In this document: positions 1 through 47,111 of the stretch, piece after piece
Position numbering within the stretch: the stretch's first letter is position 1
Layout of the letters: each line of letters starts with the position of its first letter
Origin: an uncultured Bordetella sp.
Lineage (GTDB): Bacteria; Pseudomonadota; Gammaproteobacteria; Burkholderiales; Burkholderiaceae_C
Direction: 5' to 3'
Length of the DNA stretch: 47,111 nucleotides
Assembly: GCA_964409495.1 (NCBI GenBank)
Contig: CAYPDO010000002.1
Location: 2,001 to 49,111, forward strand
Position numbers and translations under genes: made by a program
The notes under the pieces: generated by a model
What the model saw: only the letters and a program-made list of their open reading frames with translations
Database searches by the model: none
Told to the model about the DNA's origin: nothing

Positions 1-369
1 CGGCCGTTGCCCACGCTGGCGCCGCTGGCCATCGCCTGCCAGGCCCGCGTGGCGCTGGCCGACGAGGTGGGCGCGCTGCTGGGCGCGCGCCTGGTGCTGA
101 TGCTGCTGGGCGAGCGTCCAGGCCTGAGCTCACCCGACAGCCTGGGCGCCTACCTGACCCATGCGCCGGCCATCGGCTGCAGCGATGCGCAGCGCAACTG
201 CGTCAGCAACATCCGCCCCGAGGGCCTGGCCAACGGCGCGGCCGCCCAGCGCATCGCCTGGCTGGTGCACGAGGCCTTGCGCCGTCGGCTCACCGGCATC
301 GGGCTGAAGGACGACAGCGGCACGCCGCTGCTGCCCGCGCAGCCCGACCCGGCACCAGGCGCGGGCTGA
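1..369 (+). CDS. eutC: Ethanolamine ammonia-lyase small subunit, 3' part (5' end outside the window)
   Basis: Motifs [28 protein letters not shown] and [12 protein letters not shown] are typical of EutC; the frame is open from base 1. Confidence 0.93.
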
Positions 370-400
370 GCACCAGCCTGCCCGGTCGCCGGGCAGCGGC

Positions 401-631
401 TCACTTGCGCTTGTTCACCTCGTTGCCGATCACGCCGCCCACGGCCGCGCCCACGGCGGCGCCGGTGGTGCTGCCGGTCACGGCGCCACCCACCACGGCG
501 CCAGCGGTGGCGCCGATGGCCGTGTCACGGGCCGCGGGCGACATGCCGGCGCAGGCTGCCAGGCCGAGCGACAGCGCGCCCAGGGCGGCCAGCGTGGCCA
601 GGCGGTTGAATCGATGTGGGTGGGGGGTCAT
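401..631 (-). CDS. Small glycine-zipper lipoprotein (OsmB-like)
   Basis: Lipobox LAAC followed by GATAGAVVGGAVTG..GAAVGAAVGGVIGNEV; AAGGA RBS upstream. Confidence 0.85.
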   Translation of the reverse strand: MTPHPHRFNRLATLAALGALSLGLAACAGMSPAARDTAIGATAGAVVGGAVTGSTTGAAVGAAVGGVIGNEVNKRK

Positions 632-771
632 GGTGCGGTCCTTTCGGGAGCGGAGAAAAAGGGGGGTGCCAGTGCGGCGGGCGCCGCCGGGCGGTCAAGC
701 GGTGCGCATGCGCCTGGCGGTTGGGCGCCGTCGCGCGCACCGGTGCGACGGCGGGCGTCCATCGCGCCGGC

Positions 772-1746
772 TCAGCTGCGCGAGCGCACCGGCTGGTCGT
801 TGTTGGAGATGTACACCTCCACGCGCCGGTTCATCGCGCGGTTGCTGTCTGAGCTGTTCTCGGCCACCGGATGGCCCTCGCCATAACCCATGGCGCGGAT
901 GCGCTCGGCGGCAATGCCCTGGCCGGCCAGCGCCAGCGCCACCGCCTCGGCACGCCGCACCGACAGCTGCAGATTGGTGGCCACCGTCCCCACGCTGTCG
1001 GTGAAGCCCTCGATCAGCACCCGGCGCTCGGGGTGCTGCTGCAGCCAGCCGGCCAGCTTGCGCAGCGCATCCTGGGCGCCGGGCTTGATGTCGGCACGGC
1101 CGAACTCGAACAGCACATCGCCCAGCGTGACCAGCATGCCGCGGTCGGTGGGCTGGGCCTGCAGTTCGGCCAGCTGGCGCTGCAGGGCCTCGGCCTGGGC
1201 ATTGGCCTGGGCGGCGTCGCCGCGTGCGTTGCGGGCCTGCTCGTTGGCCTGGTTGGCATCGGCGCGGGCGATGCTGGCCCGCATGCGTGACACATCGGCC
1301 TGCTGCTGCGCCGCAGCCGCCTCGCCGCGGGCGCGGCCGGCATCGGCCACGCTGAGGTCGGCGCGCATGCGCTCGCGCTCGGTCTGCGAGGCCTTGATCG
1401 CCTCCTCGTTGGCCTTGCTGCCGGCGATGGCCTGCGCCGCCTCGGCATGGCGCAGCGCCACATAGGCCGCGCTGCCCACCTCGCCCAGGCTCTCGCCCTG
1501 GGTGCTCAGCGCATTGGCACGGTCGAGCGCATCGGTGGCCTTCTTCAGATCCAGCGCGCCGTAGGTCAGCACGTTCGGGTCGGCACTGGCCTGGCGCACG
1601 GTGTCGCGCGCACGCACCAGCTCGGGCGGCACGGTGGGGGCGGTGCTGCAGGCCGCCAGTGCGGCCGCGGCGGCCAGCAGGCCCAGGCTGGCGGCACGTG
1701 CCAGCGGCTGGCGCAGGGTGTTGCGGGGAATGGTCGGGCGGGTCAT
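772..1746 (-). CDS. OmpA-family lipoprotein with an N-terminal DUF4398-like helical region
   Basis: Lipobox LAAC, an Ala-rich coiled coil, then OmpA_C motifs LGDVLFEFG, IEGFTDSVG, LSVRRAEAV and NRRVEV. Start reset to ATG 1746 within the longer listed ORF. Confidence 0.9.
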   Translation of the reverse strand: MTRPTIPRNTLRQPLARAASLGLLAAAAALAACSTAPTVPPELVRARDTVRQASADPNVLTYGALDLKKATDALDRANALSTQGESLGEVGSAAYVALRHAEAAQAIAGSKANEEAIKASQTERERMRADLSVADAGRARGEAAAAQQQADVSRMRASIARADANQANEQARNARGDAAQANAQAEALQRQLAELQAQPTDRGMLVTLGDVLFEFGRADIKPGAQDALRKLAGWLQQHPERRVLIEGFTDSVGTVATNLQLSVRRAEAVALALAGQGIAAERIRAMGYGEGHPVAENSSDSNRAMNRRVEVYISNNDQPVRSRS

Positions 1747-1826
1747 GGGATGTCCTGGGCAGTGGATGGTTGGCGTGCTGAGTGATCGAAGGCCTGGGTC
1801 TGTATGGGCCGGCACGGCGGGCCGCG

Positions 1827-2210
1827 CTAGTTGCGCGGCAGCGCCTCGCGCAGCTGGCGCAGGCTCTCGCGCACCTCGGACAGGGCGGCCTGCGAGCGTG
1901 TGCGCCGGGCGCGGGCCTCGGCCAGTGCGGCATCGGCCTCGGCCTCCTCGGCCAGGCGGCGGGCGCCGGCGTGATCCTTCTGGGCCATGGCGATGTTGGC
2001 GCGGGTGATCTTGTCGCGCGCCGCAGCCAGCTCGGCCGGCGCCTCGGCGGCTGACGGGCCGCTGGCGCGGTCGACCGCCGCGCTGCTCACCGCCATCTGC
2101 GCGGTGGGCGCCGGCACGGACGCACAGGCGCCCAGGGCCAGCAAGGCCAGGGCCGGCAGGGCCAGGCCCAGGCGGCGCGGGTGCGGGTGGCGGAAACAGG
2201 GTGGGTGCAT
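1827..2210 (-). CDS. DUF4398-family lipoprotein
   Basis: GAAGGAG RBS before ATG 2210; lipobox LGAC; APAELAAARDK..ARRLAEEAEADAALAEA pattern; usual position upstream of an OmpA gene. Confidence 0.85.
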   Translation of the reverse strand: MHPPCFRHPHPRRLGLALPALALLALGACASVPAPTAQMAVSSAAVDRASGPSAAEAPAELAAARDKITRANIAMAQKDHAGARRLAEEAEADAALAEARARRTRSQAALSEVRESLRQLREALPRN

Positions 2211-2267
2211 CGTCGATCTCCTTCGGGCATGGACGAGCTCCGATGCTGCGCAGCACGCGTTGCCTGT

Positions 2268-2433
2268 GGTGTAGGACACGGGCGCCGTGCGTTGTCGGTG
2301 GCCAGGCCTTGTGCGCGCCGCCGCCATCGGCGCGGCCACCGCTGTCGGACAGCGCCCACAGCCGGCTGCGCCCCGGCCCCACAGGGCGGCGCGGCGGGCG
2401 CGCACGGCTGGCCCAGCCCACGGCGGCCAACAT
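2268..2433. promoter_or_regulatory. Divergent promoter region with a regulator palindrome
   Basis: TGTCGG-acagcg-CCCACA at 2343-2360 and a second CCCACA ending at 2383. -10-like CAACAT at 2428 (+ strand) and TACACC at 2273-2268 (- strand). Confidence 0.55.
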
Positions 2434-2504
2434 GGCCACCGGGTGATGCGGGTGATGCGCTTGCAGCCTGTGCCCCCCACCCGCCATCCGCCAGGAGCGC
2501 CCGC

Positions 2505-3143
2505 ATGCTTGCCACCGCCACGCCGCCCGCAGCCAGACCGCCTGTTGCCACCGCCGCCGCCACCGCTGCCCCCACGGCCCGCGCCAGCCCCGGCCAGCCC
2601 GATCCCCGGGCCGGTTCGCGGGCCGGTTTGCGCCCGCTCGGCGCGGTCGAGGATGAACTGCTGGCGCTGCATCGCCGCGTCGGCAGCCTGCAGGCCTGCA
2701 CCGGGCCACTGCTGCCGCTGCGCCGCCAGACCCTGCAGCGGCTGCAGGTGCACCTGTTCCTCACCGCCAGCCAGCTGCTGCCGATGTGGCGCGCGCTGTG
2801 CCGCGATGCCAGCGCGGTGGACCGCGCCGAGATGCGGCTGGCGCAGCTGCGCACGCTGGCCGAACAGGCGCTGGCCGCCGATGCCGATGATGCGCTGGAC
2901 GAGGCCCGCTGCGCCGTGCTGGCCGAGGAAATGCAGCGCCACCTGATGCGCACCGTGGCCCTGCTGCGCGCGCTGGACGCCGTGGCCGAGCCCGACGGCC
3001 TGCACGCCCTGGCCGGCGTGTGGGCGCACGAAGGCGAGCGCCTGCGCCAGGCCCTTCGCCTGGGCCTGCCGGCGGCGATGGACAACGAGGACGCCGACCC
3101 GGTGGGCACGCCGCCCGTGGCGCCAGGGCGGGGCCGGTCATGA
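2505..3143 (+). CDS. Hypothetical protein, degenerate hemerythrin/HHE-like fold
   Basis: AGGAG RBS at 2493. Helix spacing resembles HHE proteins, but the HxxxE ligands are mostly replaced. ATGA overlap with the next gene. Confidence 0.55.
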   Translation: MLATATPPAARPPVATAAATAAPTARASPGQPDPRAGSRAGLRPLGAVEDELLALHRRVGSLQACTGPLLPLRRQTLQRLQVHLFLTASQLLPMWRALCRDASAVDRAEMRLAQLRTLAEQALAADADDALDEARCAVLAEEMQRHLMRTVALLRALDAVAEPDGLHALAGVWAHEGERLRQALRLGLPAAMDNEDADPVGTPPVAPGRGRS

Positions 3144-3541
3144 GCGGCACCCTGGCGCGCGACGACCTGCCCACGTCCTTCGGCAACTTCAAGCCGGCCG
3201 GACACGTGATGATCGGCCTGCCCGACCTGCCGGCGCTGCGGGCCCTGCGCAACGCGCTGCTGCGTGCCGGCTGGGCGCCCGAGCAGCTGATCGAGTTCAG
3301 CCCGCGCGAGACGGTGGACGAGATGTCGGCGCTGATCGATGGCGCCAGCCCGGTGTCGGGCTTCGGGTCCGAGATCACGATGATGCGCCGCTACCTCGAG
3401 GCGGCGCGCCAGGGCACACGCTGGCTGCTGGTGCAGGCCCACGGCGACGACACCCTGCTGGCGCTGACCACCATGGCGCGCGCCTACGGTGCGCGGCTGG
3501 CGGTGCGCTACGGCCACCTGGTGGTCGAGGACCTGATCTGA
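3140..3541 (+). CDS. Hypothetical protein
   Basis: Translationally coupled (ATGA), GC3-rich codons, globular alpha/beta-looking sequence (SFGNFKPAGHVMI...YGHLVVEDLI). Confidence 0.8.
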   Translation: MSGTLARDDLPTSFGNFKPAGHVMIGLPDLPALRALRNALLRAGWAPEQLIEFSPRETVDEMSALIDGASPVSGFGSEITMMRRYLEAARQGTRWLLVQAHGDDTLLALTTMARAYGARLAVRYGHLVVEDLI

Positions 3542-3593
3542 CACAGCCGGCGCCGCGCTGCCGCCACGGCAGCCACGCCGGCACAAGGCCCGC

Positions 3594-5090
3594 ATGACCG
3601 AACCCGCCCGCTTCCGCACCGAGACCGACAGCTTCGGCGCCATCGACGTGCCCGCCCAGGCCTTGTGGGGCGCGCAGACGCAGCGCAGCCTGGCCTTCTT
3701 CGCCATCGGCGAGCAGCGCATGCCCTTGGCGCTGGTCCATGCGCTGGCCCAGATCAAGCGCGCCGCCGCCGAGACGCATGCCGCGCTCGGCCTGATGGAC
3801 GCGGCCAAGGCCGCCGCCATTGCCGCGGCCGCGGCGCGCGTGGCCGCCGGCGAGTTCGACGAGGCCTTTCCGCTGTCGGTGTGGCAGACGGGCTCGGGCA
3901 CGCAGACCCACATGAACGTCAACGAGGTGCTGGCCCACCTGGCCACGTTGGCGCTGGGCGGCACGCTGCACGGTGCGCAGGCGGTGAACGCGCATGACGA
4001 CGTGAACCTCGGCCAGTCGTCCAACGATGTGTTCCCCAGCGCCATGCATGTGGCGGTGGCGCAGGCCTGCGACCCGCTGCTGCAGGCGCTGGGCCAGCTG
4101 CGCAGCGCGCTGCAGCACAAGGCGCGGCTGTTTGCCGATGTGCTGAAGGTGGGCCGCACCCATCTGCAGGATGCGACCCCGGTCACGCTGGGCCAGGAGT
4201 TTGGAGGCTATGACGCGCAGCTGGCGCTGGCCGAAGCCGCGCTCGGCCAGGCCCTGCCGGCGGTGCTGGCGCTGGCGCTGGGCGGCACGGCGGTGGGCAC
4301 GGGCCTGAACACCCATCCCGAGTTCGCGGCGCGTGTGGCGCAGCGGCTGGCCAGCCGCCTGGGTCTGCCCTTCACCGTGGCGCCCAACCTGTTTGCGGCC
4401 ATGGCCGGGCACGAGGCCCTGGTGGGTCTGCACGCCAGCCTGCGCATGCTGGCCATTGCCCTGAACAAGCTGGCCAACGACATCCGGCTGATGGGCAGCG
4501 GCCCGCGCGCCGGCCTGGGCGAGCTGCAGCTGCCGGAAAACGAACCGGGCAGCTCGATCATGCCGGGCAAGGTGAACCCCACGCAGGTGGAAGCCCTGAC
4601 CATGGTGTGCGCGCAGGTCATGGGACACGACGTGGCCATCGGCATCGCCGCCAGCCTGGGCCAGTTCGAGCTCAATGTCTACAAGCCGCTGATCGCGCTG
4701 GACGTGCTCGACAGCATCACGCTGCTGCGCGATGCGATGCGCAGCTTTGCCCTGCACTGCGTGGAGGGCCTCGAAGCCAGGCCCGAGCGCCTGGCGCAGG
4801 GCCTGGCGCAATCGCTGATGCTGGTGACGGCGCTGGCGCCGCACATCGGCCATGCACGCGCCGCCCGCATCGCCCGCCAGGCGGCACAGCAGGGCAGCAC
4901 GCTGCGCGAGGCGGCGCTGGCCAGCGGCGAGGTGGCGGCCGCCGATTTCGATGCCTGGGTCCGGCCGGCCGAGATGGCCGGGCGCGGCCCTGTCCAGGCC
5001 GCTGTGCAGGCGGCCGTGCCGCCTGCACAGCGGCCGCGGCACGGGCGCCACGCCCGCACCGTCCATCACGCCCCCAAGGAGAAGCCATGA
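3594..5090 (+). CDS. fumC: Class II fumarate hydratase
   Basis: RTETDSFG, WGAQTQRS, WQTGSGTQTHMNVNEV, GRTHLQDATP and the signature GSSIMPGKVNPTQ. Confidence 0.97.
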   Translation: MTEPARFRTETDSFGAIDVPAQALWGAQTQRSLAFFAIGEQRMPLALVHALAQIKRAAAETHAALGLMDAAKAAAIAAAAARVAAGEFDEAFPLSVWQTGSGTQTHMNVNEVLAHLATLALGGTLHGAQAVNAHDDVNLGQSSNDVFPSAMHVAVAQACDPLLQALGQLRSALQHKARLFADVLKVGRTHLQDATPVTLGQEFGGYDAQLALAEAALGQALPAVLALALGGTAVGTGLNTHPEFAARVAQRLASRLGLPFTVAPNLFAAMAGHEALVGLHASLRMLAIALNKLANDIRLMGSGPRAGLGELQLPENEPGSSIMPGKVNPTQVEALTMVCAQVMGHDVAIGIAASLGQFELNVYKPLIALDVLDSITLLRDAMRSFALHCVEGLEARPERLAQGLAQSLMLVTALAPHIGHARAARIARQAAQQGSTLREAALASGEVAAADFDAWVRPAEMAGRGPVQAAVQAAVPPAQRPRHGRHARTVHHAPKEKP

Positions 5091-5422
5091 CCCCATCCCC
5101 CGACACGCCGTCGGCCGCGCAGCCGCCCGACGACGACCTGGCCCGGCAGGCCCGCCCGGGCCACGGCATTCCGTCGCAGGACCCCGACCCCGCGGCACAG
5201 CAGCCGATGGAGCCGGGTGAGGCCGAGCGCGAGGCCCAGTCGGTGCTGGCCGGCGGCGGCATGATGGTGGGCGCCGCGGCCGGCGCCGCGCTCGGCACCG
5301 CGGTGGCGGGCCCGGTGGGGGCCGTGGTGGGCGGCACGGTGGGCGCCATGGCCGGCGCGCTGGGCGGCGGCGCGGCCGGTGCCCTGGTCAGCCCGCCTGT
5401 GCCGCCGCTGCCCGTGCCCTGA
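5087..5422 (+). CDS. Small glycine-zipper membrane protein
   Basis: AAGGAG RBS; ATGA overlap with the fumC stop; C-terminal GAAAGAALG..GPVGAVVGGTVGAMAGALGG zipper. Confidence 0.8.
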   Translation: MTPSPDTPSAAQPPDDDLARQARPGHGIPSQDPDPAAQQPMEPGEAEREAQSVLAGGGMMVGAAAGAALGTAVAGPVGAVVGGTVGAMAGALGGGAAGALVSPPVPPLPVP

Positions 5423-5457
5423 GCCGCACGGCCCGCGCCGCGGCGCCCGGCCGTGCG

Positions 5458-5552
5458 TGTCGGACAGCGCCTACCGCGCGCGTCGGCCGACGCCGGCTTG
5501 TGCGTGCCGGCACGCGCGCGTGCTGGCCCTGGCACAGGCCTGCTCCTACACT
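5458..5552 (+). promoter_or_regulatory. Putative (auto)regulated promoter of the NarL/UvrY-type regulator
   Basis: TGTCGG-acagcg-CCTACC at 5458-5475 (14 nt identical to the 2343 site); -10-like TACACT at 5547-5552. Confidence 0.55.
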
Positions 5553-5633
5553 GGGCCGCAAGGGTCCGGCCGGCGGCCCTGCGGCCGGCGGCACACCACA
5601 CACGGACGGGCCGCCGACACCGAAGGAACGCCC

Positions 5634-6266
5634 ATGATCCGCATCGTCATCGTCGACGACCACGCCATCGTCCGCACCGGACTGCGCCAGTATTTCTCCA
5701 CCCAGGTGGATCTGCGCGTCACCGGCGAGGCCGGCACCGGCCGCGAGGCGCTCGACCTGGTGCGCCGTGGCGACCTCGACGTGGTGCTGATGGACCTGAG
5801 CATGCCCGACCAGAGCGGCGTCGACGCGCTGGCGGCGATCAAGGCGCGCGAGCCCGGCCTGCCGGTGCTGATCCTCAGCGGCTACCCCGAGACGCATTAC
5901 GCCACCACGCTGCTGCGCCAGGGCGCCAGCGGCTACCTGAACAAGGAATGCGATCCGGAAGAGATCGTCAAGGCCATCCGCACCGTGGTGCGCGGGCGCA
6001 AGTACATCACCCCGGCCGTGGCCGAGTTGCTGGCCGACGGCCTGGGCGCCGACAGCGACAAGCTGCCGCACGAGCTGCTGTCCGAGCGCGAGTTCCAGGT
6101 CTTCCTGCGCCTGGCCAAGGGCGAGACCATCAGCCACATGGCCGACAGCATGGCCTTGTCGGTGAAGACGGTCAGCACCTACCGCACGCGCGTGATGGAA
6201 AAGATGAAGCTGGCCACCAACAGCGACCTGACCTACTACGCGCTGAAGAACGGCCTGATCCAGTAG
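5634..6266 (+). CDS. NarL/FixJ-family (UvrY/GacA-like) DNA-binding response regulator
   Basis: REC domain (IVDDH, phospho-Asp in LMDLSMP, YLNK) plus LuxR HTH (LSEREFQV..LSVKTVSTYRTRVMEKM); GAAGGA RBS. Confidence 0.95.
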   Translation: MIRIVIVDDHAIVRTGLRQYFSTQVDLRVTGEAGTGREALDLVRRGDLDVVLMDLSMPDQSGVDALAAIKAREPGLPVLILSGYPETHYATTLLRQGASGYLNKECDPEEIVKAIRTVVRGRKYITPAVAELLADGLGADSDKLPHELLSEREFQVFLRLAKGETISHMADSMALSVKTVSTYRTRVMEKMKLATNSDLTYYALKNGLIQ

Positions 6267-6336
6267 CCGCGGCGGCCCGGGCCCAAGGCGGCGCGGCCTG
6301 CCACCGCGCGTGTCCTCCGGGTCAGGTCAGCGCCGT

Positions 6337-6714
6337 TCAGTTCAACGGCCCCGACAGGCTCTCGCAATAGGCCAGCAGCTCGTCGAGCTCGGCCGACTTG
6401 TCGAACACGCGGTCGGCGCCGAGTTGCGCGGCACGCTTGCGGATGTCGGCGGTGGCGTAGTTGGTCAGCACCACCAGCCGGCTCTCGGGCCGCAGCAGGC
6501 GCGCGCGGCGCAGCACCTCCAGGCCGCTGCCGCTCTTGAGGAACACGTCGATGATCATCAGGCCGCAGCCATGCGTGGCGTCGCTCAGCCAGGCCACGGC
6601 CGAGCCCTCGTCCTCGCAGATGCCGACCACGCGGATCGGCAGCATCTCCTCGAGCGTGGCCACGAGGTTCTGCTGGATCACCGGGCTGTCTTCGACGAGG
6701 AAACAGGTCAGCAC
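6337..6714 (-). CDS. Single-domain response regulator (REC only)
   Basis: FLVEDS, IIDVFLKSGSG, VLTN and FDKS receiver motifs with no output domain. Start uncertain (GTG 6714 or ATG 6792). Confidence 0.88.
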   Translation of the reverse strand: MLTCFLVEDSPVIQQNLVATLEEMLPIRVVGICEDEGSAVAWLSDATHGCGLMIIDVFLKSGSGLEVLRRARLLRPESRLVVLTNYATADIRKRAAQLGADRVFDKSAELDELLAYCESLSGPLN

Positions 6715-6790
6715 GAAGGGTTTGTCACTGTGAACGGTACCGTGGCGCCGGTGCGCCGCCACGGCAGGCCCGGGGGCGCAGGTTGGCAGC

Positions 6791-6859
6791 ATTATCGGCA
6801 CGCACTGCACCGCGCCCGGTGGGGCGCAGCGCCCGGACGCATGTCGGATCATTCCTACG
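6791..6859 (-). promoter_or_regulatory. Phased regulator sites plus -10 upstream of the REC gene
   Basis: TGTCGG-atcatt-CCTACG at 6842-6859, GGTGGG half-site at 6818, -10 GATAAT at 6796-6791. Confidence 0.55.
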
Positions 6860-7130
6860 CCGCCGCGGCCTGGGGCAGGCTGTCGGTGGCAGGCGCGTCG
6901 CGCAGCTGCACGCTGAGTTCGTCGACCAGCAAGGCCCAGTCGCTGTCCTCGCGGACCTTCTCGCGCAGGAAGCAGGCCTGGCTGTCGCTCCAGAACGGCG
7001 CGTCGGCCAGGCGCAGCTGGTCTGACAGCGGCCGGTGCTGCAGCAAGAAGGCGCGGATCGCGGCCGCGTCGCTGGGCAGGCCCAGCTGGGCAAACAGATC
7101 CTGCATGGTGTGGTGGGTGGTGGTGTCCAT
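6855..7130 (-). CDS. DUF2789-family protein
   Basis: LFAQLGLPSD..I..F...H, LADAPFWS.SQA.FLRE and DWA..VD.L pattern. Confidence 0.88.
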   Translation of the reverse strand: MDTTTHHTMQDLFAQLGLPSDAAAIRAFLLQHRPLSDQLRLADAPFWSDSQACFLREKVREDSDWALLVDELSVQLRDAPATDSLPQAAAA

Positions 7131-7177
7131 CAGGCGCCTTCCGGGTGGGTTCAGGGCAGGGGTGCGGGGGCTCGGCA

Positions 7178-7810
7178 TCATGGCCCGGCGCGCGGGCCAC
7201 TGGCCGGCGCGCTGGCGGGCGCGGCGCGTTCGGCAGCACTGGCCGGGCTGGCCGGCCGGGTCGGCACGGCGGGCTTGGCGGCGCCACCGCTGTCGACGCT
7301 GCGGGTGACCGATTCGCGCATCACGCCGCCGGCCTTCACCGAGCCCGATTCCATGCCCTGGCCGCTGGCCAGCAGCTCGCAGGCCGGGCGCTCGGCCAGC
7401 GGCTGCACGGCGCAGCGCGCCAGCGCATTGGCGCGCAGCGCCATCGCGCTCTCGCCGTTGTCCAGGCGGTGGCGCAGCGCGTCGGCACGCGCGGCGCCGG
7501 CCTCCGTCAGGCAGGTGGCGGTGTCCTGGCCGCTGCCGCCGGCCAGGCAGGCCTGGCGCTCGGCCTGGTAGCGCGCCTGCACGACGGCGGCCGGCTCCGG
7601 CCCGGCAGCGTGCGCCGGCATGCCGGGCAGGGCCGCCAGCAGCATGAACGCGCCGAGGCCGGCCAGCGCGGTGAGCGCTGCGGCGAGCGCCGGCCTGCGC
7701 CAGTGCGCCCGCAGGCGGGCCAGGCCCTCCGGGCGGCGATGGCCGGACAGAACAAGAGATCGGGGTGCGGATCGGGTCATGACGTGTTCTCCAGTGGCGG
7801 GCACGTTCAT
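7178..7810 (-). CDS. Exported hypothetical protein with four cysteines
   Basis: Hydrophobic signal ending AHA, then RYQAERQAC..GQD..TCL.EAGAA and GSV..GG; ATGA-coupled to the upstream gene. Confidence 0.7.
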   Translation of the reverse strand: MNVPATGEHVMTRSAPRSLVLSGHRRPEGLARLRAHWRRPALAAALTALAGLGAFMLLAALPGMPAHAAGPEPAAVVQARYQAERQACLAGGSGQDTATCLTEAGAARADALRHRLDNGESAMALRANALARCAVQPLAERPACELLASGQGMESGSVKAGGVMRESVTRSVDSGGAAKPAVPTRPASPASAAERAAPASAPASGPRAGP

Positions 7811-8934
7811 GCGTGCCCGGGTTGCAACTTGCCGTCGATCACGCGCACCAGGTCGCCCTTGCGCAGCCCGGGATCGGCATCGAGGTCGACGCTGCGCTGC
7901 GAGCCGTCGGACATGCGCACCAGCACCTCGAACTGCTCGTGCCGCAGGCGCCGCCGATCCACCTGGTGGCCCAGCACGCCGCCGGCCACGGCACCAGCCA
8001 CACCGGCCGCGGTGCGGCCATCGCCCTGGCCGAACTGGCTGCCCAGCACCGCCCCGAGCACGCCACCGGCCACCGCGCCCAGCGGTGCGCCTTCACCCTC
8101 CACCTGCAGGCGGTTGACGGCCAGCACGGTGCCGCACTCGGCACAGGCCTGCTGGCGCCGTGGCGCTGGCGGCAGCGGCACGCCGGCCAGTGCATGCGGC
8201 AGGCTGCTGTCGGCGCGGTGGCCGCCCAGGCGCATCACGGCGGTGGCCGCGGCGTCGGCGCTCAGGTGGTCGGCATCGCCCACGGTGTAGCGCGCGGTGT
8301 AGACACCCGGACTGTCCTCGGTCAGGCGGATGCGGCGGTTCGCGGCGCCGGGCAGCAAGGCCCACACGCGCGCGCCGGGCGAGCCGTCCACACGCAGCAG
8401 CAGCACGCGCTCGGCATGGCCGGCCCGGCGCTGGCCGGCCTGGGTGACGGCAAACCGCTCGATCACCGGCACCCGGTCGGAAGCCGCGGCCGGCGTGGCC
8501 TGCCAGCCGCGCTGCAGCGGCTCGGCCAGCGAGGCACGGCTGAGCTGGTTGCCGCGGCGCAGGCTGGCCACCACCGCGGCATCGGGCGCCACGCGGTCGC
8601 GGCCGCTCAGCGTGTACACGCCGTCATAGACACCGGGGCGGCCCTCGCGCAGGTGCAGCGGGCGCACCGCGCCGGCAATGTCCAGCGTGGCCGTGGCGCC
8701 GGGCGTGCCCCACAGCGTGAACGGCAGCTCGGCACCGGGCTGCAGGCGCTCGGCCGGCTGCACGTCGAAGCCGGTGATCTGCGGTGCCGTGCCGGCCTGG
8801 CGGCTGCCCTGCGCCTGCGCCGGGCTGCCGGCCAGCGGCCCGCCCAGGCCGATGCCCAGCACCAGCCAGGCCGCCAGCACGGCAGGCCGCCAGCGGCCCC
8901 GGCGCGGATGCGGGCGGGTGGTGGTTCGGGACAT
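7807..8934 (-). CDS. Exported protein with two beta-rich repeats and a C-terminal glycine-zipper 2TM domain
   Basis: GAGGAG RBS; signal peptide ending AQA; duplicated G.PGA...L.E..PGVY...YT unit; CAECG followed by GAVAGGVLGAVLGSQFGQGDGR. Confidence 0.85.
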   Translation of the reverse strand: MSRTTTRPHPRRGRWRPAVLAAWLVLGIGLGGPLAGSPAQAQGSRQAGTAPQITGFDVQPAERLQPGAELPFTLWGTPGATATLDIAGAVRPLHLREGRPGVYDGVYTLSGRDRVAPDAAVVASLRRGNQLSRASLAEPLQRGWQATPAAASDRVPVIERFAVTQAGQRRAGHAERVLLLRVDGSPGARVWALLPGAANRRIRLTEDSPGVYTARYTVGDADHLSADAAATAVMRLGGHRADSSLPHALAGVPLPPAPRRQQACAECGTVLAVNRLQVEGEGAPLGAVAGGVLGAVLGSQFGQGDGRTAAGVAGAVAGGVLGHQVDRRRLRHEQFEVLVRMSDGSQRSVDLDADPGLRKGDLVRVIDGKLQPGHA

Positions 8935-8982
8935 GGCATCTCCTCGGGGTTCGGGCCGGCCCGTGCCGGCCCCTGCCAGGGC

Positions 8983-9050
8983 ACCTTAGGCCGACGCCTT
9001 GTGCCGTGCTGTCGTCCGGCGCAGGCGATGGCGGTAGGCGCAGGCCTACG
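8983..9050 (-). promoter_or_regulatory. Phased regulator sites plus -10
   Basis: GGTAGG-cgcagg-CCTACG at 9033-9050, TGTCGT at 9010, -10 TAAGGT at 8988-8983. Confidence 0.6.
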
Positions 9051-10158
9051 GACGGCGCGGCGCAGGGGTGACCCGGGTGGCCGCAGGGCCATCGTTGCGC
9101 CACTGCCGCTGGGCGAAGCGCCAGGCCAGCGTGCCGGCATCGGGCCCGGTGGGCTCGCCGAAGGGCAGGGCCGCGCTGCCGCCGCTCCAGCCATGGCCCA
9201 GGCCCTGCACGACCACCAGCGTGGCCACGTCGGCGCCGTGCCGTGTCCAGCGGGTCACCGCCATCGGCAGCCGGCGACCGCGCTGCTGCACGACCGTGGC
9301 CGCGGCCCGTCCCTGGCCGGCCACCACCCACTGCACCACCGCGGCCTGGGCGTTGCGGGGCGAGACCACGGTGTCGCGGTCGCCGTGGATCACCAGCAGC
9401 GGTGGCCAGGGCACCCGCGCCGCGGCCGCCAGCGCCGCCGCCGTGGGCAGCAGGGGCGCGCCCGTGCGCCCCTGCATCGCGGCCAGCGCGGCACGGGCAT
9501 CGCGCGCCGCACCGGGCGGCACGCCGCTGTGCATGACCACGGCGCGAAAACGCTCGCCGTGGCGCTGCGCCAGCAAGGCGGCCAGGCTGGCGCCGGCCGA
9601 CAAGCCGACCAGCGCCACGCGCGCCGCATCGATCGCATGCCGCCGGCACACCTGGTCGATGGCGGCCAGCACCAGCGCCGCCTCCTGCAGCGCGCGACCG
9701 CTGCGCAGCGCGAACCAGTTCCAGCAACCCTGCGCGTTGGCCTGCCGGTCCTGCTGCAGATAGAGCACGGCAAAACCCTCGCGGTCGGCCAGCCGGTGCA
9801 TGTGCGTGCTGTGGGCAAAGGCCGCGGCGTCCTGGTGGCAACCGTGCAGCATCACCATCAGCGGCAGGCGCGGCGGCTGCGGCTGCGGCCGTGGCGCGCG
9901 GGCGCTTGCCGCTGCGGGCGGCGTGGCCGCCGTGCGCGGCAGGTACAGCTGGAACAGGCGCAGGCCGGCCGGCGTGACGGCCATGTCGCGCACCCAGCGG
10001 CCCGCGGCCACCGGCACGCGGTGTTCATGCAGCCACTTGTCGCGCAGCGCCGTGGCCGATCCCTGCCAGGCCTTCAGCCAGGGCTGCAGCGCCGCCGCAT
10101 TGGCACGCTGCAGGCGCCTCGCCAGCGCCACGCCGCCCTTCAGTCCGCGCCGGGCCAT
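9046..10158 (-). CDS. PHB-depolymerase/LpqC-family esterase (alpha/beta hydrolase)
   Basis: MLHGCHQ, CWNWF, nucleophile GLSAG, IHGDRD and GHGWSGG. Start could also be 10203. Confidence 0.9.
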   Translation of the reverse strand: MARRGLKGGVALARRLQRANAAALQPWLKAWQGSATALRDKWLHEHRVPVAAGRWVRDMAVTPAGLRLFQLYLPRTAATPPAAASARAPRPQPQPPRLPLMVMLHGCHQDAAAFAHSTHMHRLADREGFAVLYLQQDRQANAQGCWNWFALRSGRALQEAALVLAAIDQVCRRHAIDAARVALVGLSAGASLAALLAQRHGERFRAVVMHSGVPPGAARDARAALAAMQGRTGAPLLPTAAALAAAARVPWPPLLVIHGDRDTVVSPRNAQAAVVQWVVAGQGRAAATVVQQRGRRLPMAVTRWTRHGADVATLVVVQGLGHGWSGGSAALPFGEPTGPDAGTLAWRFAQRQWRNDGPAATRVTPAPRRP

Positions 10159-10162
10159 CGGG

Positions 10163-10690
10163 TCAGGCGCCCGCGGCCGCAGCGGACGGCGGCCACAGCG
10201 CATGCCACCGACCGTCGATGCGGGTGCTCAGCGCCCGCGGTCGGTGCCGGCCGAGCGGGCCACAGGGATCGCCTGCTGCGTGCGGGCCACCCGCGTCGCC
10301 GCCCGGGTCGACGCCCTGCGTCACGCCGGCCTGGACGCTGCGGCCCAGCGCCGATTGCACCGCATCGAGCAGGGCCTGCCGCTGCGGCCGGTCGTGCCGG
10401 CAGTGCGCACGCGACAGCACCAGGTGGATCAGCTGGGGTGCGCGGCCGCCGTCAAACTCGAGCCGGGCCTGCACCACCAGCGTGAGATGGGTGCTGAGCA
10501 CGATGTCGAGCGCGCCGGCCACCGAACCATCGGCCAGCAGCGGCAGGCCGGGCAGGGCCGGCGGGCCGATGGGCACCAGCGCCGGCCGCCCGTCGGCGCC
10601 GGCCGCGGCCCGGCGCACGATGGCTCGAGCCGCGGCCAGGTGGGACACGGCCGGATCGGCCGCAAGCGAAACAGGGCGGAGCGTCGACAT
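10163..10690 (-). CDS. Hypothetical protein
   Basis: Ends 4 nt before the esterase ATG, and the island's phased promoter lies directly upstream of ATG 10690. No family recognised. Confidence 0.45.
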   Translation of the reverse strand: MSTLRPVSLAADPAVSHLAAARAIVRRAAAGADGRPALVPIGPPALPGLPLLADGSVAGALDIVLSTHLTLVVQARLEFDGGRAPQLIHLVLSRAHCRHDRPQRQALLDAVQSALGRSVQAGVTQGVDPGGDAGGPHAAGDPCGPLGRHRPRALSTRIDGRWHALWPPSAAAAGA

Positions 10691-10698
10691 GGCCGCAG

Positions 10699-10754
10699 AT
10701 GCTGGCCGCGCACCGGGCCAGTGGCTGTCGGCCAGCGCGTGCCGGAGCTGTAGG
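10699..10754 (-). promoter_or_regulatory. Phased regulator half-sites plus -10-like element
   Basis: TGTAGG at 10749, TGTCGG at 10726, CAGCAT at 10704-10699 (spacings of 23 and 22 bp). Confidence 0.55.
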
Positions 10755-10872
10755 ACGATCACCCGGGCCGGCCACCGGCACCGCCGGCGCGGTGTTGTCC
10801 GACAGACGCCGCGCCGCCGCGCGGCCGATGCTGCGACACAACGCCACCCGCCCTGAGAGAGTGAGACCTGCC

Positions 10873-12075
10873 ATGGCCCGCCCGCTGCTAGACCTGCCCC
10901 CGGCCTGGCGCGCGCCCCAGGGCCCGGTGCTGCTGATCGAACCCGACCCGCGCCAGGCCATCGGCCTGGTACGGGCGTTGTCGCCGCTGGCCCGCGTGCG
11001 CCTGGCCTCGGGACTGGCCGATGGCCTGGCCGCGGCGGCGCTCGAGCGGCCCGAACTGCTGCTGGTGAGCGACATGCTGCCCGAGGCCGGCCTGGGCGCC
11101 CTGCGCCGGGCCTGCCGCGACGAGCCCGCGCTGGCCCAGGTGCCGATGATGGTGCTGCTGTCGCGCCCCGACGAGCGCGCCGAGGTGGCCGCGCTGGCCG
11201 CTGGTGCCGTGGGTTGTCTGCCGCGCCATGCCGGTGCGGCGCTGGTTGCCGCCCGCATGCGCGCCACGCTGCAGATGCTGCGCAGCGCCACCCGCTGGCG
11301 GCTCAGCGCGCAGGCCGAGACGCTCAGTGACGTGGCCAGCCGCCGCCAGCTGGATGCACTGCTGCAGCGTGAATGGCGCCAGGCCCAGCGCCTGCAGCAG
11401 CCGCTGGCGCTGCTGTGGATCGAGCCCGACCATTTCCACGCCTACAACGAGTGCCATGGCTCGCTGGCGGGCGGTGACTGCCTGGGCGAGATCGCACTTC
11501 ACCTGCTGCACACGCTGCGCCGGCCGGCCGACCGGCTGGGCCAGGGCGGCGGCGAGACCCTGTTGGTGGTGCTGCCGCATACCGAAGACCGCGGCGGCCT
11601 GGTGGTGGCCGGCCTGCTGCTCAAGGCCGTGGCCGACCGCGCCTGGCCGCACGGCGGCCACGGTGCAGGCCCGCGGCTGAGCGTGTCGATCGGCGTCGCC
11701 GCCTGGCGCCCCGGCAGCGGCGATCCCGGCCTGGCGGCCTTGCTGACCAGCGCCGAGGCCGCACTGTGCGACGCGCAGCTGCAGGGCGGCGATGGCATGG
11801 CCTGGCGCGGCCTGGCAGACGAGCCCGCGCCGCGCCCGGGCGCCGCAGCGCGCCGCCCGGTGCACCTGGCGCCCCCGGTTGCGCTGGCCGGGGCAGAGCC
11901 TTTGGCCGATACCCGGGCTGCCACCGGGGCAGCAACCGTGCCCGCCGCGCGGGGCGGCAGCGTGGCGAACCTCGCTGCGGCGCGCCGCAGCACACCGCTG
12001 CTGCCGATCTTTCCGGCCCCGGCCCCGCCGCCGCCGCAACCCCAGCCACCGCCGCAGGCGCAGTGGTCGCACTGA
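10873..12075 (+). CDS. REC-GGDEF protein with a degenerate active site
   Basis: REC-like N-terminus; GGDEF scaffold (EPDHFHAYNECHGSLAGGDCL, RRPADR, LSVSIGVA), but GQGGGETL replaces RYGGEEF. Start could be 10828. Confidence 0.8.
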   Translation: MARPLLDLPPAWRAPQGPVLLIEPDPRQAIGLVRALSPLARVRLASGLADGLAAAALERPELLLVSDMLPEAGLGALRRACRDEPALAQVPMMVLLSRPDERAEVAALAAGAVGCLPRHAGAALVAARMRATLQMLRSATRWRLSAQAETLSDVASRRQLDALLQREWRQAQRLQQPLALLWIEPDHFHAYNECHGSLAGGDCLGEIALHLLHTLRRPADRLGQGGGETLLVVLPHTEDRGGLVVAGLLLKAVADRAWPHGGHGAGPRLSVSIGVAAWRPGSGDPGLAALLTSAEAALCDAQLQGGDGMAWRGLADEPAPRPGAAARRPVHLAPPVALAGAEPLADTRAATGAATVPAARGGSVANLAAARRSTPLLPIFPAPAPPPPQPQPPPQAQWSH

Positions 12076-12116
12076 GCCGCCCGCGCCAACCCGCAGCCGC
12101 ACCCACCGCAGCCGCC

Positions 12117-12761
12117 ATGCCCCTGATCGATCTGGGCCTTGTGCAGCGCTTCAACGCCGCCGATGCGGCGCATCTGGGCCAGGGCCGTGCGCCCTCGCAG
12201 CGCATGGTGCGCTGCGTGGCCGGCTTCTACGGTGGTGAGGGCGCCGCCGGCACGGCCGAGGCCGTGGCCAGGCACCTGCAGGGCGAGCTGGGCCTGCAGC
12301 CCGGGCAGGTGCAGGTGATCCGGCCCGCCGGATTGACGCGCCATGCCTACCGGCATGCGGCCCGGCGCTGGCAGCAGCTGCGGCCACGCTGGGGGCTGGC
12401 GGGCCAGGTGCTGCAGTTGCTGGCCGCAGCGGCGGCGGGCCTGCTTGCCGGCGGCCTGAGTGCCGCCCTGGGCTGGGTGCTGCTGCAGCCGGACAGCGCA
12501 CCGGCTGCCGAGCCGCTGGCCTGGCTGTGGCCTGGCATGTGGGCTGGTGCACTGATCGGCGCCCTGGTCAGTGGCGCAATGGCCTGGCGACAGCCCCGCC
12601 ACCGCTTTGACGACACCGTGGCACGCAAGCTGCGCCAGGGCTGCTGCGTGGTGGTGGCCCATGGCCTGGACGAGGCCCAGGAGGCACCGGCGCTGGCCTG
12701 CCTGCAGGACAGCAGCCACAGCTGGTGCGCCGAGGCACCGCAGCGCTGCGAACGGCTCTGA
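12117..12761 (+). CDS. Membrane protein with two TM helices
   Basis: Two hydrophobic Gly/Ala-rich segments flanked by alpha/beta segments; GC3-rich frame. Confidence 0.65.
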   Translation: MPLIDLGLVQRFNAADAAHLGQGRAPSQRMVRCVAGFYGGEGAAGTAEAVARHLQGELGLQPGQVQVIRPAGLTRHAYRHAARRWQQLRPRWGLAGQVLQLLAAAAAGLLAGGLSAALGWVLLQPDSAPAAEPLAWLWPGMWAGALIGALVSGAMAWRQPRHRFDDTVARKLRQGCCVVVAHGLDEAQEAPALACLQDSSHSWCAEAPQRCERL

Positions 12762-12824
12762 CACCGGCCCGCCCGGCGCGTGGGGGCCGTACCCGGCGTG
12801 CCGGGTGCTGACGATCGCTTTGCG

Positions 12825-13427
12825 CTAACGGATCCTCTGCAGCGACTGGTCGCCCCAGCCCTGCAGCGGCCCCAGCGGGTTGCGCCGCAGGTCCAGCTCA
12901 TGGATCACCGGGCGTCCGCCGACCAGCTGGTAGACCAGCGCGTCGTCCACGAAGACCAGCAGCGCATCCACGCGCCAGCCCTGGGTCACCGTCTCGCGGC
13001 GGAAGTTCAGTGAATCGAGCCAGAAGCTGCCCACCCGCTGGCGGTGCAGCTTCTCCACCGCAATGGCGTAGCCGTTGCACTGCTTGCCGGCATTCAGGCA
13101 ATCGCGGATGCCGCGGTCCACATCCTCGGGCTTGATCAGCGTGGCAGCGGCAAAACGCTGCAGCACGTCGGCAAAGTGCAGCACGGTGATCGCCGGGTTG
13201 CGCCCGGGATCAAGACCCTTTGCATGCACGCTCTGGCGGGTGCTTGCGTAGGGCGTGAGCGTGGCCAGCGAGCGCGCCGCCTCGTCGTAGCTCTGCCAGT
13301 CCGAGACCGGCTCGGTGCGCGCGCTGGGCAGCCAGGTGCTGCATCCGCCGCCCAGCAGCGCCGCACCCAGGCCGAGGGCCAGGGCCGGTGCACTGCGCCG
13401 GCGTGGTCGCGGTGGCCGTGGTGGCAT
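12825..13427 (-). CDS. Hypothetical lipoprotein
   Basis: Signal peptide with lipobox-like GGC; complex globular sequence ending RNPLGPLQG. Confidence 0.8.
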   Translation of the reverse strand: MPPRPPRPRRRSAPALALGLGAALLGGGCSTWLPSARTEPVSDWQSYDEAARSLATLTPYASTRQSVHAKGLDPGRNPAITVLHFADVLQRFAAATLIKPEDVDRGIRDCLNAGKQCNGYAIAVEKLHRQRVGSFWLDSLNFRRETVTQGWRVDALLVFVDDALVYQLVGGRPVIHELDLRRNPLGPLQGWGDQSLQRIR

Positions 13428-13433
13428 GGTGGC

Positions 13434-13739
13434 TCAGAGGTCCTGCGGCGCGCGGGGCGCCACCGGCACCGACCGGCGCAGCTGATCCAGCGCGCCCAGG
13501 CACTCGCGGTAGGCCAGGCCGGGCGGCGCCGGCAGTGGCCGGCCCGAACCGCGGGCCTCGGGCGCCGCCACCGCCACACGGGCCAGCGCCTCGAGCGCCG
13601 CGCGGAACAGCAGATCCCAGTCTGCCGCGGCGATGTCGAGGCGGGGCACGGGGCGGGCCGCACTGGCGCTGCGGCCTGCCGCCGGCAGCCAGCGGCTGGG
13701 TGCCAGCGGGTGGAACGGGGCGGATTCGGTGAATGTCAT
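13434..13739 (-). CDS. Small hypothetical protein
   Basis: Ends 6 nt before the lipoprotein ATG; helical motifs DWDLLFRAALEAL and ECLGALDQL. Start uncertain. Confidence 0.5.
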   Translation of the reverse strand: MTFTESAPFHPLAPSRWLPAAGRSASAARPVPRLDIAAADWDLLFRAALEALARVAVAAPEARGSGRPLPAPPGLAYRECLGALDQLRRSVPVAPRAPQDL

Positions 13740-13891
13740 CGGGGCGGCCTGGCTGTGAACCCTCGGCCTGACCGGCATGGTGTGTGCCGGCCATCCATTC
13801 CTGCGGCGCCGGTCGGGCATCCCGGCCAGACTGTTGTACGCCGCCGCCACCCGCGTGTCCGTGCGCTGTCGAACCTAGGTGCCGGCCCGGC

Positions 13892-14458
13892 TCACCAGCG
13901 CACGCCGTAGCGCGCCTTGGCGCTGGCCACGCAGGTATCCTTGGCATCGCCGCTGAACGCGTCGCACTTCTCCCGGGCCACGGTGTAGTCGGCATGCACA
14001 TGGGCCTCGATGGCGTCTTCGGTGGCGGCGCTCACCTTCTTCGCGAGCTTGAGGTCGGCCCGGCCCTTGGTGTGCGCGCTGCTGGCCATCTTCAGGCACA
14101 CGTCCTTGTCGTTGCCGGCAGCGTCGTCGCACTTCTCCTTGGCCAGTGCGTAGCTGGCATCCACGCGCACCTCGCGCGCCTTGAGCTCGTCGCGCGCCAG
14201 GCCGGAGTAGTTGAACTCCAGGTAGGCCATGGCCATCTTCTCCTGGCCGCGGGCGGATTCCACGCACACGTCCTTGGCATTGCCACTCTGGCTGTCGCAG
14301 GCCTGCTTCTGTGCCTTGTACAGCGCATCGAGATCGGCCCTGGCGCCCTGGTAGACCGCCTTCGAGAAGTTGCTGCCATGCGCTGCGCCGGCCATCAGCA
14401 GCAGGGTGCTGGCGGCGGCGCACAAGGCCAGGCGGATCGGGTGTTGTCGCGGGGTCAT
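13892..14458 (-). CDS. Exported helical protein with three CD...G..KD.C repeats
   Basis: GAAGGA RBS; signal peptide ending AHG; repeats KQACDSQSGNAKDVC, KEKCDDAAGNDKDVC, REKCDAFSGDAKDTC. Confidence 0.88.
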   Translation of the reverse strand: MTPRQHPIRLALCAAASTLLLMAGAAHGSNFSKAVYQGARADLDALYKAQKQACDSQSGNAKDVCVESARGQEKMAMAYLEFNYSGLARDELKAREVRVDASYALAKEKCDDAAGNDKDVCLKMASSAHTKGRADLKLAKKVSAATEDAIEAHVHADYTVAREKCDAFSGDAKDTCVASAKARYGVRW

Positions 14459-15156
14459 GGTGAGTCCTTCGGGGTGGGGGTTGGGGGTGATGTGGCGCGT
14501 GCCTGGGGCGTGACAGTGGCGGTCGGGGTCGAGGCCGGGGTCACCGGCGAAGGCGCGGGCGGCATGGGCGGCGGCCCGGGCGGTGAAGGGGGTGCAGATG
14601 CAGGTGCCGATGCGGCCTGCCCGGCCGCCAGCATGGCCAGCAGCGTGGCCAGCGCGGCCTGCACCGGGGCGGAGCCAAGCTGGTGCAGCAGCCAGCCCGT
14701 GGCGGCACCGGGCGCGCGCCGCAGCCGGCGGTCCAGCCAGTGCCAGCGCCAGGGGCGCAGCGCAAACACCGCGGCTCCCAAGGCCGCGGCCGCGCCCACG
14801 CTGGCCCACGGATGGCTGCGCAGCAGCGGCCACAGCTGCTCGCGGCCCTGCTGCAGCAGCGTGTCGCCCAGCGGCTGCCAGGGCTGGCGCTGCCACCATT
14901 GGCGCAGTGCCGCACGGGCCACCTGCGCCGGTGGCCAGCCGCGCAGCTGGCGCCACCAGTGGCGCGCGGCCATGCCGCTGGCGGGCGCGGGCCGTGGCGG
15001 TGGCATCAGCTCGACGCGCAGGGCCTGGCGTGAGCGCTGCAGCGCCTCGCGGGCCAGTTGCAGGCGCGAGGGCAGGGCATTGCCAGCGGGCGGTGCCGCC
15101 GGGTTCGCGGCCAGGCCCGCCGCGCCGAGGGCCGGGTTGCCGCCGGGCGTGGTCAT
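14455..15156 (-). CDS. Hypothetical membrane-associated protein (third gene of a DUF883-holin-like cluster)
   Basis: ATGA-coupled at both ends; RL..SR..L motif and HPW..VGAAAALGA segment; Pro-rich tail. Confidence 0.7.
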   Translation of the reverse strand: MTTPGGNPALGAAGLAANPAAPPAGNALPSRLQLAREALQRSRQALRVELMPPPRPAPASGMAARHWWRQLRGWPPAQVARAALRQWWQRQPWQPLGDTLLQQGREQLWPLLRSHPWASVGAAAALGAAVFALRPWRWHWLDRRLRRAPGAATGWLLHQLGSAPVQAALATLLAMLAAGQAASAPASAPPSPPGPPPMPPAPSPVTPASTPTATVTPQARATSPPTPTPKDSP

Positions 15157-15542
15157 GCCTGTTCCGCCTCGGCGATCAGTGCCACGTCGGCGGCAAACTG
15201 CTCGCGCATCGGCGCCAGGCTCCAGGCCAGCGGCTGGCGGTGCGCCTGCACCGAGCACAGCGCGCCAGCCAGCAGCGGCACACCTGGTGCCACCAGCAGC
15301 AACCAGGGCGCCGGCATGCCGGCCAGCGGCACGGCGGCCATCAGCAGCAGCGACACCCCGGCCAGCAAAGCGCCGCCGCACAGGCCGGCCACCGCGCCGG
15401 CCGACCACAGCAACCGTCCCTGCAGCGAGCGTGCCGCCTCCTCGGCCTGGGCCGAGGCCAGCGCCACATAACCGCCCAGGTGATGGGCCACCAGATGGGG
15501 CTTGCTGGCCAGCAGACGGATCAGCGGGTGGAACATCGGCAT
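15153..15542 (-). CDS. YqjE/holin-like two-TM membrane protein
   Basis: Two TM helices, H..GY..L N-terminus and REQF..D C-terminus; follows the DUF883-like gene, as in the yqjD-yqjE order. Confidence 0.7.
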   Translation of the reverse strand: MPMFHPLIRLLASKPHLVAHHLGGYVALASAQAEEAARSLQGRLLWSAGAVAGLCGGALLAGVSLLLMAAVPLAGMPAPWLLLVAPGVPLLAGALCSVQAHRQPLAWSLAPMREQFAADVALIAEAEQA

Positions 15543-15571
15543 CGCCCGGACTGGCCCTTGCAGCGCCAGGC

Positions 15572-15985
15572 TCAGCCGCGCGCGGCCGTGGCGTCGCCCC
15601 CCCTGCCGCCCGACCCGCGCCGCGTGAGCAGGCTGATCAGCGCGGCCAGGCCGGCCCCCGCGGCGGCGGCGATGAGCACCGCCTTGACCGGCTCATGCTG
15701 GATGTAGGCCACGGTGCGGTCGCCGGCATGGCGGGCCTGCTCGCGCGCGGTGTCGGTGGCGGCCCGGGCGCGCTCGACGCCGCGGTGGGCCAGCTCGTCC
15801 ACCTGTGCCGCGGCGCGGCCCAGTGCGCCGGGGGCCACGGTGGCCAGGTGGCTGGCCTTGTCCTGCAGGGTGTCGAGCGCGCCATCGGCGGCCTTGCGTG
15901 CGCCTTCGATCACGGCATCGACCCGGTCGGTGGCCTGCTGGGCCAGGGCGTCATAGGTGTTCGGGGTGGTCTGTGTCTCGTTCAT
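15572..15985 (-). CDS. DUF883/ElaB/YqjD-like membrane-anchored protein
   Basis: Ala-rich helical body with C-terminal YIQHEPVKAVLIAAAAGAGLAAL anchor; AAGGA RBS. Confidence 0.85.
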   Translation of the reverse strand: MNETQTTPNTYDALAQQATDRVDAVIEGARKAADGALDTLQDKASHLATVAPGALGRAAAQVDELAHRGVERARAATDTAREQARHAGDRTVAYIQHEPVKAVLIAAAAGAGLAALISLLTRRGSGGRGGDATAARG

Positions 15986-16065
15986 GCTGAAGTCCTTGGG
16001 CGGGGTGGAGGATGGAGCGAACCGCGGAGGTTCGGGGCGCAGGGTGATGCAGGCGGCGCGCGGCG

Positions 16066-16230
16066 TCAGTTCTTGCGGGCCAGGCTCATCAGGAAGGTGA
16101 CCACGGCCATGATCACGAACACGAAGAACAGGATCTTGGCAATGCCGGCGGCGCCCGCCGCAATGCCGCCGAAGCCGAACAGCGCTGCGATCAGCGCAAT
16201 GACGAAGAACACGACGGCGTAGTGAAGCAT
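16066..16230 (-). CDS. DUF1328 (YtjA-like) small membrane protein, 54 aa; absent from the ORF track
   Basis: Hand translation gives [54 protein letters not shown]; GGAG RBS. Confidence 0.93.
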
Positions 16231-16302
16231 GGCGATCTCCCGGGTTGCCGGACCGCAGCGGTGCCGGATGCAGCTCGCGGCGAGGACCGCCGCGATGCCT
16301 CC

Positions 16303-16393
16303 ACTCTAGGCAGGCGCTGGCGCGACATCGGCCGGCCGCGGGCGCATGGGCGTGTCAGCGTTCGGGGGCGGCCGGTGTAGGCCCCGGCCTACA
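16303..16393 (-). promoter_or_regulatory. Palindrome TGTAGG-N6-CCTACA with perfect arms, a phased half-site and -10
   Basis: TGTAGG-ccccgg-CCTACA at 16376-16393, TGTCAG at 16353, -10 TAGAGT at 16308-16303. Confidence 0.65.
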
Positions 16394-16402
16394 GGGCCGC
16401 GC

Positions 16403-17791
16403 TCAGTGCGTCATCGGCAGCCAGGCCTGCACCGCCGTGCCCTGGCCGGGGGCCGATTCGACCAGCAGGCGGCCCTGCTCGGCCTCCACGCGGTAGCGCA
16501 TGCCCACCAGGCCGTGCTTCTTCAGGCCCATGTGCCGCGTGTCGAAGCCGGCACCGTCGTCGCGCACCACCAGGTGGGCCCAGCTGTCCTCGATGTCCAG
16601 CGTCACCGCCACCTGGCGTGCATGGGCGTACTTGCCGATGTTGGTGAACGACTCCTGCACCAGCCTGAAGGCCGTGAGCTCGGCCGATGGCGACAGCGGC
16701 AGCGCCTCGATGGCGGTGGCCACCGGCAGGCCGCTGCGATCAGCGAACTCGCTGCACAAGATTTCCAGCGCCGCCTTCAGCCCCAGGTTGCTGAGCGTGG
16801 ACGGGCGCAGGTCCTCGATGATGCGGCGCTTGAGCGCAATGCCACTGTTGAGCGTCTCCACCAGATGCGCCAGGCGCGGCAGCTGCTCGGGCAGCGATTG
16901 CTGCAGCTTGGGACGGATGCGCGCCACGTCGAGCTTGGCGGCGGTGAGCAGTGCGCCGAGCTCGTCGTGCAGCTCGCGCGCCAGGCGGGCACGCTCGTCC
17001 TCGCGGGCGGTCTCGAGATGGCGGGTCAGTGCGGTGAGCTCATGCGTGCGCACGCGCACTTCCTGCTCCAGGCGGTCGCGCTCGGCCTGGATCAGGCGCT
17101 GCTGCTCCACCTGCTGTACATCGTTGGCGCGGCGCTGGCGCAGGTACATGCCCAGCACCAGCAGGCTGAGCGCCGACATCGAGGCGACGCCGATGCGGTT
17201 GAGCATCAGCGTGTCGAACACCGAGGCGATGCCGCGGCCGATGGCCTGGTTCTCAGCCTCCAGCAGGCTGTCGATCTGCGCGCGAATGGCACGCATCAGC
17301 TCGCCGCCGCGGTCGAACTGCACCATCGACAGCGCGGCCTCGTGGCGACCCTGGTCGTGCAGGTCGATCACCAGCTGCATCTCGACGAACTTGTCGTCGA
17401 TCAGCGCCTGCAGCTGGCGCAGGCCGGCGCGGCCCGCCTGCTGGCCGCGCGCCAGGTAGTCGGCCTCCAGCGTCTGCTGGCGCCGGGCCAGCTCGGCGCG
17501 GGCCTGCCGGTAGGGCACCAGGTAGTCGCTGCGGCCGGTCAGCAGGTAGCCGCGCTGGTTGGTCTCGGCAAGGGTGATGACGCGGCCGATCTGCATCAGT
17601 TCGATGCGGTCGCGGCCCATGCGCACCAGGCGGTCGAGCTGCTCACTGGCCTGGCGGTAGCCCAGCTCGCTGATGGCCAGCATGGCACAGGCCACCAGCA
17701 CCGCCAGCGGAAAGGCCACCGTGCTGCGGCGCAGGCGCCCGACGGCCCGTGCCCAGCGGCTGTCGCGTGCCGGGCGGCCGGTGCGGTTCAT
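16403..17791 (-). CDS. Membrane sensor histidine kinase (CHASE3, HisKA_3, HATPase_c)
   Basis: TM, CHASE3 (AETNQRGYLLTG..YLVPY), TM, then ERARLARELHDELG, QESFTNIGKYAHA, DDGAGF and GLVGMRYR. HisKA_3 kinases pair with NarL-type regulators. Confidence 0.94.
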   Translation of the reverse strand: MNRTGRPARDSRWARAVGRLRRSTVAFPLAVLVACAMLAISELGYRQASEQLDRLVRMGRDRIELMQIGRVITLAETNQRGYLLTGRSDYLVPYRQARAELARRQQTLEADYLARGQQAGRAGLRQLQALIDDKFVEMQLVIDLHDQGRHEAALSMVQFDRGGELMRAIRAQIDSLLEAENQAIGRGIASVFDTLMLNRIGVASMSALSLLVLGMYLRQRRANDVQQVEQQRLIQAERDRLEQEVRVRTHELTALTRHLETAREDERARLARELHDELGALLTAAKLDVARIRPKLQQSLPEQLPRLAHLVETLNSGIALKRRIIEDLRPSTLSNLGLKAALEILCSEFADRSGLPVATAIEALPLSPSAELTAFRLVQESFTNIGKYAHARQVAVTLDIEDSWAHLVVRDDGAGFDTRHMGLKKHGLVGMRYRVEAEQGRLLVESAPGQGTAVQAWLPMTH

Positions 17792-17840
17792 GCCGCGATT
17801 ATGGCCACGGCCCGGCCGCGGCGCGCCGGGCGGCCGGCGC

Positions 17841-18056
17841 TCAGCGGAACCAGCGCTCGTCGCCGCGCGACTGCCAGTCGGTGATCTGGCGGTCGGCTTC
17901 GTCGCGCGCAATGCCGTAACGCTCCTGCAGCTTGCCGGCCAGCTGCTCGCGCCGGCCGTCGATGACATGGAAGTCATCGTCGCTCAGGTCGCCCCATTGC
18001 TGCTGGATCTTGCCCTTGAGCTGCTTCCAGTTGCCTTCGATGCGGTCCCAGTTCAT
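17841..18056 (-). CDS. CsbD/YjbJ-family stress protein
   Basis: [43 protein letters not shown]; AAGGAG RBS. Confidence 0.95.
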
Positions 18057-18103
18057 GTCGATCTCCTTGACGAGGTGGATGGTGGTGTGCGGTGGCGGCG
18101 CGC

Positions 18104-18424
18104 TCAGCTGGCGCGCACCACGATCTGGTTCTTCACCAGCTTGACGCCCTTGATGCCGCGGGCCAGGGTCTCGGCGGTGCTGCGCTCGCCGCCGCTCTTG
18201 GCGAAGCCCGACAACATGACCTCGCCGTTGAGCGTCTCGACCTTGATCGACACGGCGTCGACGGCGTTGTTCTCGACGAACTTGGCCTTCACCGCGGTGG
18301 TGATGCTGGCATCGTCGATGTACTCGCCGACCGAGGACTGTCCGCGCGTGACGGCGCAGCCCGGCAGCAGGGTGAGGGCGGCCACGGCGGTGACGATGGC
18401 GGCAAGGGCATGGCGGGTGAACAT
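18104..18424 (-). CDS. BON-domain lipoprotein (OsmY-like)
   Basis: Lipobox LPGC; [27 protein letters not shown] and GVK.VKN; GGAG RBS. Confidence 0.93.
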
Positions 18425-18556
18425 GGCGGGATCTCCGGTGACGGTGGCCGCCGCGGGTGCGGCTGGCCGGGTGGGCATGCCAGGCGCGATGGCCGGGCCG
18501 GGGCTCGGATGCCGCGCCGCGAAGGGCTTGCGGCGTCGTGGCGCTCCGATGGCTTC

Positions 18557-18625
18557 ACTCTAGGATCGGCTGCAGCGGCCCGGCATCGGAGAACCCGACA
18601 CGGCGCTGTAGGACAGCTACCTGCA
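18557..18625 (-). promoter_or_regulatory. Phased regulator sites plus -10 for the BON-csbD unit
   Basis: TGTAGG at 18607, CATCGG at 18584, -10 TAGAGT at 18562-18557 (same CCTAGAGTG 9-mer as the DUF1328 promoter). Confidence 0.62.
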
Positions 18626-18654
18626 CCGCGAGCCCTCGCAGCAGCGACCACCCA

Positions 18655-20100
18655 CTACCACCAGCGCTCGAACAGGCGCGCCAGCGCCTCGCGCGCGCGC
18701 TGCATCAGCGGCCGCTGCGCCCACTGCGCCGCATCCACCGCGGTGGAGCGCACCAGGTCCTGCTGGAACACCTCGGCCATGGCCGCACCGAAGCGCTCGC
18801 CGAAGACCACCGCATTGACCTCGTTGTTGGCCACGAAGCTGCGCCAGTCCATGTTGCTCGAGCCCACGGTCGAGACCACGCCATCGATCACCGCGGTCTT
18901 GGCATGCAGCACCGCGTCATCGAGCTCGTAGAGCCTGGCGCCGGCCTCGAGCAGGCGCTGGTAGTGGCTGCGCCCGGCATGCAGCACCGGCGCGAAATCG
19001 CTGACCGAGGGCAGCACCAGGCGCACGTCGACGCCGCGCTGCGCGGCCTCGCACAGCGCGTCGATCATCTCCTGGCCCGGCGCAAAGTAGGCCATCGTCA
19101 GGTGCACGCTGGTGGTCGAGGTGTCGATGGCGTGCAGCAGCATCTGGTAGATGCGGCTCTCGGCCTCGCCGGGGCCTGACGGCACGATGCGCACCACATC
19201 GGCCGCGGCGGCCGGCAGCGGCCCGGGCCGTGCCAGCGCAGGCAGCGCGCCGCGGCAGCCCTGGCTGGCCCAGGTGTCGCGCATCAGGTCTTCCAGCGCC
19301 GCCACGGCCGTGCCGCGCAGGCGCACCTGGGTGTCGCGCCAGCCGCTGCGCTGGGTGTCGGCCTCGCTGCGCACGCGCACGCGGCCGAACGAGCCCGAGG
19401 CATACACCGCGCTGATGTTGATGCCGCCGGTGAATCCGGTGGCGCGGTCAACGCTGAGGATCTTGCGGTGGTCGCGGTGCGAGATGCTCCAGTAGCCGGT
19501 GTGCGGGCTGAACGGGCTCAGCGGATTGAAGGCACAGGTGGCGATGCCGGCCGCCTTCAGCGTGGCGAGAAAGTGCCGCGGCGTGCCGATCGAGCCCAGG
19601 TCATCGTAGAGCACGGCCACGCCCACGCCCTGGGCCTTCTTGCGCACCAGCAGGGCGGCCAGGCGCTGGGCGAGTGCAGCATCGTCGATGATGTAGCTTT
19701 GCAGCAGCACGCTGTGGCGGGCCTGCGCGATGGCCGCGAACATCGCCGCAAAGCTGCGTGGCCCGTCGATCAGCAGCACGGCCTCGTTGTGCGCGTGCAG
19801 ATCCACCTCGCCAAGGGCCGCCATGGCCAGCAGGTGGCGGTTCAGGTCGTTGGCACTGCCCTGGGCACCCAGCTGCCGGATCAGCGCCTCGCGCTGGGCG
19901 GCGCCCATGCGGCCGCGGCGGCCGGTCACGTCCACCGCCCCGGCCACGCTGCGCGCCGACACGCTGGCCGGCACCGCGGTGGCGGCCAGCGCGCCCTGGC
20001 CAGCGGCGATGGCACCAATGGCGCAGCCCGACAGCAGCAGATCCAGGCCCAGGGCCGTGGCCGCGCCGGCCAGGGCCCGCAGCGGCACGGCCCGGCGCAT
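18655..20100 (-). CDS. Cardiolipin synthase (ClsB-like phospholipase D family)
   Basis: Two HKD motifs (HRKILSVD, HAKTAVID), GGINI, WRDT and VGSSNMDWRS; possible lipobox LSGC. Confidence 0.92.
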   Translation of the reverse strand: MRRAVPLRALAGAATALGLDLLLSGCAIGAIAAGQGALAATAVPASVSARSVAGAVDVTGRRGRMGAAQREALIRQLGAQGSANDLNRHLLAMAALGEVDLHAHNEAVLLIDGPRSFAAMFAAIAQARHSVLLQSYIIDDAALAQRLAALLVRKKAQGVGVAVLYDDLGSIGTPRHFLATLKAAGIATCAFNPLSPFSPHTGYWSISHRDHRKILSVDRATGFTGGINISAVYASGSFGRVRVRSEADTQRSGWRDTQVRLRGTAVAALEDLMRDTWASQGCRGALPALARPGPLPAAAADVVRIVPSGPGEAESRIYQMLLHAIDTSTTSVHLTMAYFAPGQEMIDALCEAAQRGVDVRLVLPSVSDFAPVLHAGRSHYQRLLEAGARLYELDDAVLHAKTAVIDGVVSTVGSSNMDWRSFVANNEVNAVVFGERFGAAMAEVFQQDLVRSTAVDAAQWAQRPLMQRAREALARLFERWW

Positions 20101-20672
20101 CACTCTGCGAGCATGTCGGCCAGTTCGTCGGCGTGGGCCTCCTCGTCGCTCAGGATGCCTTCGAGCAGGCGGCGCGTGGTGGGGTCCTTGTCGCCCACCA
20201 GCGCGATCATCTGGCGGTAGCTTTCCACCGCCACGCGCTCGGCCACCAGGTTGGCACGCACCATGGCCTTCAGGCCGCTGGATTCGTCGTAGCCGGCATG
20301 GCTGCGCGCCAGCAGCGTGGCGGGCGAGAAATCGGGCGCGCCACCAAGCTGCACGATGCGCGCGGCCAGCAGGTCGCCATGCGCGGCCTCCTCGTTGGCA
20401 TGCACCAGGAACTCGGCGGCAATTGCCGGCGAGGCCAGCCCGTGGGCGGTGAAGTGATGGCGCTTGTAGCGCAGCACGCACACCAGCTCGGTGGCCAGCG
20501 CGTCATTGAGCAGCTTCACGATGCTGTCGCACCAGGGGCTGTGGCGCGGCGTCAGCGCCCCATCGCCGGCCTGCTGGCGTGCGGCATCCAGCGCGCCCAT
20601 GTCCAGGGCCAGGCTGTAGTCGCCGCCCTCGCGCGGGCCATGCTGGGGGTGGTGGATCTTGTGGGCGTTCAT
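20100..20672 (-). CDS. Ferritin-like (bacterioferritin/Dps-related) protein
   Basis: LNDALATELVCVLRYKRH, HANEEAAH, RIVQLGG, AERVAVESY and EEAHADEL diiron-type motifs; TGATG coupling to the cls-like gene. Confidence 0.92.
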   Translation of the reverse strand: MNAHKIHHPQHGPREGGDYSLALDMGALDAARQQAGDGALTPRHSPWCDSIVKLLNDALATELVCVLRYKRHHFTAHGLASPAIAAEFLVHANEEAAHGDLLAARIVQLGGAPDFSPATLLARSHAGYDESSGLKAMVRANLVAERVAVESYRQMIALVGDKDPTTRRLLEGILSDEEAHADELADMLAE

Positions 20673-20746
20673 GCGGATCTCCGGAAGAAGGTGGGGGCGG
20701 GCGGCATCACCGGACTCGGCAGGTGCAGCAGCCCGGCGGTGGGGGC

Positions 20747-20814
20747 AGATTAGGGGCCGGGGCCGGGCCCAGGCATCGGCGCCGGTGGCGCCGCGCTGTA
20801 GGACGGCGCCGCAC
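20747..20814 (-). promoter_or_regulatory. Internal promoter for the ferritin-cls unit, overlapping the YihY 3' end
   Basis: TGTAGG at 20797, CATCGG at 20774, -10 TAATCT at 20752-20747; spacing identical to the BON promoter. Confidence 0.6.
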
Positions 20815-21730
20815 GGCGCGAGCCGGCGTGATGGGCATAGGCCCAGGTGAACTCGGCGCCCAGCAGGAAGATCTGCGCCGAGTAGTACACCCACACCAGG
20901 ATGGCCGCCAGCGAGCCGGCCGCCCCGAAGCCCGAGACCAGCGCGCTGTTGGCCAGGTAGGCGCCGATCAGCAGCCGGCCCACGGTGAACAGCACCGCGG
21001 TGACCAACGCACCGGTCCACACGTCGGCCCAGGCGATGCGCACGCGCGGCATCAGCTTGTAGATCATCGCGAACAGCAGGGTCACGAACACGAAGTTCAG
21101 CACCAGGTTCAGCACCGCCATCACCGTGCCCAGGTGGGCCAGCCGCGCGGCCGACCAGGCCTGCAGCGCGGCGATGGCGGCGCTGGCCAGCATCGAGACC
21201 GTCATCAGGAAGCCCAGGCCAAGGATCAGCCCGAACGACAGCAGGCGCGCACGCAGCAGCAGCCACCAGGCCTGCTGCGGCGGGGCTGGCGCCCGCCAGA
21301 TGCGGTCGAGCGCGTCCTGCAGTTCGGCCAGCACGCTGGTGGCGCCCAGCAGCGTGAGCAGCAGGCCACCCAGCGCGCCGGCCCAGCCCTCGGCCGGGCG
21401 GCTGACGCTGTCAAGCAGGCGCTGCACGGCCAGCGCCGCCTCGCTGCCGACCACATCGGTGAGCTGGCGCACGATCTCGCCACGCGCCGCATCGGCGCCG
21501 AACACCAGGCCGGCCACCGAGATCGCGATCAGCAGCAGCGGCGCCATCGAGAACAGCATGTAGTACGCCAACGCCGCGCCCATGCTGGAGGCCTTGTCGT
21601 CGACCCAGCCCCGCCATGCCGCGCGCAGCAGCGGCCCGGCGTCCATGCGGCGGCCCGGCGGCTGGGGCAGGGCTGGCGTGGCACGGACACGGACACGGGC
21701 AAGGGCGGGGGCGGGGGCGGGGGCAGGCAT
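20750..21730 (-). CDS. YihY/BrkB-family membrane protein
   Basis: GAALAYYMLFSMAPLL, ELQDALDRIW, IYKLMPR and GAAGSL..ILVWVYYSAQIFLLGAEF. Start at 21730 or 21646. Confidence 0.93.
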   Translation of the reverse strand: MPAPAPAPALARVRVRATPALPQPPGRRMDAGPLLRAAWRGWVDDKASSMGAALAYYMLFSMAPLLLIAISVAGLVFGADAARGEIVRQLTDVVGSEAALAVQRLLDSVSRPAEGWAGALGGLLLTLLGATSVLAELQDALDRIWRAPAPPQQAWWLLLRARLLSFGLILGLGFLMTVSMLASAAIAALQAWSAARLAHLGTVMAVLNLVLNFVFVTLLFAMIYKLMPRVRIAWADVWTGALVTAVLFTVGRLLIGAYLANSALVSGFGAAGSLAAILVWVYYSAQIFLLGAEFTWAYAHHAGSRRAAPSYSAAPPAPMPGPGPGP

Positions 21731-21757
21731 GGTGCGGGATGGGAAGGGCCTGGCGGC

Positions 21758-21813
21758 ATTGCAGCGCCCCGCCGCGGCCTGCCCGGTGGGCCACCCGCCC
21801 GCCGGCCTGTAGG
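21758..21813 (-). promoter_or_regulatory. Phased regulator half-sites plus -10 for YihY
   Basis: TGTAGG at 21808, GGTGGG at 21785, -10-like TGCAAT at 21763-21758. Confidence 0.55.
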
Positions 21814-21993
21814 ACGGCACCGCCCGAACGCGGTCACCCGGTCGCCGGGTCATCCGGCCACGCGTGCGCCACGTTGCTCTCGAGGGGCGCGCTCAAGTTC
21901 GGCGCCGATCGGCCGATATCACTGGTCGCGCCCGTGCGCGCTCGGCCATGGCGGCTGGCGTGGCGCGCTCAACCTCAGACCGACGGAGACGAC

Positions 21994-22353
21994 ATGGACC
22001 TCGACAAGGCCTCGCAGACGCATGGCGAATGGAAGCTCAGGCTGCGCCTGGCGATCACGAAGAAGGAGTTCGTGGACGCCCAGGTGATCGGCCGCGACGA
22101 TTGCTGCGCGCTCGGCAAGTGGCTGCACGGCGAGGCCAGGCAGCGCCATGCCGGCCTGGCCGCGCTGAGCGCCTGCGTCACCCAGCATGCGGCCTTTCAC
22201 CGCGAGGCCGGCCGGGTGGCCGGCGCCATCAATGCCGGCGACTATGTCAACGCCGAGAAGATGCTCGATGCGGGCACGCCCTACAGCAAGGCGTCGAGCG
22301 CCGTGGTCACCGCGATCCTGATGCTGAAGAAGGAAGTGGCACTGCAGGCCTGA
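21994..22353 (+). CDS. Stand-alone CZB (chemoreceptor zinc-binding) domain protein
   Basis: HGEWK, CALGKWL and HAAFH supply the 3His-1Cys zinc site; GGAG RBS. Confidence 0.9.
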   Translation: MDLDKASQTHGEWKLRLRLAITKKEFVDAQVIGRDDCCALGKWLHGEARQRHAGLAALSACVTQHAAFHREAGRVAGAINAGDYVNAEKMLDAGTPYSKASSAVVTAILMLKKEVALQA

Positions 22354-22608
22354 GGCGCCGCGGCCGGCGCACCAGCCACCCGCCAGCCACCTGCACGCAG
22401 ACCGGCAGGCCTTGTGGCCGCTGACGTTGCTGCCGAAGTGCTGGCGGGCCACCTTGTGCACAAGACCACTGGCGCAGGTCACCCAGCGCATGGGCCCGGT
22501 TCCGGCGGGCGGGTGCCGGGTGCCAGCGGACACGGTGGTCGACGCATGGCGAACGCGGCGGGCTGCCCGGCGCCGTGCATGGCAGCACAGGCGCCGGCCC
22601 ACCGGGGC

Positions 22609-22884
22609 ACGAGCTTCGACGTCATCGTCGCACCCGAAGCGCGGGCCGACCGGTGGAGGCCCTGCGACCACTTGCTTCAGCGTGCCGAGTTCGCCGAAAA
22701 CCTGAACACGGCCGAGCGCGCGCTTGAGGCCATCGAGTCGGCCATGCCGGCACGGGCCAGAACACCGATCCCTTTCCGCCAGGTGGCCGGATCGCGCAGT
22801 GGCCTGGGCCGTGCGCTGGTGATTCCGTTCGGTGCTGCCGCCATGTGCCGCAGCACAAGAGCGCCTGACCCCGGAAGGTGGTGA
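22609..22884 (+). pseudogene. Decayed RelE/ParE-family toxin gene
   Basis: (T)SFDVIVAPEARAD..LLQRAE..AERALEAIESA..TP..FR..R.LVIPFG resembles ParE-type toxins. The start codon reads ACG and the C-terminal strands are missing. Confidence 0.55.
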
Positions 22885-23008
22885 TGCTGCCCGTCCGGCA
22901 TGCATTGGCGGGTGAGGCCGCTGGATCACCGGGGCGCCTGGCCGCACAGGCGCTTGCTGCAGCAACGCGCAAGCGGGCGCTGCAACACCGCGGCTCGTTC
23001 TGCCGGCT

Positions 23009-23086
23009 TCAGCGCTTCGCGCTCACTGGGGCACCTTCAGGCTGTGCCTTCCGGTATTCGCCCTTGGGGCGGCCCGGCGGGCTCAT
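23009..23086 (-). repeat. Putative REP-like intergenic element directly after the pCL stop
   Basis: ATGAGCCCGCCGGGCCGCCCCAAGGGCGAATACCGGAAGGCACAGCCTGAAGG resembles short dispersed repeats I recall from Burkholderiales genomes; single copy in this window. Confidence 0.35.
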
Positions 23087-24342
23087 ACCCAGTCGACCAA
23101 CTTGCCTTGGGCGTTGCGCGGCAGTTCGGTGCCCATGGCGAAGGCGCGCGGGCGCTCGGCAGCGCTCAGCCGGGGCGCCAGCCAGGTGTCCAGCCGCTGG
23201 ATCAGATCGGCGGTGTCGGCGCCGGGCCTGGGCACGACGAAGGCCTTGAGCCGGGTGCTGTCGTTCACGGTCATGGGCCGCACGGCGGCTTCGGCCAGAT
23301 CGGGGTGCTGCAGCAGCACGTCGCGCACCCGGGACGGGAACACGTTGGTGCCGCCCACCTGCACGGCCTGGTCCAGGCGGCCGGCCACGCTGAAACGGCG
23401 CGGGCCGTGCCAATCCAGCGCGTCCTGCAGCGCGAATCTGCGCGGCGCGGCATGGCTCGACAGGCGCAGCAGTTCGTGGGCCTGTCCGTCAGGCCGTGTC
23501 CAGTGCGCCATCAGTTCGTAGGCGGTGGCAGGGGCGTCGCGCCAGGCGATGCCCGCGGTCTCGGAGCTGCCATACACCTGCACCAGGCGCTGCAGGCCCA
23601 GCGCGGCCAGCGCCTGCGCGGTGGCGTCGGGGCATGGCGCGGTGGACGTGGTGCCCACCACCCCGGCAGGCAAGGCGCCGGCATGGCGCACCAGCAGCGC
23701 CCAGTGCATGGGGTGGCTCACCAGCAGATCCCCCGCGGCCAGGCGCCGGGGCAGGTGGTTGACGGTGACGCGGCGCACATCCTGCACAGGCAGGTGGCCC
23801 AGTTCGGCCGGCAGCAGCACGGTGAACAGGAAGCCGTAGATGTGGTGAGCCGGCACGGCGGCCAGCACGCGGTGCAGCGGCTCGCGCTGGGCGCCGATGA
23901 ACAGGCCGGCCAGGAAGCGGATCTCCTGCTGCAGATCGGCCAGGCTGTGCGTGCAGGGCTTGGGCTGGCCGCTGCTGCCCGAGGTGCGGAAGGTCAGGCG
24001 CGCGTCGAACTGCGCCAGCGCCTGCGCGGTGATCTGCAGCCAGTCGCCGAAGGTGGTGTGCGTGGTCAGCAGGTCTTCGGCGCCGCTTTCGTGCAGGTGC
24101 AGCGCCTCGCTCAGCGCGGCCGCCACCGACATGCGCTCCAGCGAGTCCAGCCCCAGGCCGTCCTCGCCCAGCGGGGTCTGCAGCGGCCAGGGGCCGGCGG
24201 GCAGGGCTGCGGCGCCCGGGCGCAGGTGGGCGGTTTCATCCACCACCAGATCGGCCACGAAGCGCACCAGCGCGCCGGGCTGCAGATGCCAGGGCTGCGC
24301 TGCGCGCGTGGCCGCAGCCGGGGGGTGTTCCAGAAGGTCCAT
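23083..24342 (-). CDS. pcl: p-Coumaroyl-CoA ligase, PYP-activation family
   Basis: Short ANL enzyme with FRTSGSSGQPK, HHIYGFLF, YGSSETAG, GRLD..VQVGG.NVFP and LPRNAQGK; N-terminal LGLDSL segment; same strand as and downstream of pyp. Confidence 0.9.
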   Translation of the reverse strand: MDLLEHPPAAATRAAQPWHLQPGALVRFVADLVVDETAHLRPGAAALPAGPWPLQTPLGEDGLGLDSLERMSVAAALSEALHLHESGAEDLLTTHTTFGDWLQITAQALAQFDARLTFRTSGSSGQPKPCTHSLADLQQEIRFLAGLFIGAQREPLHRVLAAVPAHHIYGFLFTVLLPAELGHLPVQDVRRVTVNHLPRRLAAGDLLVSHPMHWALLVRHAGALPAGVVGTTSTAPCPDATAQALAALGLQRLVQVYGSSETAGIAWRDAPATAYELMAHWTRPDGQAHELLRLSSHAAPRRFALQDALDWHGPRRFSVAGRLDQAVQVGGTNVFPSRVRDVLLQHPDLAEAAVRPMTVNDSTRLKAFVVPRPGADTADLIQRLDTWLAPRLSAAERPRAFAMGTELPRNAQGKLVDWV

Positions 24343-24482
24343 GTCGTGCTCCGCAGGGTGGGCGGCCCGGCCATGCCGGGGCTGCGTCGGCCGGAGATGG
24401 GTGCTGCAGGTGGCAGTGTGGCCTTTACAAGGTGAGCGGCATCGTGGCAAGCGATGCCGCAAACGCCCGCAAATCGCCGCGT

Positions 24483-25931
24483 TCAGGCCGGGCAGGCGCC
24501 GGTCTGCAGGCGGCTGATCTCGGCCAGATCCAGCACGCCGATCACCCGGCTCTCGGACTGGATGAAGCCGCGCAGCCGGGCGCCATTCAGGCCCTCGGGC
24601 ACGGCATGCATGGCGGCGCGGCGCGTGCCTTCGATGCCCGACACGCGCAAGGCCATGCGCTGCCCGCTGGCCGGTTGCACGATCACATAGGCGTCCTGCG
24701 GGCGCTGGGCGTTGTGGACGTTGAACATCAGCTGCCCGGCATCGGCAACAGGGATGGCTTCGCCGCTGTCGCGGGCGGTGAGCGCCCGGCCGCGCAGGCG
24801 CAGGTGGTCGGGGCTGCGCTGCTCGATCGACTCCACGGCGCTCAAGGGCACGGCCAGCCAGCCGTCGGCCGCGTCGTCGATGGAACGCACCACCAGGTAG
24901 TCATTCACCCTGCGCAGGCTGCAGCGCACCTCCAGCCGGCTGCCGCGCCCGGCGGTCTGGGTCAGGTCCAGGCGCAGGTTGTGCATGGCGTCCATCGGCT
25001 GGTTGCGCGCATACACCACGGTGCCGTCACCGTCGTCGCTGAAGCTCAGCACGACGTCGCCGCCGTCCATGCCGATCTGGATCTGCAGGGTCACGAAGGC
25101 CGCCTGCTGCGCCGCCATGCGTTCGTCGGCGCTGCGGTTCAGGGCCGTGGCCTTCAGGGCCAGCACCCAGTCCTCGCTCAGGTTCACCAGCAGGCGCGCC
25201 ACGTCGGGCGGCAGGCAGGTCTTGCGGTCGAAACCCTGCAGTCGTGGCACCACGCGCAGCGCGGAGCCGTCCAGCGCCTTCAGCAGACGCGCCTCGAGCG
25301 CACCGCCGATGTCCTCGCCGGTCAGCACCAGGGCGCGTTCGATCTCCTCGACCACCACCTCCACGGCCTTGTCCAGCTCGCGCCGGGCGTCGGGCGCCTC
25401 GAGCTGCTTCTGCACCTGGTCCATGGCCATCAGCAGGGCCTCCACCGCGCGGTTGGCACCGTCGCTGGCGCTGCTCATGCGTTCCAGCAGGCGGCCGTTC
25501 TGCTCGGCGGCGCGGTGGGCGGTCTCGAACAGGTCGGCGCCGATCTTGTCCACCAGCAGCTGGCTGTCCACGTCCAGAAACTGGTGCAGGGTCTCCAGCA
25601 GCTCGCCCAGCAGGGCGCCGGCCACCATCAGGCCAGGCGAGGCGCCGTCCTGCATGTTCTGGTACTGCATCTGCTGGTTGCAGCGGTTCCAGATCAGCTT
25701 CAGCTCCAGCCAGGCATTGGCCAGGGCCTGGGGCAGCTCGTAGATGTCGCCATCGGGGCACATGTCGCGCAGGGCCTGCGCCACGCCCTCGATGTGGGCG
25801 AGGTAGTGGTCGGCCAGGCGCCGTGGCGCGCCCGGTCCGTCGGCCCCCATGGCGGCCAGCATCGATTCCGCCTGGCGTCCCAGGACCTGGGGATCCAGTG
25901 CGGCAAGTGCGCCTGTGAGTCTCGTCGGCAT
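24483..25931 (-). CDS. CheA-derived pseudokinase: unknown N-terminal domain, coiled coil, eroded HATPase, CheW-like domain
   Basis: ERMAAQQ..VTLQIQIGMDGGDVVLSFSDDGDG matches CheA P4 (..KRLAAGK..G.L.L....GG.I.I.V.DDG.G). The C-terminus has AVPLSAVESI, IPVAD, ALRVSGIEG and GVLDL CheW/P5 features. Confidence 0.7.
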   Translation of the reverse strand: MPTRLTGALAALDPQVLGRQAESMLAAMGADGPGAPRRLADHYLAHIEGVAQALRDMCPDGDIYELPQALANAWLELKLIWNRCNQQMQYQNMQDGASPGLMVAGALLGELLETLHQFLDVDSQLLVDKIGADLFETAHRAAEQNGRLLERMSSASDGANRAVEALLMAMDQVQKQLEAPDARRELDKAVEVVVEEIERALVLTGEDIGGALEARLLKALDGSALRVVPRLQGFDRKTCLPPDVARLLVNLSEDWVLALKATALNRSADERMAAQQAAFVTLQIQIGMDGGDVVLSFSDDGDGTVVYARNQPMDAMHNLRLDLTQTAGRGSRLEVRCSLRRVNDYLVVRSIDDAADGWLAVPLSAVESIEQRSPDHLRLRGRALTARDSGEAIPVADAGQLMFNVHNAQRPQDAYVIVQPASGQRMALRVSGIEGTRRAAMHAVPEGLNGARLRGFIQSESRVIGVLDLAEISRLQTGACPA

Positions 25932-25944
25932 AGCGTGTGGCGTG

Positions 25945-26970
25945 TCAGGCGGGAACGGCGGTCCAGCGCTTCAGGATGGCCTCGATGCGCGGCCGGGGCG
26001 CCGACAGCGCACCCCTGGACCAGACCTCGTTCAGGTCGGCCATTTCGTGGTGCGACATGGCATGGTCCACCACGTCGGCCAGGTACAGCGCCTCCGACAG
26101 GGGCTCGTGGCGCAGCGATGGCACCTGGCGGTGGTGATTGCCGATGGCCGCCACCGCGCGCTGGCCCAGTTGCCAGCGCTGTGCGGCCAGGGCGCCCAGC
26201 GGCTCGTGCGCCGCGCCCAGCAGGGCCTGGAAAAAGTCCGGCGGCAGCTCGATGCTGCGCCGGCGCGTGGCGCGCAGCACCGACAGGCGGTCGAAGACGA
26301 TGAGCTTGCCGACGTCATGCAGCAGCGCCAGGGTCATGGCCTCGTCGGGGTTGACCGACAGGGCCGGTGCCAGGCACTGCGCGATGGGGCCGGTGCGGAT
26401 CATGTGCGACCACACCTGGGCCGCCATGGCGTTGTATTGGCCGCCGGGCAGCGACAGCAGGTTGCTGGCGCAGCAGGCGGTGAGCACACCGCGGGCCTGG
26501 GTCAGGCCGATGCGGTCGAGCGCCGCCTCCATGCCGAGCACGGGTTCGCGGCCGGCGCTGAAGGCGCTGCTGTTGGCCATGCGCAGCATGGACTCCATCA
26601 GGCTGGGGTCACGCGCCAGATGGGCGACCAGGCGCGACCGCGGCAGGTTCGGGTCGTCGCACATGGCCAGCGCCTCGCGCGCCGACGCTGGCAGCTGGCG
26701 GATCAGCTCGTCGGAGTCGCTGTCCAGCAGCTCGACCAGCGCGCGGGCGTCGGGCACGCCGGGCGCATGTTCGTCGACCAGGCGGCTGAGCAGGCCGCGT
26801 TGCGCCTGCCAGTGCGCCAGCGCATCCAGCACGGGCGCCGCCGGGGCGGCCGGCCGGTCGGCACCGGCCGATGGCTCGGAATGCTGCCAATCGCGCTGCG
26901 CTTCAGGCGCCTGCTCCACAGAGCGCCGAGGCCAGCCCAACAGCCCCTTGATGAAGCGCAGCAGTTCCAT
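25945..26970 (-). CDS. Stand-alone HDOD-domain protein
   Basis: LP, DPSL...LRMANS, A..RIG, WSH and ALLHDVGKL; TGATG-coupled to the upstream gene. Confidence 0.92.
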   Translation of the reverse strand: MELLRFIKGLLGWPRRSVEQAPEAQRDWQHSEPSAGADRPAAPAAPVLDALAHWQAQRGLLSRLVDEHAPGVPDARALVELLDSDSDELIRQLPASAREALAMCDDPNLPRSRLVAHLARDPSLMESMLRMANSSAFSAGREPVLGMEAALDRIGLTQARGVLTACCASNLLSLPGGQYNAMAAQVWSHMIRTGPIAQCLAPALSVNPDEAMTLALLHDVGKLIVFDRLSVLRATRRRSIELPPDFFQALLGAAHEPLGALAAQRWQLGQRAVAAIGNHHRQVPSLRHEPLSEALYLADVVDHAMSHHEMADLNEVWSRGALSAPRPRIEAILKRWTAVPA

Positions 26971-27422
26971 CACACCGTCTCGGCCGGGTTCACGACTTCC
27001 TGGCGCAGGCTGTCGATGATGGTCAGCGCCTTCTGGTTCAGGCACTGGATCTGGTCGGGCTGCAACAGGGATTCGATGCGCTGGAAGAAGTACGAGCTGA
27101 CGCTGCCGCGCACCAGGTCGATGGGCTTGGCTTCGCCGTTGCGCATCAGGTCGTAGTTGGCCACGTCGTTGTGGCGCTGCCACTGCAGGCGCAGCTCAAG
27201 CCACAGCGAGGCGAGTGCGCCGTACAGCTCGTCGGCGTCCTCGGGGTCGCACATGGCCTCGGCCAGCGTGCGAATCTGGACGGCCGTGCTCGCCGACTCG
27301 TGCTGGACCATGCTGCGGGCATGCTCGGCGATGTCGACGGCAGCCAGGAACGCGTTCGTGCTGGCCGACACGGTGTCGGCATCGGCAATCTGGGACAGGC
27401 GTTGTGGAAGGTCGTAGCTCAT
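26970..27422 (-). CDS. Hypothetical helical protein, paralogous to the N-terminus of the CheA-like protein
   Basis: GC3-rich ORF directly after pyp; shares MC...D..EL..ALA..WLEL.L.W.R.N....Y..M..G with 24483-25931. Confidence 0.85.
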   Translation of the reverse strand: MSYDLPQRLSQIADADTVSASTNAFLAAVDIAEHARSMVQHESASTAVQIRTLAEAMCDPEDADELYGALASLWLELRLQWQRHNDVANYDLMRNGEAKPIDLVRGSVSSYFFQRIESLLQPDQIQCLNQKALTIIDSLRQEVVNPAETV

Positions 27423-27491
27423 GGATGGGTTCCGTTCTGGGGTTCTGTGGCGTGGGGGTGCTGGCGGGCCCGGTGGCCCGGTGCCTGCCGC

Positions 27492-27866
27492 TCAGGCGGC
27501 GCGCATGCTCACGAAGACCCAGTTCGAGGCCGACGGCGCATGGCGCAGCATGCGGATGCGCACGTTCGTCGGCTTCATCTTGTAGGTGAAGGTGTAGTTG
27601 AACTCGGTGTCCAGGTCGTTGCGCGCCACGCCGTCCTTGAACTTGCCGAACACCAGGCGGTTGTTCGTGCAGGCGGCCACCTGGGTGAAGAAGTTGCTGC
27701 CTTCGGCCGACGAGATGGGCACGCCGGCCATCTCGGACTCCCACTTGTTGTAGAGCTTGATGACGCCCTGGTCATCCACCTGGACAACGCCGTAGGGCTG
27801 TGCATCTGCCGTGCCGCGGTCGACGGAGGGGATCTGGGAGATGAACTGCGGTGTAACGAAAGACAT
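27492..27866 (-). CDS. pyp: Photoactive yellow protein (PAS-fold p-coumarate photoreceptor), 124 aa
   Basis: PYG...D..G.I..YN..E, NFF..VAACTN (chromophore Cys), F.YTF.Y.M.PT.V and WVFV; GGAG RBS; pcl in the same cluster. Confidence 0.93.
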   Translation of the reverse strand: MSFVTPQFISQIPSVDRGTADAQPYGVVQVDDQGVIKLYNKWESEMAGVPISSAEGSNFFTQVAACTNNRLVFGKFKDGVARNDLDTEFNYTFTYKMKPTNVRIRMLRHAPSASNWVFVSMRAA

Positions 27867-27961
27867 GGTCACTCCAAACTGTCAGAGGGGGCTTGAGGTG
27901 GAACCGGGCTGGACGTCATGCTGCTGTTCGCCGGACCGGGGGGGGTAACAACTGAACAGCG

Positions 27962-28591
27962 TCAGTTGAGCGATTGCGACACGAGCGCGTCGATCATTTC
28001 GCGCGCGCGCCGCTTTGTCGTGAGGATGTCGGCCTTGAGCTGCTCGTTTTCCTGTGCCAGGTCGTTGCGCTCTTCCAGCAGCACGGCCACCTGCTCGGTG
28101 AGGCTTTCGGCCATGCAGGCGGCTTCGCGGTGGCCCACGGTGAGGCCGGCGCCTTCTTCGTAGAACGCGGCCAGCTGGGCCTCGAACGACTGCACGGTGG
28201 CGCGCAGCGCATCGATGCCGCTTTCGGGCAGCAGGCGGCCCTGCTCGTCCAGTTCGCGCTCTTCGTACAGCGCATGCAGCTGCTGGTTCAGCCCGTCGAT
28301 GGTGGCCAGCAGGCCGTCGGCGTTGTCGGCGCCGGATTCGCGCATGGCGTAGAAGTCGGCCAGCTGCGCGGTCAGGTTCTCGACGGTCTCGCGCAGATCG
28401 GCGATCGTGCGAGCGCTCAGCCGCTGCTTGTCCTCGTAGAGCGCTGCCAGCGACTCGTCCGCAGAGAAGGACACGCTGTTGTCGCGTTCCTTGTCGGCGT
28501 AGAGACACACCAGCTGCTGTTCCAGGCTGGCCAGGGATTCCCGCAGTGACTCGATCGAATCTGCGGCCGCGTTGTGGTGTGACAGGTTCAT
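27962..28591 (-). CDS. Acidic coiled-coil protein with about six internal QL..(L/F)Y repeats
   Basis: First gene of the pyp cluster. Repeats SLEQQLVCLYADKE, SADESLAALYEDKQ, NLTAQLADFYAMRE, GLNQQLHALYEERE, SFEAQLAAFYEEGA, SLTEQVAVLLEERN. Confidence 0.85.
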   Translation of the reverse strand: MNLSHHNAAADSIESLRESLASLEQQLVCLYADKERDNSVSFSADESLAALYEDKQRLSARTIADLRETVENLTAQLADFYAMRESGADNADGLLATIDGLNQQLHALYEERELDEQGRLLPESGIDALRATVQSFEAQLAAFYEEGAGLTVGHREAACMAESLTEQVAVLLEERNDLAQENEQLKADILTTKRRAREMIDALVSQSLN

Positions 28592-28867
28592 GGGTGCGCC
28601 AGGGGTTGCGGGTTGACTTGCCCCTGACGCGAGCACTGGATGCGCTGCCGTTGACGCTGCATGCAGTCGTCATCGGTCACCGGTGAAACGCCTAGCGGTG
28701 GCCTCGAGAGGCGTACCTGCGTGATCTCGACAGATCAACGCGGGACTTGAGGCATCACCGCTGCGTTTCGATCACTTTTTCATGGTTTTGGGGCTGGGCG
28801 GCGGCGCTAGCCTTCGCGCAGAGGCGCGGCTTGCCCGCCTTGCGCCACCGCCTGCCGAACCGAGCCG

Positions 28868-29563
28868 ATGACCACCTTCCTGTCAAGCCGCGGATCCACC
28901 GAGCCGGGCCCCGCAAAGGGCGCATGGCGCCCCTTGCTGAGGACACGGCTGGTCGGCCGCGCCGAGCCCTTGTTCGTTGACGCCAGCGGCTTGCGCAGTG
29001 CGGCGTCCATCTGGAGCGGCGCGCAGGTGTGGGCCCAGCTGCTGCGGGCCCATCCCGAGGGCACCCGCGTGGTGGTGCGGCAGGCTGAGCGTCTGACCTT
29101 GCTGCAGCTGCTGGTGGCGGTGCTGTGGGACGGCCGCACGCTGCAGGTGGAGGCAGGCGCAAATGCGCCGATGCCCGGCGCCTGGTGCCTGGACGGCCGG
29201 CAGGTGATGCACGATGGCCAGGCCGTGTGCAGCCTGGGCGATGGCGGCTGGCCGGATCTGGCCGGCCCGGCGCGCATGTCCACCCTGGACATGCTGGCGT
29301 ACGCACCCGCGCACGGCGACATTGGCGTGCATGGCCGGCAGACCAGCCACGGCGAGCTGTGGCTGGCGCTGGGCGCCCCGCTGGGCCAAGCGCCGCCGGC
29401 AGGGCCCGCCGCGGCATCGCCGCTGCCGGCACCGACGTCCGAGCTTCTCGCACCCTTCGACCTGGCCTCTCTGGCCACACCGCACGATGTGCTGAACGAC
29501 GCGCTGTTGCCGCTGCTGCGCTGCACCGAAGTGTGGGAACGCGCGGCGCTGCCGGCCGCCTGA
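28868..29563 (+). CDS. Hypothetical protein, weakly resembling the N-terminal part of an AMP-binding enzyme
   Basis: GC3-rich ORF divergent from the pyp cluster. S...IW.....A..L......G.RVVV......L..LVAVLW.G recalls ANL N-termini, but no TSG P-loop is present. Confidence 0.6.
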   Translation: MTTFLSSRGSTEPGPAKGAWRPLLRTRLVGRAEPLFVDASGLRSAASIWSGAQVWAQLLRAHPEGTRVVVRQAERLTLLQLLVAVLWDGRTLQVEAGANAPMPGAWCLDGRQVMHDGQAVCSLGDGGWPDLAGPARMSTLDMLAYAPAHGDIGVHGRQTSHGELWLALGAPLGQAPPAGPAAASPLPAPTSELLAPFDLASLATPHDVLNDALLPLLRCTEVWERAALPAA

Positions 29564-29666
29564 TGCCGCCACAGCCGGTGGCTGGCGCCCCGGCCGGTGC
29601 GGCCGGGCGCCAGGGCATGGACCCCGGATGCCCGTCCTTCGGGTCGGGCCAGACGGCCGCACCTGT

Positions 29667-29726
29667 CACGTCACTCAACACGTCACTCAACACGCCACCG
29701 ATCACGCCGCATGTCACGCCGCCGGT
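29667..29726. repeat. Five degenerate 12-bp tandem repeats
   Basis: cacgtcactcaa twice, then cacgccaccgat, cacgccgcatgt and cacgccgccggt, in a convergent intergenic gap. Confidence 0.7.
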
Positions 29727-29816
29727 TGCTGGACGAGAAGCGGTTCATGAACACCGGGCGGCCTGTGCGCCGCGCACACCGCACTGCCGCGGCACCTCAG
29801 CGTGGGGGCATGGCCG

Positions 29817-32693
29817 TCAGAACGGGGGGGCGGCCCAGGCCACATCGGCCAGCGCAAAGCGCGACAGGCAGACGCAGGTGCCATCGTTCTGGTTGCCGCC
29901 AAGCAGCCAGACCAGGCCGGTCGGGGCGTCGCAGTCGAGTGCAAAGCCCACATGGTGCTTGCCGTTGGGCATGTTGACCACGACCACATCGCCTGGCTGG
30001 GGCGCGCCGGCGCGCTGTGCGGCGGCCGATGGCCACGAGATCCAGTTGCGCGCGCCTTCCGGCGTGCCGGGCAGTGTCAGCGCGCGGCCCGCGCCCTCGG
30101 CGGCGTGGCGCTTGAGCACCCAGGTCACGAAGGCACCACACCAGGCCGTGGTGTCGCCCTTGTCGCCCAGGCTGGAGCCGATGGCATCGAGGTATTCGCA
30201 CACCCGGGGGTTGCTGGTGGCGCGGCTGGCGCCCTTGGCCTCGACCTGGCCCAGCTCGCCCAGCGCCCAGTCCATCCACGGCTGGGCTTCGCGCGCCAAG
30301 GGCGTGGCGCCCGGGCTGGCAATCTGCTGCAGCAGGCCCTGGTCCACCTCGTCAAGCTGGGCCGGCTGTTCGCGCGCCATCGTGAACACCTTCCGGTTGC
30401 GGACGGGCGTGGTGGCGTCGGTCTTGTAGCGCCACAGCACGCACAGGGCGCGCAGCTCGGCGTCGAGTGTGGTGGCGGCAGGGTCCACCTTCTGACCGAA
30501 GGCGGCCATGCGCGTCTGCAGATGCTTCACCAGCAGCGGCACCATCGGGTTGGCCTCGCCACGGCGCAGCCGGCCCGATGGCAGGCCGGCGGCGGGCTGT
30601 CGTGCCTGGCTGGCCGGGCGCCCGACCAGCGCCGTGTAGGTGGCGTTGGTGAGCAGGCTGGTCTCACCCAGCCCGCGTTCGCGGCTCTGCGACAGGATGG
30701 CGGCACGCGTGGCGCTGTCCAGCTCACCCGTGGCCGGCACGCCCAGCGCCTGCTGCAGGGCCTGCACCTCGCGCACCGTGAGCTGGTCTTCGAACTCGTT
30801 GTCGGCGCCCACCACCAGCGGCAGCGGGCGGTTGCGGCCCGGTGGCCCTGCCGCGGGTGACGGCGCCGCCGCAGACGGCGACGGGGCCGGCGCCGGCAAG
30901 GGCTGGCTGCCTTCGCCCCGCAGCGCCGCATCGTCGTCCTGCCGGGCTGCGGCGCTGGCGCGAACCCGCATGACCTTGCTGAGCAGATCAAACCAGAACG
31001 GCGCGCCCAGCGACACGAAGAACGCCGAGACCAGGATGCCGGCCGCCCAGGCCAGCAAGCCGGTGGCGCCACCGTACTGCATCCGGAAGGCCGGCACGCC
31101 GAGCTGCGGGATGGACCGGGCCTGGCCGGTGCACAGCCAGCCCGTCCACGACGCGCTGTCGGCGGGCGGCTGGCTGCAGCCCAGGCTGGCGGCCGAGGCC
31201 GCAGCAGCCGGCTGGGCATCGCACACCTCTACGGCACGGCAGAACTGCGCATGGCGGTTGGCAACGGTCAGGCCGATCGGCAGCCGGTTCACCGGGTTCT
31301 GCCTGGCCCGCACGCAGCGCTGCAACGCGGCCAGCGATGTGGGCGTGGTGCGCGCGCAGTCGTCGTACGCCTGGGGGTCGGCGCTGAACAGCTGGCGTGC
31401 ATTCAGGCCGGCTTCGGCCGTGCGCACCAGGGTCTGCAAGGCCGACTTGGTGTCCTCCAGGGCCACGGCGGCCTCGCGCATCAGGCGCTGGCTTTCGGCC
31501 TGGCTGCCCACGCCGCTGGCCGCCCGCACCCAGGCCGAGATCTCGGTGACGCAGCGCTGGGCGTCACGCAGCGCGCGTGCCGGCTCGATCGGCCCGCCAT
31601 CGTCGCCACGCGCCTTCGGCGCGCTGGCGGACGCCGCCAGGCGCTCGATGGCCTCGCCACGCACGGCCGTCTCGATGCGCGACAGCATCATCGGCAGCAC
31701 CGTCTGCCAGGTGTCGGCATTCGACAGGTAGCGACCTTCCTGTTCGCTGCCCCCGGCAGGCTCGCTGGCGCGCTTGGGCAGCAGCTGCGCTTCCACGTCC
31801 AGCCCGCACAGCGCAAAGTCGCTGGCATAAAAGCCATAGGCCCGGATGGCCTTGTCGCGGTCAAAGGCGGTGCGCAGCCGCGCGATCGCATCCACCATGC
31901 GCGAGACCGCACGCGTGGCGGGATCGACCACCACCGCCACCGTGCCGGGTGCGGCCGGCACCGAGGCGGCAGTGGCCGCCGCGGCGGCGCGGGCGTCCTG
32001 CTCGCGCACATCCTGCACGCCTTCGGCAAGGCGCACGAAAGACCGGCGCAGGTCGGCATCCTCACCAAAGGCCGACGCAATGCGGCCGGCATCGACGTTC
32101 AGCAGCGCGCACACCAGCACCGCGATCCAGAAGCCCACCATCGAGCTGCGGCGCTTCCACCAGCCGCGGGCACGCTCGCCGATGGCGCTGTACCAGCCGC
32201 AGATGGCGGTCTCGAAGCCGCTCCAGTCGCCCTCGTGGCCCTGCAGCAGGCCGCGCAGTGCCCGTGCCAGCCGGCTGCGCGAACTCTGGGCGGGGGCGGC
32301 CTTCTCGAGCTCGTCGACAAAGCTGGCGGGCGTGAAACCGTCTTCGCGCGGCGGGCGGCCTGTCGCGCTCAGTTCCATCAGCAGCGCGCGGGTGAACAGC
32401 TCGGGCGGGATCTCCGACGGCCCCTCGGCACTGAGGCCCCACCAGTGGCCGGGCCGCGCCGCCTTGGCCGTGTACAGCGCGCCCAGCAGCGGGTTGTCCA
32501 GCAGCTGCTCGACCAGCCCGCGGTCGCCCATCAGCGCTTCCTCCAGCATGCGGTGCAGGTTGTGCACCCGGCCGGCGCGCAGGTTGCCGTGCCAGCTTTC
32601 CTGCACCCGCATCACCAGCAGTGACAGCAGCGCGTAGGTCAGTGCAAACGCGATGGCGATGTCGATGAAGACGTTGTCGAGCAGACTGTCCAT
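29817..32693 (-). CDS. Multi-TM membrane protein fused to a PG-binding-like segment and a C-terminal TIGR02594/CHAP-like peptidoglycan hydrolase
   Basis: TM segments at the N-terminus, at GFWIAVLVCALLNVD and at GILVSAFFVSLGAPFWFDLL; VQALQQALG..ATG.LD.AT..AI; PWM..A..ELG..E, AWCGAFV.W, HVGF and LGGNQ. Confidence 0.8.
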   Translation of the reverse strand: MDSLLDNVFIDIAIAFALTYALLSLLVMRVQESWHGNLRAGRVHNLHRMLEEALMGDRGLVEQLLDNPLLGALYTAKAARPGHWWGLSAEGPSEIPPELFTRALLMELSATGRPPREDGFTPASFVDELEKAAPAQSSRSRLARALRGLLQGHEGDWSGFETAICGWYSAIGERARGWWKRRSSMVGFWIAVLVCALLNVDAGRIASAFGEDADLRRSFVRLAEGVQDVREQDARAAAAATAASVPAAPGTVAVVVDPATRAVSRMVDAIARLRTAFDRDKAIRAYGFYASDFALCGLDVEAQLLPKRASEPAGGSEQEGRYLSNADTWQTVLPMMLSRIETAVRGEAIERLAASASAPKARGDDGGPIEPARALRDAQRCVTEISAWVRAASGVGSQAESQRLMREAAVALEDTKSALQTLVRTAEAGLNARQLFSADPQAYDDCARTTPTSLAALQRCVRARQNPVNRLPIGLTVANRHAQFCRAVEVCDAQPAAAASAASLGCSQPPADSASWTGWLCTGQARSIPQLGVPAFRMQYGGATGLLAWAAGILVSAFFVSLGAPFWFDLLSKVMRVRASAAARQDDDAALRGEGSQPLPAPAPSPSAAAPSPAAGPPGRNRPLPLVVGADNEFEDQLTVREVQALQQALGVPATGELDSATRAAILSQSRERGLGETSLLTNATYTALVGRPASQARQPAAGLPSGRLRRGEANPMVPLLVKHLQTRMAAFGQKVDPAATTLDAELRALCVLWRYKTDATTPVRNRKVFTMAREQPAQLDEVDQGLLQQIASPGATPLAREAQPWMDWALGELGQVEAKGASRATSNPRVCEYLDAIGSSLGDKGDTTAWCGAFVTWVLKRHAAEGAGRALTLPGTPEGARNWISWPSAAAQRAGAPQPGDVVVVNMPNGKHHVGFALDCDAPTGLVWLLGGNQNDGTCVCLSRFALADVAWAAPPF

Positions 32694-32708
32694 GCTGGGC
32701 GGCTCCGG

Positions 32709-34250
32709 TCAGGCGATGTCGGCGTAGAACACATGGCGACCGATCTGCTGGTAGGGCACCCGGTTGCGGGCCCAGGCCGGCGGCTGCCGCATCGACACCG
32801 CGAAGTAATGGCGCACGCCGGGCGGCAACGCGAGGATGGGCGGCCCCTCCAGGCCCAGTGCACGGCGCGCAACGGCCCGTGCGCGGCCGAAGGCCGGGTC
32901 AGGGGCCCGGGTCACGCGGGCGATGGCCGCACGGTTTGGATCACCGGGGTTCCAGCAGCTGAACTGCCACCTGGCCAGGCACACATCGGCCACCGTGCGG
33001 GCGCCACGCCAGGCCGCTCGCTGCCGGTTCAAGATGACGGCCGCCACGCCCTCCATGCCTTCATCGCTCTCGCCACGCGCCTCGGCCCACAGCGTCTGCG
33101 TCATCACCAGCAGGTCACGCGCCGCATCGTCGCCCTGGTCAGGCGTGGGCGGGTCGGCGGTGTCCAGTTCGTCCAGCGGGTGCACAGGGCGGTCGGCCTC
33201 GGTCATGGTGGCCGGGTCGTGACGGAGCCAGGGCTTCACGGCAAACCAGTCCAGCGCCGGCTTCACGCGCAGCAGCACGGCATTGGCCCCGAAGCGGCTG
33301 GCGCCCGCGTCCAGCCCCGCCACATGCATGCCCAGCAACTGGTCGCCACGGCTCCACACGGCGCCACCGCTGTCGCCGGGCTGCGTGGCCGGGTCGGTGC
33401 GGTAGCCGATGGCGCGCTGCAGGAAGTAGTCGGGGTAGTCGTCCTCATCCACCAGCACTTCACCCGACCAGAACGAGGCCAGCCGCCCGCCCAGCGGCGC
33501 GGCCCCCTGGGCGGCGCAACGCTGCAGGGCCACCGGCCGGTCGGCCTCGATCAGATCGTCCAGCCCGGTGGGCAGCCACGCATCGGCCTGCGCCTGCAGC
33601 GCCTGCAGCAGGCGCTGCAAGGTGGCAGCGTCGATCTCGACCAGCGCGGCATCGAGCTCGGAGGCGGGGCAGCCCTGGCCCAGCGCGGGCTGCCACTCAC
33701 ACAGCCGGCCCGACCAGGTGCTGCCCGCCAGCGCCACGGAGACCTGATCGCCGGCGCGGGCCGTCGCATCCGGCGCCACCACATGTGCGCAAGTCAGCAG
33801 GTACTGGCGCTCGGGTGCCAGCCGGTCGCGCACCAGCGCGGCGGCGGTGCCGGTCTGCCCGCCCCGGCCCCGCGTGAGCGACGGTGCCTCGGCCTGCGCG
33901 CGACAACGCGGCGCACGGGCCCATTGCAGCGGCCAGGCCGCGCCCTGCACACCCGGCAGGCGCAGCTCGGTGGGCAGGCCGCGCGCCGACACGCCGTCGC
34001 GCAAGCACACCACCAGTGGCGACACGTCACCGCATGCCAGGTCCAGTGGCAGCTCCAGCGACTGCACCGCGTCGCTGCACAGCCAGTCGGGGGCCCGCAC
34101 CACCTGCCCCTGGTGGCGCTGCGCCAGCACGCCATCGGCCCAGGCCAGGGCGGCCAGGGCCGGGTGCCTGGCAGGGCGAATGCCGGCGTTCTGGCGGGTG
34201 CGATGCAGCGGTCGGCCATGCCGGCCGCCGCGTGTCAGACGCAGGCTCAT
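32709..34250 (-). CDS. Trypsin-like serine protease fused to a SleB/Hydrolase_2 cell-wall hydrolase
   Basis: Catalytic triad motifs LLTCAHVV, LDAALV and GDSGG; C-terminal TLWAEARGE, VILNR, QFSCWN and IGRHVFY. Confidence 0.88.
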   Translation of the reverse strand: MSLRLTRGGRHGRPLHRTRQNAGIRPARHPALAALAWADGVLAQRHQGQVVRAPDWLCSDAVQSLELPLDLACGDVSPLVVCLRDGVSARGLPTELRLPGVQGAAWPLQWARAPRCRAQAEAPSLTRGRGGQTGTAAALVRDRLAPERQYLLTCAHVVAPDATARAGDQVSVALAGSTWSGRLCEWQPALGQGCPASELDAALVEIDAATLQRLLQALQAQADAWLPTGLDDLIEADRPVALQRCAAQGAAPLGGRLASFWSGEVLVDEDDYPDYFLQRAIGYRTDPATQPGDSGGAVWSRGDQLLGMHVAGLDAGASRFGANAVLLRVKPALDWFAVKPWLRHDPATMTEADRPVHPLDELDTADPPTPDQGDDAARDLLVMTQTLWAEARGESDEGMEGVAAVILNRQRAAWRGARTVADVCLARWQFSCWNPGDPNRAAIARVTRAPDPAFGRARAVARRALGLEGPPILALPPGVRHYFAVSMRQPPAWARNRVPYQQIGRHVFYADIA

Positions 34251-35668
34251 GGCTTGCTGCTGCCGCTGGCCGGCGGGCCCGATTCACCGCCACTGCCGGC
34301 GCCCGAAGACGACGCGGCCGGCGCCGGCACCGCCACACGAACCGCCAGCTGGGTGATGAAGGCGGCAAAGTCGTCATCCCCGCAGCCCAGGTTTCGCGCT
34401 TCCTTGCGGTAGGCCGCCACGCGGCGCTGGTGCGCATCCAGCCAGTCCTGCGTGTCGCGGCGCGCCTGGCGCAGCGGAATCTCCTGCTCCCACCAGAACA
34501 CCGTGACCGCCTTGATGGCGTCTTCCGAGAACCCTTTCAGCCGCGCGGGCGTGGGCTCCCAGGTGGCGTTGTCCGCCGCCTTCCGTGACTGGGCCTTGCC
34601 CGCGGCCGTGGCCTGCTGGTCGGCCTCGGTCTTGCGTGCCACCGCGCTGTCCAGCGCCGCAACCATCTGACGCGCCGCAGCCAGCGGATCAGACGGCGCC
34701 GGCGCCCGGTTCTGCAGCTCGGCAAACATCGCGCTCTTGATGCGGCTGTGCTGGTGGCGCAGACGGGTGCCGGCGTCCAGCACGTCCTCCTCGACCTGCA
34801 GCGCCAGGCTGTAGGTGGCACGGCTGGCAACTTCGGTCTGGCCTAGGGCATCGAGGAAGGGCGTGGCCGGATCGGATGTGCCGATCGCGCCCGGCGCCTT
34901 GCCGATGGCTTGCAGACGAAGTGCATGTACCGGGTGCAGCGCTTCGGGCGGCGTCTTGCCAGGCGCCAGCTTGAGCTGTGGCACCACGGTGGCGCGGTGC
35001 CTTTCGTGCGACTTCAGTGCCAGCCGCAGCGCATTGGCGTGGCGCCGAAGCCCGAAGCCTTCGGGTGCATCGGCAACCGGCGGGGTCTTCTCGTAAAGAT
35101 AGGCCTCGGACACCATCAGGCTGCAGGCCAGGCGGTTGGCAGTCTGCAGGTACACGCGATCACGCTCGGGGACGCCCTCGCCGAGGAGATGGTAGGTGGC
35201 GAAGCCCAGGGCCACGGCATCGCGGGGGCTCCAGCCTGGATCGCGCAGCCGCTTGGCCGCAGCGAACGCGACGGCAGGCCAGGTCAGCGCGTTGAAGCTG
35301 CTGTTCAGGCGACTGCGCTCCAGCGCATCACGGGTGAGCGCCCGCCGCGCCAGGTCCAGTTCCCACATGGCCTGGGCCAGCGTGCCCACGTAGTGGTCGA
35401 GTTGGGCCGGACGCGGCTCGCAAGCACCGTCCGCGGCGCCAGGCCGACAGGCCGCGCCGGCATCTGACGCTTCCGCCGTGCCGGCCGCTTTCGGGCCTGG
35501 CAGCGCAAAGCGGCGATCCGTGTCGCTCAGCGACATCGGGTTGAGGATGGTGCATCCCGTCAGCAGCGCCAACGCCAGCGTGATGACGGCCGGCGGCCAG
35601 ATGCCATCGACCGGGCCTGCCCTGCACGAGAAAGGCTCGTCGCCTGCTTGGGTGCACATCGCTCGCAT
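34247..35668 (-). CDS. Hypothetical helical lipoprotein
   Basis: Hydrophobic stretch with lipobox LTGC; ATGA-coupled to the protease gene. Exact start uncertain. Confidence 0.75.
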   Translation of the reverse strand: MRAMCTQAGDEPFSCRAGPVDGIWPPAVITLALALLTGCTILNPMSLSDTDRRFALPGPKAAGTAEASDAGAACRPGAADGACEPRPAQLDHYVGTLAQAMWELDLARRALTRDALERSRLNSSFNALTWPAVAFAAAKRLRDPGWSPRDAVALGFATYHLLGEGVPERDRVYLQTANRLACSLMVSEAYLYEKTPPVADAPEGFGLRRHANALRLALKSHERHRATVVPQLKLAPGKTPPEALHPVHALRLQAIGKAPGAIGTSDPATPFLDALGQTEVASRATYSLALQVEEDVLDAGTRLRHQHSRIKSAMFAELQNRAPAPSDPLAAARQMVAALDSAVARKTEADQQATAAGKAQSRKAADNATWEPTPARLKGFSEDAIKAVTVFWWEQEIPLRQARRDTQDWLDAHQRRVAAYRKEARNLGCGDDDFAAFITQLAVRVAVPAPAASSSGAGSGGESGPPASGSSKP

Positions 35669-35901
35669 CCGCTCGAATGGTTCGGTGCAGCAATGTCGCA
35701 GCGGCCAAAGGGTCCAGCATCCTTTGACTTGAGGAGTCGAAGGGGGGTCGTGATGCGCGCCCGATGCGCCCGGATCTCGATGCCCGCAGGCTGCCCGATC
35801 ACGGCCTGCAGGTGCCAGTCACCCGCCCCGACCCCCTGGCCCAAGCGCTTCAGCCGATAGGTCCACGGCAACCGGCTCAAGCCCGGCGGCCGGGCCAGGC
35901 G

Positions 35902-37551
35902 CTACTCGCCGGCAGGCGACGGCTTGCGCTGGCCTTCCAGCGACTGTCCGCCCTGCTTGAGCACCGCGCTGACCACCCGGCCGTCGGCATCGCGGCGGAA
36001 CTCGATGATGGCGCCCACGGCCTTGACCTCGAGCGTGCCGGCCTCGGTCAGCTCGGCGGCAATCGCCGGCTGGCCGGTGCCCTGCACCTTGAGCACGCCC
36101 GCGTCCTCGAACACGCGCAGCGTGAAGCGCGGCATCAGCACATACTCGCCGGCCAGGTCCTTCCAGCGCGGGTTGCTGGCCGTGGCCGCGGTCTGGGTGC
36201 CCTTGCGCGTGACCTCCAGCACCCCACCGCCCTGGCGCCATACCGCGCGGTCGATGCGGCCTTGGCGCCATTGCGGGGTCAGCAGCGCGCTGAAGGCCTC
36301 GGGGTAGAAGTCACCCGCGCTGTCGTACTTCAGCTCGAAGGCTGGCTGGCCTTCGGCCTGGGCCATCAGCCGCTCGCCGTCGCGCCAGATGCGGGCGTTC
36401 AGGCCCCCCAGCTCATAGTCACCGGGCATGGCCGCCAGCAGCTCGGCACTGGGCGTGGCCGGGCGCCGCGGGCGCAGCGGGGCCGCCTCCACGCCGAGCA
36501 GGGCATGGCCCAGGTCTGACAGCCCGCCCAGATCCGCCAGGCTGGTGTCGGCCAGGATCACCACCGCGCGCTGGGTCTTGGGCTCCAGCGCCACCAGCGA
36601 CGAGAAGCCGCCGGTGCCGCCTTCATGGGCCACCAGCTCATGGCCCTTCAGCGCCAACAGTCCCCAGCTCATGCCCTGCTGCCCCTGCAGGCGCTGTTGG
36701 GTGCGCTCCAGGCTGGCCCGCAGCGCGGGCTCGGCGCGGCCCAGCTGGGCCTGGGCATACAGCACCATGTCGTCGAGCGATGCGCGCACCATGCCCACGC
36801 CGGCCAGGTTGTTGGCGATGTGCCAGTCGCTCGTGGGCTGGCCCGACGGCAGATGGCCCCGGGCGCGTGGCCGCGGCTGGCGCGGGCGCTCGACAAAAGC
36901 GCCGTCCATCTTCAGCGGCACGAACAGGCGGCGCGTCAGCGCGTCCTCGAAGTCGCTGCCATGGCTGCGCGCCACGGCCAGCGACAGCAGCATCATCGCG
37001 AAGTTGGAATACTCGAACTGGCTGCCGATCGGCCGCGACAGCCTGACCTTGGCCAGCGCGGCCAGCAAGGCCTGCTCGCTCAGGTCGGCATAGGGGTCGT
37101 CGGGGTTGCGCGGGTTGAAGCCGGGCGGCAACGCGGGCAGGCCCGAGCTGTGGGTCAGCACATCGCGCAGCAGGATCTGGCGCTCGCCCTGCCGGGGCAG
37201 CGCGGCGCCGGGCGGCAGGTGCCGGGCCAGCGGATCGTCCAGCGACCACTTGCCCTGGGCCACCAGATCGGCCACCAGGAAGGCGGTCATGGTCTTGGTG
37301 ACCGAGCCGATCTCGAACACGCTGTCGTAGCCGGGGCCGCCATCCGGCCGCGCCTGGGCGCAGGTTCTGGCGCGCAGCACCTCGGCCTTGTCGATCAGCG
37401 CGGCCACCACGCAGGCGCCGGTGCGGTCGCCCTTGAAGCGGGCATCAAGCTGGGTTTGCAGCTGTTGCGGGGTGAACGCGGCCACCGGCCAGGCGGCCAG
37501 CGCTGCAAGGGCCAGTGCGCCGACGCGGCGCACGATGTCAAAGGTTTTCAT
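35902..37551 (-). CDS. Exported serine hydrolase (beta-lactamase/AmpC-like) with two DUF3471-like C-terminal repeats
   Basis: Signal peptide; SxxK (FEIGSVTK), LTHSSGL, YSN and HEGGTGGF; duplicated G.Y.L....L..Q..GQPA unit. Confidence 0.92.
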   Translation of the reverse strand: MKTFDIVRRVGALALAALAAWPVAAFTPQQLQTQLDARFKGDRTGACVVAALIDKAEVLRARTCAQARPDGGPGYDSVFEIGSVTKTMTAFLVADLVAQGKWSLDDPLARHLPPGAALPRQGERQILLRDVLTHSSGLPALPPGFNPRNPDDPYADLSEQALLAALAKVRLSRPIGSQFEYSNFAMMLLSLAVARSHGSDFEDALTRRLFVPLKMDGAFVERPRQPRPRARGHLPSGQPTSDWHIANNLAGVGMVRASLDDMVLYAQAQLGRAEPALRASLERTQQRLQGQQGMSWGLLALKGHELVAHEGGTGGFSSLVALEPKTQRAVVILADTSLADLGGLSDLGHALLGVEAAPLRPRRPATPSAELLAAMPGDYELGGLNARIWRDGERLMAQAEGQPAFELKYDSAGDFYPEAFSALLTPQWRQGRIDRAVWRQGGGVLEVTRKGTQTAATASNPRWKDLAGEYVLMPRFTLRVFEDAGVLKVQGTGQPAIAAELTEAGTLEVKAVGAIIEFRRDADGRVVSAVLKQGGQSLEGQRKPSPAGE

Positions 37552-37561
37552 GCAGTCTCCC

Positions 37562-37585
37562 GCGGCCCGCCAACCGGCGGGCCGC
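37562..37585. other. Perfect 10-bp GC hairpin between co-oriented genes
   Basis: GCGGCCCGCC-aacc-GGCGGGCCGC. There is no U-tract in the transcribed (-) direction, and it abuts the GGAG RBS of the downstream gene. Confidence 0.6.
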
Positions 37586-37602
37586 CTGGGGTTTTCGGCC
37601 GG

Positions 37603-38865
37603 TCAGCCGAAGAAGGTCATCACGATCGAGAAGATCGACAGCGCGCTGCTGACCTGGCGGAACAGGTCAGAGATGGTATCGGTCTCCACCGTGCGCATCG
37701 GGGCGCCGCGGTCCAGCGTGTTGTCGATGAAGGCGTTGATGTCGGCGATGCCGGCCTCCTCGATGCCGGTGCCCGAGAAGTCGATGATCGACAGGCAGTG
37801 CGAGTTGTTGAAGTCGCGGTAGAACGGCACGTGGTAGGCCACGTTGGCAAAGCTGTTCATCAGCGGTACCCAGCGCGCGATGTCGCTGTTCCAGCGGCTC
37901 ATCAGCTGGTTCTTGCGCGCGTTGGCGCTGCTGGCGCCCGAGATCTCGGGATAGAACTTCTCGTAGCTGAAGGCCGAGTAGGTCATGTCGGCCGAGAACA
38001 CCATGTAGGCGAAGCGGTCGCTGGGGTAGCGCATCGCAAGCGCGCCGGTCACGCTGCCCATGTTGTTCACATCGAAACCGCTGGTACCCGCATAGACGCT
38101 GAGCAGGCCGCCGGCCTCGTCCAGACCCCAGGCGCTGCGGATGCGGTTGTGCAGCGGCAGCGACGGGTACTGTGCCGCCGTGCCCGAGCGCGGCGCGCTG
38201 AACAGCGGCCCCGAATCGGCCAGCAGCGACGCGCGGCCGGTGGGCCGCAAGGTGTCACGCATCAGCGGGTAGGTGGCCGTGGCGCCGGTGCCGCCGGCCG
38301 AGAAGCCCGACACCAGCAGCTGGTTGGGCCGGCCCAGGTTGTTGCGCAGCCAGGTGGCCGCGGCGCGGATGTTGGCCTGGCCGCGGTGCCACTGCACACG
38401 CGGGTTGGCCGGATCGGCGTCGCTGTAGGTCACCAGCTTGCTGCCGGTGTGCACGTCGCCCGTGCAGTAGGGCAGGTAGACCATGGTCCACAGATCGGTG
38501 CGCACCTCCTCGAACGGGTTCAGCCGCGACGTGAACGGGGTCACCAGGCCGGCCGCGGCGGCGTTGATGCGGGTCAGGTAGTTGGCCGGCACGCCGCTGG
38601 CGTTGGTGGCGCTGAGCTTGCCCTGGCCCTGGCAGGACTTCTGGTCCCAGCAGGCGCCGCCGCCTTCGTACATCACGACCGTGTCCTTGTTGAACGGCGA
38701 ACGGTTGACGAAGAAGCGGTAGGGCGTGCCATTGCCGCACGAGGCGCCGCTGGAGGCCGGCAGCTCGACCACGTCCCATTGCAGATAGCCGGCCTGCGCC
38801 AGCGGGCCCAGCAGCCAGAGCAGCACCGCGGCCAGCGCGGTGCGGAGCTTGAAGACGATTCTCAT
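37603..38865 (-). CDS. Exported pectinacetylesterase/Notum-family hydrolase
   Basis: Signal peptide ending AQA; C.NGTPY, EGGGACW, YCTGDVH, GFSAGG and ADSG. Confidence 0.88.
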   Translation of the reverse strand: MRIVFKLRTALAAVLLWLLGPLAQAGYLQWDVVELPASSGASCGNGTPYRFFVNRSPFNKDTVVMYEGGGACWDQKSCQGQGKLSATNASGVPANYLTRINAAAAGLVTPFTSRLNPFEEVRTDLWTMVYLPYCTGDVHTGSKLVTYSDADPANPRVQWHRGQANIRAAATWLRNNLGRPNQLLVSGFSAGGTGATATYPLMRDTLRPTGRASLLADSGPLFSAPRSGTAAQYPSLPLHNRIRSAWGLDEAGGLLSVYAGTSGFDVNNMGSVTGALAMRYPSDRFAYMVFSADMTYSAFSYEKFYPEISGASSANARKNQLMSRWNSDIARWVPLMNSFANVAYHVPFYRDFNNSHCLSIIDFSGTGIEEAGIADINAFIDNTLDRGAPMRTVETDTISDLFRQVSSALSIFSIVMTFFG

Positions 38866-38943
38866 GTTCAGTTCCTGGTTGGAAGATTGGGAAGGTAGGA
38901 AAGCGGGCCAAATGGGTCCAGGCCAGGCTGACCCGGCCGGCCT

Positions 38944-38990
38944 CACCCCCCTTGGCAGACCCGGCGCGCAGCGACAGGACTTGGGGGGTG
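38944..38990. repeat. Inverted repeat (REP-like hairpin)
   Basis: CACCCCCC (38944-38951) and GGGGGGTG (38983-38990), immediately after the stop at 38994. Confidence 0.4.
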
Positions 38991-38993
38991 CTC

Positions 38994-39797
38994 TCAGCGG
39001 GCCGCGGGCGCCTCGAACAAGCTTTGCCGGAGCGCCTCGATGCGGCCCTGCAGCTGGGCGGGATCACGCTGAGCGGCGGGTTCGGCCTGCCAGGCCGCCA
39101 GCAGCGCGGCCTGGCCACGCTGGAAGGCCAGCTCGCGCGCATCCGGCGCCTCGGCCGGCTGGGCCGCGGCCAGCGCTGCCCGCCACTGCGCCAGCTGCTC
39201 GGCACGCCGGCCGGCGTCGGGCTGCAGCACGTCCAGCGCTGCAGCCTGCAGCGCCTGGGCATCGGCCGCACTGATCTCGCGCGCCGCCAGCCGCGCCGGC
39301 AATCCGGCCTGCACGCGCTGCGCCAGTGCCAGGGCCTCGGGCGTGGCATGGCCGTCGCGGCGCAGTGCACGCAGCCGGGCCACGTCGTGGCGAAAGCCCA
39401 TCAACGCCGTGATCCGCGCCAGCTCGGCCTCGCGCTGCGGATGCCCGGCCAGGCTGGCCTGCAAGGCCTGCCACTGCTCGGCGCTGAGGCCCGGCGGAGG
39501 CGGGGCATCCGGCGCCTGCGGGGGCGGGCCGGCCTGTGCCGTCAACGGCAGGTCTGCCACCGTGGCAGACGGCGGCACAGGCCCGGCGGCCCGCCGCTCG
39601 CCGGCGGTCAGCGTGGCATCGGGCGGCAAGGCGGCATCGGCCAGCGCCCGCGGTGCCGCACCCGGCCACCACAGCCAGCCGGCCAGGCCCGCCGCGCCCA
39701 GCAGGCCCAGCCCGCCCAGCAGCGGCCGGTGCCAGGCCCGCACGGCTTGTCGGCTGGCGCCGGCCGCAAGAGGTTTTGAAATGTTTCGGGAGACCAT
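38994..39797 (-). CDS. Membrane-anchored helical protein (possible lipase-chaperone-like)
   Basis: N-terminal TM, Pro/Ala linker, all-helical body ending IEALRQSLF; lies directly upstream of an exported alpha/beta hydrolase. Confidence 0.6.
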   Translation of the reverse strand: MVSRNISKPLAAGASRQAVRAWHRPLLGGLGLLGAAGLAGWLWWPGAAPRALADAALPPDATLTAGERRAAGPVPPSATVADLPLTAQAGPPPQAPDAPPPPGLSAEQWQALQASLAGHPQREAELARITALMGFRHDVARLRALRRDGHATPEALALAQRVQAGLPARLAAREISAADAQALQAAALDVLQPDAGRRAEQLAQWRAALAAAQPAEAPDARELAFQRGQAALLAAWQAEPAAQRDPAQLQGRIEALRQSLFEAPAAR

Positions 39798-40924
39798 GGG
39801 AGGAAGTTTCTCTCGCAAGGCCGATATTGCCAAGGACAAGGAATCTAGGGATTGCGCAGACCAACCCGACTTCCGATTGATCAGACCTCGAAACAAGCCG
39901 TCATGGCCACGCCGAAAACCATGGTCTGAAGGCATCACGCTGGCCCGAAAAAATGCCGCCGACCGACACAATGAGAGAATTGCACAGCCACCCTGGACAG
40001 GCGCGGCACCCGTGTGGCGGCGGTCTGACGATCCACTTTGATACATTGGGCCGCCGCACCCGGCAAGCGGAGGATGCGCCGTGGAATCGTCCTGAATGAC
40101 GCGACGCCGGCGTCTGATCCCGACCGTCAAGAGGCGGCATCCGGCCACCCATGCCGATGCGCACGCCTGTGCCGCATCGACCCGATCACCTGTGAGGCCT
40201 TGGCCAAAACCTCTTTATTGACAGGCACTTACCAAACACTCGCCGAGCCTGGCGATGGCGCCGTGCAAGCCGTCTGGCCGCTGGTCGCGAGCCGAAAGGC
40301 CTGTGCGGACTGCCTGCAGAGCTGGCGGGCGCTTCGGCTTCGGCTCGCCTGAAGACCTGTCTGAGATTCTGGCTGGATGGTGTATTGCCGCTTGATCAAA
40401 ACTGACCCGATCCAATCGAAAGTTCAATCTTCATATTCATGACATCTAAAATACAAAGCCCCGTTTTGGATGATTCGATTTCGATATTTACGGGGGAATG
40501 AATCCATCAATTCATCGGCCGAGGCGGAATAATATTTCAAGGCTCGGGCGAAGAACTCTCGCCCATCGCATGAATCAGCCTCAACCCGGCCACACTGAAT
40601 ATTTTGAAACGCCACAAAACATTCCAGTCACCTGGCACCTGAGAAACCCGATGCGGGATACTGGCGCGCCTTCGCCCGCCGCGCCACGCTGCCGGCCGCA
40701 GAGGCCCGTCAGCGGCGCCGGCGCCGCGTGGCAGGCGCTGATACCGGCAGCACATCGCGGCCGGATGCCGGGCGGGGCAGCGCCGGGTGTCCAAGCGCGT
40801 GGCACCCATCCGCCCCGCCAGCAGGCCAACAGCTTGCACGCGTGGTTAACCCGTTATCGCCGCGAACATCTTTCCAGATCAGTGCACGCGCAACGGCGAC
40901 AAAACCATCGCGGATGATTCTTCC

Positions 40925-41700
40925 GTGAACACCGACGTTGTGTTGTCGCCGCTGGAGGACGAGGGCCTTGCGCAATCACCGTGGGCTGAACAACTGGCCC
41001 TGCGCGGCCACCAGCACGGCGAATCGAATGCCACGCAGATGACCTGGCTGGGCAGCCACCAGGCCGCGCCGATCACCCATCTGCAGGCCAAGGCCCCGAA
41101 GGAAGAGGCCACCGGCCCAGCGGTTGCCAAACCGGATCCCGCGCGATGCGGCCGGAATCCAGGCAGAGACGCTGACCCTGGTCGCGCTGAACCTGGCGCA
41201 GATCGATGCGCTGGTGGCCCAGCTGCAGGCCATCCCGGTGAACCTGGATGGCGCGGCCACGCAGCGGTCTGCCTACGCTGTTCGCGCAACAGCTTCACCG
41301 CAACCTGTCGGCCCCGGTGTCGCGCGACGGCGCGCACATCCTGAGCGTTGGCCGGCACAGTGCCCGCGCCAGCCCGCTGGCCCATCACCGGATGGCGCTG
41401 TGCCTGGCCCGCGACGCAAACATGCTCATGGCGCTGCCGGCCATGATGTTGGCGCACCGCCAGGTGCAGCGCCTGTTCAGCGCCACCGCGCCCTGGCTCG
41501 GGTTCGGTCCGCTGCACTGCCGGCGCCTGTTCCACGCGATGGCCCTCGACTTCCGGGTCTGGAAGCACTGGTGCGCCCAGCTGCGCGCCCAGCGCGTCAC
41601 CGTGATCAAGCTGTCGCGCGCCTGCGACACACGCGCCGTGCGCACCGGCCGGTCCTGCGCGCCGAGTGTTGCGCCGCACCATCGCCTACCGCACTGCTAG
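40925..41700 (+). pseudogene. Frameshifted remnant of an unidentified gene
   Basis: GC3-rich, protein-like codon runs pass successively through three frames, with shifts near 41120 and 41260. Confidence 0.5.
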
Positions 41701-42419
41701 GGATTGCCGCATGTTTCGCCGGGTTATTCAGACGTTTGTCACAAGTCAGTTCGGGCCCGGACACATACCTTCCGCGCGTCCCGAATGGCCCAGTGCAACC
41801 GCACCCGAAAAGCGCCTGCCTGACACAATGCGAGAAACGCTCCGGTACCACCCCGCAACCCGGTGTCCGAAGCCCAGAAAAGTGTGAATACTGGTAACAG
41901 AATGCGCTGCAAAGACCCCGCAGCAGCACATTGCAAGTGGATTCGCCCCCCCATGAATGCAGGACGGCCACCGGGCGGCGGCCGGAATCGCCTCAGAATG
42001 CGCAATGTCATAATCCTGCAAGCTCGCTGACGTGTACTGATTGCATGGTTTGACGGGGCCAGCCTCTCGGGGCCTTGGCCAAGCCCAAACCAGTGTGATC
42101 GAAAACGTTGCGTTCCTGGGGAGGAGTGTTCGTTACCGTTGCCTTCATGGCGCTCTGCGCAGGCCCACTCGGCACATGCCGGGCCTGCAAGACGTCGATG
42201 AAGCACATTTGAAACAACAACTTGCATGCCACCGCGCGCAAAGATTGACACCCGATGGGCCAAGCAATCTTGCGCGGGCGGGCTTTCGGGTACGCGGCCT
42301 CGGGGGGGGCTGAATTCAATGGTTCTTCCAATTCGCCCGTTTGTGAATGGGTGATGAATTCGTTCGCCCTGGCTGCGGTGCTTGCAGGTATTGTCTTGGC
42401 CGCCGATATTCCTAATTCA

Positions 42420-42465
42420 TTGACACGTCCCGGCCTTCGTCCTATTTCCTCTGATACTCATTTTC
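42420..42465 (+). promoter_or_regulatory. Possible sigma70 promoter with a partial Fur-box-like site
   Basis: TTGACA at 42420-42425. TGATACTCATTTTC at 42452-42465 matches 12 of 14 bases of TGATAATCATTATC. The -10 is weak. Confidence 0.3.
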
Positions 42466-42484
42466 TTCTGAATTGGGCCATATC

Positions 42485-43837
42485 ATGAACCGATACGAAA
42501 CCGTTCGCTCCCTGGAATCAAACGCCCGGACTTATGCCGCAAGTTTTGAGCGTGTATTTGAATCCGGATCCGGCGTGCGTTTGCGCGATCAATCCGGTCG
42601 CGAATTCATTGATTGCCTGGCCTGTGCCGGTGCCTTGCCCCTCGGACATAACCACCTCGAATTGCGCGAGGCTTTGCTGAAGTTTGTGTCCTCAGACCAT
42701 GTGGGCCAGGTTCTTGACCTGACAACGCCGGCTAAATACGAATTCATCACCAAGTTGTTCGGCCTGCTGCCGGACGAGTTCTCCGGGCGCGCCAAGATCC
42801 AGTTCTGCAGCCCCAGCGGCTCCGATGCGGTCGAGGCGGCGATGAAGCTCGCGCGCTTTGCCACCGGGCGGCAGAACATCATCGCCTTCCATGGCGCCTA
42901 TCACGGCATGACCAGCGGCGCCCTCAGCGCCATGGGCAACCTGGGCCCCAAGTCCGCTGGCGTCCTGGCCGGGCAGGGCATCCACTTTGCCCCGTATCCC
43001 TACCGTTATCGCTGCCCCTTCGGCACCGATGGCAGCCAGACCGACGGCCTGTCGATGGCCTACCTGCGAAACCTGCTGGCAGACCCCGAGAGCGGCATCA
43101 CCAAGCCGGCGGCAGTGATCGTCGAGGTGGTGCAAGGCGAGGGTGGGTGCATTCCCGCCTCGGACGAATGGCTGCGTGAACTGCGCGAGGTCACGCGCGA
43201 GCACGATATCGTGCTGATCGTCGACGAGGTACAGAGCGGTTTTGCCCGCACCGGACAAATGTTCGCGTTCCAGCACGCGGGTATCACGCCCGATGTGCTG
43301 GTGCTTTCAAAGGCGTTGGGCGGCGGTTATCCGCTGGCCGTGGTGGTCTACGACCGCAAACTCGATGTCTGGCCGCGCGGCATGCATGCGGGCACCTTCC
43401 GCGGCAACCAGATTGGCATGGTGGCCGGCAGCACCACCATGCGTATTCTTGAGCGCGACGGCATGGCCGCTCATGCCGAGCGCATGGGCGAGCACCTGAT
43501 GAGTGGCCTGCGTGACTTGGCGCGGCGCCACCCGGTGATCGGCGATGTGCGCGGCCGCGGCCTGATGGTGGGCGCCGAGATTGTGCAGCCCTCGCGTGCG
43601 GGCCGCCCGGGCCCGCAGGACGGCGCGCTGGCCCGGCGCATCAAGATGCAGGCATTCGACAACGGCCTGCTGATCGAAACCGGCGGCCGCCACGGCGCGG
43701 TGCTGCGTTTCCTGCCGCCGCTGGTGATCAGCGAGCGCGACATCGGCCAGGTGCTGGACCGTCTGGACACGGCCATCGCCACCTGCCTGATGCCATCGCC
43801 CGCGCCCAGTTCATCCAAGCACGCTGTCCTAGCCTGA
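42485..43837 (+). CDS. Diaminobutyrate--2-oxoglutarate transaminase (Dat/PvdH/EctB family, class III PLP)
   Basis: ESNARTY, DCLACAGALPLGHNH, YHGMT.GAL, EVVQGEGG, DEVQSG..RTG, SKALGG, HAGTFRGNQ and RFLPPL. Confidence 0.93.
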   Translation: MNRYETVRSLESNARTYAASFERVFESGSGVRLRDQSGREFIDCLACAGALPLGHNHLELREALLKFVSSDHVGQVLDLTTPAKYEFITKLFGLLPDEFSGRAKIQFCSPSGSDAVEAAMKLARFATGRQNIIAFHGAYHGMTSGALSAMGNLGPKSAGVLAGQGIHFAPYPYRYRCPFGTDGSQTDGLSMAYLRNLLADPESGITKPAAVIVEVVQGEGGCIPASDEWLRELREVTREHDIVLIVDEVQSGFARTGQMFAFQHAGITPDVLVLSKALGGGYPLAVVVYDRKLDVWPRGMHAGTFRGNQIGMVAGSTTMRILERDGMAAHAERMGEHLMSGLRDLARRHPVIGDVRGRGLMVGAEIVQPSRAGRPGPQDGALARRIKMQAFDNGLLIETGGRHGAVLRFLPPLVISERDIGQVLDRLDTAIATCLMPSPAPSSSKHAVLA

Positions 43838-44206
43838 TATGCACGCGGATGGCGTGCTGATGCAGGCCTGATCTCGGACAGGGGGCGCCGGCGGCCGAAC
43901 GCCGGCGCTGCGGGCGGCCAGGGCCATGCGCTGCTTGCGGTGCGGGCAGCGCCGGCCGTGCCGGCCTGCGCCGCTGCGCCCGACCGGCCTGCCGGTCCAG
44001 CCGTTGACGGCATCTGCCCGTGCAGATGTCGCCGCGGCCGGGCCGGCCTTGGCTGCCTGAGGCCTTGCCGGCTGCCACCAGGCCACGCACAGCGGCGCGT
44101 CACGTCAGTCTTCCCGTCCCGATGCCCAGGTCATGCCCAGGCGTCGCCCATTGCCCAGACATCTCCCCTCCCGCACGCGGGCCGGAATCACCGACAGAGA
44201 CCCCCT

Positions 44207-45640
44207 ATGAGTGAGAAGAAGCTTCTGGGCCGCGCCTTCGTGCTGCTGTGGATGAGCGAGACGGCCTTCGACCTGGGATCGGCGCTGCTCAGCTTCGCCC
44301 TGGGGGTCTGGATCTACCAGCAGAGCGGGTCGGTGCAGATGTACTCGTACTCGATCGTCGCCTCGGCGGTGCCGATGCTGCTGTTCATTCCGCTGGGCGG
44401 GGTGCTGGCCGATCGCTACGACCGCCGCTGGGTGATCGCCCTGTGCGACATCGCGGCCGCCGCCATGGTGCTGATACTGGCCTTCCTGCTGTTCCGCAAG
44501 GAGCTGGTGCCCGAGCACATGTATGCCTTCGGGGCGGTGGGCGCGGCCATCGGCGCGCTGCGCAACCCGGCCTACCACGCGGCCATCTCGCAGATCGTGC
44601 CCGCCGAGCGCATGACCGAGGCCAACGGCTTGACCGGCATGAGCGCCGGCCTGCTGCAGATCGGCGCGCCGATGACGGCGGGCTACCTGATGGCGCACTG
44701 GGGCCTGGAAGGCATCATGGCCATCGAGGTGGTGATGACCGTGGCTGGCGCCATCGGCGTGTTTGCCGCGCTGTCCAGCGCCTCGCATGCGATCCGCGGC
44801 GTGGTCAGCCAGCAGAAGCTGTCCTTCGGGGCCAGCGTGAAGTCGTCGTTCGCCGGCGTGCGCAGCTTCTTCAAGGCCCACCCGCTGATGCTGAGCCTGG
44901 CGGCCTACATGCTGGTGCAGGAGGCGCTGCTGATCCTGTGCTCGTCGATGCTGGCCCCGATGGTGCTGGCCGAGCACAGCGAGGACACCCTTGGCACCGT
45001 GCTCACCGCCGGGGCGGTGGGCGGGGTGATCGGCTCCATCGTGCTGGTGGCCGCCAAGGTCAAGAAGCACCTGATGCTGTGGATCCTGGCCACCGATCTG
45101 GGCCTGGCGCTGTGCGTGGTGGCCGCCGGCTTCTCCAACAGCGTGATGCTGTGGGGGCCGCTGGTCTTCCTGGCACTGGCGCTGGGCGGGGTGTCTGAAG
45201 GCTGCGGCGGCGCGCTGTGGATGCGCAAGGTGCCCAAGGAGCAGCGCGGCAGCGTGTTTGCCGCGGTGGGCTCGGCCAACCTGGTGCTGCTGTGTGTGGT
45301 GATGCTGCTGGGCGGCGGCCTGGCCGAGCTGGTGCTGGAGCCCGGCATGCTGCCCGGTGGCGATCTGGCCGTGCACCTGGAGCCCTGGCTGGGCTCGGGC
45401 AAGGGCCGCGGCGTGGCGCTGCTGTTCGTCGTGGTGGGCGCCTTGTTTGCCGTGGTGTCGACGATGGCCCTGCTCAATCCGCGCCTGCGGCGTCTGGACG
45501 ACCTGGTACCCGAACAGGGCGACCCCGAGCCCGAGGCCGTTGTCCCCGGCACCCAGGCCGCCAGCAACGCAGACACCCACCCGGCCCCGGCCACCGACAC
45601 GCCCGACGGGCGCCTTGCCGTGAAGGGCAGCCAGCCATGA
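44207..45640 (+). CDS. MFS transporter associated with the NRPS cluster
   Basis: About 12 hydrophobic segments; motif A GVLADRYDRR; VPKEQRGSVF; ATGA-coupled to the NRPS. Confidence 0.93.
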   Translation: MSEKKLLGRAFVLLWMSETAFDLGSALLSFALGVWIYQQSGSVQMYSYSIVASAVPMLLFIPLGGVLADRYDRRWVIALCDIAAAAMVLILAFLLFRKELVPEHMYAFGAVGAAIGALRNPAYHAAISQIVPAERMTEANGLTGMSAGLLQIGAPMTAGYLMAHWGLEGIMAIEVVMTVAGAIGVFAALSSASHAIRGVVSQQKLSFGASVKSSFAGVRSFFKAHPLMLSLAAYMLVQEALLILCSSMLAPMVLAEHSEDTLGTVLTAGAVGGVIGSIVLVAAKVKKHLMLWILATDLGLALCVVAAGFSNSVMLWGPLVFLALALGGVSEGCGGALWMRKVPKEQRGSVFAAVGSANLVLLCVVMLLGGGLAELVLEPGMLPGGDLAVHLEPWLGSGKGRGVALLFVVVGALFAVVSTMALLNPRLRRLDDLVPEQGDPEPEAVVPGTQAASNADTHPAPATDTPDGRLAVKGSQP

Positions 45641-47111
45641 TCGTCTCCCCGCCTTCGCCCGCCCGCGGCAACACCGGCACCGGCGCCGCCGAACCCAGCT
45701 GGGGCGCCGACTGGTTCGGCCTGTCGGCCATCCAGCGTTCGCTGTGGTTCCTGTACGAGATGGCGCCCGAGCAGCGCGGCTACTACAACATCGCCTTCGT
45801 CGCGCGCGCCCGCCCACTGCTGCAGCCCGAGGCCTTCCAGCACGCGCTGAACGTGCTGCTGGCGCGCCACGGCATGCTCAGGGCCTGCTTCGCGCTGGTG
45901 GATGGCGTGCCGATGCAGCGCATCCAGTCAGGCGTGCAGGCGCGGGTGACGGTGGTGGACGTGGCCAGCCTGGACGATCCGGCCGTGGTGGCCCAGGTGA
46001 TGGCGGCCCGCGTGGCCCCCTTCGACCTGGCCCAGGCGCCGCTGGTGCGCGCCCAGCTGTACCGCGCGCCAGGCGACGAGTGCGTGCTCCTGCTCGCCTT
46101 CGACCACATGGTGTGCGATGGCTGGTCGCTGTGGCAGCTGCTCGACGAGCTCGACCGGCTGCTGGCGGCACACACCACCCACCTGGCGCGCGCCGACATC
46201 CAGGCGCCGCCGCCGTTCTCGGATTTCGTGCTGGAGCAGCAGCGCTGGCTGGCCAGCCCGGCCGGCGAGCGCCAGCTGGCCTACTGGCGCAGCGAACTGG
46301 CCGATCCCTGCCCGCCGCTGGACATCCTGCCCGACCACCAGGGCGGCGCCAGTGCGCCAGCCGGTGAGCGCGAGACCGTCAACCTGTTCGTCGCTGCCGA
46401 CCTGACCCAGGCCGTGTCTGCCCTGGCCACACGCCATGGCGTGAGCATGTTCTCGGCGCTGCTGGCCTCGTACTTCGTGCTGCTGGGCCGCCTGAGCGGG
46501 CAGCGCCGCGTGGCCGTGGGTTCGCCCATGCCGGGCCGCGGCAAGGCCTGGGGTGAGACGGTGGGCAACTTCACCAACCCGGTGGCGCTGTGTGCCGATC
46601 TGGACCCCGCGCTCAGCGTGGCCGAGTTCCTCAAGCAGGTGCACTCCACCGCCTGGCGCGGGCTGAAGAACCAGAACTACCCGATCTCCGAGCTGGTGGA
46701 GCGCCTGAACCCGCAGCGCACCCAGCAGGGCCAGCCCTATTTCCAGGCGCTGTTCACGTTCCAGAAGGCGCGTTCGGCCTCCGACATGATGGGCCTGATG
46801 GCCCACCGCGACGAGGTGGGGCAGGTGCGCTGGGGCGGCCTGGACCTCAGCGCCTACGCGCGCATCCAGAACAACGGCGGCGTGGGCATGGACCTCGTGT
46901 TCGACCTCGCCGAGGTGGATGGCCGCCTGTGCGCGCCGCTGGATTTCGACACCGGCAAGTTCGAGCGCGCCACGGTCGAGCGTTTCCTGGCCCACTGGCA
47001 GCAGCTGCTGCGTGGCATGGTCGCCAACGACCAGCAGCCCCTGTCGCAGCTGTCGATGCTGCCCGCCGACGAACGCGCGCAGGTGCTCTACGGCTGGAAC
47101 CAGACCGCGCG
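45637..47111 (+). CDS. Non-ribosomal peptide synthetase, N-terminal condensation domain (runs off the window; absent from the ORF track)
   Basis: Hand translation gives LSAIQRSLWFL, YNI, RHGMLRACF, PFDLAQAPLVR, DHMVCDGWS, QLAYWR, VGNFTNPV and NQNYP, ending in ..LYGWNQT, the usual linker before an A domain. Confidence 0.95.
   Translation, partial: MIVSPPSPARGNTGTGAAEPSWGADWFGLSAIQRSLWFLYEMAPEQRGYYNIAFVARARPLLQPEAFQHALNVLLARHGMLRACFALVDGVPMQRIQSGVQARVTVVDVASLDDPAVVAQVMAARVAPFDLAQAPLVRAQLYRAPGDECVLLLAFDHMVCDGWSLWQLLDELDRLLAAHTTHLARADIQAPPPFSDFVLEQQRWLASPAGERQLAYWRSELADPCPPLDILPDHQGGASAPAGERETVNLFVAADLTQAVSALATRHGVSMFSALLASYFVLLGRLSGQRRVAVGSPMPGRGKAWGETVGNFTNPVALCADLDPALSVAEFLKQVHSTAWRGLKNQNYPISELVERLNPQRTQQGQPYFQALFTFQKARSASDMMGLMAHRDEVGQVRWGGLDLSAYARIQNNGGVGMDLVFDLAEVDGRLCAPLDFDTGKFERATVERFLAHWQQLLRGMVANDQQPLSQLSMLPADERAQVLYGWNQTA

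What the first reader, a model, noticed from the sequence alone, without database searches (positions are those of the whole stretch)
23083..28591. Candidate undescribed light-signalling system: PYP, repeat scaffold, new domain, HDOD and pseudo-CheA
Seen: six co-oriented genes, namely a repeat coiled-coil protein, pyp, a 150-aa unknown, HDOD (TGATG-coupled), a CheA-derived protein (13-nt gap) and pcl. Four signalling-type genes are therefore interleaved with the photoreceptor and its chromophore ligase. There is no MCP, CheY, Hpt, active kinase or DNA-binding protein in the cluster. Established: PYP binds p-coumarate as a Cys thioester loaded by pCL, and downstream partners are unknown for most stand-alone PYPs. 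Inference: a phosphorylation-independent relay in which light-state PYP acts through protein contacts on a CheW-like docking protein and an HDOD output, possibly modulating chemosensory arrays or motility. I do not recognise this architecture, but novelty requires a search.
Basis: partly seen in the sequence, partly recalled or inferred. Interest (0 to 1): 0.9.

Follow-up and report, generated by a model that had tools for sequence, protein, structure and literature searches.

The report
Candidate adaptor module for PYP photoreceptors
A blue-light sensor gene (PYP) sits in a conserved gene cluster with an uncharacterised helical domain that is also fused to a kinase-dead copy of the chemotaxis protein CheA, which likely makes that domain the missing link between this kind of light sensor and the cell's steering machinery.

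Summary
The six co-oriented genes are real and under purifying selection. PYP keeps Tyr42, Glu46 and Cys69. The 482-aa gene is CheA P3-P4-P5 lacking the Hpt, N-box and ATP lid. Elsewhere it is fused to an MCP signalling domain or to the upstream protein's repeats. PYP lies upstream of U in 41 of 48 related loci. In 301 Gemmatimonadota genomes, the 5 with this PYP clade are exactly the 5 with U. HDOD is missing in some relatives, and a sensor-less MCP replaces the pseudo-CheA in others. Best reading (inferred, about 0.5): light-state PYP docks on U domains, which couple it to chemosensory arrays encoded elsewhere. No binding was shown: the complex predictor was unavailable. Two surveys list this neighbourhood in supplements as hypothetical genes, without interpretation in the text I read. 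Verdict: new variant of a known kind, giving a testable candidate partner for stand-alone PYP.

The parts
27962..28591 (-). Acidic repeat coiled-coil protein (CC, 209 aa): about 6 repeats of LxxQLxxLYxE[RK]E; predicted scaffold
   Evidence: No family over its cut-off; 120 homologues, repeat number varies; upstream of pyp in 32 of 41 PYP-bearing loci, 8 cut by the contig end, 1 truly lacking it; the same repeat is fused behind a U domain in P0286, P0320, P0322; pI 4.4
27492..27866 (-). Photoactive yellow protein (124 aa from the ATG), clade-B type; Tyr42, Glu46, Cys69 and Met100 kept; T50A, R52V, P68A
   Evidence: TIGR02373; alignment to H. halophila PYP structures E 6e-24; Y, E and C invariant in 28 of 28 system PYPs; the S. 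natans orthologue is placed in clade B by PMC9664959 Data Set S3; lowest dN/dS of the six genes, 0.05-0.18; pI 8.8
26970..27422 (-). Stand-alone U domain (150 aa): all-helical bundle with motif D-x2-E-L-Y-x6-W-L-E-L-R-x2-W-x-R-x-N-x4-Y; candidate PYP-receiving module
   Evidence: AlphaFold2 pLDDT 92.9; no clear fold match; no consistent Pfam or NCBIfam match; 314 representatives at E <= 1e-3; homologous to the N-terminus of the pseudo-CheA (BLASTP 37%, E 1e-6; HHalign 97.9%); pI 4.5
25945..26970 (-). HDOD protein (341 aa) with a basic amphipathic N-terminal helix, a Pro/Ala-rich linker and a full HD metal-ligand set (H189, H218, D219, H255, H279, H280)
   Evidence: PF08668; these six ligands invariant in 14 of 14 aligned orthologues, D302 in 13 of 14; basic N-terminus in 12 of 14 rows, the other two probably start-truncated; absent from 7 loci
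24483..25931 (-). Pseudo-CheA (482 aa): U domain (about residues 4-136), helical hairpin (P3-like), degenerate ATPase fold (P4), CheW-like P5
   Evidence: AlphaFold2 pLDDT 87.1; Foldseek to CheA P3-P4-P5, 6s1k_A E 4e-18 and 1b3q_A E 1e-17; HHalign to the genome's own CheAs 97%, E 9e-11; N-box in 0 of 34 and G2 box in 0 of 34 family members, DDG-like G1 in 27 of 34; G1-to-G3 stretch about 48 residues shorter than in the genome's CheA
25524..25922 (-). Second U domain, forming the N-terminus of the pseudo-CheA in the place of CheA's P1/P2
23083..24342 (-). p-coumarate:CoA ligase (pCL) for loading the PYP chromophore
   Evidence: TIGR02372 E 6e-97, AMP-binding and AMP-binding_C; role from PMC9664959
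28868..29563 (+). Divergent 231-aa gene outside the finding: N-terminal half of a second AMP-binding ligase family that is full-length in other lineages of this system
   Evidence: 64-80% identical and in the same place in 7 of 7 six-gene loci; tblastn E 1e-9 to 1e-12 to the 460-500 aa ORFs that Pfam calls AMP-binding; no Pfam hit itself

Best explanation
The cluster encodes a PYP blue-light sensor with its chromophore ligase plus an adaptor set built on one uncharacterised helical domain (U), which likely receives the signal from light-activated PYP and likely passes it to chemosensory arrays encoded elsewhere in the genome. Shown: PYP has its chromophore residues; U occurs free and fused to the N-terminus of a CheA that lacks Hpt, N-box and ATP lid but keeps the CheW-like P5 domain; U and this PYP clade co-occur; relatives swap the pseudo-CheA for a sensor-less MCP. 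Established for the families: pCL loads p-coumarate on Cys69, and light drives the partly unfolded pB signalling state (PMC9664959); CheA P5 and CheW build arrays with MCP tips (own knowledge). Inferred: (1) basic PYP binds acidic U domains in a light-dependent way; (2) the pseudo-CheA enters or competes for array sites through P5, and possibly pairs with a true CheA through P3, so that it changes the activity of a real kinase without phosphorylating anything itself; (3) free U copies titrate or relay PYP, and the repeat protein clusters or localises them; (4) HDOD is an optional membrane-attached accessory. The likely output is a light response in motility or surface behaviour.
For: Co-occurrence: in one sample of 301 Gemmatimonadota genomes, the 5 with this PYP clade (E <= 4e-57) are the same 5 that have U, with the genes within about 1.2 kb. 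The 12 genomes with only distant PYP-like proteins (E >= 9e-30) have no U. PYP lies upstream of U in 41 of 48 loci. The system's PYPs form one branch, 99/97 (33 rows against 26). The smallest version seen (L138) keeps only PYP, U and a ligase. Fusions: U is N-terminal in 40 of 40 fusions classified among the best 150 representatives (37 to CheA-like P4 or P4+P5, 3 to CC repeats), and it is also fused to an MCP signalling domain (P0257). That is the position of an input domain. In L033 and L140 a 236-238 aa sensor-less MCPsignal gene sits where the pseudo-CheA otherwise sits. All 5 of 5 other carriers tested have MCPs and CheW-domain proteins, and 5 of 5 tested have flagellin-domain genes; the host genome has 16 CheW-domain matches, including true CheAs. 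Purifying selection holds on all genes. Precedent: R. capsulatus PYP binds the acidic product of its adjacent gene only after illumination, pI 9.4 against 3.9 (10.1101/2021.06.01.446672); here the values are 8.8 and 4.5. Clade-B PYPs often neighbour sensor-less chemoreceptors (PMC9664959).
Against: No physical or expression evidence was obtained. Four loci (L009, L010, L013, L029) carry a lone U paralogue with no PYP in view (0.5-10 kb seen upstream), so U can persist without an adjacent PYP. Gene context could not be checked for most of the 314 U representatives. The 5 co-occurring genomes are kin and share one cassette, so they are not independent events. L138 has no chemosensory gene beside PYP and U. 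The pseudo-CheA P5 scores only 32.6 bits on CheW, so it may no longer fit arrays. The cassette is rare (2 of 58 genomes in the genus, 0 of 400 sampled in the family), so it is an accessory trait. The U-CC fusions allow that U binds the repeats rather than PYP.
Confidence: 0.5

Rival explanations
1. PYP, U and the repeat protein form a light-controlled assembly whose output is the HDOD protein acting as a metal-dependent phosphohydrolase or adaptor, for example on a nucleotide messenger or a regulator; the pseudo-CheA only anchors it.
For: Five His and one Asp are invariant in 14 of 14 HDOD orthologues, the ligand count described for the di-iron HDOD structure 3HC1 (PMC12075610). HDOD is translationally coupled to U. 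It stays when the pseudo-CheA is replaced (L012, L033, L140).
Against: HDOD is absent from 7 loci that keep PYP, CC, U and the pseudo-CheA, and from L138. No U-HDOD fusion appeared among the 84 U-family proteins scanned with Pfam.
Confidence: 0.2
2. The repeat coiled-coil protein, not U, binds PYP; U domains bind the repeats, so the path runs PYP to CC to U to pseudo-CheA or MCP.
For: CC is the gene directly upstream of pyp in 32 of the 33 loci where this can be judged by profile; it is acidic; U-CC fusions exist.
Against: L138 keeps PYP and U without CC. CC repeat number varies and does not track U copy number.
Confidence: 0.15
3. U is a small-molecule or chromophore-handling domain (binding p-coumarate or coumaroyl-CoA, or chaperoning apo-PYP), so the cluster couples chromophore supply or a chemical cue, rather than the PYP light state, to chemotaxis proteins.
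For: A cluster of polar and aromatic residues is nearly invariant (W81 100%, N85 98%, E117 95%, S110 91%, Y90 88% of 129). A second U paralogue sits beside the ligase or ammonia lyase in Gemmatimonas loci (L009, L011, L029, L034).
Against: PYP loading is reported to need only TAL and pCL (PMC12826048). Tandem arrays of 2-4 U domains ahead of the pseudo-CheA (L037-L046) fit avidity for a protein better.
Confidence: 0.12
4. The genes are a decaying remnant of a chemotaxis operon that happens to lie next to pyp.
For: The CheA is degenerate, the divergent ligase is truncated, and the distribution is patchy.
Against: dN/dS 0.16-0.35 for U and the pseudo-CheA; gene order kept across two named phyla and a third lineage at 21-35% identity of the pseudo-CheA.
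Confidence: 0.03

Closest known systems
Rhodobacter capsulatus PYP with PYP-binding protein (PBP, rcc01067)
   Same: Stand-alone PYP; partner encoded by the adjacent gene; small (142 aa against 150 aa) and acidic against a basic PYP; light-dependent binding shown there (10.1101/2021.06.01.446672, passages).
   Different: PBP is predicted to have N-terminal helices and beta-sheets; U is all-helical. No chemotaxis fusion was mentioned for PBP in the passages read.
CheA class-II histidine kinase (T. maritima 1B3Q; E. coli core unit 6S1K)
   Same: P3-P4-P5 fold and order; G1 'DDG' and P5 motifs kept.
   Different: No Hpt histidine, no N-box Asn, ATP lid and G2 box deleted; U replaces P1/P2; no cheY, cheB or cheR gene recognised in the cluster.
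MCP-PYP fusions and clade-B PYPs beside sensor-less chemoreceptors (Leptospira); sensory rhodopsin-Htr transducer logic
   Same: A photoreceptor coupled to chemosensory array components (PMC9664959; PMC12826048); one branch of this system uses a sensor-less MCP.
   Different: Here a separate adaptor domain is interposed, and in most loci the array component is a dead CheA rather than an MCP.
Rhodocista centenaria Ppr-CheW interaction
   Same: A PYP-containing sensor reaches the chemotaxis pathway by a kinase-fold protein binding CheW (PMC2993699, abstract).
   Different: Ppr is a PYP-phytochrome-kinase fusion and binds CheW in an ATP-dependent way; here PYP is free and the kinase fold lacks the ATP-binding motifs.
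HDOD proteins (P. aeruginosa SadB; G. sulfurreducens 3HC1)
   Same: HDOD domain linked to motility or biofilm control; SadB works as an adaptor (PMC12075610, passages).
   Different: SadB has lost most metal ligands, whereas this protein keeps five His and an Asp; it has an amphipathic N-terminal helix instead of a YbaK-like domain.

Membership tests
PYP family (Xing 2022) | Cys69 for the thioester, with Tyr42 and/or Glu46 | tested here: met
   Y39, E43, C66 align with Y42, E46, C69; invariant in 28 of 28
PYP family (Xing 2022) | TIGR02373 curated cut-off | tested here: not met
   103.6 bits against 143.05; the model covers only 20% of PYP homologues (PMC9664959), and the S. natans orthologue is also listed '< cutoff'
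PYP family (Xing 2022) | Binds p-coumarate and photocycles | not testable with these tools
   Needs spectroscopy; pCL is in the cluster; no TAL found in the 69%-complete genome, but lyases lie in related loci
CheA histidine kinase | P3-P4-P5 architecture with a C-terminal CheW-like domain | tested here: met
   Foldseek E 4e-18; HHalign 97%; PF01584; relative P0318 keeps a Pfam H-kinase_dim match
CheA histidine kinase | Hpt (P1) domain with phospho-accepting His | tested here: not met
   No Hpt motif in 147 U-family representatives; U against a 26-sequence P1 alignment, HHalign 0.4%; no invariant His in U
CheA histidine kinase | N-box Asn, ATP lid and G2 box | tested here: not met
   0 of 34 with the N-box, 0 of 34 with G2; lid region about 48 residues shorter
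CheA histidine kinase | Binds CheW and MCP tips in arrays | not testable with these tools
   No interaction data obtained
Hpt fold (as ancestor of U) | Structural match to Hpt four-helix bundles | tested here: inconclusive
   Best structural matches are generic helical bundles, Z <= 9.2 at rmsd 4-5 A; Foldseek none at E <= 0.001
RseA/MucA anti-sigma N-terminal domain (as relative of U) | Profile homology to RseA_N | tested here: not met
   Weak PDB hits at E 0.18-0.36; HHalign score 10.8 against a shuffled median of 10.5 and maximum of 18.2
HDOD / HD superfamily | HDOD profile and HD metal ligands | tested here: met
   PF08668 106.9 bits; H189, H218, D219, H255, H279, H280 invariant
HDOD / HD superfamily | Hydrolase activity or substrate | not testable with these tools
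   No assay possible
R. capsulatus PBP family | Sequence or structure homology of U to PBP | not tested
   PBP sequence not available through the tools; predicted secondary structures differ
4-coumarate:CoA ligase, PYP-linked (TIGR02372) | Profile match over the full model | tested here: inconclusive
   324.9 bits against a cut-off of 334.7, positions 20-385 of 386; next family 72 bits

The most novel reading that the evidence does not exclude
U is a dedicated soluble phototransducer domain for a branch of PYPs: light-state PYP docks on it, and a U-tipped kinase-dead CheA acts as a light-switched subunit of chemoreceptor arrays. This would be a way to wire a photoreceptor into chemotaxis at the kinase layer rather than through a receptor.
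Probability: 0.3. Interest if true: 0.88.

Novelty: new variant of a known kind. Interest (0 to 1): 0.72.

Why it matters
PYP is a model photoreceptor, yet both recent surveys state that the partners of single-domain PYPs are largely unknown (PMC9664959; PMC12826048). This cluster names one small, soluble, confidently modelled domain as the candidate partner and gives its likely route to behaviour. Two named cultured species carry the cluster according to those surveys' supplements (Sphaerotilus natans, Gemmatimonas phototrophica), so a light/dark pull-down is straightforward. If confirmed, it would add a domain family, a selected kinase-dead CheA acting as an adaptor, and a small light-switchable protein pair of possible optogenetic use.

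Tried and rejected
U as a degenerate Hpt: a by-eye register match was not supported by HHalign against 26 CheA P1 domains (0.4%), and no Hpt is among the 50 listed structural matches, which does not exclude a remote link. U as an RseA-like anti-sigma domain: rejected against 100 shuffles. Fold searches of the U model gave only generic helical bundles; the ESM Atlas gave no usable hit for P0023 and only scores <= 0.79 and TM <= 0.46 by query for P0313. U in viral contigs: none; P0320 in plasmids: none. Co-transcription: the one RNA run offered holds 7% of the words; its contigs do not cover pyp, and one 262-nt contig crosses the HDOD/pseudo-CheA junction, which shows no single transcript. No sigma-70-like promoter and no terminator above chance in 22500-29800. 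No aromatic ammonia lyase in G000, which is only 69% complete. Taxonomy and context of distant U proteins: 20 looked up; one names a taxon (Bacteroidota MAG) and no gene context could be fetched. Whether the 'None' genes beside Leptospira, Salinibacter and Rubrivirga PYPs in Data Set S3 are U or U-CC proteins could not be tested. The family-wide and phylum-wide genome searches scored only 10-14 candidates per genome, so weak matches may have been missed.

Full report
1. Observation. The six genes are present on the - strand as described, with gaps of 95, 69, -1 (TGATG), 13 and 140 nt. Family scans gave PYP (TIGR02373, E 7e-30, below cut-off), HDOD (E 1e-30), a CheW domain at residues 355-473 of the 482-aa protein, and pCL (TIGR02372, E 6e-97). 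The 209-aa and 150-aa proteins match no family over its cut-off. PYP keeps Tyr42, Glu46, Cys69 and Met100 and has Ala at position 50, which PMC12826048 gives as the family consensus with a trend to red shift. Against four orthologous loci, dN/dS is 0.05-0.35 for all six genes and lowest for PYP.

2. The 482-aa protein is a kinase-dead CheA. Its AlphaFold2 model (pLDDT 87) matches CheA P3-P4-P5 best (6s1k_A E 4e-18, 1b3q_A E 1e-17). HHalign to the genome's own three CheAs gives 97% (I saw the alignment from about residue 255 onward). The G1 'DDG' remains in 27 of 34 family members; the N-box and the G2 box remain in 0 of 34. The stretch holding the ATP lid is about 48 residues shorter than in the genome's CheA. 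There is no Hpt histidine. 'Kinase-dead' is inferred from these motifs, not assayed.

3. It is homologous to residues 4-136 of the pseudo-CheA (HHalign 97.9% between the stand-alone and CheA-like alignments). It models as a helical bundle (pLDDT 93) without a clear structural relative. It has no consistent Pfam or NCBIfam match among 60, 84 and 129 members scanned. Links to Hpt and RseA were tested and not supported. A 60-sequence profile found 314 representatives at E <= 1e-3. Among the 150 listed: 86 are single U domains, 5 are tandem U, 37 are fused to a CheA-like P4 or P4+P5, 3 to the CC repeat, and 19 have an unassigned tail, one of which is an MCP signalling domain. U is N-terminal in all 40 classified fusions. 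The U-CC fusions tie the repeat protein to the same module.

4. Conservation and variation. I mapped 48 loci chosen by U (44; several are near-identical copies). PYP lies upstream of U in 41. Three others end within 150 bp upstream of U, and four hold a lone U paralogue without PYP in view. The full six-gene order occurs in 7 loci, whose named members are Burkholderiales or Pseudomonadota records. Gemmatimonas loci run CC-PYP-U-HDOD-pseudoCheA with a lyase and a different ligase. A third, unassigned group has CC-PYP-(U)2-4-pseudoCheA and, where the contig extends far enough, lyase and ligase genes, but no HDOD (7 loci). In L033 and L140 (and L012, a near-copy of L033) a short sensor-less MCP replaces the pseudo-CheA. 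L138 keeps only PYP, U and the ligase. As a converse test, the same 301 Gemmatimonadota genomes were searched with U and with PYP: 5 have U, the same 5 have this PYP clade, and 12 with only distant PYP-like proteins have no U. These are kin sharing one cassette, so this shows tight linkage, not independent origins. The system's PYPs form one branch (99/97; no clade-A or Leptospira rows were included). The cassette is rare: 2 of 58 genomes in the host genus and 0 of 400 sampled in the family, which suggests horizontal spread; direction was not tested. The divergent gene at 28868-29563 is the N-terminal half of the ligase family used in the other lineages.

5. Mechanism. The constant pair is PYP and U, and the variable partner is always an array component (dead CheA or bare MCP), with U at the input position. 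I therefore infer that lit PYP binds U and that the U-tipped pseudo-CheA modulates a true Che system in trans. The host has true CheAs and flagellins, and 5 of 5 other carriers tested have MCPs and CheW proteins. The charge pattern (PYP pI 8.8, U 4.5, CC 4.4) resembles the R. capsulatus PYP-PBP pair, but this is circumstantial. HDOD is optional. It keeps five His and an Asp, the ligand count of the di-iron HDOD structure described in PMC12075610, so it may be an enzyme; this is the main rival. No binding, expression or phenotype was shown: the complex predictor was unavailable and the RNA data were inconclusive.

6. Prior knowledge. PMC9664959 (main text parts 1-3 of 7; Data Set S3 searched by term and parts 15 and 17 read) lists the S. 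natans neighbourhood as AMP-binding, CheW, HDOD, None, PYP, None and the G. phototrophica one as lyase, None, HDOD, None, PYP, None. The text I read does not discuss them. PMC12826048 (parts 1-5 of 8; supplements searched by term) has 0 occurrences of HDOD or CheW in the main text and lists the G. phototrophica operon as hypothetical proteins, one similar to CheW. Five literature searches listed no paper that describes the U domain or a PYP-linked pseudo-CheA. The library lacks most subscription journals, and the 2012 review of PYP gene contexts that both surveys cite was not seen. I read passages of 10.1101/2021.06.01.446672 and PMC12075610 and the abstract of PMC2993699.

7. Verdict. The cluster is real, conserved and not interpreted in the literature I could search. 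It works like photoreceptor-transducer coupling to chemosensory arrays, but its kinase-fold protein fails CheA membership and its key domain belongs to no family in the libraries scanned. I rate it a new variant of a known kind, interest 0.72. The PYP-U interaction is the decisive untested step.

Noticed in passing
window 28868-29563 (+): Truncated second ligase kept at 64-80% identity in 7 of 7 six-gene loci although pCL is present; in L021 an aromatic ammonia lyase follows it on the same strand. It may keep a non-catalytic role.
   Followed up: partly
G000:C439:2055-2390 (L064); L021:2245-2625: A second, distant PYP-like gene in the host genome (Y, E and C kept); in L021 a similar one lies about 7 kb from the cluster.
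   Followed up: partly
window 21997-22353 (+): Stand-alone CZB (chemoreceptor zinc-binding) protein of 118 aa, convergent with the cluster's 3' end; not seen as a conserved neighbour.
   Followed up: no
window 18104-21853 (-): Co-oriented BrkB/YihY membrane protein, ferritin-like protein, phospholipase D-like protein and BON protein, resembling a general stress group.
   Followed up: no
window 29817-35668 (-): Run of large genes: a 958-aa protein with no Pfam hit, a trypsin-like peptidase fused to a cell-wall hydrolase (32709-34250) and a 473-aa unknown.
   Followed up: no
window 35902-37551 (-) and 37603-38946 (-): Beta-lactamase-fold serine hydrolase (549 aa) and a pectinacetylesterase-like protein.
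   Followed up: no
window 40001-41000 and 42001-43000: G+C falls to 0.61 and 0.59 against about 0.72 elsewhere, possibly foreign DNA.
   Followed up: no
L010:9989-10387; L009, L013, L029: Lone U paralogue without PYP in view; in L010 it lies between purA and a dapA-like gene, the site that holds the whole cluster in related Gemmatimonas loci, suggesting deletion remnants.
   Followed up: partly
L038:5898-8347; L039:11302-11885; L046:2523-6728: In the HDOD-less lineage, ORFs that look like MCP and CheW genes lie next to the cluster (judged from translations, not scanned).
   Followed up: no
P0221, P0224, P0225, P0227, P0236, P0244 and similar: U fusions of 300-350 aa that keep a P4-like part but lack the CheW-like domain, a further step of CheA reduction.
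   Followed up: no
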